From: an uncultured Acidobacteriaceae bacterium
Lineage (GTDB): Bacteria; Acidobacteriota; Terriglobia; Terriglobales; Acidobacteriaceae
NCBI GenBank assembly: GCA_963767745.1
Contig: CAVYFF010000001.1
Location: 116,614 to 180,613 of the forward strand
Direction of reading: 5' to 3'
DNA length: 64,000 bases
Shown: positions 1 to 64,000 of the stretch, one piece after another
Numbering within the stretch: the first letter of the stretch is position 1
How the letters are laid out: each line of letters opens with the position of its first letter
Notes under the pieces: generated by a model
Databases searched by the model: none
What the model was told of the DNA's origin: nothing
Seen by the model: only the letters and a program-made list of their open reading frames with translations
Translations under genes and position numbers: made by a program

Positions 1-119
1 TCGGATACCTGGATCGACAGTAGTCTTTCTCAACGTGTCCATGAAATGTTGGCTTTCGAAGTTGTTGATCGCTGTGTCCATTACAGGAAAGCACTGTAGC
101 TTTTTATACGTTCGATTGC

Positions 120-1055
120 ATGCCTGCAAAACGTACCTTCGACGCCGAACTCGCCACCCTGGAAGCTCTCCGCGACGCGTCGCCGGAAGTCGCCGAGCCC
201 GAGCTTGCCAAGGCGCTGAGCCATCGCAACAATCTGATCGTCTCCAAGGCCGCCGCACTCATCCTTCATCACCAGCTGACTGCACTCATACCAAATCTTG
301 CCACAGCCTTTACACGGTTCGTCGAAAATTCCGCAAAGTCTGACCCACAGTGTTGGGCCAAAAATGCTCTCGCTAAAACATTGGCCGCGTTTGAATATCA
401 AGAACCAGAACTGTTCCTTGTTGGCATGCGACATGTCCAGCTTGAGCCAGTTTGGGGCGGATCGGCCGACACCGCCGGAACGCTGCGCAGTACATGTGCG
501 CTCGCGCTGGTCCAATGCCGCGAACTAAACAGCCATCGCCTGCTCATCCAGCTCATTCCGCTGCTGGCAGACAAAGAACTCCCAGTCCGGATCAACGTGG
601 TTCGTGCCATCGAGCAGGTGGGCAACGACTCCGCCGCGCTCCTCCTCCGCATGCTTGCCGAGCTCCCCTCGGATAATCCCGAATTCCAGGGAGCCTGCTT
701 CTCTGGGGTGCTGGCGCTCGAAGGCCCTTCTGCGATTGCGTGGGCCGGACGGTTTCTCTCTCGCGAAGATGATTCTGCCGCGGAGGCCGTCATGGCGATC
801 GCCCAGACGCACACGATAGAAGCATTCCAGTTGCTGCGATCCACGTTCGCCGCCGCGCGCGATGCCTGGTTCCGTAACACCGTTCTCTCTGCCATCGCAC
901 TGACTCGCCGGCAGGAGGCCGTAGACTGGCTCCTCGGCCTGGTAGCGAACGAGGAGGACGACCAGGCCTCCGGCGCCCATGAAGCTCTGTGCCGCTCCGC
1001 CCCGTCAGCCGACACCCTGGACCGTCTCAAACAGCTTGGCAAGCCGTGTATTTAG
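120..1055 (+). CDS. HEAT-repeat-like helical protein, function unknown
   Basis: 311-aa ATG ORF with recurring helical motifs of the D..LPVR...V.A type (DKELPVRINVVRAIEQVG). No catalytic motif recognised. Confidence 0.55.
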   Translation: MPAKRTFDAELATLEALRDASPEVAEPELAKALSHRNNLIVSKAAALILHHQLTALIPNLATAFTRFVENSAKSDPQCWAKNALAKTLAAFEYQEPELFLVGMRHVQLEPVWGGSADTAGTLRSTCALALVQCRELNSHRLLIQLIPLLADKELPVRINVVRAIEQVGNDSAALLLRMLAELPSDNPEFQGACFSGVLALEGPSAIAWAGRFLSREDDSAAEAVMAIAQTHTIEAFQLLRSTFAAARDAWFRNTVLSAIALTRRQEAVDWLLGLVANEEDDQASGAHEALCRSAPSADTLDRLKQLGKPCI

Positions 1056-1075
1056 AACAGTGCCCAACGCGCGGA

Positions 1076-1921
1076 CTAGGTTTGGTTCGGCAGGGATGCA
1101 GTGGAGAGCCACCAGCCAAAACCAGAGCACCAGCAACTCTCGTCAGGCGAATCGTCTCGATGCAGCGAATTCACCTTCCTCCAATCGTTAGTCCTGAAGG
1201 CTTCAGTGACTCTTCTTCCCTCGGCGTCATTGCGAGCGCCAGTGCAGGGGACGAACTGCGCCGGGAATAAGAATCTGGCTCGGTATCCCTGGTCGCTCTG
1301 CCTGGTGATCAGAAGCATCGCTCCAAAGCCCTCGCCCGGCGTCAGCGGAAATAATAAGCGCCCACCTGGTTTCAGAGCATCCAGCCAGACGGGTAGCGGT
1401 GCAGTCGCTCCAGCGTTCACGTACAGCACATCACACTGGGGCAGCGGGCCTTCCGAGCCGGAGCGATGATGAATGGTGACGTGTGGGAATCTGGCCAGGT
1501 TGGACATGGTGCGTTTCGCCAGCGCGGTATCAATTTCGTAGGCATCCACCACTCCTTCTTCGCCCACGAGCTTAGCCAGTATGGTTGTGTAGTAGCCAGT
1601 ACCAGCCCCTACGTGGACCACCCTTTCTCCGCGCTTAATTGCCAGAGTGGATAGACAAGAGGCATGCAACGTTGGTTCTCCGTTATTGAGCGGTCCCTCC
1701 GTGCCCAGGGCCACGACGATATCCTGATAAAGAAACGTTGGATCGTCCGTAGGTGTTTCAATGTAGCCGGCCGTCGTGGACACCTTCCAGGGAGGCGGAC
1801 CGACGAAATGCTCGCGAGGCGTGGACGCGAAAGCTGCCGCAAGCTCGCTGCCCGCCGCGACGCCGGCCTTAGCGGTAACCAGCCTGGCAAAAAATAGCCT
1901 GTGCGCCTCGAGACGTTCCAT
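1076..1921 (-). CDS. protein-L-isoaspartate O-methyltransferase family SAM-dependent methyltransferase
   Basis: 281-aa ORF. It has SAM motif I VVHVGAGTGYYT, the acidic loop VDAYEID, and a later LKPGGRLLFPL, giving a Pcm-like layout. Confidence 0.75.
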   Translation of the reverse strand: MERLEAHRLFFARLVTAKAGVAAGSELAAAFASTPREHFVGPPPWKVSTTAGYIETPTDDPTFLYQDIVVALGTEGPLNNGEPTLHASCLSTLAIKRGERVVHVGAGTGYYTTILAKLVGEEGVVDAYEIDTALAKRTMSNLARFPHVTIHHRSGSEGPLPQCDVLYVNAGATAPLPVWLDALKPGGRLLFPLTPGEGFGAMLLITRQSDQGYRARFLFPAQFVPCTGARNDAEGRRVTEAFRTNDWRKVNSLHRDDSPDESCWCSGFGWWLSTASLPNQT

Positions 1922-2091
1922 GCCTTGCTCCTTGCCGTATTTAGGGCGGAACTTAAGAGCAACCTCGACATCCTATCAAGTTAGATGCTGACCTGTTCTT
2001 GCCCGCAGTGCTCGATGATTTTTGAAGCCATCGCCTGTTGCGGGACGTCATATTGGGAGAACGTGAGGTCGAGAAACTGCGAGGAAGCGCG

Positions 2092-3105
2092 ATGAAGATG
2101 TGGATGACCCTGGCGGTCTTTGCGGGCCTGTTGAGCGTGGCTGGATTGGTGCAGGGTCGACAGACTGCAGCCTCTCCCCAGGCTGCTCCCGCGGCAGCGT
2201 CTCCCGATAGCGACGAGGAGCCGGACATGCCCGTGGCCAAACCGGCTAGCTCTGCCGGCGCCACGGTGGAGTCCCAAACAAGTGCAGCCTGGGACATGCT
2301 CAATAATGCATTTTCCGACAAAACGACGAAGGCGGAGCCGATGAGGATCGACGCCATTGCTTCGCTTGGAACACTCGGGGATTTTCCTCAAGCCGTAGGT
2401 TCGTTGCGCGATGCGGAAAAGGATCAGGATCGGTATATTCGGCTGGCTGCAGTGACCGCGATGGCCTCCAGCAAGAAAGCGATCTTTATCCCTGACCTGA
2501 AGCAGGCACTCAACGACAATGCACCAGAGGTTAGTTTTTCCGCCGCGGTAGGTCTCTGGAAGATGAACGACAAGAGCGGTGAGAGCGTTCTAGAGGCAGT
2601 CCTTGAAGGAGACCGCAAGGCAAATCGCGGCCTGGTGAGTTCGGAGAAACACGAGGCCGATCAGGATCTGCACAGCCCTACAAAGTTGGCAGAGATCGGA
2701 GCGGAGCAGGGCGCATTCGCGTTGCTGGGCCCCTTTGGTTTTGGACTCAGCGCAATTCGCGGGCGCAGGGGGCAGAACGGAATTCATCCCAGAGTGGTTG
2801 CAGCCACCTTACTTGGTGAGGATAAGTCGACCGCGGCGATGAAACAATTCATAGACGCGCTCGACGATTCCGACCCCGCGGTGCGTACTGCGGCTGCGCG
2901 ACTGCTGGGCGATTATCACGGCAAGGAAGTGACGGATGCGCTCAGCGAAGAACTCAGCGACGCCAAGCCCGCGGTGCGACTGATGGCCGCCGCCTCGTAC
3001 ATACGCGCGGCCCATCCAGAACCAGAGAGCAACCGGCGTAAGAAAACAACATCCATAAGCTCAACTCGTCAGCACTCCACCACTCAGTCAAGAATCGCGC
3101 AATAA
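2092..3105 (+). CDS. secreted HEAT-repeat protein
   Basis: ORF 2038..3105, with the start moved to the signal-peptide-like MKMWMTLAVFAGLLSVAGLVQG. HEAT-type motifs are DDSDPAVRTAAARLLG and DAKPAVRLMAAAS. Confidence 0.6.
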   Translation: MKMWMTLAVFAGLLSVAGLVQGRQTAASPQAAPAAASPDSDEEPDMPVAKPASSAGATVESQTSAAWDMLNNAFSDKTTKAEPMRIDAIASLGTLGDFPQAVGSLRDAEKDQDRYIRLAAVTAMASSKKAIFIPDLKQALNDNAPEVSFSAAVGLWKMNDKSGESVLEAVLEGDRKANRGLVSSEKHEADQDLHSPTKLAEIGAEQGAFALLGPFGFGLSAIRGRRGQNGIHPRVVAATLLGEDKSTAAMKQFIDALDDSDPAVRTAAARLLGDYHGKEVTDALSEELSDAKPAVRLMAAASYIRAAHPEPESNRRKKTTSISSTRQHSTTQSRIAQ

Positions 3106-3158
3106 ATGAACACACAGCACGCCATAAGCGCTAATTGTCTAGGTTGTTCCCCCAAACT

Positions 3159-3718
3159 CCCACAAAGGCGTCATCCTGAGCGGCGCGCGTCACCCATCTA
3201 TCGCGTGAGACAGTGCTTGTGAGCGTAGCCGAAGGAACCCCAGCGCTCCCTATCTTACCCATGCTGCTCGTACCCTTCCGACCACCGAAGCCCGCGAACA
3301 GGATCTGTCGTGGCAAATCTACAAGCTAAATGCTCTAAGGCTGTTTCCGTCAACTTCCCACAAAGGCGTCATCCTGAGCGGAGCGCCTCACCCATCTATC
3401 GCGTGAGACAGTGCTTGTGCGCGGAGTCGAAGGACCCCAGAGATGCTGTCTTACCTATGCTGCTCGCACCCTTTCGACCACCGAAGCCCGCGGATCGCGC
3501 AATAAATCCTCAAGCTGGCCGGCCTCGACGACATTCAAAGAATGTAGAAAGCTCACGGCCTAAGGCTATTTCCGTCAACTCCCCACAAAAGCGTCATCCT
3601 GAGCGGAGCGCCACGCCCATCTATCGCGTGAGACAGTGCTTGTGGCGCGCAGTCGAAGGACCCCATCGATGCTGTCTTACCCACGCTGCTCGTACCTTTT
3701 CGACCACCGAAGCCCGCG
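3159..3718 (+). repeat. three copies of a ~137-bp interspersed repeat (family A: CCCACAAAGGCGTCATCCTGAGCGGAGCGCC ... GTCGAAGGACCCC ... CGACCACCGAAGCCCGCG)
   Basis: Copies read directly at 3159-3296, 3357-3492 and 3582-3718; a fourth copy is at 47717-47851. They lie between convergent genes. ORF 3310..3993 runs through them and is not credible coding. Confidence 0.9.
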
Positions 3719-3734
3719 ATCGCGCAATAAGTTC

Positions 3735-5261
3735 TCAAGCTGGCCGGCCTCGCCGACACTCAAAGAAGTGGAAAGCCCACGCGTCGAGTTCCACGAACAA
3801 ACCCGGCGACTCCATTTCCTCTCCGAGCCGCGAAAAGATCGTGCCACCTATTGGATCGACCAACTCCCACTCGCCATCCTCTGCGCTGGCCCATGGAACC
3901 TGCACCCGGGCCTGCGAGGAGGAGTCGCTAAAATTGACGATGACCAGATACCTCTCGTCATCTTTCAACCAACTCCAGCACAACAAATTTTGAAAGGTCG
4001 CATTGTCTGGCCAACCAGTTCGGCTGCACAAACTCCAGTGGCCATCACGGAAAGCGGGCCTGTCCGTCGCTTTCAGGAGCGTCTCGTAGAACAATTGCAA
4101 CTCCTGATCGACTGATTCGTCCGGGCGCCTACCGAGAAACACAGGCGGTCTCACTTTGCGCCCCTCGAATTGACCCTCATGAAAAAGCCTGAGCCCTGGA
4201 AGCGTGGCAACAATCACTGCCACCGCCCGTTGCTTCGCCGGTGGAAAGACAGTTGCCGCTCGTGGTTCGTCGTGGTTTTCCGTGAATCGAAGTAGTTTGT
4301 CCTGATAACCAAGATCAGCACGCAGATGTTGGCGAATGCTCGCTGCGTTGGTGTGCTCCAGGCGATCGTAGAGTCGCTTGTCGTAACAGAAATCGAAACC
4401 CAGCTGTTGCAGTTGCCACTCTTTATCCCAATACGCTTCCGCGATCCAGACGAAACCAGGAAACTTCCGTTTGACCACAGAGATTACGTCTGTCCAGTAT
4501 TCCGATGCGGGCCCGGGTCCAGCGAGTCCGCCCCAGGTGCGTTCGAAAATCTCATTCAGGAATAGCATCGCCATGTCACATCGGATGCCGTCGCACTGCC
4601 CGGCAATGCTGGATACCGTAGATATCGCAGCCTCACGAAGTCCTGGTGCGAAGGCATTCAACTGCAAGACATCTGGCCACGGCGGAAAATAAGGATCCTT
4701 TCCACGGGCGTAAAACGTTCCCGCTCTATCAAAGTAGGAGATGTCGTCGTGGCCGGCATCATGGGAACCGAGGATGAAATACTCAGGATGATTGGCCACC
4801 CATGGATGATCGAGCGCCACGTGATTGGGCACATAGTCCAGGATCAGTTTCATGCCCCGCTTCGAGAGTTCGCTCCGGGCAATGGCAAGACTCTCTGGGC
4901 CGCCAAGATGGGAATCGACTACGTAACGTCTTACGCAATAGGGCGATCCGTGGTTGTCCTCAGGTAGAAAGTCAGGCAGGGCTCGCCGGAAATCGTCAAC
5001 CAGTCCTTGATTTTGATTCGAAATCGCAATGCCGGCTGGACTTCGTTCCCAAACTCCCATCAGCCAAACAGCATCGAAGCGATAATTCGCGAGAGCGTCC
5101 CACTCGGCTGCTGGGATCGAGGCCAGGGTAACCGCCCTTCCATACTTCTGGCTCAATTCGAAGAGCCAGATCCAGGTGTTGATCTCATACAGGGTTGGGT
5201 ATCGATGCCAGGTGGATAGGTGTGACTCGGCGTTCTTTGTTGCAGCGACACTGGTACCCAC
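3735..5261 (-). CDS. GH13 alpha-amylase family glycoside hydrolase
   Basis: 508-aa ORF with the conserved GH13 regions LILDYVPNHV, GIRCDMAM, WIAEAYWD and FTENHDEPR. Confidence 0.85.
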   Translation of the reverse strand: MGTSVAATKNAESHLSTWHRYPTLYEINTWIWLFELSQKYGRAVTLASIPAAEWDALANYRFDAVWLMGVWERSPAGIAISNQNQGLVDDFRRALPDFLPEDNHGSPYCVRRYVVDSHLGGPESLAIARSELSKRGMKLILDYVPNHVALDHPWVANHPEYFILGSHDAGHDDISYFDRAGTFYARGKDPYFPPWPDVLQLNAFAPGLREAAISTVSSIAGQCDGIRCDMAMLFLNEIFERTWGGLAGPGPASEYWTDVISVVKRKFPGFVWIAEAYWDKEWQLQQLGFDFCYDKRLYDRLEHTNAASIRQHLRADLGYQDKLLRFTENHDEPRAATVFPPAKQRAVAVIVATLPGLRLFHEGQFEGRKVRPPVFLGRRPDESVDQELQLFYETLLKATDRPAFRDGHWSLCSRTGWPDNATFQNLLCWSWLKDDERYLVIVNFSDSSSQARVQVPWASAEDGEWELVDPIGGTIFSRLGEEMESPGLFVELDAWAFHFFECRRGRPA

Positions 5262-5410
5262 AATTCCTCCTGCAAATGGGTCGACAATCGGCTCCTGCTA
5301 GGTTCAAGCTACCATTTTCTATCGGGCAACCACGGCGTCCCTACGTCTAAGTATCACCACCACCTATTGAACTGGACCGCGCCCCCGGCGGCAGGAGGCT
5401 TAGCCCCTTG

Positions 5411-7070
5411 ATGAAATGTGCGTTGCTGCTTGCTTTTGCCTTGTATGGAACGGGATCAGTGGCCGCCCAGACCCCGGTGGAGTTGAACCCCCGGGAAGCT
5501 AGCCTTTGGCAGCACATCGCCGGACCTCGCGAGGCAATCCACGCGGACCTGGACAAGCTCTCTCCCATGGAAAGGATCAACGCGCGAGTGGAGCTCGAGG
5601 TCATCGTTTCGCCCGGCGGCCGGGTTTTGCAGGCGCACGCGACGCGAGGCCCGGCGCAGTTCTACGATCAGGCGGAGGCGATCGAGAGGGATCGTCTATT
5701 CACGCCCTTTACCAGGGATGGCAGGCCGGTACTTGCCAAGGTAAACGACGTGGTCGAGATAGTCCCACCGGAGACGTGGCTTCCAACCAACGTCCCTTTT
5801 CCTGAGAAGGTGGACCTGCGTACGCTCGTCATTGCGCTAAGTCGAACGAGGTGCTACGGCAGGTGCCCCGCGTACACCGTATCGCTCGAAGGATCCGGTG
5901 TCGTGCACTTCGTAGGAGAAGCCTATGTGCTCGTGCCCGGCCATCATACGGCTCACGTCTCGCCGGAGACGATCCAGACCCTGCTGAATGCATTTCGCAA
6001 AGCGAATTTCCTGTCGGCAAAAGACAGTTATAGCGCAATGGTTACGGATAATCCCAGCCAGACCATCACTTTGAAGATCGGGGAAACGACCAAGGTGGTC
6101 GAGAGACTACGTCGGTACCGCCGCCGGGATGCCGGATGCCATACGCGCGCTGGAGCAGCAAATCGATGAAGCGGCTGGGACCGAGCGCTGGATCAAGGGC
6201 AATGAGGAAACCTACAAGGCGCTCCGGGCGGAGCATTGGGATTTCAGCAGTGCCGGCGCAGACAACATCGCCCTCTACCGGAGCGCCATCGAGCGTAAGG
6301 ATCCGAATCTGCTCGAGGCGCTCCTGCGTGCCCGAGCTCCGGTAGATATTGCAGATGAGAAGAAGCGAGAGGATGCGCCCATTTGTGTGGCCAGTTCGTC
6401 GGGCAATGCGGTTCTGGTCGAGCGCATGTTTGCCCAGCAACCGGGAATGAGCAAGGCGGTGCTGCAGCCTTGTCTTGCTGCCGCCGCCCTCAGCGGGAAT
6501 GTGGAATTGCTCGACTTCTGGATTGACAAGGGAGCCAAGCCCGAGGGCGCGGGCAGCATATTGAGAAATGGGATTCTCTCAAAAAACGCGGCCATGGTGC
6601 GACGCCTGGTGGAGTATCCGGTGGATGTGCATGAGCGCATCAATGACATTCCGTTACTCAGCTTTGCGGTAGAACGCGCCGGCGAAGGGTCGGAGGGTCC
6701 CGAAATCGTTGGCCTGCTCCTGAAGGCCGGTGCGTCGCCCAACGAGAAGGACTGGCAAGGCCGAACGGCCCTATTCTCCGTAGGACTACAAAAGGCGTCC
6801 ATTCAGCCACTGATTTCGCTGCTGCTGGCGTCGGGAGCGGCCGTCGATGCTCGCGACAAGAACGGCGATACGGCGCTGATGGGCCACGCCTTCATCCTGG
6901 AAATGGTCCGTGCGTTACTGGCTGCCGGGGCCGATCCCACGTTGGCAGACAATCGAGGTCAAACCGCGTTGACGATGGCGCGCCGGTTTGCTTGTGAACC
7001 CTGTGCAACGACGATAGAGGAGGCGGTACGCAAACGGGCCGCAACGACTGCGGGAGCTGGCCAGCCGTAG
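5411..7070 (+). pseudogene. DUF6438-like domain fused to ankyrin repeats; single frameshift near 6104
   Basis: ORF 5408..6169 has a signal peptide and the CYGRCPAYTVSLEGSG motif. It continues in another frame as ..DYVGTAAGMPDAIRALEQQIDEAAGTERW into ORF 6129..7070, which carries ankyrin-like repeats (GRTALF.., NGDTALM.., RGQTALT). The junction GTC GAG A GAC TAC implies a 1-nt indel. Confidence 0.6.
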
Positions 7071-7075
7071 CCTGG

Positions 7076-9709
7076 CTACTCCGTCCGCAACGCCTGCATG
7101 GGGTCGATCGAAGCGGCGTGCCGCGCGGGGATGAGAGCAGCGATGAACCCGCAAACGGCAAGCAATACGCAGACCCACAAGATCGTGGTTGGATCGTGTG
7201 CGCCGACGCCAAAGAGGAAGGCTTTGATGGTTCGGGTGGCGATCCAGGAGCAGGCAAGGCCGGAGACCAGGCCCAGGCCCAACAAGAATCCTGCCTTCCT
7301 CAGAATCATCAGCGTGACGTCGTCTCGTTGCGCGCCCAGAGCCATCCGGATACCCAATTCTCGGCTTCGGCGGCTCACGGAATAGGTTATGAGACCATAG
7401 AGGCCAACCATCGCGAGAAACAGAGCCATGCCGGCAAAAACGGTGAGCAGCGTAGTTTGGAACCGTCGCTGTGCGCTCGCCTCCGATACCAGGTCGCCCA
7501 TCGTGTGAATATCGGCCAACCCAAGGGCTGGGTCGATACTCTTCAGGGTTGCTCGAATCTCGGCCACCAGGGCAGACGGTGGAAGCTCCGAACGAACAAC
7601 GATCGATCCGCCGTCATAGTCCGGGACATACATCTGTGGCTGTGGCGTTTCTTCCAGGCTGGTATGGCGCACATCCGCGACTACGCCCACGACAGTACTC
7701 CATTGAGTATGGTTGTCGTCAGTACTGATCCGTCCGCCAATCGGATTGCGGTTGGCAAAATACACTTTGGCAAATTGTTGGTTGACGATGGTTGGCCGCG
7801 AAGTGCTGGAAACATCGCTCTCGGTAAAGAAGCGCCCCGCGATTAGCGGAATATTCATGGCTGAAAAATATTGCGGTGTGACGCCACGTCCTTCGGCCAT
7901 TTGATCTTTCTCGTTCGCGAAGCCCTCTACCCAAAAGTACCCCAGGCTTTCGGAATGAGTGAGTGGAAGGTAGTTGATGCCGCCAGCCACGTTCACCCCC
8001 GGAAGGGCGCTTATTTTGCCAATGAGATTGGCGAAGAATGGGCGACGTTGCTCCGGTTGTGAATAGCGCGCGTCAAGCAGGACGTTCATGGTGACCGTGG
8101 ACGGCGAGAACCCTGTGTCGACCGATTCGACGTTCAGGTAACTGCGGATCAGCAGCCCGGAGCAGGCAAGCAGCACCACCACCATCGCCGCCTCCACGAC
8201 GATCAACGCGCTTTGCGAGCGGCTGTGCGTGGGCACCGGGTTGAATGCCAGGAAACCGGCAGGGCTCACCCTGGAAACAGCCAATGCCGGCAGAATGCCG
8301 GTCAACAGGCTGGTGAGCAGAGATACGCCGACAGTAAACAGCAAGACCCGCATATCCAGCGAAGCTTGATTGAGGCGCGGAATATTGCCGGGGTCGAGAT
8401 GGGGCAGGATGCGTAGAAAGATCCAGGCCAAGCCAACTCCGAGGGCTCCCGCGGCAACGCCGATCAGCAGCGACTCGGTAAGCAGTTGACGAATGATGCG
8501 GCTGCGGCCCGCTCCCAGCGCGACCCGCATGCCAAGTTCGCGCATCCGGTGAGCGGCCCTGGCCAGAAGCAGGCAGGCCGCATTTCCGCAGGCAATTAGC
8601 AGCACCAGAAACACCGCACCAAGCAGCATCCACATGAGGGGACGCACCGGGCCGAGGGCGGTGTCCAGGAACCCCTTGATGAACGCGCCCCAACCTCTGA
8701 GGCCGGTATGAAGCGCGTCCAGGCGAGTCATGATGGTGCCCATTTCCAATTGCGCCTGACTCACCGAGACCCCGGGGCGCAAACGAGCGATCACCTCATC
8801 GCTTCCCGGTTCGCGATCCATCTTCTGCTTTGGGGTCAGCGCAAGTGGGATCCAGATGTGTGTGGTTTTGCTGGCAGCGACTCCATTAGCCAGGTCGGAG
8901 TCGGATGGGTACTGAAACGACGGCGGCATAACTCCAATGATTTTGTAACTGGTGCCATCCAGGGGAATGGAGCGCTCTAAGATGTCCGCTCTGCCCCCGA
9001 ACATCGAGTGCCAAAGCGAATGGCTGATCACGGCCACCCTCTCATGGCCCGGCTGATTGTCGTCGGCCCCGATCGCGCGGCCGAGTACCGGACTCGACTG
9101 GAGAGTCGCGAAAAATCTCTCGTCCACGCGAGCAGCGCCCATCCGCTCCACCGAACCGCCTAACGCGAGATTGAACGTTGCCTGCTCAAAGGCGGTCATG
9201 TCGGCGAACGAATGGCTCTGTTGCTTCAAGTCGTAGAAGTCCGCGTAACTCGGCGTCATGACGTCAGCAGGGATGGGGATGTGTGGGTTGGGCGTGAACA
9301 GATAGACTAGCCGCTCAGGGTCTCCGTAGGGCAACGATCGAACCAGGACCGCATTCACCAGGCTGAAGATGGCCGTACAAGCCCCGATGCCGAGGGCAAG
9401 CGTGAGCACAGCGGTGACGGTAAACCCGGGACTTCTGCGTAGCGTGCGCAGACCATAGCGAGTGTCCCGCAAAAGAGAATCGAGCCAGGGAAGAGTGCGC
9501 TGCTGGCGATGGGCCTGTCTTGTTTGCTCTGCGCCGCCGAGATGCAGGAGGGCCTGGCGCCGCGCTTCCTCGGGCGCCAGCCCGGCGCGGATGCCGTCGT
9601 CGGTATGAAACGCGATGTGAGATTCGAGTTCGGCAGAGAAGTCATCGTCCGAACGGCGCCGGTTGAATAAGCCGAGAATACGAAGGCCGAAGGCTCGCAC
9701 TTTGCGCAT
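7076..9709 (-). CDS. ADOP-family duplicated FtsX/MacB-type permease
   Basis: Intact 877-aa ORF. The N-terminus MRKVRAFGLRILGLFNRRRSDDDFSAELESHIAFHTDD is typical of the family. It has two FtsX-like 4-TM modules and ends DPMQALRTE. It lies directly downstream of a PadR gene. Confidence 0.85.
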   Translation of the reverse strand: MRKVRAFGLRILGLFNRRRSDDDFSAELESHIAFHTDDGIRAGLAPEEARRQALLHLGGAEQTRQAHRQQRTLPWLDSLLRDTRYGLRTLRRSPGFTVTAVLTLALGIGACTAIFSLVNAVLVRSLPYGDPERLVYLFTPNPHIPIPADVMTPSYADFYDLKQQSHSFADMTAFEQATFNLALGGSVERMGAARVDERFFATLQSSPVLGRAIGADDNQPGHERVAVISHSLWHSMFGGRADILERSIPLDGTSYKIIGVMPPSFQYPSDSDLANGVAASKTTHIWIPLALTPKQKMDREPGSDEVIARLRPGVSVSQAQLEMGTIMTRLDALHTGLRGWGAFIKGFLDTALGPVRPLMWMLLGAVFLVLLIACGNAACLLLARAAHRMRELGMRVALGAGRSRIIRQLLTESLLIGVAAGALGVGLAWIFLRILPHLDPGNIPRLNQASLDMRVLLFTVGVSLLTSLLTGILPALAVSRVSPAGFLAFNPVPTHSRSQSALIVVEAAMVVVLLACSGLLIRSYLNVESVDTGFSPSTVTMNVLLDARYSQPEQRRPFFANLIGKISALPGVNVAGGINYLPLTHSESLGYFWVEGFANEKDQMAEGRGVTPQYFSAMNIPLIAGRFFTESDVSSTSRPTIVNQQFAKVYFANRNPIGGRISTDDNHTQWSTVVGVVADVRHTSLEETPQPQMYVPDYDGGSIVVRSELPPSALVAEIRATLKSIDPALGLADIHTMGDLVSEASAQRRFQTTLLTVFAGMALFLAMVGLYGLITYSVSRRSRELGIRMALGAQRDDVTLMILRKAGFLLGLGLVSGLACSWIATRTIKAFLFGVGAHDPTTILWVCVLLAVCGFIAALIPARHAASIDPMQALRTE

Positions 9710-9718
9710 GGCGCCTCC

Positions 9719-10063
9719 TTATGCCTCGCCAGCCGGGGTCAGGAAGCGCGCCAGGATCGCGGTGGTCTGCTCCCATTCGGCGGCCGCTTTCTTCAATTGC
9801 CGCTGGCCGGCTTTGGTCAGCTCGTAATACTTTGCCCGGCGGTTATTTTCGGAGACGCCCCAGTGGGAGCGGATGAAGCCTTCCTGCTCCAGTTTGAGCA
9901 GAGCCGGATAGAGGGTGCCGTAGTTCAACTGCAGCAGATCGCCGCTGGTCTGCTCGATCCGGCGCGCGACACCATAGCCATGGAGCGGACCGAGCGTCTC
10001 AAGCGTGCGCAGAACCATCAGCGCAAGAGTTCCTTGCCAAACATCGGTTTTGTCGCCCACCAT
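9719..10063 (-). CDS. PadR family transcriptional regulator
   Basis: Within ORF 9719..10216, with the start moved to MVGDKTDVWQGTLALMVLRTL. The winged-helix core is GPLHGYGVARRIEQTSGDLLQLNYGTLYPALLKLEQEGFI. An AGGAG Shine-Dalgarno sequence precedes the ATG. Confidence 0.85.
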   Translation of the reverse strand: MVGDKTDVWQGTLALMVLRTLETLGPLHGYGVARRIEQTSGDLLQLNYGTLYPALLKLEQEGFIRSHWGVSENNRRAKYYELTKAGQRQLKKAAAEWEQTTAILARFLTPAGEA

Positions 10064-10092
10064 TTCTCCTATGGTTACCCAATAGGAGAAAT
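10062..10092. promoter_or_regulatory. perfect 11-bp inverted repeat ATTTCTCCTAT-N9-ATAGGAGAAAT overlapping the SD and ATG of the PadR gene
   Basis: Read directly. On the mRNA strand, one arm contains the AGGAG SD and abuts the start codon. It is either a candidate PadR operator or an SD-sequestering hairpin. Confidence 0.4.
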
Positions 10093-10293
10093 ATAATCTC
10101 CGACCTACGGGAATGCAAGAGTTGGAGGGAATCGACGGGTGCCCCACGTTCGCCCAAGCGTACGTGGGACGAAAAGATGGGCGAAGCCCAACGACCGCTC
10201 TCGTTACATCAGACACAGAAGGGACCGGTCAGCGTTCTTCGAGGAACTCAGAACGACAGTCCTGGGTGCGGCCTTCTCCAGCGCCGCGTGGCA

Positions 10294-10440
10294 GTCGGGA
10301 TGACAATTCATCTTGGAAACTATACTTAGCGTTCCCAAACAAAATTGTCATCCCGACCGGAGCGTAGCGTAGTGGAGGGATCTGCGGTGCGCCCTTCGGG
10401 CTTCCCAAATTCGGGAGTTCTCACGCAGACTCTTTAGCTC
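10294..10440. repeat. family B palindromic intergenic repeat (core GTCATCCCGACCGGAGCGTAGC..GGAGGGATCTGCGGTGCGCC)
   Basis: Perfect 15-bp inverted arms GTCGGGATGACAATT (10294-10308) and AATTGTCATCCCGAC (10343-10357). The tail is shared with 30880-31130 and 34670-34740. Confidence 0.85.
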
Positions 10441-10463
10441 TGCCACCAAAAAACAGCGTGGCG

Positions 10464-12904
10464 CTACTCATAGCGCAAAGCAACCATCGGATCTACTTGG
10501 TGGCTCGATATGCCGGCAGATAGCAGGCCAACAGGATCACCAACACGATCAACAAGGGAACCACGGAGAAAATCAGCGGATCAGTGGCTTCCAATCCGTA
10601 GAGAAGACTTGCCATGAATGCGTTTCAGCAGCAGCGCGCCGAGCTACGCCTGCGACAACCCCAGCAATAGCCAGCCTTCGCCCCCTGCGCAGAATCAGAG
10701 ACAAGACCTGCCTGCGAACGCGCGCCCAGTGCGATGCGAATGCCGATCTCCCTGGTGCGCTGTGAAACGGAATAGGCCATGACGGCATAAACTCCGATTG
10801 CGGCCAAGCCAAGCGCGAGCCCGGAAAACATGCCCAGCAGCGACAGATCGAAGCGGCGCAAAGACCCGGAATCCGTCACCATCGAATCCATGGTCTTCAC
10901 TTCGTAGACTGGCACATTCTTATCGACATCCGCCACCGCGGCGCGAATCGAAGGGCAGAAGATCGCTCTCGCCAAGGGTGCTGCGGATGGCAATGCCCAT
11001 ATTCGCTTCCAGCAGTGGCCGAATTGTGTCGGGAATCTGCGTATAGGGATAATAGGCGGTAGGCTCAATGTCCACATCCGCGCCCCAGTGCCGGATATCC
11101 CCGGCAACTCCCACCACCGTGCACCATGAGCTGCCTTTGAAATCAGGCTTCAGCCGTTTGCCAACCGGGTTTTCTCCCGGCCAATATTTGCGAGCGAGGC
11201 TCTCGCTCACAATCGCGACCGCGGGCGTACTCGCTGTGTCGTGTTCGTTGAAGGCGCGCCCTTGCAGCATCGGAATCTGCAAGGTGCGAAAATAGTCTTC
11301 GCCGACCGCTCGATAGCGGGTAACGATCTCCCCCTGTACGGGGACTGGATTTTTCCCCTCAACAGCAATGGGCATCGAAGGATCAGTGCCGCTCATGGGC
11401 AAGTCGCGAGCCACCGCTGCCGATTGCACTCCGGGCACAGCTTGAATTCGCTCTGCCACCTGCTGATAAAAGTCCGCAATGCGCTGCCCTGTCAACTGCG
11501 AGGGCGCAGCGATGCGGAAGGTCAGCACGTTCGTCGGAACAAACCCCAGCTCGACGCTCCGCAGTGACCAGAGGCCCTTCAGTGCAAGCCCTGTACCAAT
11601 CAGCAGAATGCACGCCAGCGCGGTTTCGGTAATCACCAGCACGGAACGGTGCGTCGCCAAATCCCTGGCTGGTGGCGCTTCCCCGCTCCCTCAGACCATC
11701 GTTCACATCGACACGCGCGGCCTCAATGGCTGGAGCCATCCCAAACAGAATGCCCACCGCCACAGAAATCAGAAGCGAATATGCCAACACGCCACCATCG
11801 ATGCTGACTTCCTCGATGCGAGGAACGCTCGGAGGATGAATCGCCAGCATCCCGCGCAGAGCAAGAAATGCAACGGCAATTCCAAGCGCACCGCCGACGG
11901 ACGCCAGCAACACGCTCTCCGTCAGCAGTTGCCGGACAACTCGTGATGGCGAAGCACCCAGCGCCGTACGGAGCGCCATTTCACGCCGCCGCGCGGATCC
12001 TCGGGCCAGCAACAGGTTTGCCACATTGGAGCAGGCAATCAGCAGCACAAAACCGACGCAACCCATCAGCATCAGCAGCGCGGGCCGCACATCGCTGGTG
12101 AAAGCGTCATTGAACGTCTGGAGATAAACGCCAAACCCCACATCGCCGGTCGCATCTTCGCGGTGCAGGCGGGCCGCAATTGCCATCAAGTTCCGCCCGC
12201 GCCTGCTCCAAGCTCACTCCATCAGGCAGGCGAACAAAGCCGCCCAGCCAGTGAACGTTCGGCGATGAGCCGATTCCGTTGTTCCGGCGCAATTGCAACG
12301 GCGTCCACAGCAACTCCTTGCCGCCGAAGATATCGAAGCCGGCGGGCATTACGCCTACGACGGTATAAGGCGCTCCGTCGAGTTGGATGGCCGTGCCGGT
12401 GATGCGGGGATTTGCTTTATAGCGGTTTTTCCATAAAACGTAGCTCAGCACAACGAAGTTGCCCGATCCTGCAACGTCTTCCTGTGCGGAAAACAAGCGG
12501 CCTAGTATCGGTTGCACGCCCAGCATCGGCAGCATGTCATACGACACCTGGCCGCCGGGAATGCGCTCAGGCTGGTCCTCGGCGCTGCTCAGGTTGAACT
12601 GCCAGTTGACGTGAGCGCCTATCTTCGCCAACAGTCCACCCTGCTGCTTCCAATCGAGAAAGTCCTGGGTAGAGAAGAGATTGAGGTTCCCATTCGCCTG
12701 GCGCTGGGAGACCACCAGCACGCGTGCGGGATCCTTGAAAGGCCAGGGCTTTAACAGCACGGAATGAATCACGCTGAACATCGCGGTGTTGACGCCGATC
12801 CCGAGCCCCAGGGTGAGCACCGCCGCAAGCGTGAATCGACGTGACTTGAGAAGGGATCTGATCCCATAGCGAACGTCCTGCAGCAGGCTTTCCATTGTTC
12901 TCAC
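10464..12904 (-). pseudogene. ADOP-family permease, multiply frameshifted
   Basis: The protein can only be read by chaining ORFs 12107..12904, 11383..12189, 10920..11660, 10625..11107 and 10573..10812, plus a terminal ..SLLYGLEATDPLIFSVVPLLIVLVILLACYLPAYRATK / VDPMVALRYE*. About 6-7 single-nt indels lie near 12190, 11650, 10960, 10735, 10620 and 10497. Confidence 0.8.
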
Positions 12905-12988
12905 CTCTTCGCTTCAGACGATGGTCCCACAATTATGTCAACGAACCACGGCATTCGGATAATTGACCCGCCGACGAAAGCTTTGTTG

Positions 12989-13017
12989 CGCATACCTATT
13001 TGCAAAATAGGTATGCG
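12989..13017. promoter_or_regulatory. perfect 13-bp inverted repeat CGCATACCTATTT-GCA-AAATAGGTATGCG upstream of second PadR gene
   Basis: Read directly, about 22 nt upstream of the ATG at 13039, in the divergent region shared with the decayed ADOP gene. It is a candidate operator. Confidence 0.45.
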
Positions 13018-13038
13018 GGGAATAAGATCAACTCAATT

Positions 13039-13398
13039 ATGGGAAAGAACCCTGAGTTCCGCGATCTTTTCCCCGGTGCGCTGGAGATGATGATCCTGCA
13101 CTCCCTCCGGCTGAAACCAATGCACGGCTACGCCCTGGTCAAACACATCAAGCAGGTTTCTGACAACTTATTGCAGATCGAAGAAGGATCGCTTTATCCG
13201 GCGCTGCAAAGAATGCTTAAAGAGGGATGGGTGCAATCGAAGCCGGGGGTTTCTGCCAAGGGACGTCCGACCCGAATTTATGTGCTGACTCCTGCTGGCC
13301 GGCGCCGTCTCGAGCAGGAAATTTTGAGTTTCGACAAGATGTTTGCGGGCATCACCCGGGTGCTGGCAACCGCTAAAACAGGTTCGCAATTGGTGTAG
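13039..13398 (+). CDS. PadR family transcriptional regulator
   Basis: ORF 13000..13398 trimmed to MGKNPEFRDLFPGALEMMILHSL. The core is KPMHGYALVKHIKQVSDNLLQIEEGSLYPALQRMLKEGWV. Confidence 0.85.
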   Translation: MGKNPEFRDLFPGALEMMILHSLRLKPMHGYALVKHIKQVSDNLLQIEEGSLYPALQRMLKEGWVQSKPGVSAKGRPTRIYVLTPAGRRRLEQEILSFDKMFAGITRVLATAKTGSQLV

Positions 13399-13505
13399 AC
13401 CGAAGCGATAGGCCCTTTCGTGGTTTTCTCCCAAGGAAAACCACTCCTCGCGATCTTTATCAGACCACAGTAATTGCGAAACTGCTTTAAAACATAGGAT
13501 GTCCG

Positions 13506-16130
13506 ATGCGCTGGTTCAAATCGATCTTCTCTCGCCGAAGCCAGTACGACGACCTTTCAATCTCCATTCAGGAGCACCTGGAAGAGAAGATCGAAGACCT
13601 GGTGGAGGAGGGCATGTCGCGAGCGGATGCGACCAACCTTGCCCGCCGGGAGTTCGGGAATGTAACCCTGATCGAACAGCGCAGCCGCGAGGTCTGGCAA
13701 TGGTCTCTGCTCGAGAACCTTGCCACTGACCTGCGCTTTGCCTGGCGGCAGGCTGTGAAATCTCCGCGATTCACCTTTGCAGCCGTCGCGACGCTGGCAA
13801 TTGGCATGGGTGCGCAGGCCACAATTTACAGCGTGGTGCACGCGGTGTTGATCGACCCCTTTCCGTATCGGGACGCGCTGCGTATGGTGCATCTGCACCT
13901 CTACGATAAGACGCCGTTCCCCTTTGACCTGGCAATGACGGGTCCGCAGTTCCTCGAGTTCCAGAAATTGCCAGTGCTCGACGGAGCCATCGCGGAGGAC
14001 CTCTTTAGCCGCGCTCTGACCGGAGAAGAACTACCCGAGCAAGTGCAGACAGCGCGTTTGTCGCCAGACGGGTTTGCGTATTTCGGCGTGCCAGCCCTCC
14101 TCGGACGCGAGTTCTCGCCAGCAGACAGCGCGCAGGTAGCGGTGCTGAGCTATCCGTTCTGGAAGGCGCATTATGCGGCGCGCAACGACATTGTTGGGAA
14201 AACGTTGCAATTAGATCACGAGAACTACACCATCCTGGGTGTCCTGCCGCAGCGTTTTGCCTGGATGGGCTCCGACTTGTACACACCGCTCACCTACTCA
14301 GCCGATCCTCATCGGATTGCCAACGTTTACGGGCGTTTGAAGGTAGGCGTAAGCGACCGGACGGCGGAAGAGGCGATTGGGCCGATGCTGGCCGCGTTCG
14401 CTAAACAAACGCCGGACAGTTTTCCGCCGAACTTCAAAGTGCATCTGGTCCACATCAACGAGCTGCTCGTTGGGCGGATGCGTGGCGTGCTGATCCTTCT
14501 TTCCGTCTCGGTATCGTTCCTGCTGGTGCTGGCGTGCGCGAATGTGGCCATTCTCCTGCTCGCGCGAGGCGAAGCGCGGCAGGCGGAGATTGCGTTACGC
14601 AAGGCTCTCGGCGCGAGGCCGCGGCGAATCGTGACCCAGTTATTAACAGAGTCCTTGCTCCTCTCCGTCACCGGCGGAGTCTGCGGCGTGTTGCTGGCGC
14701 TGGCAGGGATTCGGCTCGTACGGCACTTTCTCGTTCCGTTGCCGGGGCTATTTCCGCCCGAGGCCAACATCGCACTCAATCTGCCGGTGCTGCTTTTCGG
14801 TGCGGTCGTGTCGGTGCTCACGGGGGTGGCGTGTGGCATTTGGCCTGCGGTGCGCACAGCGCGCACGGATCTAAGGCAGGCGGCGGATGCTGGATCGCAC
14901 AAACTGGCTGGGCGAAAGGGCACGCACAACAGCCACATCGCGTTGCTCGGTGGCCAGACGGCGATTACCGTGCTCCTGCTTGCATGTTCGGGCGCGACCG
15001 TACAGAAATTGTCGCAACTGATGCATACCAATCTGGGCTACGATCCGCACCATTTGATTTCCGCGAACTTTGTGTCTCTGGAGGGCGGCCATCCTACCTG
15101 GGGGGATCGGATCCACTATTTCGAGCACATCCGGCAAGCGATTGCTGCGGAACCCGGGGTGATCTCGGCGGCGATAGCACAAGCTGGTATGCCGCCGAGC
15201 TCCGGCAGCCGTATGCCGGTTTCCGTGCCAGCAGCCGACTCAGTCGGCGGGGAGGCAGACCAGCAGCGAGTAGACCTCAATTATTTTCGAACCCTGAAAA
15301 TTCCTCTGCTCCAGGGCCGCGTCTGGAGCTCGACCGAGATGATGAATGCGGCGCATCTGGCATTGATCAACCAGGCGATGCAGAGGCGATTCTTTCCGCA
15401 CACGAATCCGATTGGACAGACAGTTGTGATGAATCGTGGCGTCGTCCCGGCGAATGTGTGGACCCTGGTTGCTCCGGGAACAGATCAGCACTTTCAGATC
15501 ATTGGCGTGGTGGGAGATACGCCGAATCAGGGTCTCGAGGAGCAGATAGCCCCGTCAGTCTTTGTGCCGTACACCGCGATCACTTATGACTGGTTCAACC
15601 TGATCATCCGCACCGAAGGCGAGCCCACTGCCGCGCTCCTGCACAGAATCAAAGAGCGGGTGCACACCATCGACGCTGGCCAGGCGGTGGGCGACATGGT
15701 AACAGCTGAGGACATGCTGGAGGGCGACAGCCTGGGACGGGAGAAGTTTATTACCAGCCTCTTTACCGCATTTGCCTTGCTAGGGCTGATGTTCGCGGTA
15801 AGCGGCCTGTATTGCATCGAATCGTATCTGGTGACTCAGAGGGCACGGGAGTTAGGCGTGCGGATCGCCCTGGGAGCGCAGCGCAAGCACATCGTCAGAT
15901 TAGTAACGCGTTCTTCGCTGCTGGCAGTTGTCGCAGGCACCGCCATCGGGCTTGTATTGGACCTGATGCTGAGCGGGATGTTTGTCCGCTGGACGAGCGG
16001 GAACCCACGTGACCCTGGGATGCTGGCTGTGGTGTCGGCGGTAGTGTTGGTTACCGCCGGATTGGGTTCGATTGTGCCCGCGCAACTGGCGGCCCGGATT
16101 GACCCGATGGAGGCCCTACGTACCGAGTAA
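13506..16130 (+). CDS. ADOP-family duplicated FtsX/MacB-type permease
   Basis: Intact 874-aa ORF. The N-terminus is MRWFKSIFSRRSQYDDLSISIQEHLEEKIEDLVEEGMS.. and the C-terminus is DPMEALRTE. It lies downstream of PadR on the same strand. Confidence 0.85.
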   Translation: MRWFKSIFSRRSQYDDLSISIQEHLEEKIEDLVEEGMSRADATNLARREFGNVTLIEQRSREVWQWSLLENLATDLRFAWRQAVKSPRFTFAAVATLAIGMGAQATIYSVVHAVLIDPFPYRDALRMVHLHLYDKTPFPFDLAMTGPQFLEFQKLPVLDGAIAEDLFSRALTGEELPEQVQTARLSPDGFAYFGVPALLGREFSPADSAQVAVLSYPFWKAHYAARNDIVGKTLQLDHENYTILGVLPQRFAWMGSDLYTPLTYSADPHRIANVYGRLKVGVSDRTAEEAIGPMLAAFAKQTPDSFPPNFKVHLVHINELLVGRMRGVLILLSVSVSFLLVLACANVAILLLARGEARQAEIALRKALGARPRRIVTQLLTESLLLSVTGGVCGVLLALAGIRLVRHFLVPLPGLFPPEANIALNLPVLLFGAVVSVLTGVACGIWPAVRTARTDLRQAADAGSHKLAGRKGTHNSHIALLGGQTAITVLLLACSGATVQKLSQLMHTNLGYDPHHLISANFVSLEGGHPTWGDRIHYFEHIRQAIAAEPGVISAAIAQAGMPPSSGSRMPVSVPAADSVGGEADQQRVDLNYFRTLKIPLLQGRVWSSTEMMNAAHLALINQAMQRRFFPHTNPIGQTVVMNRGVVPANVWTLVAPGTDQHFQIIGVVGDTPNQGLEEQIAPSVFVPYTAITYDWFNLIIRTEGEPTAALLHRIKERVHTIDAGQAVGDMVTAEDMLEGDSLGREKFITSLFTAFALLGLMFAVSGLYCIESYLVTQRARELGVRIALGAQRKHIVRLVTRSSLLAVVAGTAIGLVLDLMLSGMFVRWTSGNPRDPGMLAVVSAVVLVTAGLGSIVPAQLAARIDPMEALRTE

Positions 16131-16162
16131 TTTGGTCCTTTTTAGATTGGACGTCAGCTCTG

Positions 16163-17578
16163 TCACTCCATCTCAAAGGCAACATACTGCAGGACCGACT
16201 GCCGCTCTACTTCCAGCACCACCGCATCGCCGGGTTTGAACCCGCTGAGAACCTGGCGCAACTGCTGCGACTCTTCAGCGGCGTGCCATTCACGGCGCGA
16301 ATCGCATCCCCAACCGAGAGATCCGCCGCAATCGCGGGTTCTCCTCCGAGCAGCCCAATCACCAGAACGCCGGTATCGGTGCGGAGATTGAGCATGGCGC
16401 CTACCTCGGAGTGCTTGAGGTCCATCACAAAAACTCCCAGCGATGCGATCAGGTCTCTCTCGGGCTTAATCAGGTCCGACAGATTATCGACCTGCGGAGG
16501 CGCATTGACGGGCGTGACCGAAATCGTCAGCGGTTTACCATCGCGCAGCACTTCCATCTGGATGGGCGGACCCGCTTGTGGACATAAAGAAAGGCCGTGT
16601 ATTTGGGCAGTGAGTCCACGCGGAATAGGTCCATCCATGGGTGACAACATCCTTTGCATGCAGGCCAGCCGCCGCGGCTGGACCACCCGTGTCAATATCG
16701 GAAAGGATGACGCCCCAGTCCTGCGGTAAGCTTCAAGCCCGCGGCCAGCGCAGGGGTTATGGATTGCGCATGAGCGCCAATGGTTACGTTGGCAACGACT
16801 CCGTGATCCTTCAGCTCGTGGTAAACAGCCCGCACGATCGGTTCCGGAATTGCAAAACCAAGGCCTTCGCTGCCTCCGCCAGAGGTATAAATAAAAGTGT
16901 TGATGCCCACCAGATTGCCGTTCCGGTCGATCAACGGACCGCCGCTGTTGCCGGGATTGATCGGTGCATCGGTTTGCACATAGACCATAGGGCGGTCCAC
17001 CTCGGGCTGCCTCCCGACTGCACTGATAATCCCCTTGGTGACGGTATGATCCAGGCCCTCGGGGGCGCCGATGGCAACCACGGTTTGCCCTAAACGGAAA
17101 TCGAATTGCTCCGGCAAGCGGAATAAAGGGCAGGCCTTTTTCTTCAATTTTGATCAACGCCATGTCCGCATATCGGGTAGTGCCGATCAGCTTTGCTTCA
17201 TACACGCGCTGCGGGTTATGCAGCTGCGTGTTCCCGCTCACCAGCTCAACCGTTGTCGGCGCGATGATCACCCGAATACGCAGCGCGCCGGCGACCACGT
17301 GATTGTTGGTGATGATGTACCCATCAGGGTCGACAATCACTCCCGAGCCGAGTGATCGTTGCCGTACCAGGGCCTGCATTGTCCACCTCCCGATCCTTAT
17401 CGTTCTCCGGAACACCGTAGCCCGTCACCTCAATCTCAACCACAGACTCCATCGCACGCTCGGCAACCTGATCGATCGCCTGATCGTATTCCTTGAGAAC
17501 GGTCGCACTTTGATTTTGCCCACTGAGGGGCAACGATAAGACCGTGCAACCGAGCCAAAGCCAGAAAGTCTTTTCCAT
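16163..17578 (-). pseudogene. HtrA/DegP-family trypsin-like serine protease with PDZ domains, multiply frameshifted
   Basis: Segments lie in three frames: ORFs 17324..17578, 16207..17415 and 16692..17147, plus a terminal SQQLRQVLSGFKPGDAVVLEVERQSVLQYVAFEME*. Motifs TNNHVV and TDAPINPGNSGGPL are intact. At least 5 indels lie near 17375, 17115, 16725, 16650-16580 and 16270. Confidence 0.8.
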
Positions 17579-17592
17579 GGCATGCGGTTTCC

Positions 17593-20500
17593 TTAGCTGA
17601 AGCTGGGCTTGTGGAGCGGTGGCGCGTTGACAGGCGGGGCCGGTAGCTCATTTTCGGCGGTTTCCCATTTGAGAATCTTGAAGTCGAGGACAAAGATGGC
17701 ATACATCACGGGTACTTGCAACTTGGTGACCACGGTCGCCACCAGCAGGCCGCCAATCTGCGCGTAGCAGAGCGGCTTCCACAATGGGCCTCCGTGCAAA
17801 GCCAGCGGCAACAGCGCCAGGACCGTGGCGCCCACTGTAATCAGAACTGGACGGAGGCGCAGGATACCGGCGTCAATCAGCGCCAGCTCAAAGTCATCTC
17901 CCTCGGCATGCCGCTCCTCGATAAAGTCGAACAGCACGATCGAGTGGCTTACGATCACGCCTATCAGGCTGGCCACACCCAGGAACGCCATGAACCCAAA
18001 GGGCTCGCCCATAATCCAGAGTGCGATGAATGCGCCCACCATCCCATAGGGCGCGGCAGCCAGCACCAACAGCGGCTTGATCGCATTCTTGAACTGAAAC
18101 AGCAAGGCCAGATAGATGGCCGCGGTTGAGACGAGCATGACCGTCGCCAGATTCTTGAAACCATTCTTGGTCTTGTCATACTCGCCGCCAATTTGCATCT
18201 CGTATCCGGGAGGAAGTGAGGCTTGTAAGCTCTGCGAGCCGGGGCATCGCCTGCTTCATGATTTCAGAGCTCAGGTGCCCGGGAGCAGGGAAGCTGCGGA
18301 TGTTCATCGTGCGGAATTGTTCCAGCCGCACGATACGCCCGTTGACCAGGTCGTGATCGATGTTCGAGATCTGCACCAGCGGAATCTTGGTGTTGTCCTG
18401 CGAGCCGTAGACATACAGATTCTGAATATCAGAAAGCTGCGCGCGCTCGTTCATGCGCAGCCGGGCAACAATCGGAATCTGCTTCTGGTTTTCCTGCAAA
18501 GACGCTGACCGTGGATCCACTCAGGCCGGCGGTCGACGAATCGGCGACATCCATATTCGTAATACCGGCCAGGTTGGCGCGATCCGGATCGATGGTCAAC
18601 GAGATCAGCGCATTCTCCTCTCCCCACTCATTGCGCGTACGTTGGGCAAGCGGAATAGAGCGGAAGATATCTTCAACCTTGCCGGCGATGTCGCGCAGTC
18701 CGCGGATATCTGCCGCCTCGTCTTTGGCGTTTACATCCGCGGTACTGGAGATGCGGATCTCAATCGGGTAGTCGATGGGGTTCGTGAGCAACTGGCGTGC
18801 ATCCATGCGCGCGCCAGGAATTGAAGCGGTGAGCACCGGCTGTAGCTCTTTGATGAACTGTGGAGTGATTTCCTTATCGGTGACTTCGATCAACACCTGG
18901 GCGTAATTCAATTGTTGCAGCTGGGGCGAGGCAGAGAACCAGAAGCGAGGACCGCCTCCGCCTACAAAGGTGGTAACGTAGTGCAACACATCGCCGGGAT
19001 GATCCTTCTGCGGATGTTCCCGGGAAAACTGCACCGCCTTTTCGCGGACGATCTGCTCTACCTTCTGTGCCGTCTCATTGGTGGCCTCGAGTGTGGCATC
19101 GTTGGGTAGCCATACATCGATGTAAGACCAATATTGAACATCTTCTGGAAAGAACGCGCTTGACAACTGGGCGAAGATGAATCCCCCAGCAACCAGGAAC
19201 AGAAGGGAAGCGAAGAAGAACTTCCAACGATGTTCGATGGAATATTTTGCGGCCCGTGCGTACAGCCCGAAAAAGCCGCTGTTGCGCCGCTCCTCCAATG
19301 TTTTCTCGACCTTCTTCTCCGGCCGCAGAAGGTAGTAGCCCAGCATAGGAAGAAACGACATCGACACCAGGCGGGAGGCAATCAACGCGACCGTCATGAC
19401 AATCGGCAGACTGTGCAGAAACTCCCCCGTGCTTCCCGTTACCAACAGGAACGGCAGGTAGGCAACAATGTTGGTGACGGTGGCGTACATGATGGCGGTT
19501 GCAAGCTTGGTGGGCCCGAGCCATGCGGAGATGATTCTGGGCTGACCTTCGGCTAGTGCACGCTTGATCGAGTCGCCGGCGATCACCGGGTCATCGACCA
19601 ACAGGCCAGGGCGATAATCAAGGTGGCCACAGAGACCTGTTGGATATCAATGCCCAACAGGTACAGCACGCCGAATGTCATCGCCAGGGTGATGGGAATG
19701 GAGATGGCCATCAGCAGGGCGGACCGCCATTCCCAAAAGCCGAGCCATGACACCAGGACCACCAGGACGATGGCCTCATAGAGCGCGTCCATGAACAGGC
19801 TGAGGTTCTCTTCCACCTGCAGCGGCTGGTCGGAGGTACGCGCAATGATCAGGTCCTCCGGCAGATATTGCTTCACCGCCGCGAGCTTGGCGTCTACACT
19901 GCGGCCGAACGCATCGATCTGCTCGCCGTCTTTCATCATCACGGCCAGGGTCACAGCGCGGCTGCGGCGCCAGTGGCCTTGTTTGTCGGCCCAGGTCAGG
20001 TAGTTCAAATACTTCGCCGGGCTTTGGTAGCCGCGGGAAATGTCCACCAGGTCGCGCAGGTAAACAGGGCTCTGCGCTGCTGACTTCGAAGAGCCGATGA
20101 TCACGTCGCCGATTTGCGGCGGGCTCGGTGAATTTTCCTGAAGGATCGATCTGGATGCTCTGCGGACCGACCTCGAGCTGGCCGCCGGGAAGGGTGATAT
20201 TGCGCGCGCCCAGTATGTCCTTCAAATTCGAAGGAGTGTAACCATACGCGGCGAGCCGCTCCTGGGAGTAATCCAGGTAGATCTGCTCCGGCAGCACGCC
20301 TTTGCGGTCAATCTTGGCCACTTCCGGTGCGCCCTGAATGGTTCTTCCCATCAGGTCGGTAAAGTCGTCCAGCTCCCGATAGGAGTACTTATCCCCGGCC
20401 ACCGCGGCCAGACGCATTTCTGTATCCGCAGGATCGCGGATGAAGGCGGCAGGCCAACTGTCTGGATGGATCTCGGAGCTGTGCAACTTCTCCATCACCA

Positions 20501-21292
20501 GGCGATCGCCCAGCGCGCGCAACTCGTCATCGCTCAAAGGAGAGCTGACGTCGGCGCCGATGAAGCCGCTGCCTTGAAAAAAGTGCGGCATCGGAGACAT
20601 ACTTATTTTGCCCGCCGGCCTGCATGACCGCGACAAATGCGTCGCGCACCAACGTCGGCGAAACGGAAAGCGGAAAGGCATACACAATACTGACGCGTGG
20701 CCGTGGAGCGTCGCGCCGACTTCTGCGGCACGCGTGGTTTCGATCGCCTGGCGGATCGCCCTGGCGCGCAAAGCGATATCCACCTCACTCGCCTTGGGGC
20801 TGGCGATGGTCAGCATCAGCGCAGCCGTGTCGCCAAAATCGCTATTGAACTGGATCGGTCCCGCGCCCTGGGGCAGCTTGCTATTGAGCGCGTTCAACTT
20901 GAGATTGATATCGGAAAACTGCTTCTTGGGGTCATTCACCGTGTCATCCAGCTGAACATAGACCAGGGAAAGCCCGGGGAAGCTTATGGAGCGGATGCCA
21001 AAGTCAGACGCCGAAGGAGATTTGATAAAGGCGTTTTGCGCCATGATCTGTTCCACCGGCCGGCTTACCAATTGCTCTACTTCTTGCGCGGTCGCCCCGG
21101 GCCACGCGATCGAAGCGACTGCCACCCGCACCGGAATGCTCGGGTCCTTCCGCTTGGGCATGTGCATATAGCCGAACCAGCCCCACATGCAGACCGCAAT
21201 CAACAGCACCAGCGAAACCGGCGGTGCTCGGTAAAGAAGCGCGCCGTGTTGTGCGTGTGCGCGATGTACTCGGCTTCAGATTTATGTGTCAT
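17593..21292 (-). pseudogene. RND (AcrB/HAE-type) efflux permease, multiply frameshifted
   Basis: Chain of MTHKSEAEYIAHAHNTARFFTEHR.. with ORFs 19776..21209, 19583..20104, 18429..19601, 18176..18520 and 17593..18198. About 7 shifts lie near 21215, 20700, 20578, 20110, 19600, 18510 and 18215. Its start overlaps the MFP stop (ATGA). Confidence 0.85.
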
Positions 21293-22440
21293 GGCTTTGA
21301 TGGAATGATGCGGACTTTGTCGCCGTTCTTATCAAGGCGACACCCGTAGTGATGACCGATTCTCCGGAGTTCAAGCCGCCTTTTGCAGCAATCATATTCC
21401 CGTAGATGTCGCCCAGTTCGATCGCCCGCAAGCGCGCGGTCTCGGTGTCCCCGCCGCCTTCCGCAATCATCACCGCGAAGCCATTGGCGACGCCCCGGGT
21501 CACGAATGACTGCCGACAAGGGAATCGCCAGCACCGATTGCGGCAGCTGCGCACCCTTCGAGCGCCAGCGACGCTATCATTCCCGACTTCAACCGATCGT
21601 GCGGATTGGGGATGGTCACCTCCACCGAGAACACGCGGCTCTTCGGATCCGCCGCCGGTGAAATCGCGCTCACCCTGCCGGCAAACGGCTGCGGGAAAGC
21701 ATCCGTGGCGATGGCAAGATGCTGGCCCAGCCGGACCCGGCTCATCGAAGATATCAGGAACACCGAAGACGGCCTTCACCGATTGCGTGTCGGCAAGGGT
21801 AAAGCCATTGGTGGCCGGCCCGACCAGGGTGCCCAGATCAACATTGCGGCTTACGATCCAGCCATTGAATGGAGCACGCAGCGAGCAGTATGCGAGCGCA
21901 ACATTGGCCTCGCTGAGCTGTGCCTGGGCTCCGGAAACGGACGCCGTAGTGCTGGCAAGCTGGGCCTGGGCGGAGTCGTAGTCGGGCTTGGTTGCGCTCT
22001 GTGAAGCATAGAGCGCAGAGACCCGATCGAAGGTGAGCTTGGCTTTGTCATTATCCGCCTGCGAGCGCGCGAGCTGCGCTTTCGCTTGTTGCACCTTGTC
22101 CAGATAATCCTGCTGCCGCACCACGGCCAGCACGGTTCCTTTTTGTACCCAGTCCCCTTGATCGATATTGCGCATGCCCCCACTTGGGCTCTTTACCTGC
22201 CGAATGCTGTCGACATAGCCGCTTGACTGGAACGCCAGCGTAACCTGCGCGTAGGGAACGATGCTGGCAGAGTACTTCGCTCCGTTGCCCATGGCGATGG
22301 GCTGTACCAGTGCCGTGTGCACAGGGAGGGGCAAGTGTCTCCGCGGCGTTTTGTTGCTTGCACGCGGTCAGGCCGGCCAAAAGGGCGGCAGCCAGCATGG
22401 CGGTCGAAAATTTGGCAGATGCGGGATTCATGGCAGTCAC
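21289..22440 (-). pseudogene. RND periplasmic adaptor (membrane fusion protein), multiply frameshifted
   Basis: Lipoprotein signal MNPASAKFSTAMLAAALLAGLTAC, then segments in ORFs 21282..22334, 21500..21763 and 21289..21534, ending ..KNGDKVRIIPSKP*. About 5 shifts lie near 22330, 21760, 21555, 21490 and 21335. Confidence 0.8.
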
Positions 22441-23775
22441 TCTTCCCCCAGCGCTTTCTCAAAGGCAGCCTTCGCATTCCAGAAGGAAAGCAGGCTTTGT
22501 TCGTAATCATGTTCGGCGTTGGCCACGGCGGCTTGCTGCTGCAGCAGATCGCGCATCAGCACCGCGGACTGTTTGAATTGATCGTTTATTTCGCGCAGCT
22601 TCTCATTGGCTGCGTCCCGGGCCGCCTGGGACACGTCGAGCAGCGAACGGCTCTCCTGGAGCTTGCGGAAAGTGTTGTCGACATCCAGCATCACCTGGGC
22701 CTGCGTTTCCTGCAGCTGGTAGTGGCTTTGCTGGATCGACACATCCTTTTGCTTCACCTCGTCCCGGCGTCCTCCCCAGTCGAAGGGATCCCACTTCAGT
22801 TCCAGCCGGCGGAAAGAATATTCTGCGGCAGAAATCTCGGTGTTGATCGGGTCGAGGTAGTGGATGGCTGCGCCGACATCGGGAATGTACTTGGCCCTGG
22901 AGAGCTTGCGGTCGTAATCGGCGCGCTGGGTATCAATTTCCGCTTCCTTGACTTCGGGCCGCTGCTGCAGCGCCGTTTCCGCGCCGTCTTCAAGTCCATC
23001 TCCGCCGGCGTGATGGGCGGCACCTGCTCGGTGCTAAAGGGGGTATCAAGATCGCGCGCCAGCAGCTCGTTCAGTTGCTCTTTCTGGGTTTGCAGGGTAT
23101 CGCGCAACTGCACGATCTGATAGCGCGACTGGGCCAGCTTCGCTTTGGCCTCCAGGCTGTCCGACTTGAGCACAGATTCCTGGGCCAGATAATCCGTCGC
23201 TACCCGGTCCGTTTCCTCGTATTGCTTAACCAAAGCCTGCGCCGCTTCGAGAGCGCTCTCCGTTTGCAGGGTGGCATAGTACGCCTGCTTCACGCTGGCT
23301 GCGATCGACTGCCGCTGGCCTCTGTATTGCTGGCTGGCCAGATCGGTGGATAACTCCTGCTCCCGGACGGCGAGATGGATCTGGTAAAGCTGGGAGAGCG
23401 GTTGTGCTACCTGCACCGAGGCTGATTCCGGTAATCCCGATTGGAAAGCTTTAGCTTCTGCGGTTGTCTGGTTATCGAACAGATCCGCGGGAAAAGTGAA
23501 CGTCGGGTTGGTTATATCTCCCGAAGCAAACAGATACGTCGTGATGGCAGGGAAACGCTTGGTCTTGGTTTGAGCTACCTCCCACTTCGACTTGACGATA
23601 TCGAGCTTGGCGATGTTTACCGGCCGGTTGTTTTCGACGGCAATCTGAACGGCCTGAGTCAGCGAGAGGACCGGGAGATCGCCTGAGGGTTCTTGTCCCC
23701 GGCGATAGCATCCCGGCCATCAACGCAATCCCGGCAACTGCCCACGGAGAATGACTTTATGTAACGAGCTCGCAT
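22437..23775 (-). pseudogene. TolC-like outer membrane efflux factor, frameshifted
   Basis: The mature part reads QEPSGDLPVLSLTQAVQIAVENNRPVNIAKLDIVKSKWEVAQ.. and continues into ORF 22796..23416. It then reads ETALQQRPEVKEAEIDTQRADYDRK..WDPFDWGGRRDEVKQKD into ORF 22437..22757. About 3 shifts lie near 23745, 23700 and 22990. Its stop overlaps the MFP start (GTGA). Confidence 0.75.
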
Positions 23776-23795
23776 CATTGTTGGACCGTCATCAC

Positions 23796-24487
23796 CTATG
23801 TCAGGTGTGAGCAGCTTAGGAACGGCCTCTCTAGTCCTCCGCCTCCCCCGCCTTGGGGTCCCAGGCTGTTCAGGTCATTTAGTACGGCTTGCCGGTCCTG
23901 GGGACGAAAATCCCCCGCATCCATGGTTTGCTCAATCTCCGACTTCGCCTTCTTGAGCGCCATGAACTGTTGCAGCTTGCCCTCTCCGCTGGTCTTGATG
24001 CTTTGCAGTCCATTCAGACTGTCCTGCAACGTTTCACCTGAGCCTGGGTCGGGTTACCGTGCATCACGGCACCGAATATGTCTTTCCCGAGTTTTGCGCC
24101 CGGGTTCGGTGCTGCTTCGGTCGAGACCGCTGTGGGCTGTTTGGTCGCCATCATCAACTGCAGGTCCTGCTCCAGCGTTTCGCGGTCCGGTTGCTTGACG
24201 CTGGCCATAACCGCCTTCATCTTTGAGACCGCGCCCCAGGGCGTGAGCAGGTCGACGGGCCCGCCCGGTGTTTGGTTTGCCTTGTAGGCCTTCAGGATTT
24301 CTGCGTTGGCCTGCAATTCCTTGAGCTGCGGAATGGTGATGCTGCCATTCAAGACCGCTGCCTTGATGTCGGCTTGAAACTTGTCTTTTGCCGGGTTGGC
24401 GGCTGCATCCTGGGGAGCGGCGAAGGCCAGGGGCAGTTGCGCCGCCAGGACCGCCGAGAGTGAGAGTGTGCGAAGGATCCTTTTCAT
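23796..24487 (-). pseudogene. secreted protein of unknown function, one frameshift near 24030
   Basis: ORF 24014..24487 has the signal peptide MKRILRTLSLSAVLAAQLPLAFA. It continues as ..GNPTQAQ / KTLQDSLNGLQSIKTSGEG.. in ORF 23796..24029, which has a G6 run near the C-terminus. It lies 20 nt upstream of the TolC-like gene. Confidence 0.5.
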
Positions 24488-24559
24488 TTGTTCCTGCTTC
24501 CTTTAGATAGAAGATTGCTTTACTGACTGAATAGCCACGGAACTCATATCAGGCCGCCC

Positions 24560-25321
24560 CTACTCGGCGAGCTCGCCCTTGTCATTGGTCTTGATCCACC
24601 CCTGTGCGGCCATGGACTTGAAGATCTGCTTAGCCGTAGCGTCGGCGGTCTTCGAGGCGTAGGCGTTCACAGTCTTCTTACGGTCGCTAATCGTTGACTT
24701 GGTGGCAACTGCGGCGGGGTTCAATCCGGCGGCCACGGGAACCGCGGAGCCGGCATTCGCGGCGGGTTTGGTCTCAGTCTGAAATTGTGACAACAGGACC
24801 GTGTCGGACGGCGTCTTAAGATGCACATCGACCTTGGTTTCCACGTCTGCTGCCCCGGTGCCCATGCCGATGGTGTCGCGCTCCGCCTTGGTGCCTTCTT
24901 TCAGCGAGGTAAACGATCCCTGGATGAGCATTGCGTTGTCAGTAGGTTTGGTCCCGACTGCCACGTGCTCCACGGGGATACCCGTCTTTTCCATGGCCTT
25001 GACCAGCTCCTGATAGAACGTCTTGTTCGCGCTGGCCGCGACGGCATTCTGGCTCTTGTCTCCGGTAATCAAATGTCTTGGCCGCAGCGATTGCACTTTG
25101 TCCACCTGGACATCGTCCGGGTTGATGGCAAAGTCGTAGACGAGAATCTTCTGTGGCTTGGGTAGCGGACTGCTGCCGGTATATACGGCGACTGGTGTAA
25201 CGGTGACCTTCGCCGACAGTGGCCCCTGGGCCAGCGCACCAGAAACAAGCAAAACACTTGCCGCCGACCACGTGCCAGCGCTTAACCATCCGGTTGTGCT
25301 CCTTAATCTTTTCATCAACAA
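24560..25321 (-). CDS. secreted/lipoprotein-like protein, possibly DUF4410-like
   Basis: Intact 253-aa ORF with an N-terminal hydrophobic signal. The family call is from memory only (KILVYDFAINPDDV type motif). Confidence 0.4.
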   Translation of the reverse strand: MLMKRLRSTTGWLSAGTWSAASVLLVSGALAQGPLSAKVTVTPVAVYTGSSPLPKPQKILVYDFAINPDDVQVDKVQSLRPRHLITGDKSQNAVAASANKTFYQELVKAMEKTGIPVEHVAVGTKPTDNAMLIQGSFTSLKEGTKAERDTIGMGTGAADVETKVDVHLKTPSDTVLLSQFQTETKPAANAGSAVPVAAGLNPAAVATKSTISDRKKTVNAYASKTADATAKQIFKSMAAQGWIKTNDKGELAE

Positions 25322-25771
25322 CGGCTCCTTCCGCCAGGCAACTGGGGGCGGCTTGCTAAGAGTTTGTTAGGTCGACTGGCCTGTTGGCTGCCGGTCGAAG
25401 ATAACCATGAAATTCGGGCCCGTGGAAAGCGCTGCAAGCTAGGTCTGTTGCAAGGCATAACTATGTATGCGGCCTGCAGTCAAAGACCGTTCGCTGGTTC
25501 CATACGAGCCCATTAAGAAACTTCGAGCTCTTGGAACACGAATGGGGGGATCGAGAGGAATGATCGTGGTCCACCCCGGATTCGGTCAATAGACAGCTTC
25601 TAAAACCGATATAAAGTTTGTCTAACCCCATAAAGCTCACTCTTTCCGCTATATACAGCGATTTCCAGTTGCGGATAGAGGCGTTTGAGAATTAAACTTG
25701 CGGTCACCAACGATACTAACCAGGGGAAAAAGTGGACCGCGTAGAATGAGCGCGAGCTAGAGAGCTGATCC

Positions 25772-27775
25772 GTGGCCGCACCAATCCGTTTTGAGGAATT
25801 TGATCTAGACATCGAACGCTACGAGCTACGCCGCTCCGGTCACGCGCTCAAGCTCGAGCGCATCCCAATGGAGCTGCTTATCCTCCTGCTCCAAAGTGAG
25901 GGCAAGCTGGTCCGCCGGGATGTGATTAATCGCCGGCTTTGGGGCGAGAACGCCTTCCAGGATACCGATCACAGCGTTAACACAGCAGTTAACAAGTTGC
26001 GCTTCATCCTTCGTGACGATCCTCGGGACCCACGCTTCATCCAGACCGTAGTTGGTCAGGGGTACCGCTTCATCGCGAAGGTTGCTGTTGAACCGCCCCC
26101 GCACCCCCTCGCCAGCAAGGAAATCCCAGTCCCCTCGGCGCTCAATGGCCATGGCGACGTCACCGGGGAGGGGAATCACAAGCTGCTCGACGTTCCGCCC
26201 GCAGAGCCACTACCCCCAGTCTTACCGCCGGCAGGAAACCCAGCATATGAAGGATATGAAAATACGGCGACCCGGCCCGCTTCGCAAAGACTGATTGCCC
26301 TGGTATTGGTAGGGATCTTCGTTGCCGCAGCCGCGGTTGCCTACGTCGTGCATGTTTGGCACCCGGCGCCCGTGCCGGCGAATGTGGCCGGCGAATTTCA
26401 CTCGATCGCCGTTCTACCCTTTGTGAACCTGGCCCAGAATTCCGATCAGGACTACATCGTGGACGGCATGACAGACCAGCTCATTACCAACCTTGCCGGC
26501 AGCACCCCCCTTCGCGTTATCTCGCGCGGCTCCATGATGCAGTACAAGGGAAAGCAGGTGCCGGTGGGTGAACTTGCCCGGGCGCTGAATGTAGACACAG
26601 TCCTGGAGGGATCGTTTCTACACAACGGCAAGCAGGTGCGCATCACCGCGAACCTGATCGACGTCAGAAACGATCGGCACCTCTGGGCGCAAGTCTATGA
26701 GGAGAGTGGGGACGACCTGTTGAGCATGCAGGAGCCGGTGACCAATGACATCGTGCGCCATGTTGCCGTGGCCCTCGGAAGCAGTGCATCCCCCGCTAAG
26801 CTGCGCCCGGTAAGTGTCAAGGCGCGCGACCTTTATTTGCGAGGCCGCTTTCTCTGGAACAAACGCACCCTCGAATCCCTGAATAAGTCCATTGAGTATT
26901 ACCAGGAAGCAATCAAGGCTGACCCTGAGTACGCGGAAGCCTATGCTGCGATGGGCGACGCCTACGTGCTGCTGAGCAGTTATGGAGACGTCGGCCCTTC
27001 AGGTGCGCTTGCCAAAGCCCAGGAGGCTGCCGAGCGGGCCCTGCAGCTTGGAGGAGGCCTGGCTGAGGCTCATACTGTGCTGGGTGCAGTGAAAACGGAT
27101 CGGGATTGGGATTGGCCGGGGGCAGAGGCTGAGTATCGGCATGCCCTCGAATTGAATCCTTCTTATCCGACTGCCCGCCATTGGTACAGCCTGCATCTTT
27201 CCCGCTTGGGAAAAACGCAGCAGGCCGAGGTTGAGATTCAGCGGGCTCGCGCTCTGGATCCGTTGTCGACCATCATCAGCACCGACGCTGCGGAGACTGC
27301 CTACTGGGCGCGCAAGCCTCAGGAAGCTATGGCGCGCGTGGAAGAAGTTCTGGCGCGCAACCCTTATTTCGCCGAAGCTCACCAGGTAAAAGGAAAGATC
27401 TACGAACAGCAAGGGAAGTATGAGCAGGCATTGGCCGAGTTCAAGATCTCCCTGGCACTTTTCGGCGGAGGTACAAATGTACAGGCTCTGCAGGGTCATG
27501 CCCTTGCACTTGCCGGGGCATCCGAGCAGGCGCTGGAGATTGCCAGGCAGTTGGAAGCAGCATCCACCCGTAGCTATGTCTCCGGCGTTGATATCGCGGC
27601 CGTTTATTGCGGACTTCGCCAACCCGATGCAGCGATGCGCTGGTTCAACCGGGCCTATCTGAACCGCGACAAGGGGATGGACATGATAGGCATCGATCCA
27701 ATCTTCGACGGATGCCGCAGCGACTCTCGCTTTCAAGACCTGGTCAAAAAGTTACGTTTGCAACCATCTGCCTGA
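25772..27775 (+). CDS. CadC/OmpR-type winged-helix transcriptional regulator with TM segment and C-terminal TPR repeats
   Basis: 667-aa GTG ORF. The N-terminus is FEEFDLDIERYELRRSGHALKLERIPMELLILLL..TVVGQGYRF. There is one TM (LIALVLVGIFVAAAAVAYVV), a TolB-N-like region and several TPR units. Confidence 0.75.
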   Translation: MAAPIRFEEFDLDIERYELRRSGHALKLERIPMELLILLLQSEGKLVRRDVINRRLWGENAFQDTDHSVNTAVNKLRFILRDDPRDPRFIQTVVGQGYRFIAKVAVEPPPHPLASKEIPVPSALNGHGDVTGEGNHKLLDVPPAEPLPPVLPPAGNPAYEGYENTATRPASQRLIALVLVGIFVAAAAVAYVVHVWHPAPVPANVAGEFHSIAVLPFVNLAQNSDQDYIVDGMTDQLITNLAGSTPLRVISRGSMMQYKGKQVPVGELARALNVDTVLEGSFLHNGKQVRITANLIDVRNDRHLWAQVYEESGDDLLSMQEPVTNDIVRHVAVALGSSASPAKLRPVSVKARDLYLRGRFLWNKRTLESLNKSIEYYQEAIKADPEYAEAYAAMGDAYVLLSSYGDVGPSGALAKAQEAAERALQLGGGLAEAHTVLGAVKTDRDWDWPGAEAEYRHALELNPSYPTARHWYSLHLSRLGKTQQAEVEIQRARALDPLSTIISTDAAETAYWARKPQEAMARVEEVLARNPYFAEAHQVKGKIYEQQGKYEQALAEFKISLALFGGGTNVQALQGHALALAGASEQALEIARQLEAASTRSYVSGVDIAAVYCGLRQPDAAMRWFNRAYLNRDKGMDMIGIDPIFDGCRSDSRFQDLVKKLRLQPSA

Positions 27776-27830
27776 ACCTTTTCTCGGCGCCGGTTACTCT
27801 CATGGGAATACCCACGAAAGAGGAACCATC

Positions 27831-28314
27831 ATGAACCCTGAACAAGCGTTGGCCGCATCCGCACTGAACTTGTGGAGGACCAACATCGAGAGAGCCGACA
27901 AGCTGTTTTCCCCGCTCACTCAAGAGCAGCTGCAGAAAGAGGTAGCGCCGGGAAAGAATCGCTTGATTTACCTCTGGGGGCATCTCACGGCCGTCCATGA
28001 TCGTATGCTTCCCCTGCTCTACGTGGGAGAGCGTCTTTCGTCCGGAGTATGATCCCCTGTTCATTTCCAATCCGGATCGAGCGAAGCCTGAACTGCCCAA
28101 CCCTCAAGAGATAAAGAAGTCCTGGGACGAGATTAACGGGAAGTTGCTCGCAGGCTTTGAGAGCTTTTCGGCGGCTGACTGGCTACAGAAGCATGCATCC
28201 GTTTCCGACGAAGATTTCGCCAAAGATCCCTCACGCAATCGCTTTTCCGTCCTGCTGAGCAGAACGAATCATATTGGCTTTCACCTGGGACAGACCGCAT
28301 TGATCCCGAAATAA
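27831..28314 (+). pseudogene. DinB-family protein, one frameshift near 28035
   Basis: ORF 27831..28052 (..WGHLTAVHDRMLPLL..) continues in ORF 27997..28314 (..FRPEYDPLFISNPD...RTNHIGFHLGQTALI). Confidence 0.65.
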
Positions 28315-28327
28315 AAAAGCAAACCCC

Positions 28328-28500
28328 TACGCTCCGGTCGTTTTATCCGTTCCTCGCAGAGGTGTCATCCCGACCGGAGCGTAGCAGACAACTACTCCTA
28401 CTTCTTTTGTGCCTTCCTAACGGAGGTGTCATCCCGACCGGAGCGAAGCGCAGTAGAGGGACCTGCTGTTCATCATCCGCAATAGCGAATCTGGATGAAA
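28328..28500. repeat. family B repeat cores preceding the tandem array
   Basis: GTCATCCCGACCGGAGCG occurs at 28364 and 28428, with an inverted fragment GCTCCGGTCG at 28330. The leader ACCTGCTGTTCATCATCCGCAATA is shared with 34620. Confidence 0.8.
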
Positions 28501-28880
28501 GCGCAACCCTCCCCTTTGTCATCCCGACCGAAGCCGAGGGATCTGCGGTTCTGTCATCCATTAACCAACTTCCAGGGAAGCGCAACCCTCCCCTTTGTCA
28601 TCCCGAGCGAAGCCGAGGGATCCGCGGTACTGTCATCCACTAACCAACTTCCAGGGAAGCGCAACCCTCCCCTTTGTCATCCCGAGCGAAGCCGAGGGAT
28701 CCGCGGTACTGTCATCCATTAACCAACTTCCAGGGAAGCGCAACCCTCCCCTTTGTCATCCCGAGCGAAGCCGAGGGATCCGCGGTACTGTCATCCACTA
28801 ACCAACTTCCAGGAAAGCGCAACCCTCCCCTTTGTCATCCCGACCGAAGCGCAGCGAAGTGGAGGGATCTGCAGTTCCGT
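28501..28880 (+). repeat. tandem array of a 79-bp unit (about 4.5 units)
   Basis: Units start at 28501, 28580, 28659, 28738 and 28817 (GCGCAACCCTCCCCTTTGTCATCCCGAGCGAAGCCGAGGGATCCGCGGTACTGTCATCCA(C/T)TAACCAACTTCCAGGGAA). There are no spacers. The overlapping ORFs 28495-29225 are repeat artefacts. Confidence 0.95.
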
Positions 28881-28927
28881 GGACCCCTCTTGGAAATGTT
28901 TTTCGAAAGGTTTTGCGCAAGGAGAAA

Positions 28928-29752
28928 TCACTGGAACATATCGACAATATCGCGCCCCACGGGCGCCTCGTCAGCAAAAGCAAAAGTCCCGTGTTCACGC
29001 ATTTCTCGCGCGCCCCGCACCAACGAACCCATCGCCGCGCGGGCGAGAGCGCTGCCGACGCTCACCCGCCTGACTCCCATTGCTGACAAATCTGCCAGGT
29101 TTAGCGAAACCCCCGCGAGTCCCATAAGGACGTTCACCGGGCGATCGACCGACCTAACCAGGGTAGCAATCTCATCCTTGCTGGTGACGCCAGGGGCGTA
29201 CAGCACATCGGCGCCCGCCTCCTGATATGCCTGCAGCCGTTTGATCGTATCTTTAAGGTCACGCCGGCCGTGCAAATAATTTTCAGCCCGCGCTGTCAGC
29301 GTAAACGCAAAACCCTGGGCATGTGCAACCTCTGCGGCCGCGCGGACTCGTTCCGCTGCCAACGCGAGTTCATAAATAGGATCGCCCGCGCGTCCGGTCG
29401 CATCTTCGATGGACCCACCAACCGCTCCCGCAGCGCCCGCAAGGCGGATGGTTTCCGCAGCCACTTCGGGTGCGTCTCCAAATCCGTTCACGAGATCGGC
29501 GCTGAGCGGCAGGTCCGTAGCGGATGCCAACACCGAAACATGCGCAATCATCGCCTCACGGCCAACCGCGTAGTCCGGCATTCCCATCGAGAAAGCGTAG
29601 CCGCCACTCGTGGTAGCCAGCGCCTCAAATCCCAGATGGCTCAGTATGCGTGCACTGCCGATGTCCCACGGATTCGGAATGATGAATGCGCCATCACGCT
29701 GGTGGAGCGCACGAAAGGCCTGTCCTTTTTCGATCTGTGTTCTTTGTCCCAT
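28928..29752 (-). CDS. isocitrate lyase/PEP mutase superfamily enzyme (methylisocitrate lyase / carboxyvinyl-carboxyphosphonate phosphorylmutase-like)
   Basis: Intact 274-aa ORF with FRALHQRDGAFIIPNPWDIGSARIL, LATTSGGYA and GGSIED motifs. Confidence 0.8.
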   Translation of the reverse strand: MGQRTQIEKGQAFRALHQRDGAFIIPNPWDIGSARILSHLGFEALATTSGGYAFSMGMPDYAVGREAMIAHVSVLASATDLPLSADLVNGFGDAPEVAAETIRLAGAAGAVGGSIEDATGRAGDPIYELALAAERVRAAAEVAHAQGFAFTLTARAENYLHGRRDLKDTIKRLQAYQEAGADVLYAPGVTSKDEIATLVRSVDRPVNVLMGLAGVSLNLADLSAMGVRRVSVGSALARAAMGSLVRGAREMREHGTFAFADEAPVGRDIVDMFQ

Positions 29753-29834
29753 TGCGAAATTATCGCGCCTTTGGGTTTGAGAAACAAAACGAGGCGTAAT
29801 TTACTCTTATGCATCTCACAAGAGAGGATTTTTC

Positions 29835-30302
29835 ATGGCTGGCATTCTGACTCCCGGCACGACGGCTCCCGATTTCGACCTTCCGGTCTCCCCCGACAAG
29901 AAACTCTCGCTCAAGGACCTGCGAGGAAAGCCAGTCATCCTGGCCTTCTATCCGGCAGACTGGAGCCCGGTTTGCGGCGATCAAATGGCTCTTTATAACG
30001 AGGTGTTGCCCGAGTTCAAAAAGTTCGGGGCGGAGCTCGTGGGCATTTCTGTCGATGGCGCCTGGTGCCATGCAGCCTACGCTAAGGATCACAACCTCCA
30101 TTTCCCCCTGGCAGCCGATTTCGAACCGAAAGGCGTCGTCTCTCGCGCTTATGGCGCCTACCACGCAGAGGCGGGCTTCAGTGAACGCGCCCTCTTCGTC
30201 ATCGATAAGAATGGGATCATTCGTTGGAGTCACCTATCGCCCATCGCGGTCAATCCTGGAGCAGATGGCATCCTGCAGGCGTTAGAAGAATTGGAAAAAT
30301 AG
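29835..30302 (+). CDS. AhpC/TSA-family peroxiredoxin
   Basis: 155-aa ORF with PVILAFYPADWSPVCGDQ containing the peroxidatic Cys. Confidence 0.85.
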   Translation: MAGILTPGTTAPDFDLPVSPDKKLSLKDLRGKPVILAFYPADWSPVCGDQMALYNEVLPEFKKFGAELVGISVDGAWCHAAYAKDHNLHFPLAADFEPKGVVSRAYGAYHAEAGFSERALFVIDKNGIIRWSHLSPIAVNPGADGILQALEELEK

Positions 30303-30311
30303 GAGATCCTG

Positions 30312-30838
30312 ATGGCCAAGCTTTCTGTTGCAGTGAGTGCGAAGGACCACCGCCAGGGAGATCCGACGCTCCCTGCACCCTGGTGGAGTACGGAGATTAC
30401 CAATGCCCCTCTTGCGGGCAGGCGTATCCGATCGTCAAGCGTGTGCAGAAACACTACGGCAAGCGCTTATCGTTTGTATTCCGTAACTTTCCCTTGACCC
30501 AGATGCATCCGTTTGCGGAGCCGGCGGCCGAGACCGCGGAATTTGCCGGAGCGAACGGCAAGTTCTGGGGAATGCACGACCTGATCTACGAAAACCAGGC
30601 GCGCCTGGGCGACGACGAACTTCTGCCGGAGCTGGCAAAGCAACTGCATCTTGCTCCCGACAAGCTGCTTGAGGCCCTGGAGTCAAAGGAGTTTGAACCC
30701 CGAGTAAAAGCCGATTTCAGCAGCGGCGTGCGCAGCGGTGTGAACGGAACCCCAACCTTCTTCATCAACGGTCAAAGGCATGACGGCCCGTATGACTTCG
30801 CTTCTCTCGTGGAAGCAATTGGTAGGGCCCTGGAATAG
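30312..30838 (+). pseudogene. DsbA-like thioredoxin-fold oxidoreductase, one frameshift near 30360
   Basis: MAKLSVAVSAKDHRQGDP (ORF 30312..) continues as ..APCTLVEYGDYQCPSCGQAYP.. (ORF 30224..30838). It lies 9 nt after the peroxiredoxin gene. Confidence 0.75.
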
Positions 30839-30869
30839 CAGACTTGTCCAAATTAAGCTCGGCCGTCGG

Positions 30870-31130
30870 CGATTCCAATTCATCTTGGAAACGGCACCTA
30901 GCGTTCCCAAACTGAATTGTCATCCCGACCGGAGCGTACCCGGATTTCCTGCCACGCTGCACTGGACAAGACAGCGTGTGCGCCTTTCTGTAAGGGAAAG
31001 GCGCATGAAGTGCACCAACGCCACTAAGTTCCACAGGAAATTCGGGGGAGCGTAGCGGAGGGATCTGCGGTGCGCCTCTCGGCCTTCCCGAATTCTTGAG
31101 TTTGAGCGCACAGTTCTCACTCAGACTCTA
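30870..31130. repeat. family B repeat copy, interrupted by a nested insertion
   Basis: Collinear with 10294-10440, except for 108 extra bp between GTCATCCCGACCGGAGCGTA and GCGGAGGGATCTGCGGTGCGCC. Confidence 0.85.
30939..31046. mobile_element. 108-bp MITE-like insertion with terminal inverted repeats and 8-bp target-site duplication
   Basis: The TIRs are CCCGGATTTCCTG (30939-30951) and CAGGAAATTCGGG (31034-31046), matching 12/13. GGAGCGTA is duplicated at 30931-30938 and 31047-31054. There is an internal 9-bp stem GCGCCTTTC/GAAAGGCGC. The uninterrupted target is seen at 10358-10366. Confidence 0.75.
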
Positions 31131-31215
31131 AAAGCCCCGGCCATCGTAAATCCTGCACGAAATTCCAATGGAACGAAGCGCTAGTTTGGACAGCTCTGCT
31201 GAAATAAACCCTGCC

Positions 31216-31674
31216 TCACTTCTCCGCATCGGTGTGCCAACCGGGGTTGGTCCATTGACCATCCTGCAGGACGAAGACTTCCGTAGCGCGGCCAGAACTA
31301 ACCGAGCGTTTTCCCTTCATTTTCGTTTCCACTATGTACGCGCTGTAAAGGATGGCCACATCCCCAAAACGCTGAATCTCTGTTCGGGGAAACTCGAGAC
31401 GGACAAGTTTGCCGCCGTCCTTCTGAAATTGCACAGCGGATTGGAGCACCTCATCCTGGTGCTTCCACTGCGGCTCGCCGGCACTGATGACAATGGTGCC
31501 GGGAGGAACCAGTTTCCTCAGGGTGCTTACATCGTTGGCGAACCAGGACCGCCACACCGCTTGCCGCACGGTCAATAATTGCGAACGCTCATCCGCGCTG
31601 GCAGCCAATCCTGTTGCGCTTGATCCCGCCAGAATCGCGATGGTCACGGCAAGGGTAAAAAGTCGACGATGCAT
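31216..31674 (-). CDS. secreted SnoaL/NTF2-like (DUF4440-like) protein
   Basis: ORF 31216..32007 trimmed to MHRRLFTLAVTIAILAGSSATGLAASA. The C-terminus ..VFVLQDGQWTNPGWHTD is typical of the NTF2-like fold. Confidence 0.55.
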   Translation of the reverse strand: MHRRLFTLAVTIAILAGSSATGLAASADERSQLLTVRQAVWRSWFANDVSTLRKLVPPGTIVISAGEPQWKHQDEVLQSAVQFQKDGGKLVRLEFPRTEIQRFGDVAILYSAYIVETKMKGKRSVSSGRATEVFVLQDGQWTNPGWHTDAEK

Positions 31675-31685
31675 AGGTCCTCCGA

Positions 31686-32099
31686 TCAGACCGGTTGAGT
31701 GCGGGGTTCGTTCAGTGTCAGCAGGATTGCAGCAGCGGACGCGGCAAACACTGAGTAGTCCAGGGGCGACTTGGCGCCGAAGGAAATAGCCATCGCCGTA
31801 CCGAAGAGCACGAGCAGAAGGGCACTTGCCAGAGCCGTCCAGCGTGGCCAAATTCCAATCAGCAACAAGACGCCGAGAACCAATTCCGCAACCGTGGCAG
31901 CCCAGGCGAGGAAACGAATGGAGGAGGCCGGCATGAAGGAGTTCACCTTCGCCGTGTATGCGATGAATCCAGCAAAATTTCCGTATCCTACATTCCGGCC
32001 ACGCCACAAGCCGAATCGATCGGCGATCCCAGACAAGAAGCCGGTTGCAAGCGTGACCCGGGCATACAGAAACGCCAGCCTTCTCATGTTCGGGTTCAT
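31686..32099 (-). CDS. DoxX-family membrane protein
   Basis: 137-aa ORF with 4 predicted TM helices and an AATVAELVLGVLLLIG motif. It has a 4-bp ATGA overlap with the cupin gene. Confidence 0.7.
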   Translation of the reverse strand: MNPNMRRLAFLYARVTLATGFLSGIADRFGLWRGRNVGYGNFAGFIAYTAKVNSFMPASSIRFLAWAATVAELVLGVLLLIGIWPRWTALASALLLVLFGTAMAISFGAKSPLDYSVFAASAAAILLTLNEPRTQPV

Positions 32100-32539
32100 G
32101 GCTTGCCCTCCATTGGAACCTTTACAGAGAGAGGCCCCGAATGATCGCAGATGAAATACGCCAGGAAGGTCGCCAGTTCCTTCTTGCTTGCATTCGCTGA
32201 AACCATGTGAATGCCGTTGGGCGCCTCATAGAAACTGTCTCCAACCCGATAGATGGACTCAGTGCCACCCTTCACCTGCATCCGCACCGCGCCTTTCAGA
32301 ACGTAACCAATCACCGGGCAGGGATGGCTGTGGGGTGTTGACGAGCCGCCCGGCGGATAGGTCACCTCCACCGTGGTCACCTGCAAGTGGGCCGCGTCCA
32401 TCTGCGGCAAAGCCTGGGAAAACACGGTCCGAACTCGAGCCTCAGGGGGCGGGCCGTCGGCAGCGGCTACGCTCGTACCAGGGAGACTCCAGCACAGGGA
32501 ACCGAGTACAACGGCGAGAAGAGGTGATCGTTTCTTCAT
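32096..32539 (-). CDS. secreted cupin-domain protein
   Basis: 147-aa ORF with a signal peptide and the cupin motifs PPGGSSTPHSHPCPVIGYVLKG and GDSFYEAPNGIH. Confidence 0.7.
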   Translation of the reverse strand: MKKRSPLLAVVLGSLCWSLPGTSVAAADGPPPEARVRTVFSQALPQMDAAHLQVTTVEVTYPPGGSSTPHSHPCPVIGYVLKGAVRMQVKGGTESIYRVGDSFYEAPNGIHMVSANASKKELATFLAYFICDHSGPLSVKVPMEGKP

Positions 32540-32557
32540 GCCAACAGGCTAGCAAGA

Positions 32558-32606
32558 AGTGGTACTGTCCAGTAGGGCCACTTGTGGCAAATTACGCTGT
32601 ACCACT
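32558..32606. promoter_or_regulatory. inverted 8-mers AGTGGTAC ... GTACCACT flanking CCACTTGTGG, in the MocR/cupin divergent region
   Basis: Read directly. The second arm ends 1 nt before the MocR ATG. It is a candidate MocR binding region only. Confidence 0.3.
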
Positions 32607-32607
32607 T

Positions 32608-34098
32608 ATGCGCAGCGCTCCCTACAATTTGACACTGCCATCGCGGGAAGCGAAGATCCCGGCCTTTCGCTGGCTCTACGGGGCTCTGCGCGCCGACATT
32701 CTGAGCGGCCGTTTGCGTCCTGGTTCGAGGCTGCCCGCGACGCGAGATCTGGCCGGGCAATATGGGCTCTCCCGCGGAACCGTAGTCAGCGCATTCGAAG
32801 AGTTGAAGTCGGAGGGTTACCTGCATGGAAGCAGAGGATCAGGTACCTACGTAAGCAGTGTTTTACCGGAACACCTGCTGCAGGTGGCTCCAAAACTCAA
32901 ACAGACGGTCCTCAAGCAAAAGTTCCTCGTGAGAAAACAGCGGCCGCGCCAACTCTCCGCCTATGGAGTACGCGTGGAGGCGTTCCCAAACCTGGAAAGC
33001 CGCCCGACCCGAGCCTTTCGCGCCAACCTGCCTGCCCTCGATCTATTCCCCACCAGGATCTGGACACGGATCGCGGAACGCCGTTTACGAAACCTTTCCA
33101 TGCCGCAATTGCTGGGCTGCGACACGCTCGGCTATTCCCCGCTGCGGACTGCCATCGCCGACTATCTGAACACTTCGCGGGGAACGCAATGTAAGCCGGA
33201 GCAGGTCATGATCGTCTCCGGAACGCAGGAGGCGCTTGACCTCGTAGGACGGCTGATTCTCGATCCCGGCGATCCGGTGTGCCTGGAGGATCCGGGATAT
33301 CCCGGCGCAGCGATGGCCTTCGAGGCTTTGGGGGCAAAGATCCTTCCCGTGCCTGTGGATGGTGAAGGAATGGAGTTGCCGCGGGTGCGCAAAGCCAAAC
33401 TGGCCTACGTAACACCAGGACATCAATTTCCCGTTGGCACGACCATGAGCCTGCCACGGCGCCTGCAGTTGCTGGAATGGGCTCGCCGTTCGGGTGCTCT
33501 CATCTTCGAGGACGATTACGACAGCGAATTCCGTTATGCTGGCCGGCCCATACCTGCTTTGCAGGGGTTGGATCGGCAGGGCTTGGTGCTTTTCTGCGGA
33601 AGCTTCAGCAAAGTGCTCTTTCCCTCGTTGCGTCTCGGCTATCTGGTGCTCCCACCCGATCTGGTGGAGTACTTTGCCGCCGCAAAGTCTGTCCTGAACC
33701 GGCATGCTGCGCCCTTCGAACAAACGGTGTTATGCGACTTCATTGTCGAGGGCCACTTTGGCCGGCACCTGCGCCGCATGCGTGAAGTCTATGCTGAGCG
33801 CTTGTCGACATTGATGGAAAGCGCGCGGCGGAACCTCGCAGGACTGCTGGAGCTTTCGAGCGTAGAAGCCGGGCTGCAGACCGTGGGTTGGCTACAGCAG
33901 GGAATCGATAGTAAGACCGCGAGGCGGGCAGCAGAGGCCCGTAAGGTGGAAGTCATTCCACTCTCTATTTACAGCCGAGGTCCGATCCGGCGCCAGGGAT
34001 TACAAATGGGTTTTGCCGCGGTTAATGCGCAGGAAATCAAGCGCGGGGTTCACCAACTTGCAATTGTGCTGGAAGAACTTGCAACCGAGCGTCTATGA
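32608..34098 (+). CDS. MocR/GabR-type regulator (GntR HTH fused to aminotransferase-like PLP domain)
   Basis: ORF 32188..34098 trimmed to MRSAPYNL.. because the upstream part overlaps the cupin gene on the opposite strand. The HTH is LPATRDLAGQYGLSRGTVVSAFEELKSEGYL. The fold-type I region includes SFSKVLFPSLRLGY, with the PLP lysine. Confidence 0.85.
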   Translation: MRSAPYNLTLPSREAKIPAFRWLYGALRADILSGRLRPGSRLPATRDLAGQYGLSRGTVVSAFEELKSEGYLHGSRGSGTYVSSVLPEHLLQVAPKLKQTVLKQKFLVRKQRPRQLSAYGVRVEAFPNLESRPTRAFRANLPALDLFPTRIWTRIAERRLRNLSMPQLLGCDTLGYSPLRTAIADYLNTSRGTQCKPEQVMIVSGTQEALDLVGRLILDPGDPVCLEDPGYPGAAMAFEALGAKILPVPVDGEGMELPRVRKAKLAYVTPGHQFPVGTTMSLPRRLQLLEWARRSGALIFEDDYDSEFRYAGRPIPALQGLDRQGLVLFCGSFSKVLFPSLRLGYLVLPPDLVEYFAAAKSVLNRHAAPFEQTVLCDFIVEGHFGRHLRRMREVYAERLSTLMESARRNLAGLLELSSVEAGLQTVGWLQQGIDSKTARRAAEARKVEVIPLSIYSRGPIRRQGLQMGFAAVNAQEIKRGVHQLAIVLEELATERL

Positions 34099-34108
34099 TG
34101 AGTGCCTT

Positions 34109-34615
34109 ATGACTGAGCAGATTTCTGAAGTGTTTCTTTCCGCATCGGTGAAGCGGATGCAGCTTTCCGAAAACGACATCAATCGATGTCTCGATAAGTT
34201 GTCGGATGAGCAGATATGGTGCCGTGGAGCGGACTACGAAAATTCCATCGCTAATCTTCTACTTCACCTTGAAGGCAATCTGCGCCAGTGGTTTCTGCAT
34301 GGCATTGACGGCCAGCCGGATGTGCGTCAACGAGACTCGGAGTTCACGCTCTCTCCTTCCGAGCGATGCGGTGAGATTCGTAGGCGCTTTGCTGCAACCC
34401 TCGCAGAATGCCGAGAAGTGATCGGGTCTCTGCCGCCCGCGCGTTTGCTGGAAATGATCGACCCTCAGCCAACTGGAAACTGGGGCCCGATGACCATCCT
34501 CGAAGCGATCTACCGGATTGTCAGCCACCTGCAATTGCATCAGGGACAGATCATCCTCTTGACCAAACAGCTCATTGCCAGCGACGTGGATCTGTCACTC
34601 CCGCGGAAGCGATAG
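34109..34615 (+). CDS. DinB/DUF1572-like protein
   Basis: ORF 34013..34615 trimmed to MTEQISEVF... It carries the HLEGNLRQW and SHLQLHQGQI histidine motifs of the DinB fold. Confidence 0.65.
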   Translation: MTEQISEVFLSASVKRMQLSENDINRCLDKLSDEQIWCRGADYENSIANLLLHLEGNLRQWFLHGIDGQPDVRQRDSEFTLSPSERCGEIRRRFAATLAECREVIGSLPPARLLEMIDPQPTGNWGPMTILEAIYRIVSHLQLHQGQIILLTKQLIASDVDLSLPRKR

Positions 34616-34619
34616 CGCA

Positions 34620-34800
34620 CCTGCTGTTCATCATCCGCAATACCAAATCTGAATGGAAATGCCGCCCCTCCCTTTGTCATCCCGAGCCAAGCCGAGGGAT
34701 CTGCGGTGCGCCCCTCGGCGCTCCCGAATTCTCCGTCTCAAATCTCAAAGCACAAACAGAAGTGTCATCCCGATCGGACCGCAGTGGAGAGATCCGCGCT
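34620..34800. repeat. family B repeat copies
   Basis: The leader ACCTGCTGTTCATCATCCGCAATA plus TTTGTCATCCCGAGCCAAGCCGAGGGATCTGCGGTGCGCC.. starts at 34620. A second core GTCATCCCGATCGGACCGCAGTGGAGAGATCCGCG is at about 34763. Confidence 0.8.
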
Positions 34801-35034
34801 CAAGCCATTGTAGCGACAAGCGTCGCAGCTTGGACAACTTGATTGGAGCACCGGGCCGGAATTGAACCGGCGAATACTGGTTTTGCAGACCAGCGCGTTA
34901 GCCGCTTCGCCACCGGTGCTCAGCTCGCTCTGCGGGCAAATCCCTCATCAAGGCTGCCCTCAGAGTTTACCTACTTTGCCTGACTGGCAAGATCTTTCTT
35001 TGCCGGGTACCACGTTTCTACCGCCAGGCCGGCC
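34801..35034 (-). repeat. left copy of ~230-bp direct repeat (flank + tRNA-Cys + peroxiredoxin 3' end)
   Basis: Aligns by eye with 43879-44109 with few mismatches or indels. Confidence 0.85.
34844..34919 (-). tRNA. tRNA-Cys(GCA): tRNA-Cys (anticodon GCA)
   Basis: The reverse complement reads GCACCGG-TG-GCGAAGCGGCTAACGC..GGTCTGCAAAACC..GCCGGTTCAATTCCGGC-CCGGTGC-T-CCA. The acceptor, anticodon and T arms pair. U73 and an encoded CCA are present. Confidence 0.85.
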
Positions 35035-35063
35035 CGTACCGTAGCTGTATCTGAGGCTGCCTC
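34971..35063 (-). pseudogene. remnant of 1-Cys peroxiredoxin gene with internal deletion
   Basis: It encodes ..EAASDTATVRA|GLAVETWYPAKKDLASQAK*. The full gene has ..EAASDTATVRAVF.. and ..GAGLAVETWYLAKKDLVSQAK* about 225 nt apart (44331-44361 and 44046-44109). Confidence 0.7.
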
Positions 35064-35085
35064 AAGGATCTGCGGTAGCCCAGGA

Positions 35086-35140
35086 CATCGTCGCCGCACA
35101 GTCAGAACTTGTTTGGAGCACCCGGAGGGAATTGAAGCCG
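35086..35140 (-). other. third partial copy of the tRNA-Cys downstream flank plus a degenerate tRNA 3'-end remnant (att-like)
   Basis: CATCGTCGCCGCACAGTCAGAACTTGTTTGGAGCACC matches 43884-43932. The following CGGAGGGAATTGAAGCCG resembles the T arm, but the stem can no longer pair. Confidence 0.6.
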
Positions 35141-35231
35141 TCGTCAACGCCCATTCACGGTAAGTGTGAGCGTCACAGCGGTTCCCCTGCGACTGGCGTT
35201 CAACGGGCACAGGATTGCGGGCTGGCCACCC

Positions 35232-38200
35232 TCAGGAGGCGGCGGGAATGTTTTCAGAAGCATAGGTCCTCTCGAACCTCAAATCGGGTGCCGGTATCCC
35301 GCTCTTACCCTCAAAAGCGGCATAGACCACCGGCAGCAGCAAGAGCGTGAGCGCCGTGGAACTGACCAGGCCGCCGATAACCACAATCGCCAGCGGACGC
35401 TGAATCTCAGACCCCGGTCCGGTAGCAAAGAGAAACGGCACCAGACCAAGTGCGGCAACGGTAGCTGTCATCATAACCGGCCGGAATCGCAACCGCGTAC
35501 CTTCGCGGATGGCATTCGCCTGTGTCAGCCCCTCCTCACGCAACTTACGAATGTACGACACCAACACCACGCCATTGAGCACAGCAATTCCCCAAAGAGC
35601 GATAAACCCGACCGAAGCGGGAACCGAGAGATACTCGCCGGAAAAAAAGAGTCCGAGTATGCCACCGATCGATGCGAGGGGCACCACTGTAATGATGAGC
35701 GCGGCAAAACGCACCGACTGAAACAGGATGAACAACAGGAAGAAGATCGCGGCAATGGTGATCGGCACAATCACCATCAAGTGGTGCAGGGCACGCTGCA
35801 TGTTGTGAAACTGTCCACCCCATTCGATGTAATATCCGGCGGGCAGCTGGACCTGTTGTTCTACTTTCTCCTGTAGTTCCTTAACGTACCCGCCCAGGTC
35901 GCGGTCCTGCACGTTGACGCCGACGACAATGCGGCGCTTGCCCATGTTGCGATTGATGAGCGCGGGCCCTTCGACCACCTTCACACGCGACAGGTCTTTC
36001 AATGCTATACGCGGTCCGTCCGGCGAGCTGATCTGCAATTCGCGAATGTCTTCCACGCTGTCGCGTAGATCCTCCGGCAATCGGACGACGCCGGCGAACC
36101 GGCGCTCTCCTTCATAAATCTCGGTGGCGGCCTTGCCCGCGATCGCGGTTTCGATCACATCGTTTACGTCCGCCGCGTTAAGCCCATAGCGCGCGATGGA
36201 GCCGCGGTCAATGTCGATGGTGAGGTATTGCTGGCCTCCCACGCGGTCAACGCGCGTATCCTGCGTTCCCTCGATGCCGGTCGCTACTTTTGCAATTTGG
36301 TTAGCCTTTTCGACCAGCGTATCCAAATCATCGCCGTAGAGCATGACGGCGACATCGGCCCGCACCCCGGAAACCATCTCGTCCACCCGGTCGCTGATCG
36401 GCTGCGACATCACCAGGTTGATGCCGGGCAAAGCCGTGAGCCGTTCACGGATCTGCTCCGCAATGCTGTCCTGGGTCATGCCACGCGGCCGCTTGTCATG
36501 AGGAGTAAGCGAGGCGAGCACGTCGGCCTCATTGGCACCGGCTGGATCGGCAGGCGACTCGCCGCGGCCTAAACGCGAGACCACATTTTTTACCCCGGGT
36601 ACCTGTAGCATCAGGACCTGCATTTCCTTCTCCATCTTGAGCGATTCCTCAAGCGAGATGTTAGGCACACGATCGGCGTTGGGCGAGAGCGTGCCCTCCT
36701 GCATTTCCGGGATGAACGACGTACCCAGCAGGGGAACGAGAAACAGCGCGCCGCAGAAGGCAGCGATGACCGCAATGACCGTAATCTTGCGATGCGTCAT
36801 CGCCCAACCTAATAAAGCCTCATAGGGTTTGCGCAGGAGGCGGACGAGCCAGGTGTCTTCTTCGGAGCCACCCTTCAGCAGGTACGAAGAAAGTACCGGC
36901 GAAAGCGTGAGCGAGAGCACGAGCGAGATAGCCAGCGCGATGGCAATCGTGTACGCCAGTGGGGCGAACAACTTGCCTTCCATTCCTTCCAGGGTCATCA
37001 GAGGCAGGAAAACGAGGATGATAATGGTCACGCCGAAGAGCACCGGCGTCGCCACCTCTTTCACCGCCAAAAGCACCACGTGCAGCCTGGCGAACGTATC
37101 TCCCGGGCGCTGATCGTGCTTGGCGTGGCTCAGCCGCGCAAATATGTTCTCTACCACGACGACAGACCCGTCCACCATCAGCCCGATCGCGATGGCGAGA
37201 CCGCCCAGGGACATAAGATTCGCTGACAAGCCGACGCCATTCATCACCAGGAAAGTGAGCAGCGGCGTCAGCACAAGATTCGCGCTGACGATGAGGCTGG
37301 AGCGCAGATCGCCAAGAAAAAGAACCAGCACTACCACCACCAACAGCACGCCCTCGCCTAGCACTTCGGTCACGGTGTGGATGGCAGCATCTACCAGTTC
37401 CGAGCGGTCGTAATAGGGAACGATCTGCAGCCCGCCCGGAATCATGTTTTTGCGATTGATTTCCGCCACGCGCTCTTTTACCTGGCCGACAATCTCTTTG
37501 GCATTGCCACCGCTGGTCATCAGCACCACGCCACCCACGGCCTCGGTATAGCCGTTCTTCATCATGGCCCCGTAACGGACTTCTGTGCCGATGCGCACCT
37601 CAGCCACGTCGCGAATGTAAACCGGTGTGCCCCCGGTCTCGGTGAGCACAATATTTCGAATGTCATCGAGACCACGCACCAGCCCAACGCTGCGGATAAG
37701 ATACTGCTCTGCATGCTGGCGCAAAACACCACCGCCGGCGTTGGCGTTATTTTGTGCCAGGGCGTCGCGCACATTATTGATGGTCAGGTTGTAGTAGTGC
37801 AGCTTCTGCGGATCAACCAACGTTTCGTATTGCTTGACGAAGCCGCCGGTGGAGTTGATTTCCGCGACTCCAGGAATGGAGCGCAATAACGGACGCACCA
37901 CCCAGTCCTGCAAGGTCCGCCGCTCAATAAGTTCGTCGCGGGTGAGCGGGCGATGCGCGGCACTTTCGTTTGCCACCTCGAGCGTGTATTGGTAGACCTC
38001 GCCCAACGCGTTGGTGATAGGCCCGAGCACCGGCGTGACGCCCACCGGCATTCTGTCGCGCAGTTCCGACAAGCGTTCCGAAATCATCTGCCGTTCGCGG
38101 AAAAGATCGCTCGAGTCTGTGAACACCAGCGTGATCAAAGACAGACCGGGCTTGTTGAGCGAGCGCATATCAGTCATGCCGGGCAAACCGGTCATGGCAA

Positions 38201-38411
38201 TTTCAATCGGAATGGTAACGAAACGCTCCACCTCTTCTGGAGACTTCCCCGTGGCCTCGGTGGCGATCTGCACCTGGATATTGGCCACATCGGGAAAGGC
38301 ATCCACGGACAGATGTTCTGCCGCGTTGATTCCGAATCCCACCAGCACCAGGGCAACGACGACCAGGATAAGCCGCTGCCGCAAAGCTCCTGCAATGATG
38401 GAGTGCAGCAT
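35232..38411 (-). CDS. czcA: CzcA/CusA-type heavy-metal efflux RND permease
   Basis: Intact 1059-aa ORF. The N-terminus MLHSIIAGALRQRLILVVVALVLVGFG..AFPDVANIQVQI and the overall layout are typical of the HME-RND family. Confidence 0.9.
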   Translation of the reverse strand: MLHSIIAGALRQRLILVVVALVLVGFGINAAEHLSVDAFPDVANIQVQIATEATGKSPEEVERFVTIPIEIAMTGLPGMTDMRSLNKPGLSLITLVFTDSSDLFRERQMISERLSELRDRMPVGVTPVLGPITNALGEVYQYTLEVANESAAHRPLTRDELIERRTLQDWVVRPLLRSIPGVAEINSTGGFVKQYETLVDPQKLHYYNLTINNVRDALAQNNANAGGGVLRQHAEQYLIRSVGLVRGLDDIRNIVLTETGGTPVYIRDVAEVRIGTEVRYGAMMKNGYTEAVGGVVLMTSGGNAKEIVGQVKERVAEINRKNMIPGGLQIVPYYDRSELVDAAIHTVTEVLGEGVLLVVVVLVLFLGDLRSSLIVSANLVLTPLLTFLVMNGVGLSANLMSLGGLAIAIGLMVDGSVVVVENIFARLSHAKHDQRPGDTFARLHVVLLAVKEVATPVLFGVTIIILVFLPLMTLEGMEGKLFAPLAYTIAIALAISLVLSLTLSPVLSSYLLKGGSEEDTWLVRLLRKPYEALLGWAMTHRKITVIAVIAAFCGALFLVPLLGTSFIPEMQEGTLSPNADRVPNISLEESLKMEKEMQVLMLQVPGVKNVVSRLGRGESPADPAGANEADVLASLTPHDKRPRGMTQDSIAEQIRERLTALPGINLVMSQPISDRVDEMVSGVRADVAVMLYGDDLDTLVEKANQIAKVATGIEGTQDTRVDRVGGQQYLTIDIDRGSIARYGLNAADVNDVIETAIAGKAATEIYEGERRFAGVVRLPEDLRDSVEDIRELQISSPDGPRIALKDLSRVKVVEGPALINRNMGKRRIVVGVNVQDRDLGGYVKELQEKVEQQVQLPAGYYIEWGGQFHNMQRALHHLMVIVPITIAAIFFLLFILFQSVRFAALIITVVPLASIGGILGLFFSGEYLSVPASVGFIALWGIAVLNGVVLVSYIRKLREEGLTQANAIREGTRLRFRPVMMTATVAALGLVPFLFATGPGSEIQRPLAIVVIGGLVSSTALTLLLLPVVYAAFEGKSGIPAPDLRFERTYASENIPAAS

Positions 38412-39624
38412 CTAAACGCCTCCCTTGATCGCGTTCTGCTTGCGCTGGTTATTCAGGTGGAACGCGCCGTCGGTGACGATGTGTTCATCCTGCCCGATGC
38501 CGCTGAGCACAATGCGGCGATCATTCTCCTCATCTCCCAGCGAAACCTGGCGCAGCGCATAGGTCCGGGGGCCGTTCTGCACGAATACGTAATCCTGGTT
38601 GTCTTCTCGTACGATGGCAGCGTTGGGCACAGTGAGTTTGTGATCCGCGTGGCCGGTCAGCACCATGGTGGCCAGTTCGATCCGGCTTCAATAAGCCGTC
38701 AGCGTTGGCCACGTCCATGCGGACCTCCACCGTACGCGTGGCTGGGTCGACAATCGGTGAAACAAAGGCAAGGTGCCCGCTCATTCCCTGTTGCAAGAGA
38801 GCGGGAATGCGCACCTGGACCTCCATATCCTTCCGCAGTTGGCCTGCATCTTCCTCCGGTACATTGGCCACGATCCACACGCTGGAGAGATCGGCAATGG
38901 TAAAGGCGGGATCAGATGGCTGCACCACTTGACCGACAGTGATCTCGCGTTTCAGCACCGTGCCGCTTCTTGGGGTAACGATGGGGTATTCCGCGCTTAG
39001 CTTGCGGCTGCTTTCCAATTGCCGAATCTGCGGTTCTGTCATCCCAAGCCCGCGCAGTTGGGTGCGGCATGACTCCACTTCGGTGTTCGCCTGTAATAGC
39101 TCTGCCCGGCGGCGCTCAAGCTCGGCACGGCCAATCACATCAGCTTCCACCAGTTGTTCGGCTCGGTTTTCTGAAGCCTCAGCGAGACCGCGTTGCGATG
39201 CGGCTTTGATGAGCGCACGTTGGGTATCTGACAAATCGGTACTGTGCAGCATGGCCAGGGCGGTGCCCGCCTTCACTTTTTGGCCCTCGAACACAAGCAG
39301 TTCGAGAATGCGCCCTGAAACCGGGGAGCCCACGCGGGCGATGCGCCGCGCATCCGTCTCCACGTGTGCGGCCACTTGCAACGTGCCGTCGACTTCCGTC
39401 AATTCAGGCGTGCCAAATTTAAGGTTTTGCGCCAGCGCCGGGGTGATCGCTACCTCGTTCGGATTTGCTTTCGGGTCTGCCGTCCTCTCGGCCGCGCTGG
39501 CCTTTTGTTTCCCCTTGCAGCCCTGGGTTGCCACCAGAAGCAACATAAGAAGCAACAGTGCCCCATAACGATGGCGCGTTCCACGGCCTGGGAAATGTGG
39601 CAGGGAACAAAGTAGATCGATCAT
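38412..39624 (-). pseudogene. czcB: CzcB-type RND adaptor (MFP), one frameshift near 38675
   Basis: ORF 38530..39624 (..VEVRMDVANADGLLKPD) continues as ELATMVLTGHADHKLTVPNAAIV.. in ORF 38412..38666. It has an ATGA overlap with czcC and its stop abuts the czcA start. Confidence 0.8.
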
Positions 39625-41026
39625 CAGGGTTTCGCTCCGGGCGCAATGGCGCCGAGTTCTTCCAAATCCACCAGCGCCGACTGGCGCGCGAACTGCGCAT
39701 CCACAAGGTCGCCACGAACGCTTTGCAGCACCCTCTGCGCATCGAGTACTTCGACAATGCCGCGCTCGCCAAAACGATAGGCAGCCTTGGCCGCGTCCAC
39801 CGCGCTCACTGCAGCGCGCAGCGAGCCGGACTCAAGCGAAGTGACCTGCTGATCGGCCAGCTGATATTGCTCGTAGGCCCGCTCCAGCGCCGAAATAAGT
39901 TCGAGCGTTCTCTGGTAAAGCACAGAGCCGACTGAGAAGTTGCGGCTTTCGCCTCGCCTATCTGTCCCTGCCGTCGATCCCACAAGGGAATCGGCACGGT
40001 GACTCCCGTGCGCCAGAAACGAAGGTCGGGTTGGTTCTCGAACTCAGCAAATGCGATGGGTTGGGGGATGCGCAGAGCCCGTTCACGATCGAGCGTAGCG
40101 AGCTTTGCCTGAATTTCAGCCTGCGACGCGGCTAAGGCGGGGTGGATCTGCATCACGTGTTCCCTTAGCTGCTTGAGCGGTGGCAGCGTAATGCGCCCCT
40201 CAAACTCGCCCTGAGGGTCGAGCTGTGCGTCTCCGTCCCCGGCAATCGCGACCCGCAGCAGCGCAATCGCATTGGCGAACTCAAGTTGTGCGCTCGTGAC
40301 CGCAAACCGTGCACGGCCTAGTTCGGCCTCGGCCCGGGTTAACTCCAGCCGGCCTTCTTCGCCGACGTTGACAGACACCTCCACTCGCCGTCGCAGGTCT
40401 TCCACCAGTAGCAGGTTCTCCTGTGCGTGGCCGATCTCTTCGCGGCGCCGGAGCGCATTGTAGAAAGCATGTTTCACATCGCCCACGACGGACAACATCA
40501 CTGACTGTTGCGCCGACTGGCTACCCACCACGGAGTACTGCGCAGCGCGCTGGCGTGCACGGCGCTCAGACGGAATCTCGATGGTCTGATAGGCGGCATA
40601 ATGCTGCAGCAGGCCCGGGAGGCCGGGGATTGCCACTGGCCTTGCATATTGCTGGCCTTCGTAAACTTCCAGGCTGGGATTGGTATACGCGTGGGCCACG
40701 CGGGCTGCGGCCGCGGCGCGCTGAGTCACCGCAGAAGCCTCCTGCAGTCTGGGGTGATTGCGCTGTGCCCTGGCAATGGCGTCCGCCAAGGTGAGGCCCA
40801 GAGGTTTCTCGGTGGCCGGAGCAGCGGCGAGCGTCTCGGTTTCCTGGAGAAGAAAAGGAGCCTGAAGACGCGGAGCCGGAGGAAACTTGCTTGCAATGGG
40901 TAGCCGGCTCGAGTCAGTTGCGACCTGTCCGAGCGAGGCTGGGGACGGAGCCTGAGGCAACGACTGTCCCCAAAGAAGGCAACATGGCACAAACATCAGA
41001 AATAGAATCGATCTGCAAGGTGTCAC
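39624..41026 (-). pseudogene. czcC: CzcC/TolC-type outer membrane factor, one frameshift near 39950
   Basis: ORF 39806..41026 (..WDRRQGQIGEAKAA) continues as ..LYQRTLELISALERAYEQYQLADQQV.. in ORF 39624..39983. Confidence 0.75.
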
Positions 41027-41037
41027 GCCGTGGTCTA

Positions 41038-41053
41038 TGCAATTGGCTGGCCA
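41038..41053 (-). promoter_or_regulatory. candidate sigma-54 (-24/-12) promoter TGGCCA-N5-TTGCA upstream of czcC
   Basis: The minus strand reads TTTGGCCAGCCAATTGCATAG. GG and GC have the canonical spacing of TGGCAC-N5-TTGCW. A sigma-54 activator gene lies divergent and adjacent. The -12 element is only about 12 nt from the annotated GTG, so the true start or 5' end is uncertain. Confidence 0.45.
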
Positions 41054-41313
41054 AAGGACAATCGTTCAATCCTCCCAATCCAGGCATTGCACAGCACAGC
41101 AGGTGTTCCATAAGGGCCACCCCCTGTTCCGAAACGTACAGCCGATACCTATCCCCGTGGCCGGAAACCCTTGCCGGGCACAGAGAATCCCGCCAACCCT
41201 ACTTGGCCGTCCAAATGCACTGTCCTGTTCGGATGATTCCCAGGCATACTTCCGCAACGTTGTTGCTGCCCTCCCTGGATAGCTATCCCTGGTCAACATG
41301 GGAGAATGGAAGC

Positions 41314-42441
41314 ATGTCCTCACGTCCGTCCAGCCTGCGGTCTCCGCGGGCAAAGGCCTCGCTGATTGTGATCCTGGTGATCGCGCTGGCGGCCTTCAAC
41401 TGGATGGTGCCCCCGCATCATGTGATTTTGCACAACGTGCTCCATCACCTCAACATCTTGCCCTTCATGTTGGCAGGCATGTTCTTCGGCTGGCGCGGAG
41501 CGCTCAAAACCATCCTGCTGGCCACCGTGTTACAGGGCCCCTCCATTTACCGTCACTGGTTCCAAGAGCCCCTGGATGCGCAGGACCAGGTGGTAGAAAT
41601 CAGTACCTTCGGCCTGGCTGCGGTGATAGCCGGTCTTCTGGCCGACCGTGAACGCACCCAGCGAAGACGGGTGGAAGCGACCAAGGTTGAACTGGAGCAT
41701 GTGTATACAGAGCTGCAACAGAATATTGATCATCTAAAAAAGACTGAGCGGCTCACCGCTGCCGGCCAACTGTCGGCCAGCCTGGCCCATGAGATCCGCA
41801 ATCCGTTGGCAAGCATCAGCGGAGCGGCCGGGCTTCTGGCACGCGGGCAAATCTCTGCCGAAGCCCGCACCGAGTGCCTCGAGATCCTCACCAAGGAGTC
41901 CCAGCGGCTCAACAAGCTACTCACGAACTTTCTCGATTTCGCTCGTCCGCGCCTGCCCCGTCTGCAGCGCGCAGAACCATTGGAGCTGCTTCAGTCGGTC
42001 ACGGCGCTTGCCCAGCACACCGCCACCCGTCAAGGCATAACGCTGCGGTTGGTTTCAGCAGGGGAGCCGCGTGAGATCGAGTGCGATCCGGAACAGATTA
42101 AGCAGCTGTTACTGAATCTAATTCTCAACGCCATCCAGGCGACAGATGGGGAAGGAGAGGTCGCAGTCCGCATTTTGTTTTCCGAAGACAGCGTGTGCGT
42201 CGATGTCTGCGATCGGGGTTCCGGTATCGCGGCAGAGGATCGGGAGCGTATCTTCGATCCCTTTTTCACCACCAAGGAGAATGGAACCGGGCTCGGCCTT
42301 GCCATTGCATTGAACATAGCCACACAGCACGGCGGGACAGTCGCCTGCAGACCCAATGACGGCGGCGGTTCCGTCTTTCGCATGGAACTGCCTGTCCTGG
42401 CAGCGACCGCACAGCAATCTACCAAGGCAGAAGCGCTATGA
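41314..42441 (+). CDS. membrane sensor histidine kinase (HisKA/HATPase_c)
   Basis: ORF 40891..42441 trimmed to MSSRPSSLRSPRAKASLIVILVIAL. It has about 4 TM helices and no large periplasmic loop. The H-box is SLAHEIRNPL, with N/G boxes LILNAIQAT and GTGLGLAI. Confidence 0.8.
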   Translation: MSSRPSSLRSPRAKASLIVILVIALAAFNWMVPPHHVILHNVLHHLNILPFMLAGMFFGWRGALKTILLATVLQGPSIYRHWFQEPLDAQDQVVEISTFGLAAVIAGLLADRERTQRRRVEATKVELEHVYTELQQNIDHLKKTERLTAAGQLSASLAHEIRNPLASISGAAGLLARGQISAEARTECLEILTKESQRLNKLLTNFLDFARPRLPRLQRAEPLELLQSVTALAQHTATRQGITLRLVSAGEPREIECDPEQIKQLLLNLILNAIQATDGEGEVAVRILFSEDSVCVDVCDRGSGIAAEDRERIFDPFFTTKENGTGLGLAIALNIATQHGGTVACRPNDGGGSVFRMELPVLAATAQQSTKAEAL

Positions 42442-43829
42442 GCCCCAATCACATCCTGGTGGTCGACGATGACAGCAGCTTGCGCCGGGTCATGAAGATG
42501 CAATTGGAAGAGGCTGGTTATGAGGTATCTCTGGCCGCGGACGGAGACCAAGGCTGGAAGATGCTAAGGGAGGTGGAACCCCAACTCATCATCACTGACC
42601 TGAAAATGCCTACCACTGGACTGGAGCTTCTCGCCCGCGTCACGAAAGAAGGTATGCAGACGACGGTCATCGTGGTGACTGCGTTCGGCACCATAGAAAC
42701 CGCGGTAGAAGCCATGAAGATGGGCGCTTACGATTACGTGACCAAGCCCATCGACTTCGAAGCCCTCGTCCTGATTGTGCATCGCGCGATGGAGCGGCAG
42801 AACCTGCTTGAAGAAGTGCGCACACTGCGTTCAGCGCTTGATCAGCGTTACGGGTTCTCCGGCATTGTTGGCCACTCCAAAGGCCTCCTCCGCGTGCTCG
42901 ATCAGGCGGCGCGCGTATCCCAGAGAACCACGACGGTGCTCATTCGGGGAGAGACTGGTACGGGCAAGGAACTCGTAGCCCGTGCGATTCATCACAATAG
43001 CCGCCGAAGCAATCGGCCGTTCGTCGCCGTCAACTGCGGCGCGATACCCCGAGACCTGGTGGAATCCGAACTCTTCGGCTATGTGCGGGGAGCATTCACG
43101 GGAGCGCTCTCGAATAAGCTCGGACGTTTTGAGTCTGCCGACGGGGGCACAATTTTTCTCGACGAGGTAGGGGAACTTCCACTGGAAGCCCAGGTCAAAC
43201 TTTTGCGAGTCCTCCAGGAGGGCGAAGTACACAAGCTTGGCGCGAGTACGCCGCTCAAAGTAGACGTTCGCGTCATCGCAGCCACCCATCGCGACCTCTC
43301 CGCAATGGTAGAAGACCAGACTTTTCGCGAAGACCTTTACTACCGGCTCGCAGTCGTTCCGTTGACGGTGCCTCCTCTGCGGGAGCGGCGCGAAGACATC
43401 CCCGAGTTAATTGATAGCTTGTTTCAACGAGCCAAAGAGCGGCATGGTCTACTCGATGTGAAGATGGCCGCCGCTGTGCACCAACGGTTAATTTCGTATC
43501 GTTGGCCGGGCAACGTGCGTCAACTTGAAAATGTGCTGGAGCGTTTGGTGGTTCTCGCTTCTGGAGATCTGATCACCGCGGATGATTTGCCTGAAGAGCT
43601 GGTGCCGGTCTCTCCCAGCACTGCCGTCCTGTGGCCAAACTTGCCTGAAGAAGGCATCAGCCTGGAAGCGGTCGAACGCGAACTGATTAGCCGCGCTCTG
43701 GAAAGGTTCGATGGAAACCAATCCCAGGCCGCCCGCTACCTCGACATCAGCCGCCGCACCCTGATCTATCGCATGGAGAAGCACGGCCTGGGCAAAGTAG
43801 ATCCCGAAACCGCAGAAAACCTCCCCTAG
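42438..43829 (+). CDS. sigma-54-dependent response regulator (NtrC/ZraR-type enhancer-binding protein)
   Basis: 463-aa ORF. REC is ILVVDDD..ITDLKMP. The AAA+ domain has GETGTGKE, GAFTGA and FLDEVGELP. A Fis-type HTH is at the C-terminus. It has an ATGA overlap with the kinase gene. Confidence 0.9.
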   Translation: MSPNHILVVDDDSSLRRVMKMQLEEAGYEVSLAADGDQGWKMLREVEPQLIITDLKMPTTGLELLARVTKEGMQTTVIVVTAFGTIETAVEAMKMGAYDYVTKPIDFEALVLIVHRAMERQNLLEEVRTLRSALDQRYGFSGIVGHSKGLLRVLDQAARVSQRTTTVLIRGETGTGKELVARAIHHNSRRSNRPFVAVNCGAIPRDLVESELFGYVRGAFTGALSNKLGRFESADGGTIFLDEVGELPLEAQVKLLRVLQEGEVHKLGASTPLKVDVRVIAATHRDLSAMVEDQTFREDLYYRLAVVPLTVPPLRERREDIPELIDSLFQRAKERHGLLDVKMAAAVHQRLISYRWPGNVRQLENVLERLVVLASGDLITADDLPEELVPVSPSTAVLWPNLPEEGISLEAVERELISRALERFDGNQSQAARYLDISRRTLIYRMEKHGLGKVDPETAENLP

Positions 43830-43878
43830 CTCTGCTACGCTCCGGCCCTGACCAAATTCCATTTCATCTGAACCAGAA

Positions 43879-44109
43879 CAAGCCATCGTAGCGACGGGCG
43901 TCGCCGCTCAGTCAGAACTTGTTTGGAGCACCGGGCCGGAATTGAACCGGCGAATACTGGTTTTGCAGACCAGCGCGTTAGCCACTTCGCCACCGGTGCT
44001 CACTCGCTCTGAGGCAGCCTTATCAAGGCTGCCCTCAGAGTTTACCTACTTTGCCTGGCTGACAAGGTCTTTCTTTGCCAGGTACCACGTTTCTACCGCC
44101 AGGCCCGCC
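43879..44109 (-). repeat. right copy of ~230-bp direct repeat (flank + tRNA-Cys + peroxiredoxin 3' end)
   Basis: Aligns with 34801-35034. Confidence 0.85.
43924..43999 (-). tRNA. tRNA-Cys(GCA): tRNA-Cys (anticodon GCA), second copy
   Basis: Identical to 34844-34919 except for one D-loop base (AGTGG vs AGCGG). Confidence 0.85.
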
Positions 44110-44714
44110 CCACCGCCGTTGGTCCGCTTGCGCGCGTCTTCCACGGTAACCGGAGCCGGGACGATGACGGAATCACCAACCTTCCAGTTAGCAGGCACGG
44201 ATACCCCATTGCCGTCGATCGTCTGCAGCGCTTCGAAAATGCGGATCAGCTCATCCACATTGCGCCCCAACTGCATCGGGTAGTAAACGATGGCGCGGAT
44301 ATTCTGCTTGGGATCGATCGCGAAGACAGCCCGTACCGTGGCTGTATCCGAGGCTGCCTCATGTACCAGGCCATATAGCTGCGACACTTTCTGGTCGAGA
44401 TCGGCAACGACCGGGAATTTTACTTCCACCCCGGCGTTGCGCTCGATGTCACGCACCCAGGCGATATGGGAGTAAATGCTGTCAATCGACACGCCGATCA
44501 ACTGCACGTTCAATCTCTCAAAATCAGCCGAGCGGCGTGCGAATTCAATGAACTCCGTGGTGCACACCGGGGTGAAATCGGAAGGGTGGGAAAACAGCAA
44601 TACGTACTTGCCCTTGGCGGTGTAATCGCTCAACTGGATGATGCCGTGCGTGCTCTTTGCTTTGAAGTCCGGCGCCTGTTCGAGAATGCGTGGAATGCGG
44701 GATTCAGTGCTCAT
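44046..44714 (-). CDS. 1-Cys peroxiredoxin (Prx6-like)
   Basis: ORF 44046..45071 trimmed to MSTESRIPRILEQAPDFKAKST. It carries the motifs LFSHPSDFTPVCTTE and SHIAW. Confidence 0.85.
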   Translation of the reverse strand: MSTESRIPRILEQAPDFKAKSTHGIIQLSDYTAKGKYVLLFSHPSDFTPVCTTEFIEFARRSADFERLNVQLIGVSIDSIYSHIAWVRDIERNAGVEVKFPVVADLDQKVSQLYGLVHEAASDTATVRAVFAIDPKQNIRAIVYYPMQLGRNVDELIRIFEALQTIDGNGVSVPANWKVGDSVIVPAPVTVEDARKRTNGGGAGLAVETWYLAKKDLVSQAK

Positions 44715-45544
44715 GTGGGTTTCCTCGTGAAAACGCGGTTGGCAGTAGGCCTTCGGGGCGCTGTTTCCGGGCTTGCTTCCAAGCACAAGGGAACCCGCGG
44801 CGGGGGCCGGCTGCGGGTGAGTGGATACGTATGTCAGGATTCGAAGCTTGCGATTCGATCTAGGAACACACCCGCAGCGTGCAGCAGCGACAGCAACAGC
44901 AGCTGCAACAGAGGGAGCCGGGGTGGTGAGAGATCTTTGGCATTTCTCAAGTAGGAAGCGACGGGCTTCGACTCGTTCTAGAATAGAACCGGCTGCATGA
45001 GGTGTCAAACCTCGCTCTTGTGCATGAGCCAGAACCAAACACCGGGCGGAATGAAATAAAAAAGGGAACACGCCGAGTCGTTGCTGGAATTTTCATTTCG
45101 GGCAGCACTGATCTTGCAGCAAAAGAGCGTCTTTTCCTTGAACGATTCACATGCTTTCAACAGGGCTGATGACGCGTATACGCAAGACTGGCAACGCGAC
45201 ACCGCCTCGCGGTGGAACCTGAACAAAAAAACAAGTCGCACTTCGCTTCATCTTCTCCGTTTACACATCGCTTTCATCTTCGTACTCTGTGCAAGCGTTG
45301 CTTTCGAGGTAACGCAACTGTCGGCCTTGAAATCTGACAACTAAATTCAGATCGGACGCGCTTGGATGGGCGCTGCTGCTGGACGAAGACCTGCTGTCCC
45401 ATCGTGCATGGTGACTGCAAAAGGGTCCCTATTCGCCAGGCGCTGCCATTCACGACGCGATTTCTTCCGTTCTCTCCCCCAGCTGCGGACATGTGCTGTG
45501 TGCCCGCGTTTCACAACTCCTTTGAAAGGAGACATTCAGGATCC

Positions 45545-45991
45545 ATGAGGCCAAAGAAAACCATTTTATGTGTCGATGACAACGAGCAGTCGCTTTCCGT
45601 TCGCAAATTCCTGCTCGAAACTCGCGGGTATCGGGTGCTGACCGCATCCGGTAGCCAACAGGCATTGGAGTTATTTCGTGAAGGAGGGATCGATCTGGTT
45701 TTGAGCGACCTGATCATGCCCTATATGGATGGCAACGAGCTCATACGCCGCATGAAGGAGCTGGCGCCGGAAGTGCCGGCCATCCTGATCAGCGGCAGCG
45801 TGAAGGCATTCGATCGCGCCAATCGTGCCGATGCCTTCTTGCCCAAGGGTGCTTGTTCGCCGGTTGAGCTGCTGGAGCGCATTCGCGTGATGGTAGCCCG
45901 CAAGCGCGGCCCCAAGAAGGGACACGGCTTGCGGCCGCTGTTGGCCGACCACCAGCCGGAGAGCACCGATTCGCTGGTAGTAGGCGTTTGA
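45545..45991 (+). CDS. stand-alone response-regulator receiver (REC) protein
   Basis: ORF 45362..45991 trimmed to the ATG after AAAGGAGAC. It reads MRPKKTILCVDDNEQS..DLVLSDLIMPYMDG..PAILISG, with no output domain. Confidence 0.75.
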   Translation: MRPKKTILCVDDNEQSLSVRKFLLETRGYRVLTASGSQQALELFREGGIDLVLSDLIMPYMDGNELIRRMKELAPEVPAILISGSVKAFDRANRADAFLPKGACSPVELLERIRVMVARKRGPKKGHGLRPLLADHQPESTDSLVVGV

Positions 45992-46018
45992 TGGCGGCTC
46001 TCGCTCGAGAGCCGCGGT

Positions 46019-46717
46019 TTGCCGGTTACAATCAGGAACGTGCAGCCCATCATTGAGGCAAAGAACGTCAGCAAGGTTTACCGTGCGGGTAAGGTAGAGG
46101 TTCCTGCCCTCAGAGAAGTGTCGTTCTCCGTTCCGCCGGGCGAGTTCGTCAGCATCGTCGGACCCTCCGGCAGCGGCAAATCGACGCTCTTCTACATCCT
46201 TGGGGGTCTGACGCGTGCGACCTCGGGCAGCGTCTTGATCGATGGCGTCGATTTTGCGCAGCTGACCGACTCCCGGCGTACCGTCTTGCGTAAGACGAAG
46301 ATTGGCTTTGTCTTTCAGAAGTTCAATCTGTTGCCTACGCTGACGGCGCGAAGCAATATAGAAATCGCGCGCGAGATCGCCGCCAGCCACCAGCCGCAGG
46401 ACGAAGAGCTTCTTCGACATCTCAGCGAGATGCTCGGCATAACCGGGCGTCTCGATCACCGTCCTTCGGAGCTTTCGGGCGGAGAGCAGCAGCGCGTGGC
46501 CATTGCCCGCGCGCTCATCACGCGCCCTGCCATTATTCTTGCGGATGAACCGACCGGCAACCTCGATACCGTCAATTCGGACGCTGTGCTGGAGATGCTC
46601 CGGCGCTCCAACAAAGAGTTCAAGCAGACGGTGTTGATGATCACCCACAACCCTGAGGCCGCCGCGATTGGAGACCGCATCCTGCACATGCGCGACGGCC
46701 GTCTGCTGGACGCATAG
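46019..46717 (+). CDS. MacB/LolD-type ABC transporter ATP-binding protein (no adjacent permease)
   Basis: 232-aa ORF. Walker A is GPSGSGKST, the signature is LSGGEQQR and Walker B is ILADEPT. The H-loop is ITHN. Confidence 0.85.
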   Translation: MPVTIRNVQPIIEAKNVSKVYRAGKVEVPALREVSFSVPPGEFVSIVGPSGSGKSTLFYILGGLTRATSGSVLIDGVDFAQLTDSRRTVLRKTKIGFVFQKFNLLPTLTARSNIEIAREIAASHQPQDEELLRHLSEMLGITGRLDHRPSELSGGEQQRVAIARALITRPAIILADEPTGNLDTVNSDAVLEMLRRSNKEFKQTVLMITHNPEAAAIGDRILHMRDGRLLDA

Positions 46718-46729
46718 GCCGCCGCAGGC

Positions 46730-47263
46730 GTGATCTCCATGACCACCTGGGTACTTTTTGCCGGGCTGCCTGGAACCGGCAAGAGCACGCTTGCCCGGGC
46801 GATGGCAGAGCGCCTGGGCGCGGCCGTTCTCGATAAGGATCGTGTGCGCGGCGCGCTGTTTCCCGGCACGCTGACGGACTACACCGCGCCACAGGATGAA
46901 TTGTGCATGCGCGCGATGCTGGATGCGGCCTCCTACCTGACGCAGCACCGGCGCGTGGACTACATCTTTTTCGATGGGCGTACCTTCTCCACGCGGGCGC
47001 AGGTGGAAGAGGTCCTGCACGCGGCGAAACGTGCCGGAGTTCGCTGGCGCATCCTCCATCTGACCTGTGCGGATGTGGTCGCGGAAGCGCGCCTGGCGCA
47101 GAACGATCCCACCCATCCGGCGCAGAATCGCGATCCGGGGCTCTATCGCACGATCAAACAGCATTTCGAGCCCATTCCGGAGGAGAAACTGGAGGTTGAT
47201 ACAACTTTGGGCATAGAGGGGCACTTGGCGGCGGTCGAGGCGTATCTCCGGGGTGGGGAATAG
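46730..47263 (+). CDS. P-loop kinase/AAA-like ATP-binding protein
   Basis: 177-aa ORF with Walker A GLPGTGKSTLA followed by LDKDRVR. It is small-kinase-like. Confidence 0.6.
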   Translation: MISMTTWVLFAGLPGTGKSTLARAMAERLGAAVLDKDRVRGALFPGTLTDYTAPQDELCMRAMLDAASYLTQHRRVDYIFFDGRTFSTRAQVEEVLHAAKRAGVRWRILHLTCADVVAEARLAQNDPTHPAQNRDPGLYRTIKQHFEPIPEEKLEVDTTLGIEGHLAAVEAYLRGGE

Positions 47264-47316
47264 GGCCCTGCGTTGACCCGGCGGTAAGCCGACCGATATA
47301 CTGCCTCAGGACGTAT

Positions 47317-47391
47317 GCGGGAGTAGCTCAGTGGTAGAGCATCGCCTTGCCAAGGCGAGGGTCGCGGGTTCAAGTCCCGTCTCCCGCTCCA
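47317..47391 (+). tRNA. tRNA-Gly(GCC): tRNA-Gly (anticodon GCC)
   Basis: GCGGGAG-TA-GCTCAGTGGTAGAGC-A-TCGCCTTGCCAAGGCGA-GGGTC-GCGGGTTCAAGTCCCGT-CTCCCGC-T-CCA. The cloverleaf pairs. Confidence 0.9.
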
Positions 47392-47477
47392 GGTAGCTGC
47401 CCCACCGCCGGAATGGTCTGAAAGTCGCATTTGCCGGACCAGTTTCTGCCCGGCGCGGCATTACAATTGTTCAAGAT

Positions 47478-47552
47478 GGCGCGGTACCCAAGCGGTAAGG
47501 GAGAGGTCTGCAAAACCTTTATGCGTCGGTTCGATTCCGACCCGCGCCTCCA
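47478..47552 (+). tRNA. tRNA-Cys(GCA): tRNA-Cys (anticodon GCA), distinct sequence type
   Basis: GGCGCGG..GAGGTCTGCAAAACCTT..GTCGGTTCGATTCCGAC-CCGCGCC-T-CCA. It lies 86 nt after tRNA-Gly. Confidence 0.85.
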
Positions 47553-47716
47553 TCCTTCCAGCAAAAGCACTGTAGGACCTTCTCGAAGTGCGCCACCAGG
47601 CCTGCGCGAGGTTCGTCCAGGACATCTCTAGCTCGCAAGCAAGAATAAGCACATTCGTCTGGGGCCCACACGCCTTCGATGACGCGGAAGTCGCGCTCTC
47701 GGTCTTCGTCAAAATT

Positions 47717-47851
47717 CCCACAAACTCGTCATTCTGAGCGGAGCGCCTCACAGATGAGCCGCTTGAAACAGCGCTTGTGGCGCGGAGTCGAAGAACCCCA
47801 GCGATGCCTGTCTCACCGGTACTGTTAGCGGCTCTTCAACCACCGAAGCCC
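47717..47851 (+). repeat. family A repeat, fourth copy
   Basis: CCCACAAACTCGTCATTCTGAGCGGAGCGCCTCAC...GTCGAAGAACCCC...CAACCACCGAAGCCC is collinear with 3357-3492. Confidence 0.85.
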
Positions 47852-47897
47852 TTTGAGGCTAGCCGGCTACTTGCGCAGCGTATAACGAACGAAAAGC

Positions 47898-47927
47898 AAA
47901 AAAGCGGGTGCGATGTGAATCGCACCC
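47898..47927 (-). terminator. Rho-independent terminator after the BON-domain gene
   Basis: The minus strand reads GGGTGCGAT-TCAC-ATCGCACCC-GCTTTTTT, a 9-bp perfect stem with a T-run. It lies 30 nt past the stop at 47958. Confidence 0.7.
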
Positions 47928-47957
47928 TGGTGAAAGTTCTAATGGAACACGTGTCCG

Positions 47958-48740
47958 CTAGTTCTTCTCCGATTTGCCTGCGACCGTGAGGTCGTTGGTC
48001 ACTTTGAAGATTCCAGGTACCGAGTTGGCGCGTATACCAGCGACATCCTTGTCCATCTGACTATCGACCACACCGTAGAGTGTCACATTGCCGTTTTGCA
48101 CCGAGATGCGGATTGGCTTCGCCGGGTCCAGGGCGTATTTGTTTAGCGTAGGAAATCCGTAAATGGTCCGAAACAGCTGAAGACGCGAGCGGTCATCCAT
48201 TGGCGAAAGCGGATCGACACGAACCTCGTTGACCACATTCTTCACCCCCGGCGTGTTGGCAGCCAGCGCGAGGGCGGAGGATGCGTCGATAGGCCCGTAG
48301 GCGTCGCCCGACAGCGTTGCGGTGCCATCCTGCACTTGAACCGAAATTGCGTTGAACGGCGTCGTGCCGTAACCGACGCGATCATAGGAAATGGCTTTGA
48401 CGAGCTTTGCCTCCACCACGGAATCGGGAAGGTTTGGACCCGCAACCTGGATCTCGTTTGCCACGGCCTGCACCCCCTTGATTTTATGAGTGCGTTTGTC
48501 CGCCTCTTGTTTGAGGTCGAAGAGTGGCACGGTTCCGGTCAAGGTAACGACTCCGTCATGTGCAGTCGCCTTAACTCCCTTCAGGTTCGGCTTATTCAAC
48601 GCCTTGTTAATGACCTCGGCCTGCAGGTTAGTGTCGTTCTGGGCAGGCTGCGCCGCTGCAACCGCATATGGTAAAGCGGAAACAGATACTCCGAGGACCA
48701 AGGCCAGTGCGGGAATGAACCTATAATTTGCGCGTTTCAT
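47958..48740 (-). CDS. secreted protein with three BON domains
   Basis: ORF 47958..48935 trimmed to MKRANYRFIPALALVLGVSVSALPYAVA. The three units are DGVVTLTGTV..GVQAVANEIQV, DGTATLSGDA..GVKNVVNEVRV and NGNVTLYGVV..GIFKVTNDLTV. Confidence 0.75.
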   Translation of the reverse strand: MKRANYRFIPALALVLGVSVSALPYAVAAAQPAQNDTNLQAEVINKALNKPNLKGVKATAHDGVVTLTGTVPLFDLKQEADKRTHKIKGVQAVANEIQVAGPNLPDSVVEAKLVKAISYDRVGYGTTPFNAISVQVQDGTATLSGDAYGPIDASSALALAANTPGVKNVVNEVRVDPLSPMDDRSRLQLFRTIYGFPTLNKYALDPAKPIRISVQNGNVTLYGVVDSQMDKDVAGIRANSVPGIFKVTNDLTVAGKSEKN

Positions 48741-49236
48741 TTTGCTTGTTCTCCTATGTTCTTTGCCGGGCAACAGCAGGGCCACACTCACGCGAACTCG
48801 ATCGCTGCAGCGGAATCGGGCATTGAAAAGCCCCTGTCGAAAGCGCTTCTCAGTGATTTCCATCGCCACTACCCGCTTCTCCGCCCCTTTATTTGAACCC
48901 GCTCCGGAGCAGGAAGTTTCGCTATACGCGTACACGATCGTGCTGGGAAACGGAGCGCGTTAGGGCAACCGCTGGTCGCCGCCTCGCCACATAAGCAAAC
49001 CCGCTGTCGGCGGATTTCGGGCCTCAGCAGAGGAGTAGACTTGTGTTGCTTGGATCACGGTCAGCTATGTGGAGCTGAACCCCGTGAGGTACGCAGATGG
49101 TGCGAGCTGGCAACCCATCAATGGAGAGGTTTGCAGGATAGTTCCCGGGCGTTTGAGAAACTAAAAAATCGGTCCAGCGTTTCATCCCAATTGCAAAAAT
49201 TTTGAATCTAATCCCCATCTAATCCGGGAGGAAACT

Positions 49237-50316
49237 ATGTCCCATCATTTCGATACCAAACTTGCGAAAGAGGATCCAAGCCTGAACGTGTGTGATCTCT
49301 ATCTGTTTCAGGGTGCCCCTGACACAACGGTGATGGCGATGACCGTCAATCCTGATGTCGTCCTCTCTGCACCGGATACCCTTCACACGGAGGGTTTGTA
49401 TGCCTTCCGCCTGGACCTGAATGGTGACGCCCACGAAGACGTTGTCTTCAAGTTCAGGTTCAGCGAACCGAGACATGTGAACGGCGACGAGCATGTCCAT
49501 GTTCAGAAGTTTCAGGTCCGTAGAGCCACTCGCGAGACTATCGGCGGGGACAAGGGCGAGCTTCTGATAGAAGGCGATACGGGCAAAGTCCAAAGCAAGG
49601 GTAGTATTCGCGCCTTCGTCGGAATCGCTCCCGATCTGTTCGCCGCCGACGCTGTCGCAATGCGTGATCTTCAGAATGCCTTCTACAACGAACACAGGTA
49701 TGACGGCGATTCGTTTCTGCGCCATCGCGAAAACTTCTTCCACCATCGCAATATCACTGCGATCGTCCTCGAAGTCCCAAACCATCTGATCGGAAAGGGA
49801 ACGGTTCATGCCTGGGCTACGGTGTCACTTTACGGCCATGCTCCCGAGATGCAGGTTTCACGTTGGGGCCTTCCGATGGTCACGCACCTCTGTCTCAACG
49901 ATCCCAGCGATCAAGAGGTGAAAGAGACCTTCAACAAATCGGTGCCATCCGAGGACATCACTTTATTCTCGGGATACATCGCAGACTATATCCAAAAGAT
50001 GGTTACCTATGCAGGATCTGCCCTGAACCCGGAAGAATACGCAAAGCAAATGGTCTCTCGGCTATGCCCAGACACCTTGCCCTATGAATTAGGAACGGTC
50101 GCTGCATTCGATGTCGCGAGATTCAATGGGAGGCCACTGGGTGATGATGTTCAGGATGTAATGCTTACCTTGGTGTCAAACAAGCCCATCCAGGACGGCG
50201 CTGCCCCTGATCGCAATCGCATCCGTACTGAGTTCCCCTATTTTGGTGAGCCCTACTCGAAGGAAGAACAGAAGGAAGTCGTACCCTGGCACCCGAGACG
50301 GGCCCAGGCTTCCTAA
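49237..50316 (+). CDS. DUF4331-family protein
   Basis: 359-aa ORF after GGGAGGAAACT. The N-terminus MSHHFDTKLAKEDPSLNVCDLYLFQG matches my memory of DUF4331. There is no signal peptide. Confidence 0.6.
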   Translation: MSHHFDTKLAKEDPSLNVCDLYLFQGAPDTTVMAMTVNPDVVLSAPDTLHTEGLYAFRLDLNGDAHEDVVFKFRFSEPRHVNGDEHVHVQKFQVRRATRETIGGDKGELLIEGDTGKVQSKGSIRAFVGIAPDLFAADAVAMRDLQNAFYNEHRYDGDSFLRHRENFFHHRNITAIVLEVPNHLIGKGTVHAWATVSLYGHAPEMQVSRWGLPMVTHLCLNDPSDQEVKETFNKSVPSEDITLFSGYIADYIQKMVTYAGSALNPEEYAKQMVSRLCPDTLPYELGTVAAFDVARFNGRPLGDDVQDVMLTLVSNKPIQDGAAPDRNRIRTEFPYFGEPYSKEEQKEVVPWHPRRAQAS

Positions 50317-50331
50317 GGCGGTCGTGGAATT

Positions 50332-51990
50332 TCAAACGCGGGTAAGATCAGGCACCCCGGTGAGCGCCAGGTATTGATGGATGAACGCAATCGACATGCT
50401 GCCTTCGCCCACACCACTGGCTACACGTTTGATCGAACCGTGACGAACGTCGCCCGCGCAAAATACCCCCGGCAGGCTCGTCTCCAGAGGAAACGGCTCT
50501 CGATCGAGAGGCCACGCGGTCAGATCTCTTCCGGTGTAAATATAGCCTTTGGCATCACGCTCCAGGGCTATGGGAAGCCAGGATGTGTTCGCCGTCGCGC
50601 CGATCATCAGCAACAAGGCGTCAGCGCTACGCGTAGTGGAAACTCGTTCACGAGTGGTGGTTACGATCCGCTCCAGTCGCTCTCCACCAAGCGCTTCTGT
50701 AACCTCTGTCCATGGTTCGATGCGAATGTTGCCCTTGCCCGCGATCTGCGCGATCAGGTATTGCGACATACTCGCGGCGAGTCCGGCACCACGCACCAGC
50801 ATGATTACTTCAGCAGCATAGTTAGAAAAGAAAACAGCCGCCTGGCCGGCCGAGTTACCCCCTCCGACCACGAATACCCTCTTCCCAGCTAGACTATGGG
50901 CCTCCTGACGAGAGGCGCCGTAAAGTATTCCACGGCCAAGCAGGCGGTCCAATCCCGGGACTTCCATCCGATGCCACTCGACGCCGGTTGATAGCAACAC
51001 AGTGGGAGCCAAAATGTGCTCTCCGCCATCCAGTTCCAGGCGATAGCCCGTATCGGCGACGAGCACCGCTTCGATCCAGCGTGTCACCGCAATCTCCGAG
51101 CCGAAATGGCGTGCCTGTTTGAGTGCGCGCTCGGTGAGTTCATCACCGGAAATGCCGGTAGGAAATCCCAGGTAGTTTTCAATCCGGGATGATGTCCCGG
51201 CCTGTCCTCCGGCGGCCGAGCGTTCGACAATCAGCACCTTTAACCCTTCCGAAGCTCCGTAAACTCCAGCCGCCAGGCCGGCCGGACCTGCGCCCGCAAT
51301 CACAACGTCATAACTCTTGTCCTTTGGCACGGTCTGGAAACCCAGCGCTTGTGCCACCGTGCGGACAGTCGGAGTCACCAGTTCCGTCGCACCGTCGACC
51401 ACGACGGCCACTCCATCGTTCGCTCGCGGAACGAAGGAGGAAGAACGCTCCGGCTCAAGTTCGCTATCCACCCAGTCATACTGCACCCGATTCGCGGAAA
51501 GGAAGCTGCGGATAGCCCGGCAATGCGCGTCATAAGGGGATCCCACCAAGAGAACTCGTGAGGAGGGGGTCTCCTTTACGTACTGTGGCGCCATCGAGAG
51601 TCGCTCCGTCATCGTCTGAAAAATGGCTGTGCCGCAGGAGGCGGAATCTCGAATCAACTCCTGAAGTTGCTGTCGGTCGAAACGCGCCAGGCGGCAGCGA
51701 GTTACGGCCAGCACGGAGACGATATTTGCTGTGCCCAGGAGAATTGGAATCTCGCCAAAAAACTCACCCGCCTTGAGTGCCTCAAGCTCCCGGCGCTGGC
51801 CCACAATATCTTTCACTACCTGGAGTAAGCCTTCGAGAACGACAAAGAAACGAGGATCCTCGCCTTCCCGTATGACCCAGTCACCGTCTTCCACGTGGAT
51901 ATCCGCAGCCTTTTGTGCGAGTCTTTGGCGCGCGGGTTCGTCCAGAACCGCGAAGAGAGGAATGGGCGCCAGTTCTGCAGCAGTGATCAC
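50332..51990 (-). CDS. cyclic-nucleotide-binding domain fused to thioredoxin-reductase-like FAD/NAD(P) oxidoreductase
   Basis: 552-aa ORF. The cNMP motif is GEFFGEIPILLG. The Rossmann motifs are DVVIAGAGPAGLAAG and VFVVGGGNSAGQAA, and the C-terminal motif is GVFCAGDV. No CxxC occurs anywhere. Confidence 0.8.
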   Translation of the reverse strand: MITAAELAPIPLFAVLDEPARQRLAQKAADIHVEDGDWVIREGEDPRFFVVLEGLLQVVKDIVGQRRELEALKAGEFFGEIPILLGTANIVSVLAVTRCRLARFDRQQLQELIRDSASCGTAIFQTMTERLSMAPQYVKETPSSRVLLVGSPYDAHCRAIRSFLSANRVQYDWVDSELEPERSSSFVPRANDGVAVVVDGATELVTPTVRTVAQALGFQTVPKDKSYDVVIAGAGPAGLAAGVYGASEGLKVLIVERSAAGGQAGTSSRIENYLGFPTGISGDELTERALKQARHFGSEIAVTRWIEAVLVADTGYRLELDGGEHILAPTVLLSTGVEWHRMEVPGLDRLLGRGILYGASRQEAHSLAGKRVFVVGGGNSAGQAAVFFSNYAAEVIMLVRGAGLAASMSQYLIAQIAGKGNIRIEPWTEVTEALGGERLERIVTTTRERVSTTRSADALLLMIGATANTSWLPIALERDAKGYIYTGRDLTAWPLDREPFPLETSLPGVFCAGDVRHGSIKRVASGVGEGSMSIAFIHQYLALTGVPDLTRV

Positions 51991-52167
51991 GTAGTCTTTC
52001 CCCGCTCCACCTAGGGTAGGCCTTTTTTCTTCAGGATCTCGCCATAGTTTTCTCAGCTTGGCCTGTAGTTGAGCAGGAAGCGCTAAGAAAGCACGAGAGA
52101 TTGCAGGCGCCGGAGGCCCGGCATTCCTGTACAGTTATGTGTCGAGCCTCCTAAAAAGGAAATTAAA

Positions 52168-54105
52168 GTGTCAAAACACTGCCCCCACCTGGACAAAATT
52201 CTCGGTCTCAATCAGTCGATTTCGCGCCGCGACTTTCTGGAAGGGGCGCTCGTCGCCTCCGCCGGTTTGGCCGTGACCTCGTCTCCCCTCGAACTTCTTG
52301 CGCAAGCAAATGCGCCTGCTCCCGTAGCCTGGAGCGGGTACACCGGCGAGGGCGACTACAAAAACTCCGCGGGCAATAGCGAGCAGGTCGTGCACAACGC
52401 TCACGCGGTGCGTGACGGCGCGTATGATCAGGTTCCTTCGCAAATCACGGATACCGGTGAGATCTACGATTGCGCCGTCGTCGGAGGAGGTCTTTCCGGC
52501 ATGTCTGCGGCCTTGTTTTTCCATCAGAGAACAGGGGCCAAGCGCAACTGTATCGTGCTCGACAACGCGGCCATCTTCGGTGGTGTGGCCAAGCGCAACG
52601 AGTTCGAAGTCGACGGCCATCGTCTCTATGCTGCCCAGGGATCCGTGCACTTCCAGCCCCCTTACCCGAACAGTTTTTTAAGCACCGTCTACGACTCGAT
52701 GGGGTTGGATTGGAACGCCTTCAAGTCCTACCAGGATTGGCAAGGGCCTTCTCCGAAGATGTCTTTATCCAGGAGCACCTACGGCGTAGGCACGATCGAC
52801 GGCAAACCTGCGTATGGCTTTTTCTTTGGCGCGAAGTTCGGTCATCGCCCGGGTATTTGGGTAAAGGATCCCTGGGGAAACAATCTGGAGGGCACCCCTT
52901 TCTCGGAAAAGACCCGCCAGGAATTGCTCACCTTGCACCACAATCGGTATATCGCGCCGCCCCTGGTCTACGACTATCCCGGCGACGCGGTCTCCCGTCA
53001 GTTAGACAGCATGACCATCGAAGACTACCTGGTGCGCACCTATGGAGTGAGCCGGGAGACCATACGCCTGGACAGGGCGGAAGTCGCAGATGGATTCGGT
53101 CTCGGCCCTGACGTGTTGTCTGCCTTTCTGATTTACGAATGGGAGAAAACCGTTCCCACCGTCGATAACAGTATGGAGACGGGCATCCAGATGTTTCCCG
53201 GCGGAAACTCGGGCATGATGCGGCTGATGGTAAAAACGCTCATCCCGGCAGCCTTCGACGGCCCACGGACCATGGAGGCGGTCTGGAAGAACCCAATCAA
53301 TTTCGACGCCCTGGATGCAGCAGACCAGCGTGTCCGCGTGCGGCTCAGCTCCACCGTTGTGCGCGTCGAGCATATGGGAGAGCCAAACAAGTCGGAGTTC
53401 GTTTCGATCGTTTACGTAAAGGATGGCCGCCCGCAACGCATCAAGGCCAGGACGGTGGTGATGGCCGGCGGCGGATGGATGACGAAGCACGTGGTGCGCG
53501 ATCTGGACGAAACGCGGCGTAACGCGTATGCGCAGCTTCATTATTCGCCCTACCTTCTTGCCAACGTGGCGGTTCGCAACTGGCGGTTCCTCTACGATCT
53601 TGGCCTCTCCAGCGGGAGCTGGTTCGAGGGGTTCGGCAACTTTGTCAATGTACCTACGCGTGCGAAGTTTGGTGTGGATACGCCCTTCGTTGGCCCCGAT
53701 CTTCCCACGGTGCTTAACTTCGAAGTAGGCTTTCAAAAACCGGGGCTTCCGTTGGCCGACCAGGGCAGCTTGAGCCGTGCGGAACTGCTCTCGACCCCCT
53801 TCACGGAATACGAAAAGCAAATACGCGAGCAGATGACGGACATGTTCGGGGCTTCGGGCTTCGACGCCAAGCGCGACATTGCGGGAATCGTTCTAAACCG
53901 CTGGGGCCATGCCTTTATCAATCCCCAGCCGGGCTTTTTCTTCGGTCTGAACGGAAATCCTGCTCCGCGTCAGGCCCTCCGCGACGGCCCATTTGGAAGA
54001 ATCGCCTTCGCGCACTCAGACCTTTCCGGCGCCATGGATCATCGAAACGCCTTCATCGAAAGCAACCGCGCAGTTAGCCAATTGTTAGACCGGGTGCTCG
54101 TTTGA
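52168..54105 (+). CDS. TAT-signal FAD/NAD(P)-binding oxidoreductase (amine-oxidase/spermidine-dehydrogenase-like)
   Basis: 645-aa ORF with the twin-arginine motif SRRDFLEGALVASAGLAV and the dinucleotide motif DCAVVGGGLSGMSAA. The specific function is not supported. Confidence 0.6.
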   Translation: MSKHCPHLDKILGLNQSISRRDFLEGALVASAGLAVTSSPLELLAQANAPAPVAWSGYTGEGDYKNSAGNSEQVVHNAHAVRDGAYDQVPSQITDTGEIYDCAVVGGGLSGMSAALFFHQRTGAKRNCIVLDNAAIFGGVAKRNEFEVDGHRLYAAQGSVHFQPPYPNSFLSTVYDSMGLDWNAFKSYQDWQGPSPKMSLSRSTYGVGTIDGKPAYGFFFGAKFGHRPGIWVKDPWGNNLEGTPFSEKTRQELLTLHHNRYIAPPLVYDYPGDAVSRQLDSMTIEDYLVRTYGVSRETIRLDRAEVADGFGLGPDVLSAFLIYEWEKTVPTVDNSMETGIQMFPGGNSGMMRLMVKTLIPAAFDGPRTMEAVWKNPINFDALDAADQRVRVRLSSTVVRVEHMGEPNKSEFVSIVYVKDGRPQRIKARTVVMAGGGWMTKHVVRDLDETRRNAYAQLHYSPYLLANVAVRNWRFLYDLGLSSGSWFEGFGNFVNVPTRAKFGVDTPFVGPDLPTVLNFEVGFQKPGLPLADQGSLSRAELLSTPFTEYEKQIREQMTDMFGASGFDAKRDIAGIVLNRWGHAFINPQPGFFFGLNGNPAPRQALRDGPFGRIAFAHSDLSGAMDHRNAFIESNRAVSQLLDRVLV

Positions 54106-54169
54106 TAGAGGAATGGAGCAATGAATCGTGGCCCATCCCAATTTTGTCCCTTCCAGGAATCGTGGGTGC

Positions 54170-54202
54170 CCCATATCTCGCTCGTTTTTCGCGAGATGTG
54201 GG
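54170..54202. repeat. 12-bp-stem hairpin repeat CCCATATCTCGC-N9-GCGAGATGTGGG
   Basis: Read directly. It belongs to the composite repeat region between convergent genes. Confidence 0.7.
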
Positions 54203-54280
54203 ATACCACGAACCTTAACCTTTTTTCGGCCTTCAGAAAGAAGCACGTAGAGCGAAAGAGATATGGGCCACCCGTAATTC

Positions 54281-54520
54281 AGGTTGCGACGAATTTGGAC
54301 AAGTCTGTTCGAAGTAGCCCAACGGAGTCGTCCTGAATGACTTTCAGAACTTTCAGACGCTCCTTCGGGACTGGACCGCACGGGGCTGTCCAAGTTAGTC
54401 GCAACAAGCTTTCGCTCTGTATCAGGGCACGACTTCAGTCGTGCCACCCCCCGACCAAACGGTCTGGGCTTTAACCCCTGCGACCGCAAAATGGTGGGGT
54501 ACTTTTCGAGTATCCTCGTC
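54281..54520. repeat. composite palindromic repeats (long inverted arms, GGCACGACTTCAGTCGTGCC hairpin, family C unit)
   Basis: The arms GGTTGCGACGAATTTGGAC (54281-) and GTCCAAGTTAGTCGCAAC (54388-) are complementary. The family C unit GGTCTGGGCTTTAACCCCTGCGACCGCAAAATGGTGGGGTACTTTTCG recurs at 58100-58147. Confidence 0.75.
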
Positions 54521-54692
54521 ATCCTATGTCCCCATCTGTGGGCATAAGGACTTGGCACTTTGGGCAAACAGAGCCACGCTATGTTTCAAAAGGTGGTTTG
54601 CTGTCGTAAAAGCTGCGCGAGCAGACAGCATTCCGCACGCGATAGCGTCTCAACGTCGTAGTTCACGACGGTTGCTCTTTGGATTTCCGTTG

Positions 54693-57600
54693 TCAGTACT
54701 CCAGTGGACGTGCTGTGTGGAAATTCCATCGTATCGTCGTGTTTTCCCCGGGGTTTTTCCGAGCCGCCCCTTCCGGACTTGAGGTTATAAGAGCGGGAGC
54801 GTTCACGATGTAAAGCATCCCCGACGGTCCGGATATCGTTTGGCCCTGGTTGGTATCGGTGGCAATGGCAAGGCCCGACGCGCCCCACCGAATCAGGTTC
54901 ATCGGCTGGCCCACAATTCCGTTCAATGCAAGGCTGCCCACTGGCGCAAATGTCTTCTGATTGTAGGAGGCAATCGTGTACTCCCCTTGCGACACCGGGC
55001 TCGTCTGGTTCGTCAGTTGAAGGATAAAAACCGTATTCGTCGAGGAATCAGGCGCGGTCCATCCGAATGACGTCCCAAACTCGCCCAACTGCCCCCCGGT
55101 GACAGGATCGATGATCAAGCCATTGTCGTCGTAGATCAGGCCAGTCCCGTAGTCATAGTGAATGTCGGAGAAGAAATTCCAACTGAACCAATCGGGATTC
55201 GCATCCAGAACCGGGCTGTCCACCCCTCCACCTACATAGGCATCGTAGGTTACTCCTTGCTGGTTCACGCTCAGTTTGTACAAATCGAAATCGGAGACGG
55301 ATGTATCGGCCGCATAAATTGTCGCGCCGTCAGCGGCCCATTGGATGCTGTCGTAATAATTCAGATCGAGCGCAGTGTTAGTCCCTGGCAACGTGGCCGG
55401 TCGGGGTACGTTGTTGTCAAAAATCGTCAGGGTCCCGTTGCTCTTGGTCTGCAAATATTCGCGAGTATTGTTCAGCATCACAGCGGTGCCTCCGGCAACG
55501 GCCACAGTTTGCGATGCAACAGGAGACGGCTGCAGGTCGACTGCCATAAGCGGCCCATTCGCAGGGAGCGTTCCCAACGGCCACGTGAGCGGTGAGTTCA
55601 AATCGGGCAATTGCAGCCGGGTAACGAAGCTCGACGCCATGTATCCGACGTACAAATAGGAGCCGTCCGCGGTCGTCCGCACCAGCCGCGGATCGGCGCC
55701 CACAAGCGCGCTCTTCACCACCCCTCCCGTCGCGGGATCGACGGCAACAATCGAGTTCGGATAGTTGAGATCGCTGCTGCCGACTGCAGCATAAAGCAGA
55801 CCGCTCTTCGCGTCCCACGCCACATCGTAAGCGGCAAGGTTGAGCGCGGTCAGCCCCATTCCAGCGGGAACAATGGTAAACGCCAGCTGAGCTTCGCTCG
55901 GCGCCGCGCCGCTCCCGTTTGAAACCGTCACTGTCGCCACGCCAGGACTGGTCAGGTCCGACGCCGGCACCGTCGCCTGCAACTGCGCCGGACTCTCATA
56001 ATCGGTTTTCAACGTCTGCCCGTTCCAATAAACCAACGCGCCGGGCGTAAAATTCGCCCCGCTCATCGTCATCGTCACATCGGCGCTTCCGGCAGTTACA
56101 CTCTGTGGGCTAATGGCCGTCGGAGCCGGCATCACCTCGGTTCCTGCCCCGTTGGTGAAATCCGGTGTCGCCGCCCCGTCCACGAAATTGCCATCCACTA
56201 AATAAAGAGTCGAAATTTGATTCGTGTTCTGCTGTGCGACTGCGTTAAAGGCCAGCCCTGCGTTTCCCCAGCGAATAAACTGCTGCGGCGTGCCGTTGGA
56301 TTGCGGAATCGTAAGCGAGTTGAGAAGGTGAAATGTTGACTGGTTGTAGACTCTGATCGTGTACCCCGTGCTCAACTCCCATTGGTCTTCGGTCTGACCC
56401 AAAATAAACACCAGACCTTGCGCCGAATCCACAACACAAAGGGTGCTGAAGTTGGTTTGTGTGATGATCCCCTGCAGGTTGTAGGTTCCCACCAGGTTGC
56501 CGGTCGCCGGATCCACCACACGGCCGTCATCGCCATATAAATAACCTGTCGTCACATCAAAGTGAACGCGCTGTTGGTTGGCACGAACCTCGCTGAACTC
56601 ATACGGGTACACCGTCGCAAGGGTCACGCCAGACCTGTCCACGCCCATCACATCCAGGCCCCACGTCCCATACTCGCCCTGGTTTCCATAAAGCGTCGTT
56701 TCGTCGGCGCCCCACTCAAGCGCGGTAAGACTATACGTCGACGAGCCAGGCCCAGCCGGGCGTGGCGTAGCATCGTCGTAAATCGTCACCCCTCTCGACG
56801 AGAAACCGCCAGAGCCCGGATCGCTCAGGAGCACCGCGACGGTGTCAGCGCTGCCCGGCGCGGCGCGCAGTGACATGGCTGTCTGCATTTGTGGACCAAA
56901 GCTTGGCAATGTGAATTGGAGGTTCGGCGTCAGCGCCGGCAGAGCAAATCGTTGCACAGAGCCTGTGCCGTCCTGGCCCACCCAAAGCTCCGAGCCATCT
57001 GAAGTCACAGTCAACTGATTTGGATTGCTGCCCGCAGCGACGGGCGCACTCGTTACCGCTGTTACGGGATTGACCGCAACCAGGCTGCCGGCTGATCCGC
57101 CCGCCCCTGGAACGCTGGCATAGATCGGCCGGTGCGTGGCATCCCACGCGATGTCGTTCGCGGCAAGTGGGATTCCAAGCACTCTGGTTGCGCCGGAGTA
57201 GATGGTGAACGGTTGGCTCCCCGATGTTCCACCGCCGGAGACGGGTTCTGCACCTGGACACTCACCGTGGATGCTGTCGTCAAATCACTCGCGGGAATCT
57301 GTGCCGTGACCCCGGTCGAGCTAACAACCGTTGTGGAGAGCGGCGTCCCGTTCCAGACAACCTGAGCTCCCTGCACGAAGGAAGAACCGGTCACTGTAAT
57401 GGTCGTGGCAGGGTCACCTGTGGTGGCGCCGAAAGGCGATATGGCCGTGAGCTGTGGCGTGGGATTGTCAACCTCCAGATTGGTTGGCGTGCCGGAGCCG
57501 CTATTTATGGATCCATTCGACACCACCACCGTCAATTCTGCTGCGCTTGCCAGCTGATTTGCCGGAACTATGGCGGTCGATTGCGTGCTGCTGACGTAAG

Positions 57601-57922
57601 TTGTGGTCTCAGCGGTGCCATTCACCTGGACTACGCTTGTACTCAGAAATCCTGAACCGTTCACAGTCAGCGTCAGAGCGCTGGATCCTGCAGGTACCTT
57701 GGCCGGGTTGATCGACGAGATAGCCGGTGCCGGAGTGGTGCCTCCTCCGGAGGATCCTGCTGAGCTTGATCCACCGCCGCACCCGTTAAGGCAAACAACC
57801 AATCCGAATGACAGAACAAAACCAGAGAAACGGCTCGAAGACAGATGCAAGCACCAGCATGGTCGTGCTTTCACAGAGGTGACCCTGCCTTCCCGGGTGG
57901 TCGTGGCCTGAACTGCAATCAA
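54693..57922 (-). pseudogene. large IPT/TIG-domain cell-surface lipoprotein, one frameshift near 57240
   Basis: ORF 57062..57922 has the lipobox ..VVCLNGCGGG and three IPT-like units. It continues from ..VSVQVQNP into VSGGGTSGSQPFTIYSGATRVLGIPLAANDIAWDA.. of ORF 54693..57182. The downstream part is two homologous ~370-aa modules separated by another IPT unit. Confidence 0.65.
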
Positions 57923-58074
57923 CCAGCATAAAACAGAGAAGTATCCCGTTCACAATCCCAGATTGGTAATGGGTTTGGAGGTTACCTCACGAGGGAAACA
58001 CGATTGCAGGTCAGGGGCGACGGGGACGAAACGTACCCCAATGGATGAAGGACAGCACGCTACGGAATGAGTCT

Positions 58075-58150
58075 TCCTGCTTTGTATCAGACCAAAATAG
58101 TCTGGGCTTTAGCCCCTGCGACCGCAGAATGGTGGGGTACTTTTCGTGTG
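58075..58150. repeat. family C repeat copy
   Basis: TGTATCAGACCAAAATAGTCTGGGCTTTAGCCCCTGCGACCGCAGAATGGTGGGGTACTTTTCG matches 54420-54520 but lacks the GGCACGAC hairpin. Confidence 0.8.
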
Positions 58151-58565
58151 TTCGACTTTCGGCCAAGCGACGAGAAGGGCGTCTCGATTACTAATCGTGT
58201 CGTGCTGGAGGTCAAAGCGTCTTATCCTCGCTACTCGTACTGAGTAGTGATTTCCGGAATTGGCGACCATCGGCTCATGACGAAAGAGGAAGGCTCCATC
58301 CAATTGGCGGGCGCGATGTGGACCCTCCGTGGTGCCTGCAAAGTCTCATTCCATCAACTTCCCTCAGCCAGACCAGTCTGGCAGGCAAGTTACAGAGAAT
58401 CCGGTTTTCAAGGAAGCTGATCACAGCTCGTGGCGGGTGCTCTCGCGTTTTTTAGTCGAGTGGGTCGCTCGCTGCGGTAGACATTTTTATCGGTTTGCCT
58501 GGGAGGGCTGGAACGCCTCGCGCGTCTAAATGCAGCACGCGAAGCGTACCCCTTGTTCTTGTCGA

Positions 58566-59669
58566 CTAGTGAGCTGCGGCAAAAGTAAAGGCTGTCGCAG
58601 GTTCAAACTTGCTTGCAGCGTTTCCGGCATAAACCTTGCCCCCCGCCATGGTGAGCTTCTTCACAGGCGCGCCCTCGCTCAAATCAAGATCAGCCAGTGG
58701 AACCCAAAAGGCGTTGGGGCTGGTGGCGGAATCGAAGAAGAACACCTTGTTCTTTTGGTCGTAAACGGTGCGCCATAAGGTGGACGCCAAATTCGGCTTG
58801 TCGGGATGCGTGATCCCCAATGGCGTACTTACCGATCTCATGACGCCGAGAACCTCAGCCACTGCCTGGTTCTCATAGGTTCCATTGGGAACCGCTTTAA
58901 TTATTTTTGTATCGACTTCTGTCGGGATGGCCTTGATCAGAAACGAAGTGCGGACGAAGCGATCGGCGGCACTGATCGATCCAGGCAAAAAGGCCAGAGG
59001 ATTCACACCCGTCCAATAGGTATCGATCGCGAGTTGTTGATCGAAGCTGGGAGAGTTAGTCATCACCTGGTATTTTCTGTCGTGATGAATTACCAGTTTG
59101 CCGCCAATGTATTCGAAGATCGCCGAATCGCCGGTAGGATCGGAAACCGCCAGGTGCAACTGCGCGCCTTTACCATTGGGCAGTTTCGGCGCAATCACCT
59201 CGAAGGGTTCGGCTTTTAACGCATCCACGGTCTCCGCAACGCTGGCGTAGTTGTCCAGTACGTATTGCGCCCACGCCATTATTGAGATGGTGGGTTGGCC
59301 GTTTTTCGGCGTGCCGTAATCCGACTCCGCCAGATAGAGCACGTTGGCAACCAGCCCCCTCTCGTTGATGCCGTCAGCCGTGCCGGCATCATAGCCGGAT
59401 ACCGCAAGGCTGCCGTACTTCGAGGTCCATTTAACGCTCCCGTGTCCAGAGGCTCCATCGCGGGCGATGCCCTTAGGGAATACCCAGGCGTTGGAGTAGA
59501 CATCTTCGGCCCAATCCATCGATCGGCCAGTGATCACCACGTTGTCGGTGCCCAGGTAGACAGCGCGCGTGCAGGCACCAGCCGGAATGCCGCTACCGGC
59601 GAAAAACATGATAGGCGTCAGAACCGCCGCGGCAAGCGCACGAGTTCGGGAAAAAAGCTGAGATCGCAT
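58566..59669 (-). CDS. choloylglycine hydrolase / linear amide C-N hydrolase (Ntn hydrolase) family protein
   Basis: 367-aa ORF. A signal peptide is followed by the nucleophile Cys in ..PAGACTRAVYLG, then GRSMDW. Confidence 0.8.
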   Translation of the reverse strand: MRSQLFSRTRALAAAVLTPIMFFAGSGIPAGACTRAVYLGTDNVVITGRSMDWAEDVYSNAWVFPKGIARDGASGHGSVKWTSKYGSLAVSGYDAGTADGINERGLVANVLYLAESDYGTPKNGQPTISIMAWAQYVLDNYASVAETVDALKAEPFEVIAPKLPNGKGAQLHLAVSDPTGDSAIFEYIGGKLVIHHDRKYQVMTNSPSFDQQLAIDTYWTGVNPLAFLPGSISAADRFVRTSFLIKAIPTEVDTKIIKAVPNGTYENQAVAEVLGVMRSVSTPLGITHPDKPNLASTLWRTVYDQKNKVFFFDSATSPNAFWVPLADLDLSEGAPVKKLTMAGGKVYAGNAASKFEPATAFTFAAAH

Positions 59670-59801
59670 AGGTCGCTCCTTAAGTTTGCTGGGTGTTCCC
59701 CGGTTTGCGTTGATCGCCGTAGGAACAAGCCGAAGATAGAAGGGGAAAGTCTCTGCGCCTACCCCGGGAAGTACCTGATTTTTCCGCGGAAATTACCTGT
59801 T

Positions 59802-60248
59802 TCAGAGCCACTGAAGCCGGGTATGTAAGGGAAAGCGGCTGTACCCCGAGACCACCGGGAGCATTGCTTTTCCGTCACGCACAAGGGCAAGCAGCATCGA
59901 GTTCCCCGGTTGAAGAAGAGCCGCAGCATCGCGGATGAATTCTTGGTCCAGACTGGGCTGTGGAGGGCGTCCGTTTCCTTCAGGGACGATGCCCGGCGCC
60001 TGGTACGACCAATAATGTGGCGGCAGGATTGCGTCCAGGATACTCCTCCATCGCGCAGTGCACTCGGTGCTGGTTTCGCTGTCAAGCGATAGCCCCAGGA
60101 ACAGCTTTAGGCCGCCGTCTCTTTCCACTTCGACGGCAACCGCATTCTGCAGATCACCGGTCCAGTCGAAGTGCAGGCGCTGTAGCTGTGGTAACACCTC
60201 GAGTGCTCGATGTTTTTCGGTAAAGCCTATGATCAACAGCTCGTTCAC
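59802..60248 (-). CDS. DUF1269-like protein
   Basis: 148-aa ORF. The N-terminus LLIIGFTEKHRALEVLPQLQRL..LQNAVAVEVERDGGLKL and the C-terminus LQPGNSMLLALVRD resemble DUF1269. The central Gly-zipper TM is absent. Confidence 0.4.
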   Translation of the reverse strand: MNELLIIGFTEKHRALEVLPQLQRLHFDWTGDLQNAVAVEVERDGGLKLFLGLSLDSETSTECTARWRSILDAILPPHYWSYQAPGIVPEGNGRPPQPSLDQEFIRDAAALLQPGNSMLLALVRDGKAMLPVVSGYSRFPLHTRLQWL

Positions 60249-60458
60249 TCATCACCTTCTGCCTTCAGCCTGAGTGCGCGACGGCGTTCTCTTTGATAAG
60301 GCTATGGAAGGCCATGCCGATGCGGAATAGCGATAAGCACCTGTTTTGCCAGCGGAAACTACGTGACTGAGCGTGGACTCGATGGTTCGCCATTCTTGCT
60401 AGTCCCGGCGATACACCGTAAAATCTGGCTTAACTCGCGCTTTTTACAAGGTAATTTC

Positions 60459-62249
60459 ATGCCTTCTTGGCGATGCTCAAGGGTGCTCGCGGCGCTGCTC
60501 CTCGCTCTCGCGCTGCTGACGACGGCGCACGCCGCGAGTTCCAGACCAATCCGGATTCTGCTCGTATATGAGAGTGGCGGCTTCTCTCCGGCGTCCATGG
60601 AACTTCAGCAAGGGATGCTCAATCACTTGCGGCGAGAGCTGGCCGAAGATGTAGAACTATTTTCTGAACAGATGGAATCGACACGGCTTCCGGAAACGCA
60701 AGGCAAAGTGCTCTCGTGGATTCGGGAACGATATACACCGCACGGCATTGACGTAGTCATTTTTGTAGGCTCGGACAGTCCCGCTATTCTGCCCGGAGTA
60801 CCAACGATCTATGCCCGGTTTACTTCGTTCGCAACGGCGGCCGACGTCTCCAACACTCAGAGCAACGCCCAGGTGTGGTTCAGGATTGACCTCAATCGTA
60901 CGATCGCGGCGGCTCGCCGATTGCAACCGGAGGCGAGGAGTATTGTGGTGATCGCCGGAACGGCGCTCGAGGATGAGCTGCTCCTAAAAGAGGTCCGCGA
61001 ACAACTTGCGAAGTCGGATCTGCCCGTAAGTTATCGTGCTGGAGATTCTGTTGAGGGTCTCCTGCAGTACCTGGCTCACCTGCCTCAGAACACGATTGTT
61101 TTGCCAATCTCTTATACACGCGCCGCCCAGGGAAATCGCTATTACTCCACACGGGATGTGGTGCATTCCTTGTCGCGTGTATCGGCCGCTCCCATCTATG
61201 CGGCAGCCGACACCACGATCGGCTATGGAGCCGTGGGCGGATATGTAGTCGACTTTGACAAGTCAGGCGAACTGCTCGCTGCCATCGCCGTACAGATGTT
61301 GCACGGCCACACCGCGCCGTCCATCTCTCTATCGCCTGAAGCGACCGCTTCTTACATTTTTGACTCGAGACAGCTTAAGCAGTGGGGCCTCACCGAAAAA
61401 AATCTTCCTGCCGGAAGCATCGTTCGATTCAAAACGCTCGGGATGTGGGAGCAATATTGTTGGCGTATCAGCGCCGCAACCGCGCTGTTGATGGTACAGC
61501 TCTGCCTGATTATTTACCTGTTGTTTACGCAGGCCAAGCGCAAACTGGCAGAAGACTCCCTGCGCGACATGACCGGGCGGCTGCTCGTGGCCCAGGATGA
61601 GGAACGGCGCCGATTTGCCCGCGATCTGCATGATGGAACTGGGCAGCACTTGTCGGCCATCGCATTGGCCATCGGGCAGGTGCTCGCGAGGTTTCCCTCA
61701 GGTCATCCGGCGTTGAGCAGGCTCCTGCGGGACTCGCATTCCGCCAGCCGCCAGGCGCTGGATGAGGTGCGGACGGTTTCCTTCGCCCTCCACCCTCCTT
61801 TGTTGGATAATCTCGGTCTGGTTGCCGCCGTCCGCTGGTACTTGGATGGATTGCAGAAGCGAACTAATCTCAGAATTACGTTTGAATCGCCATCAGAAAT
61901 AATACAGCTTGCCCCGGAAGCGGAGAGAGCCTTGTTCCGGATTGTGCAGGAAAGCATGAACAATGTCATGCGCCACTCGAGCGGGCAAACGATCGTGGTG
62001 ACCCTTGTAGGGCGAGATAATACGGTGACGCTTGCAATCGAAGATGACGGCGCCGGTATGAGCCCGCAGGAGCTTGCCCAAGCGCAGGGCGCAGCAGTCA
62101 CAGGTGTGGGTGTTGCCGGGATGCGCGAACGGCTGCGGCAACTCGCCGGAACCTTCAGGATAGACTCGAATTCGCGTGGCACAAAAGTAATAGCAACGGT
62201 GCCGATAGACAAGGAGCGATATGCTGCTGCGCATTCTGTTGGCCGATGA
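60459..62249 (+). CDS. NarL-class sensor histidine kinase (HisKA_3) with periplasmic substrate-binding-like domain
   Basis: ORF 60363..62249 trimmed to MPSWRCSRVLAALLLALALLTTAHA. One TM precedes the H-box FARDLHDGTGQHLSAI. The HATPase motifs are ESMNNVMRHS and GVGVAGMRER. Confidence 0.8.
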   Translation: MPSWRCSRVLAALLLALALLTTAHAASSRPIRILLVYESGGFSPASMELQQGMLNHLRRELAEDVELFSEQMESTRLPETQGKVLSWIRERYTPHGIDVVIFVGSDSPAILPGVPTIYARFTSFATAADVSNTQSNAQVWFRIDLNRTIAAARRLQPEARSIVVIAGTALEDELLLKEVREQLAKSDLPVSYRAGDSVEGLLQYLAHLPQNTIVLPISYTRAAQGNRYYSTRDVVHSLSRVSAAPIYAAADTTIGYGAVGGYVVDFDKSGELLAAIAVQMLHGHTAPSISLSPEATASYIFDSRQLKQWGLTEKNLPAGSIVRFKTLGMWEQYCWRISAATALLMVQLCLIIYLLFTQAKRKLAEDSLRDMTGRLLVAQDEERRRFARDLHDGTGQHLSAIALAIGQVLARFPSGHPALSRLLRDSHSASRQALDEVRTVSFALHPPLLDNLGLVAAVRWYLDGLQKRTNLRITFESPSEIIQLAPEAERALFRIVQESMNNVMRHSSGQTIVVTLVGRDNTVTLAIEDDGAGMSPQELAQAQGAAVTGVGVAGMRERLRQLAGTFRIDSNSRGTKVIATVPIDKERYAAAHSVGR

Positions 62250-62865
62250 CCATGAGCTCACGCGGTCCGGGCTTAGATTCCTTCTGGAGCAGCAGCCTGA
62301 CTGGACAGTATGTGGCGAAGCGTCCAATGGAAGACTGGCGGTTGAGATGGCGGAGAAGCTGCAACCGGACTTTGCGATCTTAGACGTCAGCATGCCGGGT
62401 TTAAATGGCTTGGAAGCAACGCGCCAGATTTTAAAAAGCCGGCCCCGCACCAAGATATTGATCTACACGATGCACGAGACGGAAAGGATCATCCTGGACG
62501 CGCTGGAGGCGGGGGCTCGGGGCGTGGTTCTGAAATCGGACGCCGGGGAAAACATGACTGCCGCCGTGCAGAGTATCGCCGCAGGCAAGCGATTTTTTAC
62601 TTCGAGCGTGATCGAGACGGTGGTGGATGCGTATCTCTCGAGACGTGAGGCCGGAAGACAAGACGGCGGGACGCTGACGACTCGGGAAACCGAAGTGGTT
62701 CAGTTATTGGCAGAGGGTAAAAGCAATAAGGAGGTCGGCAGCATTCTTTTTATTACCGACCGCACGGTGGAAGGACACCGGCGGGAGATTATGCGTAAGC
62801 TTGAACTTGGGTCTACGGCAGATCTTGTTCGCTATGCGGTCCGAAATGGAATTATCGAGCCCTAG
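62221..62865 (+). CDS. NarL/LuxR-family response regulator
   Basis: 214-aa ORF. REC is LRILLADDHELTR..ILDVSMPGLNG. The LuxR HTH is TTRETEVVQLLAEGKSNKEVGSILFITDRTVEGHR. Confidence 0.9.
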   Translation: MLLRILLADDHELTRSGLRFLLEQQPDWTVCGEASNGRLAVEMAEKLQPDFAILDVSMPGLNGLEATRQILKSRPRTKILIYTMHETERIILDALEAGARGVVLKSDAGENMTAAVQSIAAGKRFFTSSVIETVVDAYLSRREAGRQDGGTLTTRETEVVQLLAEGKSNKEVGSILFITDRTVEGHRREIMRKLELGSTADLVRYAVRNGIIEP

Positions 62866-63499
62866 GAAAGCTAAGGCTGCTTTTTTGTGACAAGGCGCTG
62901 TTTCACTGCAACGATGGCGCTCCCCGGACTGCAAAGTTCAGTGACTTGCTTCAAGGCTTGGTCTTTTTCCGCGATTGAAGACCTGCAGCCACGCAGACAC
63001 AGACGAGCAGGAGGCGCAAGTCACGGCGATGTCGGGAGGTCCAATGGACGTCCATCCACATCGATCCCTCCAGAACACCACCCAAACCAGAAGGAAAAAA
63101 AGCCACAAAGGAGTCCGGAGCAAGAGGGTCCCGACAGTCCTCTGCCATCCTTGCATTCGCGCTAGCGCCCATCCCGCAAGTTAACCTCCTGGAAAGTCTG
63201 GTTTTGAGTAAGTTCCCGGTTAACGTCCAAACGGCGGTGTATTCACCGGAGCGCCCCGTTCAGGGGGAGCATCGGTCGGGTGATCGGCTTTTCCGCGACT
63301 GGGATTACTTCCGGATGGGCGACCATCCGACCGGAACTCAAGAACAGACGATACCGGGCTCGGTGAGCGCATTGGCGTGTTATCGCCATACCAGAATCGC
63401 GACTCAGCATGCCAAGGCATCGGAAGCATAAGGTGCACCCTCTTCGAGTTACCATTGGGATCGTTGTGTGCCGCCGACTTGTTCCGGTTGGAGAGAGAT

Positions 63500-64000
63500 A
63501 TGAATCAGAAGCCGCATCGCGATGGCGGGCGAATTTGTCACCTACGATGTCAGGAGATTGCGATAACCTTTGTGCGGCTTTTCGCGTTCCTGCTGGCCTC
63601 GGGTTGTGCAGTGGCTCAGAACGGGAAGCTTTCAGCCGAGAGTCAATCGAAGATTGAAATTGCCGTTTCCAACTTCATGGAAGCTAGTAAAGCGCCGGGC
63701 CTCTCTGTTGCTGTTGTACAGAATGGAGAATTCGTGTGGTCAGGGGGATTCGGCATGGCCGATCTCGAAAGCTCCGTTCCTGCAACATCACAAACGTTGT
63801 ACCGCATCGGGTCAATTTCGAAACCTATCACGGCCACTGCCGCCATGGTGCTTTGGGAACGCGGTAGCCTGGATCTGGACTCCCCGGTGCAGAAGTACTG
63901 CCCGCAATTCCCGCAGAAGCAGTGGCTTATCACTACTCGCGAGCTTTTGGGACATCTCGGCGGAATTCGCTACTACAACGTGCCTGAAACTCCCTACTCC
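63500..64000 (+). CDS. beta-lactamase-family serine hydrolase (5' partial, runs off window)
   Basis: Open frame from ATG 63500 to the window end. It has a signal/lipobox FAFLLASGCA, then PGLSVAVVQNGEFVWSGGFGMADLE and the SxxK motif GSISKPIT. Confidence 0.75.
   Translation, partial: MNQKPHRDGGRICHLRCQEIAITFVRLFAFLLASGCAVAQNGKLSAESQSKIEIAVSNFMEASKAPGLSVAVVQNGEFVWSGGFGMADLESSVPATSQTLYRIGSISKPITATAAMVLWERGSLDLDSPVQKYCPQFPQKQWLITTRELLGHLGGIRYYNVPETPYS

Follow-up and report, generated by a model that had tools for sequence, protein, structure and literature searches.

We show herein that five consecutive minus-strand genes (24487-16163) of the window, the whole 64,000-nucleotide stretch of DNA analysed, are broken by about 30 one-base frameshifts that are almost certainly errors of long-read metagenome assembly. 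Sequence comparison suggests that the errors probably arose through the merging of reads from related soil bacteria. The genes, which in order specify an unknown secreted protein, a TolC-like protein, a membrane-fusion protein (MFP), an RND permease and an HtrA protease, are very likely intact in nature, and the cell very probably expresses them, unbroken, as a TolC-MFP-RND efflux operon in which HtrA is co-transcribed.

Results

An efflux operon split between frames

The first gene (23816-24487, minus strand) encodes a secreted protein with a 223-aa orthologue, and searches of Pfam and NCBIfam assigned it to no family. It is followed on the same strand by a TolC-family outer-membrane factor (OMF; 22437-23778; 445-aa orthologue), in which Pfam OEP is found in two frames, by the RND membrane-fusion (periplasmic adaptor) protein (21289-22440; 379-aa orthologue), by the RND permease (17593-21292; 1231-aa orthologue), in which Pfam ACR_tran is recovered as at least four consecutive fragments in different frames, and by an HtrA/DegP-type serine protease with two PDZ domains (16163-17578; 471-aa orthologue). 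The matches to ACR_tran, OEP, HlyD and Trypsin/PDZ run on from one minus-strand frame into another. Although fragmentary, these Pfam matches place an OMF, an adaptor and an ACR_tran permease side by side on one strand, the gene content of an RND tripartite efflux system. In the intact orthologue, Pfam finds OEP, HlyD_D23 and ACR_tran; its MFP scores 213 bits against TIGR01730 (cut-off 94.9), and its permease and OMF score below the NCBIfam cut-offs.

As originally described, a GTGA overlap (22440-22437) and a 14-nt gap (between 17593 and 17578) occur; TDAPINPGNSGGPL is encoded at 16973-16932 and TNNHVV at 17310-17293. The gap between the first gene and the OMF gene, given there as 20 nt, measures 37 nt. 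The predicted ATGA overlap at 21292-21289 does occur, but it is possibly the product of an extra C at 21299, which removes the TAA stop of some relatives; in this region relatives L001, L003 and L019 carry TAA and a short spacer, and the extra C is absent from short-read contigs.

Frameshifts private to the window

Shifts were counted in a frameshift-aware alignment of the window DNA with the proteins of the intact orthologue from relative L002 (below, "+" marks a base that the window has in excess and "-" one that it lacks). The operon total is 30 (2 in the first gene, 8 in OMF, 5 in MFP, 8 in RND and 7 in HtrA), and an independent method, a phase count on a 30-sequence alignment, also gave 30. 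Along the corrected path, no stop codon occurs in 2,738 aligned codons, and amino acid identity to L002 is 90-97%, the permease reaching 97%. The earlier claims that the five genes are readable only through frame changes, and that no in-frame stop interrupts the reconstructed paths, are thus borne out. The first gene and the OMF gene hold more shifts than the one and about three that had been foreseen; about five for MFP and at least five for HtrA proved right, and about seven for RND falls one short.

The first gene lacks 1 nt near 24031-24033 and 2 nt at 23831, and an extra base at 24489 lies between its RBS and ATG. The OMF shifts are at 23745 (+), 23702 (+), 23471 (+), 23440 (+), 23423 (+), 22978 (-), 22835 (+) and 22805 (-), and those of MFP at 22332 (+), 21749 (+), 21552 (+), 21490 (+) and 21330 (-). 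RND is shifted at 21220 (-), ~20720 (+), 20711 (+), 20586-88 (+), 20126 (+), 19607 (-), ~18500 (+) and 18236 (+), and HtrA at ~17390, 17377 (-), 17118 (+), 16726 (+), 16639 (+2), 16572 (-) and 16270 (-). Intergenic spacers contain indels as well (24489, 23815 and 17588). The A6 run at 20577-20582, once named as an indel site, is not one; the extra base lies at 20586-20588.

Comparison with orthologous operons in relatives, a check that had been proposed, found all these indels to be private to the window among 29 orthologous Acidobacteriaceae operons. Most of the latter are intact, with whole genes of 445, 379, ~1231 and ~470-510 aa. Against 8 relatives, 33 small indels are private to the window within 16.1-24.6 kb, compared with 1-2 each for L002, L003 and L019; in the comparison with 29 relatives, 29 private events of a length not divisible by three were counted. 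Moreover, short-read contigs from four independent soils, which stem from related populations and not from this strain, argue against at least 26 of the indels. The contigs restore bases at 24034, 23831 and 24487 in the first gene, contradict 7 of the 8 OMF shifts (base lacking or restored), and lack the extra bases at 22332, 21552 and 21299 in MFP. They also contradict 21220, 20711, 20586, 20126, 19607 and 18236 in RND, and 17392, 17377, 17118, 16726 and 16269 in HtrA. Reads of the source sample were sought by two run searches and a strict alignment at >=98% identity, which returned related populations only; the best sequencing run contained 12-22% of the window words, in near-identical pieces of only 40-250 nt. 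Searches for exact copies of the proteins of window genes matched no record.

Undiminished selection and an excess of insertions

The dN/dS of the reconstructed genes, another proposed check, is 0.035-0.15 after indel removal, indicating that purifying selection is undiminished. Window-private substitutions (n = 211) fall at codon position 3 in 75% of cases, with 26 nonsynonymous to 138 synonymous changes, and the private substitutions of the intact L002 divide 21 to 142. Nonsense codons, large deletions and IS elements are all absent from the corrected operon. Insertions outnumber deletions (28 versus 12); 16 of the 28 inserted bases differ from the base on either side, and runs of four or more contain none of the insertions. 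These contexts speak against the homopolymer origin that had been hinted at and rule out homopolymer slippage as the cause, most indels being outside homopolymers. The ~30 sites have heterogeneous contexts, with no slippery or other motif in common. Private indels, undiminished selection and the insertion excess uphold the original argument that an indel-only, nonsense-free pattern is not that of neutral pseudogene decay, and they agree with the assembly artefact that had been named as a hypothesis to examine.

A second patch and clean segments

The cluster had been thought sharply bounded, a view contradicted by seven further shifts at 10.46-12.9 kb and two isolated ones. This second error patch is an ADOP-family duplicated permease gene (10464-12904, minus strand; 812-aa orthologue), in which seven 1-nt indels relative to the intact L002 gene, at 12184 (+), 11653 (+), 10956 (+), 10715 (+), 10643 (+), ~10620 (+) and 10498 (-), leave four separate ORFs. 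Pfam MacB_PCD/FtsX/MacB_PCD/FtsX extends over the four overlapping ORFs, and TIGR03434 ADOP supports the family assignment; the gene has no in-frame stop and a dN/dS of 0.13. The isolated shifts lie near 39950 (~39.95 kb), in a second TolC-like gene, and near 57250 (~57.25 kb), in a TIG-domain gene. Other same-strand ORF overlaps flagged by the frame HMM (5408/6129, 32188/34013, 29835/30224 and 60363/62221) are separate genes by Pfam. An Rfam scan of the whole window found four tRNAs only, and nothing in the operon or at repeats.

The adjacent flanks are intact, as had been stated, with the 874-aa ADOP gene, the DUF4410 gene and the 667-aa ORF confirmed; at a rate of 3.6 shifts per kb, their 5.4 kb would be shift-free with a probability of ~3e-9. 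Between the two patches lies a clean 3.2-kb segment (12921-16162), which holds the 874-aa ADOP gene (13506-16130, plus strand). This segment is absent from L002, where both error-bearing blocks are contiguous. The blocks are 2.4 and 8.4 kb long, and their edges track gene and synteny boundaries, not arbitrary chunk edges. Two simple accounts of the error zones were rejected. Conservation level alone does not suffice, as 7805-10120 is clean despite 87% identity to L002, and confusion of the polisher by a near-identical paralogue does not apply, as the second RND operon (35232-41026) is only 25-30% identical at the protein level.

Inserted bases match alleles of relatives

By eye on pairwise alignments, ~9 of 21 indels lay at most 2 nt from any mismatch against ~36% expected, which is not significant. 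A sharper, allele-specific test was therefore used, which asked of insertions whether the added base matches what relatives have at the neighbouring position, and which set the result against a control rate. Non-homopolymer insertions next to a polymorphic site repeat its other allele ("both alleles in tandem"). With only 10 events in the window, 10 of 10 agreed when all relatives were considered (control 0.49; p = 8e-4), and 5 of 10 with the four closest relatives (control 0.15; p = 0.01). With the four closest relatives, relative L038 gave 9 of 15 (control 0.19; p = 6e-4) and relative L035 gave 9 of 10 (control 0.11; p = 2e-8). These insertions thus sit at polymorphic sites and reproduce both alleles, as expected of a mixture of haplotypes.

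The same operon in long-read MAGs

Phase changes in this operon number 29 in L038, 23 in L001 and 15 in L035, and 0-7 in other relatives. The pattern appears at different sites in independent long-read MAGs and is lacking from short-read ones. By name, L038 and L035 are MFD long-read MAGs; their flanks look clean, the clustering being limited to the operon, and L038 after correction has no stops and a normal dN/dS. L001, an ENA assembly with the same contig naming, is error-rich along its whole 22 kb. For MFD-LR MAGs, Nanopore data alone were used, with Flye assembly and a single round of Medaka; those of low coverage are reported to carry Nanopore-associated errors, and errors are linked to long homopolymers (PMC12313526). 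The closest relatives of the window are mostly Nanopore-only MFD MAGs, and three of them show the same defect. The window assembly is most likely of this Flye and Medaka type, like most of the relatives found.

Short-read contig depth (>=85% identity) is ~1.1-3.5x higher over the error zones than over neighbouring clean zones, the contrast being weak in run X4. This higher depth of related sequence is only suggestive.

Discussion

The indels are almost certainly not mutations: no relative shares them, purifying selection has not weakened, insertions predominate and lie mostly outside homopolymers, and alleles stand in tandem. The tandem alleles, together with the recurrence in long-read MAGs, point to a mixed-population consensus as the cause of the clustering, for which none had been put forward before. 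We consider it likely that reads of co-occurring relatives piled onto the conserved operon and that consensus building or polishing failed there. The operon and the adjacent ADOP gene appear to be conserved among co-occurring Acidobacteriaceae, and this part of the contig would therefore have drawn in reads or overlaps of a related population. At positions where the haplotypes differ, the consensus may emit both alleles in succession, yielding a 1-nt insertion, or may drop a base. Strain-unique segments (the flanks and the 3.2-kb insert) would receive their own reads only and stay clean.

The confinement of the errors to 2.4- and 8.4-kb blocks, with isolated shifts elsewhere, would also suit an artefact of another kind, in which locally very low coverage, a skipped or failed polishing step or a collapsed graph bubble left random long-read errors with no mixing of haplotypes. 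L001 is error-rich throughout, as a low-coverage contig would be, and Nanopore-associated errors are reported for low-coverage MFD MAGs (PMC12313526). We regard this alternative as rather unlikely. Raw-read-like sequence should add dozens of substitutions, whereas there is almost no excess (26 nonsynonymous versus 21 in L002), which disfavours it as the sole cause. In addition, random errors would not give the tandem-allele signature, the block edges coincide with gene and synteny boundaries, and the same operon is struck in independent MAGs.

That the operon and the neighbouring ADOP gene are genuine pseudogenes, hit by a very recent burst of small indels, is improbable. The genes are untranslatable as assembled, and no source reads contradict the sequence directly. 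However, true decay brings nonsense mutations, deletions and IS insertions, with relaxed dN/dS and a deletion bias, and mutation-accumulation and pseudogene studies of bacteria find base substitutions to be about ten-fold commoner than indels and deletions to outnumber insertions. Neither relaxed dN/dS with nonsense mutations nor this indel spectrum is seen here: nonsense codons, large deletions and IS elements are missing, and insertions dominate, mostly not of the slippage type. The substitution pattern of the lineage is indistinguishable from that of the intact orthologue, so at most a handful of neutral substitutions can stand beside ~37 indels. Moreover, the inserted bases copy neighbouring alleles of relatives, and the pattern recurs at different sites in independent long-read MAGs, not in short-read ones. 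It is very improbable indeed that the indels are truly in the DNA and that the operon was struck independently in several Acidobacteriaceae lineages (those of the window, L038 and L035). This would require a localised indel-only mutational process or an unknown tolerant recoding mechanism, with purifying selection persisting.

Expression of real indels by recoding (programmed ribosomal frameshifting, transcriptional slippage or RNA editing) would fit a stop-free corrected path under purifying selection, but it can practically be dismissed, as programmed sites are single, with a slippery motif that is conserved in orthologues, whereas the ~30 sites here have no motif in common, none is conserved in any of the 29 orthologues, some indels lie in intergenic spacers, and no known bacterial system corrects this many random-context shifts.

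Annotation should record one intact TolC-MFP-RND-HtrA efflux module here rather than five pseudogenes. The biological import is small, and the case has some value as a lesson in quality control. L038, L035 and L001, which are public genomes and GTDB species representatives, contain the same false-pseudogene cluster. Therefore, pseudogene counts, pangenome presence/absence and completeness estimates of long-read soil MAGs can be locally distorted despite a clean-looking contig. Tandem alleles can be tested without reads, through relatives, and may flag a mixed-population consensus.

The operon resembles tripartite RND systems of the AcrAB-TolC / HAE1 type in its OMF-MFP-RND order with 4-nt coupling overlaps, in its Pfam domains (OEP, HlyD_D23 and ACR_tran) and in an adaptor that passes TIGR01730. 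It differs in a permease of ~1231 aa, with ~110-150 extra residues near the N-terminal periplasmic region, that falls far short of the curated cut-off for each named NCBIfam permease family, and in having an HtrA protease and an unknown secreted protein in the same gene string. As in reductive genomes (Mycobacterium leprae and recent symbionts), several adjacent genes are unreadable in a single frame, but the operon has no nonsense codons, IS elements, relaxed dN/dS or deletion bias. Programmed frameshifting (prfB, dnaX and IS3-family transposases) likewise spreads a functional protein over two frames, but not through ~30 private sites without a common motif. Nanopore errors are classically homopolymer deletions scattered over the genome. 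The window shares with long-read (Nanopore/PacBio) indel errors the single-base indels that break conserved genes, the lack of nonsense codons, the intact orthologues and short-read sequences and the Nanopore-only Flye and Medaka origin of relatives with the defect, whereas its errors are gathered in two blocks, favour insertions (28:12) and for the most part lie away from homopolymers. The 10-16% divergence among the relatives known here is high for classical haplotype collapse, and the second haplotype is in this case inferred rather than observed directly. Like collapsed-haplotype consensus errors, those of the window insert a base identical to the other allele of a neighbouring polymorphic site and seem confined to stretches that relatives share, the 3.2-kb insert specific to the strain being clean.

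Results

An operon readable only across frames

Five minus-strand genes occupy 24487-16163 of the window: g1 (an unknown secreted protein), a TolC-like gene (OMF), an adaptor (MFP), an RND permease and an HtrA protease. Neither ORF listing nor minus-strand three-frame translation revealed a long ORF spanning any of them in 16.1-24.5 kb, and in a Pfam search of the window the ACR_tran model was matched by consecutive pieces in four fragments of differing frames, OEP by two fragments, and HlyD and Trypsin_2/PDZ by further ones. Relatives were collected with the longest RND fragment as query and by a scan of GTDB representative genomes. They are Acidobacteriaceae MAGs, mostly with MFD (Microflora Danica) names, and the five-gene string is whole in most of them, the intact orthologues measuring ~223-285 (unknown protein), 445 (OMF), 379 (MFP), 1230-1235 (RND) and ~470-510 aa (HtrA). 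The nearest by nucleotide identity are the loci L002 (SPRUCE_414; 89.7%) and L001 (88.5%).

Shifts were counted by banded frameshift-tolerant protein-to-DNA alignment with the L002 proteins as reference. This gave 2 in g1, 8 in OMF, 5 in MFP, 8 in RND and 7 in HtrA, and the total of 30 was also obtained by counting phase changes in a 30-way alignment. The frame-broken operon of the original prediction was thus borne out and enlarged, the tally now being 30 shifts in the operon and 7 more in another patch; its per-gene counts were close, except that OMF, credited with about three, has eight. The corrected path contains no stop in 2,738 aligned codons and retains 90-97% amino-acid identity to L002. 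In a MAFFT alignment with eight relatives, 33 small indels were private to the window, as against 1-2 each in L002, L003 and L019; with 29 relatives, private events of a length other than 3n number 29 in the window (21 insertions and 8 deletions). The GTGA overlap, the ATGA overlap and the 14-nt gap described earlier between the genes are all present. However, the TAA stop of L001, L003 and L019 is destroyed in the window by an extra C at 21299, a base absent from short-read contigs, and the ATGA overlap may itself be a product of that C.

Extent of the broken region

The sharp bounds first ascribed to the cluster hold locally, since an unbroken 874-aa ADOP gene lies on one side and the equally unbroken DUF4410 gene and 667-aa ORF on the other, and fail window-wide, where a second patch and two single shifts were found. 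At 3.6 shifts per kb, the Poisson probability of none in the 5.4 kb of intact flanking genes is ~3e-9. The whole window was searched for further shifts with a crude codon-usage frame HMM, and then with Pfam. The second patch is an ADOP permease gene (12904-10464, minus strand), which seven 1-nt indels divide into four ORFs with no stops and a dN/dS of 0.13. Both isolated shifts are also on the minus strand. One, near 39950, affects a second TolC-like gene (39627-41026) upstream of an intact MFP/RND pair (35232-39624); the OEP repeat at the C-terminal end of the TolC-like protein (positions 101-185 of 187 in Pfam) runs on in another frame to 39627. The other, near 57250, lies in a TIG-domain gene (54693-57922), where two ORFs with TIG/IPT repeats, of 286 and 829 aa, share 120 nt; their translations suggest one ~1,100-aa protein split by a single frameshift. 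In L002 the orthologue of the broken ADOP gene directly adjoins HtrA, while in the window a clean 3.2-kb segment (12921-16162) is inserted between them; both dirty patches therefore form one block in the relative's layout.

Recurrence in other genomes

The same operon shows 29 phase changes in L038 (MFD03346.bin.2.69), 23 in L001 and 15 in L035 (MFD00731.bin.2.120), each at its own private sites, as compared with 0-7 in the other 26 loci, among which the short-read MAGs are all low. By the frame HMM the flanks of L038 and L035 appear clean, and corrected L038 has no stops and a dN/dS as in intact orthologues. The MFD long-read MAGs were sequenced by Nanopore only, assembled with Flye and polished by one round of Medaka (PMC12313526).

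As a separate observation, false frameshift clusters of the same kind stand in GTDB species representatives (L038 6618-14216, L035 8639-16206 and the whole L001 locus, which is also fragmented in TPR, kinase and thioredoxin genes). Among the best 120 protein matches to the RND gene, none exceeds 709 aa, versus ~1231 aa for the full protein; many are on short JGI contigs, and a dozen or more are on contigs of 30-680 kb, so that long-contig assemblies, too, frequently break the gene up.

Origin of the frameshifts

We are confident that the frameshifts are not biological and represent an assembly or consensus artefact. The most telling evidence came from private insertions of a single base unlike either neighbour, which were compared with the relatives' allele at the adjacent column. 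In the window the inserted base equalled that allele in 10 of 10 cases when all relatives were considered (control 0.49; p = 8e-4), and in five of ten with the four closest (control 0.15; p = 0.01); the corresponding figures were 9/15 in L038 (control 0.19; p = 6e-4) and 9/10 in L035 (control 0.11; p = 2e-8). A SNP rendered as both alleles in tandem is the product of a two-haplotype mixed consensus, and is predicted by neither random read error nor mutation. Short-read contigs (≥85% identity) lie on average 1.1-3.5 times deeper on the operon and on the broken ADOP gene than on their clean neighbours, the contrast being weak in one of four runs, and the clean 3.2-kb insert is a segment missing from an L002-like relative. 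From the tandem alleles, the raised depth and this insert we infer that the conserved module would have attracted reads from a co-occurring relative during assembly or polishing. Consensus of a mixed population is thus the probable mechanism; that the errors arose from other assembly causes is a distinctly less likely account. The 7805-10120 segment is equally similar to L002, yet clean, so conservation alone does not predict error zones, which would depend on the relatives present in the source sample. The source strain's reads were not found, the best public runs containing 12-22% of the window's words and related populations only; the window's sequencing technology and local coverage are inferred.

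A real, recent inactivation of the operon is very improbable. The ortholog comparison proposed with the original prediction gave, with indels removed, dN/dS values against L002 of 0.035 (RND) to 0.15 (g1). Where four close relatives agree among themselves, the window differs by 211 substitutions (75% at codon position 3; nonsynonymous:synonymous 26:138) and intact L002 by 204 (78%; 21:142); given this likeness, the ~37 indels can have been accompanied by no more than a few neutral substitutions. In known bacterial mutation spectra substitutions outnumber indels about ten to one and deletions prevail over insertions; here 28 insertions stand against 12 deletions. Sixteen of the 28 insertions match neither neighbouring base, and no insertion falls within a run of at least four, which rules out replication slippage as their source. 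Intergenic spacers carry indels too (24489, 23815 and 17588), so the indels are under no selection in either direction. Short-read contigs of related populations, drawn from four independent soil metagenomes, contradict the window at 26 sites or more, having no extra base where it has an insertion and the missing base where it has a deletion. Recoding of real frameshifts can practically be dismissed.

Discussion

To judge from gene order, the efflux module is placed in a rearranging neighbourhood. The junction downstream of HtrA differs among relatives (window 12921-16162; L002 16246-16261; L001 14650-18979): L002 has nothing there, the window a 3.2-kb ADOP gene, and L001 an orthologue of that intact gene, separated from HtrA by an extra 4.3 kb encoding a histidine kinase and a response regulator. 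On the upstream side, g1, DUF4410 and the 667-aa gene are missing from L038 as well. A ~120-nt palindromic repeat element, without a family in Rfam, occurs at 10294-10415 (arms 10294-10320 and 10331-10357, matching itself on both strands) and 30865-31096 of the window, and at 1882-2007 and 14702-14881 of L001, where a copy immediately downstream of HtrA marks one edge of the 4.3-kb insert. Its word depth in soil short-read contigs is 1,800-8,000, versus ~10-50 around it; it resembles REP or MITE elements and seems to be present in very high numbers in soil Acidobacteriaceae. A second intergenic stretch of raised depth (76-491), at 13171-13837 just upstream of the intact ADOP gene, contains a 30-nt imperfect inverted repeat (13374-13403 and 13460-13489).

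The appropriate reading of the locus is an intact OMF-MFP-RND efflux operon that also encodes an HtrA-type protease and an unknown secreted protein. Searches of the intact L002 proteins against Pfam and NCBIfam confirmed the gene identities and gave no family for g1; the adaptor passes TIGR01730, and the permease and OMF match at the family level only. The L002 permease (11128-14823, corresponding to window 21292-17593; ~1231 aa) scores far under the cut-offs of all named NCBIfam RND families. Its residue 281 aligns with position 125 of the Pfam ACR_tran model, and it therefore carries roughly 110-150 extra residues in its N-terminal periplasmic region.

Follow-up and report, generated by a model that had tools for sequence, protein, structure and literature searches.

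The 64,000-nt window (the whole stretch of DNA analysed here) derives from a soil member of the Acidobacteriaceae and carries a 9.3-kb insertion beside a tRNA-Cys gene, at window positions 34620–43899 (Table 1). Two minus-strand tRNA-Cys(GCA) genes bracket an ntrC-like gene with its histidine kinase (HK) partner and a czcCBA operon, and a third, partial tRNA copy lies past czcA. An open reading frame of 79 aa at 34971–35210 matches no family and overlaps the peroxiredoxin and tRNA remnants, and was treated as spurious. The spacer between trailer d1 and the DinB gene contains a REP-like element at about 34620–34707.

Table 1. Features of the tRNA-Cys locus in window coordinates, listed from the resident prx gene to the resident DinB gene.
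Feature	Position	Strand	Basis or remarks
Resident full-length 1-Cys peroxiredoxin (prx)	44046..44714	-	Pfam AhpC-TSA and 1-cysPrx_C; NCBIfam peroxiredoxin above cut-off
tRNA-Cys(GCA) #2, regenerated intact target, attL side	43924..43999	-	ARAGORN and Rfam
Trailer d2	43879..43923	-	first 25 nt (43923→43899) in 48-nt att-like repeat; last 20 nt like trailer d1
49-nt spacer, repeat to ntrC stop codon	43830..43878	.	no homologs beyond this lineage's three assemblies
Sigma-54-dependent response regulator, NtrC/ZraR/AtoC-like	42438..43829	+	Response_reg, Sigma54_activat and HTH_8
Sensor histidine kinase, ZraS/AtoS-like	41233..42441	+	HisKA and HATPase_c; NCBIfam; start inferred by alignment to L083 HK
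Candidate sigma-54 -24/-12 promoter TGGCCAGCCAATTGCA, upstream of czcC	41038..41053	-	2 mismatches; block conserved in L083 and L087
czcC, outer-membrane factor, one frameshift	39624..41032	-	OEP domains in two frames; tblastn with L083 CzcC
czcB, periplasmic adaptor, one frameshift	38412..39624	-	HlyD_D23; L001 version above TIGR01730 cut-off
czcA, heavy-metal-efflux (HME) RND permease, intact	35232..38411	-	ACR_tran; TIGR00914
95-nt spacer past czcA stop codon	35137..35231	.	homology to cassette relatives stops at 35229; no homolog elsewhere
WR, displaced tRNA-Cys 3' fragment, attR-like	35089..35136	-	tRNA nt 54–76 and 25 nt of trailer
prx' remnant	34971..35064	-	internal 33–34 nt and last 60–65 nt with stop codon; 218-nt deletion between
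tRNA-Cys(GCA) #1, duplicate, C16 variant	34844..34919	-	ARAGORN and Rfam
Trailer d1 and resident spacer to DinB	34616..34843	-	34843→34801 inside repeat
DinB/DUF1572 gene, resident right flank of empty site	34109..34615	+	Pfam

Domain searches show the cargo to be a self-contained five-gene cassette, with the kinase and sigma-54 activator genes divergent from an HME-RND czcCBA operon; this is the content of the metal-efflux unit (czcA, czcB, czcC, histidine kinase, and NtrC-type activator) named by an earlier, sequence-only reading of the locus. CzcA scores 1,115 bits against TIGR00914 (cut-off 701), and its closest solved structures are ZneA (678 bits) and CusA (642 bits), with multidrug RNDs at no more than 277 bits, which places it in the CusA/CzcA subfamily of RND permeases. 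Adaptor and outer-membrane-factor domains are present beside it, with one frameshift per gene in the window. In czcB, the frameshift is an extra C at 38678, and the gene is intact (403 aa) in L001, a second assembly of the locus; in czcC, it falls near 39926–39929, at an indel absent from L001, whose own czcC breaks at other positions. Since the 99%-identical L001 lacks these frameshifts and has different ones, they are probably sequencing errors rather than signs of pseudogenisation. The earlier description of an intact czcA with one frameshift each in czcB and czcC is correct for the window sequence.

The response regulator combines a REC domain, a sigma-54 AAA+ domain, and a Fis-type HTH, and its pairing with a HisKA/HATPase kinase is that of sigma-54 two-component systems. 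NCBIfam models for AtoC, NtrC, and ZraR all match below their equivalog cut-offs, and on this sequence evidence, the protein is therefore taken to be a member of this regulator family and not an ortholog of any of the three. Its exact sequence returned no record on look-up, and a metagenome scan with it found only generic sigma-54 activators of at most 52% identity. The mechanically called reading frame of the kinase starts at 40891, upstream of the start adopted in Table 1. Taken alone, the candidate -24/-12 promoter falls short of significance, and the window as a whole shows no excess of such matches; its GG-N10-GC block is, however, conserved in L083 and L087 amid an otherwise diverged spacer, and conservation of the block extends to a cassette of 78% identity. 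From this arrangement, the kinase is predicted to sense periplasmic metal; the phosphorylated activator would then fire a sigma-54 promoter ahead of czcC, and divalent metal cations would be exported by the pump.

In its CzcA-family permease, adaptor, and outer-membrane-factor genes, the cassette resembles czcCBA/zneCBA of Cupriavidus metallidurans, although its best HME-RND match there reaches only 67.6% identity. A sigma-54 response regulator and kinase adjacent to the pump genes recall E. coli ZraSR; neither regulator nor kinase, however, reaches the equivalog cut-off for ZraR or ZraS, and an NtrC-type sigma-54 activator distinguishes the system from the OmpR-type CzcRS.

Acidobacteriaceae chromosomes carry the same cassette in five or more other contexts, without mobility genes, att sites, or shared ends, and it is native to this family, as a family-typical pump and regulator. 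A transposon-like unit was rejected because no conserved ends or terminal inverted repeats were found across the six contexts searched. Plasmid origin was likewise discarded: the best plasmid or chromid match, from Cupriavidus, shares 67.6% of amino acids, far below the 82%–94% of chromosomal Acidobacteriaceae matches. Nor is the cargo compositionally foreign. Its GC content matches that of the flanks (59.2% versus 57.8%), and in tetranucleotide usage, 80% of the non-overlapping control windows lie farther from the window mean than the cargo does; the compositional contrast proposed as a check of acquisition is thus absent.

The five genes leave spacers of only 49 nt, approximately 200 nt, and 95 nt, and no integrase, excisionase, or transfer gene lies within the island, which has no room for an integrase, in agreement with the sequence-only reading. 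Its suggestion that integrase remnants might persist in the end spacers was not borne out, as tblastn with the integrases of relatives returned noise only (E > 0.4); a single candidate at 35225–35103, matched by the L012 integrase (E = 0.47), vanished without SEG filtering. With no mobility genes and a family-typical pump and regulator, the segment is an ordinary, decayed genomic islet, and integrase-less islets at tRNA genes are a common and well-described state (CIME or decayed island).

A single D-loop base, C16 in #1 versus U16 in #2, separates the two tRNA-Cys(GCA) genes, as the sequence-only reading had it. The exact #2 sequence is present in eight relatives, and the C16 variant occurs only in this lineage. 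The direct repeats of approximately 230 nt in which they sit (34801–35035 versus 43879–44110) are equally real: they are about 90%–93% identical (94% and 98% in ungapped blocks; about 89.5% by gapped BLAST) and contain the final 65 nt of prx (stop codon included), a terminator hairpin, the tRNA, and a trailer of about 45 nt. The tRNA 3' remnant also holds up, with tRNA nt 54–76 at 35136→35114 and the trailer continuing to 35089. The first base of this fragment, WR, is T54, exactly the start of the T-loop, and from there, a repeat of 48 nt (43946→43899 versus 35136→35089) is 92% identical, its 4 mismatches including T-stem and acceptor bases. The att-like repeat is this 48-nt segment from T-loop to trailer, and the copy comprising prx' and tRNA #1 is a second, separate recombination layer. 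The proposed island layout of intact tRNA, cargo, and partial repeat is accordingly present, but the prx'/tRNA duplication of approximately 230 nt is not its att repeat. Behind tRNA #2, the 45-nt trailer shows homology to resident trailers and is not obviously element-derived; all three trailer copies are resident-like. The left junction could equally sit 45 nt downstream of tRNA #2.

WR is most similar outside the window to L002 (positions 4125–4178, 88.9%), and its T-stem strand, CCCTC, and trailer are of the L002 type, whereas both intact tRNAs have a different type of T-stem. The truncated prx' begins with an internal prx fragment (35064→35031, matching 44361→44329) joined to the prx 3' fragment over the deletion; this internal piece is absent from the earlier account. 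Could the duplication have arisen in situ, by tandem duplication of the prx 3' end, tRNA-Cys, and trailer, with the island entering the upstream tRNA copy later and the prx fragment decaying neutrally? The near-identity of the tRNAs would suit such a history, as would the greater similarity of prx' to the window's own prx (87 of 94 positions) than to that of L002 (85 of 94) and a disruptive L→P change in its conserved ETWYLAKK motif. Yet five of the seven codon differences between prx' and prx are synonymous (P about 0.015–0.04, in a test on only seven sites), a bias not expected of a dead fragment and one that points to recombination of the island with a related allele. WR and its trailer should, moreover, twin the 3' end and trailer of tRNA #1, but they have diverged from it far more than prx' has from prx and are of the other T-stem type. 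In situ duplication is therefore judged improbable.

Related genomes show what the site looks like without the islet. Among 80 related loci surveyed, a single prx-tRNA-Cys-DinB-GntR arrangement is found in L002, the closest genome (prx 98% identical in amino acids), and in L008, L013, L014, L020, and L025, which supplies the empty site that the sequence-only reading had proposed looking for. On either side of the insertion, the sequence runs collinear with L002 (47564→43900 at 89.9%; 34619→24552 at about 85%–88%). Other relatives carry unrelated inserts of 0.7–10 kb at the same tRNA-Cys, with tyrosine integrases immediately 3' of the orthologous gene in L012, L024, and L055, and a truncated integrase and DUF3987 in L007, whose island is flanked by a repeat of tRNA nt 29–76. 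In these integrase-bearing elements, the trailer motifs are different (TCAATAACTTA type), and none of the elements is related to the islet in sequence. Empty sites and different inserts, four of them with tyrosine integrases, establish that, within one clade of Acidobacteriaceae, the prx-linked tRNA-Cys(GCA) is a hotspot of integration and that the window segment is an insertion there.

An assembly artefact would be in keeping with the indel errors of the long-read metagenome assembly used as source and with a chimera in one of the assemblies, L090. L001, however, has the same layout (99.1% identical over 20.6 kb), and a third assembly, L090, is 99.5% identical across the junction of tRNA #1, WR, and czcA. 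Only the first 12.4 kb of the L090 contig was used. Further along, its GC content rises from 58% to 71%, and the contig is chimeric at window 36562, given a 71%-GC tail with GH48/CBM2 genes; it was rejected as a deletion variant. The layout is thus common to three assemblies, drawn from two or more samples, the repeat copies differ by 6%–10%, and the junctions are unique, so the arrangement is not an assembly artefact. The tRNA-trailer junction, searched as an exact pattern in metagenome contigs, gave zero matches. The companion explanation, an old segmental duplication common to all relatives, fares no better, as neither the arrangement nor the cassette is present at the site in any of the 80 loci; the two explanations are essentially refuted.

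Islander-type islands enter tDNA by means of a tyrosine integrase, and a regenerated target and a displaced fragment mark their ends (PMC4383910); the T-loop is given as a known attB sublocation within tRNA genes in PMC1762012. On the reading preferred here (probability about 0.6), the islet came in by T-loop insertion of the integrase type, later recombined with a related allele, and is now a CIME-like or decayed remnant. In a first step, recombination of the tyrosine-integrase type would have placed the cassette in the T-loop of the tRNA; tRNA-Cys #2 would be the target regenerated at one end, and 35136→35089 the resident fragment displaced to the other. A later exchange between the island-bearing segment and a related prx-tRNA-Cys allele may then have added truncated prx' and a second intact tRNA-Cys, #1; Campbell-type single crossover of a circle and homology-facilitated illegitimate recombination (HFIR) both fit as its route. 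With integrase and transfer genes gone, the element would now be fixed, or at best mobilisable by a helper. No intermediate (island without prx' and tRNA #1) and no donor were found in the genomes searched. Since the island holds no integrase, excisionase, or remnant of either, integrase involvement is read from footprints only.

Acquisition from a related Acidobacteriaceae strain by recombination alone, with an integrase at no stage, is possible but rather unlikely. Homologous and illegitimate recombination or template switching would have generated the three overlapping prx-tRNA-trailer copies as by-products of uptake and insertion, in keeping with the lack of an integrase, the native composition of the cargo, the many settings in which the cassette lacks mobility genes and conserved ends, the homology of every trailer copy to resident sequence, and the synonymous bias of prx', which points to a related donor allele. 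Against such a route, the displaced fragment starts exactly at the T-loop, an integrase crossover position already on record (PMC1762012), and integrases demonstrably target this tRNA in relatives. Mismatched, chimeric T-stems are also confined to insert-bearing lineages (L007, L026, and tRNA #2 of L001).

Integrase-type insertion followed by recombination can be set against three known systems. The islet shares with Islander-type islands its place 3' of a tRNA gene, direct repeats formed by a regenerated tRNA that is intact and a displaced 3' fragment starting at the T-loop, an empty site in relatives, and a tDNA that hosts integrase-bearing elements elsewhere in the clade. It differs in having neither an integrase nor an atypical composition (a supportive feature only), and an extra prx'-tRNA duplication lies outside the att-like repeat. 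Like a CIME, it has att-like repeats flanking cargo without integration or transfer genes, and the succession of three att-like copies is reminiscent of tandem accretion; by contrast, no cognate ICE or IME was identified for it, the repeats have 4 mismatches in 48, and the rightmost copy, a whole tRNA with upstream host DNA, is not an accretion product. Campbell-type recombination yields lambda-dgal-like merodiploids, and HFIR operates in natural transformation. Full-length and truncated prx, each with a tRNA, flank imported DNA in the same way here, with a divergence that fits alleles of two related genomes, although neither donor nor circular intermediate was observed.

The locus reveals no new mechanism. 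It documents, in the poorly studied soil Acidobacteriaceae, a specific prx-linked tRNA-Cys as a recurrent landing site for mobile DNA, and suggests that a complete metal-efflux and regulator cassette can move to tRNA-Cys and persist after loss of mobility functions. For the annotation of islands in metagenome-assembled genomes, it cautions that long-read metagenome frameshifts should not be taken for pseudogenes and that a repeat comprising a whole tRNA with neighbouring host DNA is a signal of homologous recombination, not an att site.

A broader reading, which is doubtful, makes the site a high-turnover hotspot, with cargo delivered by T-loop or anticodon-loop integrases and tRNA-island blocks then passed, integrase-free, between related species. 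The three T-stem types and the chimeric T-stems would in that case reflect repeated swapping of tRNA 3' halves. The T-stem of tRNA #2 in L001 is chimeric, GCGGG/CCGGC, by a single base that could be a sequencing error; the difference from the window, GCGGG versus GCCGG, would on this broader reading be stepwise compensatory repair of a chimeric tRNA.

Read on the minus strand, the locus runs from a full-length 1-Cys peroxiredoxin gene (prx) through tRNA-Cys(GCA) #2, its trailer (d2), and a 49-nt spacer to an ntrC-like regulator and a histidine kinase on the opposite strand, followed by a divergent promoter region of about 200 nt, czcC, czcB, czcA, a 95-nt spacer, and WR, a displaced tRNA 3′ fragment. 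About 24 nt further on lie truncated prx fragments (prx′), a terminator, tRNA-Cys(GCA) #1, its trailer (d1), DinB, and a GntR-aminotransferase gene. ARAGORN and Rfam found four tRNAs in the window, and the two minus-strand tRNA-Cys genes differ solely at D-loop position 16. Both are housed in a direct repeat (34801-35035 and 43879-44110) comprising the last 65 nt of prx, a terminator hairpin, the tRNA, and a trailer of about 45 nt. The tRNAs, direct repeats, and gene order of the sequence-only reading were all recovered; it had recorded the two tRNA-bearing copies and overlooked the internal prx fragment and a third copy, the prx-tRNA-trailer region being present in three overlapping copies. 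WR is 92% identical to the corresponding stretch of tRNA#2 and d2.

Features of the locus and of related loci (window positions unless a related genome locus, L, is named)
Feature	Location	Strand	Detail
tRNA-Cys(GCA) #1	34844-34919	-	76 nt; ARAGORN and Rfam
tRNA-Cys(GCA) #2	43924-43999	-	76 nt; ARAGORN and Rfam
prx	44046-44714		1-Cys peroxiredoxin
WR	35136->35089		tRNA nt 54-76 plus 25 nt of trailer
Internal prx fragment	35064->35031		33 nt; joined to prx 3′ end over 218-nt deletion
Tyrosine integrase 3′ of tRNA-Cys	L012 10802-12037
Tyrosine integrase 3′ of tRNA-Cys	L024 10861-11976
Tyrosine integrase 3′ of tRNA-Cys	L055 about 4050-5237
Tyrosine integrase 3′ of tRNA-Cys	L007 11027-11509
Other cassette context	L083-L088		beta-lactamase / cassette / glpK-glpD-glpF
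Other cassette context	L172		UDG and imuB-dnaE2 / cassette / amidohydrolase
Other cassette context	L174		GFO_IDH / cassette / MFS
Other cassette context	L175		P-type ATPase and AI-2E / cassette

A Prx scan of one genome per species returned 80 loci. Within this clade, one and the same 76-nt tRNA-Cys comes after prx. The empty site anticipated in relatives, a single prx-tRNA-Cys-DinB(-GntR), is present in L002 (the closest, Prx 98%) and in five others (L008, L013, L014, L020, and L025), with 6-180 nt between tRNA and DinB; other genomes carry unrelated inserts of about 0.7 to >10 kb there. The czc cassette was absent from this site in all relatives among the 80 loci. Collinearity with L002 holds on one side (window 47564->43900, L002 446-4172, 89.9%) and on the other (window 34619->24552, L002 4321-13654), such that window 34620-43899 (9.28 kb) stands in place of 148 nt. 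A tyrosine recombinase gene lies directly 3′ of the orthologous tRNA-Cys in L012, L024, and L055, and in L007 a 9.6-kb element, bordered by repeated tRNA nt 29-76, encodes DUF3987, an XRE regulator, and an integrase that is truncated. Given the empty sites, the collinearity, and these integrases, the prx-linked tRNA-Cys is a genuine integrase target—a hotspot—and the window segment is an insertion.

The four integrases share 50-76% amino acid identity among themselves, with the trailer motif TCAATAACTTA after each; beyond the integrase, L012 and L024 encode a LysR regulator and L012 an ECF sigma factor. A second, plus-strand pair, tRNA-Gly(GCC) (47317-47391) and a 75-nt tRNA-Cys(GCA) (47478-47552), is unrelated to tRNA#1 and tRNA#2, the 75-nt gene being only about 63% similar to the prx-linked one. 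All relatives tested (L002-L024) have this pair, at a distance of about 3.5 kb upstream of prx; two distinct tRNA-Cys genes therefore flank prx throughout the clade, and the window lineage has three tRNA-Cys genes within 13 kb.

The window comes from a metagenome contig assigned to Acidobacteriaceae. An assembly artefact, which the sequence-only reading had named as a refuting case, is excluded for practical purposes: L001 (ENA ERZ25039470, contig_126673), of the same lineage, is 99.1% identical over 20.6 kb with an identical layout, L090 (ERZ25039548) is 99.5% identical across GntR-DinB-tRNA#1-prx′-WR-czcA 3′, and the repeat copies are 6-10% divergent with unique junctions. Past its czcA junction, the L090 contig (12453-20507; ERZ25039548:contig_65468) is probably a chimeric metagenome assembly, its GC rising from 58% to 71% inside czcA ahead of an SBP gene and a GH48+CBM2 cellulase. 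Two patches, 45000-46500 and 50500-52000, diverge from L001 by about 5-6% with several multi-base indels (elsewhere identity is ≥99.5%) and resemble tracts of recombination or hypervariable genes; a 517-aa ORF (45671-47224) with no family in Pfam or NCBIfam lies in the first.

The single frameshifts noted earlier in czcB and czcC are indeed seen in the window, as an extra C at 38678 and near 39926, respectively; their meaning needs correcting, since L001 has neither. There, czcB is intact (403 aa) and czcC carries two other indels, at 40139 and 40687. Split genes also occur in other long-read genomes of the set. As the frameshifts differ between assemblies, they are most simply read as sequencing errors, and the cassette is thus probably functional. 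CzcA scores 1115 bits against a CusA/CzcA subfamily cut-off of 701, with ZneA (4k0e) and CusA as its nearest solved structures and multidrug RNDs far below; CzcB scores above the cut-off for RND adaptors, and OEP domains are present in CzcC. The regulator combines REC, sigma-54 AAA+, and HTH_8 domains, and the kinase is similar to ZraS and AtoS. Immediately ahead of czcC, at 41053->41038, is a candidate GG-N10-GC element, TGGCCAGCCAATTGCA, which a 78%-identical cassette also retains.

The cargo is native to the family, DNA relocated inside or passed among related genomes, and not a foreign element: its GC and tetranucleotide usage are typical of the window, and CzcA homologs with 82-94% amino acid identity abound in Acidobacteriaceae, including Terriglobus, Granulicella, Edaphobacter, and Silvibacterium. 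The five genes are conserved as a unit and are met with between at least five other sets of neighbours in the family, none with mobility genes beside the cassette. In L082, where CzcA is 94% identical, glpK is again adjacent; L089 has an 88%-identical CzcA but a different regulator pair. Nucleotide homology to other cassettes extends no further than the czcA stop codon at one end and a point slightly within ntrC at the other, searches with the 49-nt and 95-nt spacers returned no relatives, and no terminal motifs are common to the cassette flanks across the contexts compared.

Islands in tDNA are in principle accompanied by a displaced resident 3′ fragment (PMC4383910), and the T-loop is a known attB position (PMC1762012). 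WR starts exactly at T54, in the T-loop, and has an L002-type T-stem strand (CCCTC) and trailer (…CTGTGCGGCGACGATGTC…), with 88.9% identity over 54 nt to this closest empty-site relative; it thereby differs from both intact window tRNAs, which have a CCGG/CCGG T-stem. By its sequence, WR has the form expected of a displaced resident 3′ fragment. Among relatives, three T-stem types coexist, carried by 15, 11, and 7 lineages. Scattered over the clade, the matched types comprise AGGG/CCCT, CCGG/CCGG, and CGGG/CCCG. Chimeric T-stems with mismatches are confined to lineages that carry an insert downstream of the tRNA (L007 10993-11019, L026 10780-10806, and L001 tRNA#2 10765-10791), although the last, GCGGG/CCGGC versus GCCGG/CCGGC in the window, differs by a single base that could be an error. 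Such chimeras fit crossovers inside the T-loop.

The prx′-tRNA#1 copy cannot be an att repeat, because it includes a whole tRNA and upstream host DNA. The prx′ fragments share 87/94 positions with window prx and 85/94 with L002, and window prx shares 88/94 with L002 over the same positions. Five of the seven codon differences between prx′ and prx are synonymous, against a neutral expectation of 26-32% (P = 0.015-0.04); this excess suggests that most of the divergence arose with both copies functional, that is, in different genomes. TCA, GCT, GAT, and AGT are synonymous variant codons of the prx′ allele. A simple tandem duplication of the prx′-tRNA region in situ is argued against by WR and its trailer, which have diverged from the 3′ end and trailer of tRNA#1 much more than prx′ and prx have from each other. 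A two-step history is the simplest, the order of the steps and the donor side being putative. Integration at the T-loop would first yield prx-tRNA-cassette-WR; recombination of that block with a related prx-tRNA-Cys allele, through either homology-facilitated illegitimate recombination or a circle undergoing a Campbell-type single crossover, would then leave full prx on one side and, on the opposite side, truncated prx′ with a second tRNA.

The most fitting label for the segment is a tRNA-Cys islet that is decayed or non-autonomous, a known kind. It shares position and repeats with tRNA-integrating islands but lacks an integrase. The sequence-only reading is partly supported: hotspot insertion and island-like layout stand, and revision is called for on the role of the 230-nt repeat, the foreignness of the cargo, and the meaning of the frameshifts. 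The layout also fits the operational definition of a cis-mobilizable element (CIME), in which att sites are retained and integration and transfer genes are lacking (PMC6323972), albeit with mismatches in the att copies and no cognate helper element identified. Accretion would not yield the rightmost full tRNA seen here.

The spacer between DinB and tRNA-Cys#1 also holds a solo copy (about 34620-34707) of a 79-nt unit containing the REP-like palindrome GTCATCCCGAGCGAAGCCGAGGGATC, which is tandemly repeated at 28499-28850 (4.5 copies, 97% identity). Further solo copies, likewise intergenic, lie at about 31058-31096 and 10375-10399, and in L002 at 300-340 and 4193-4289.
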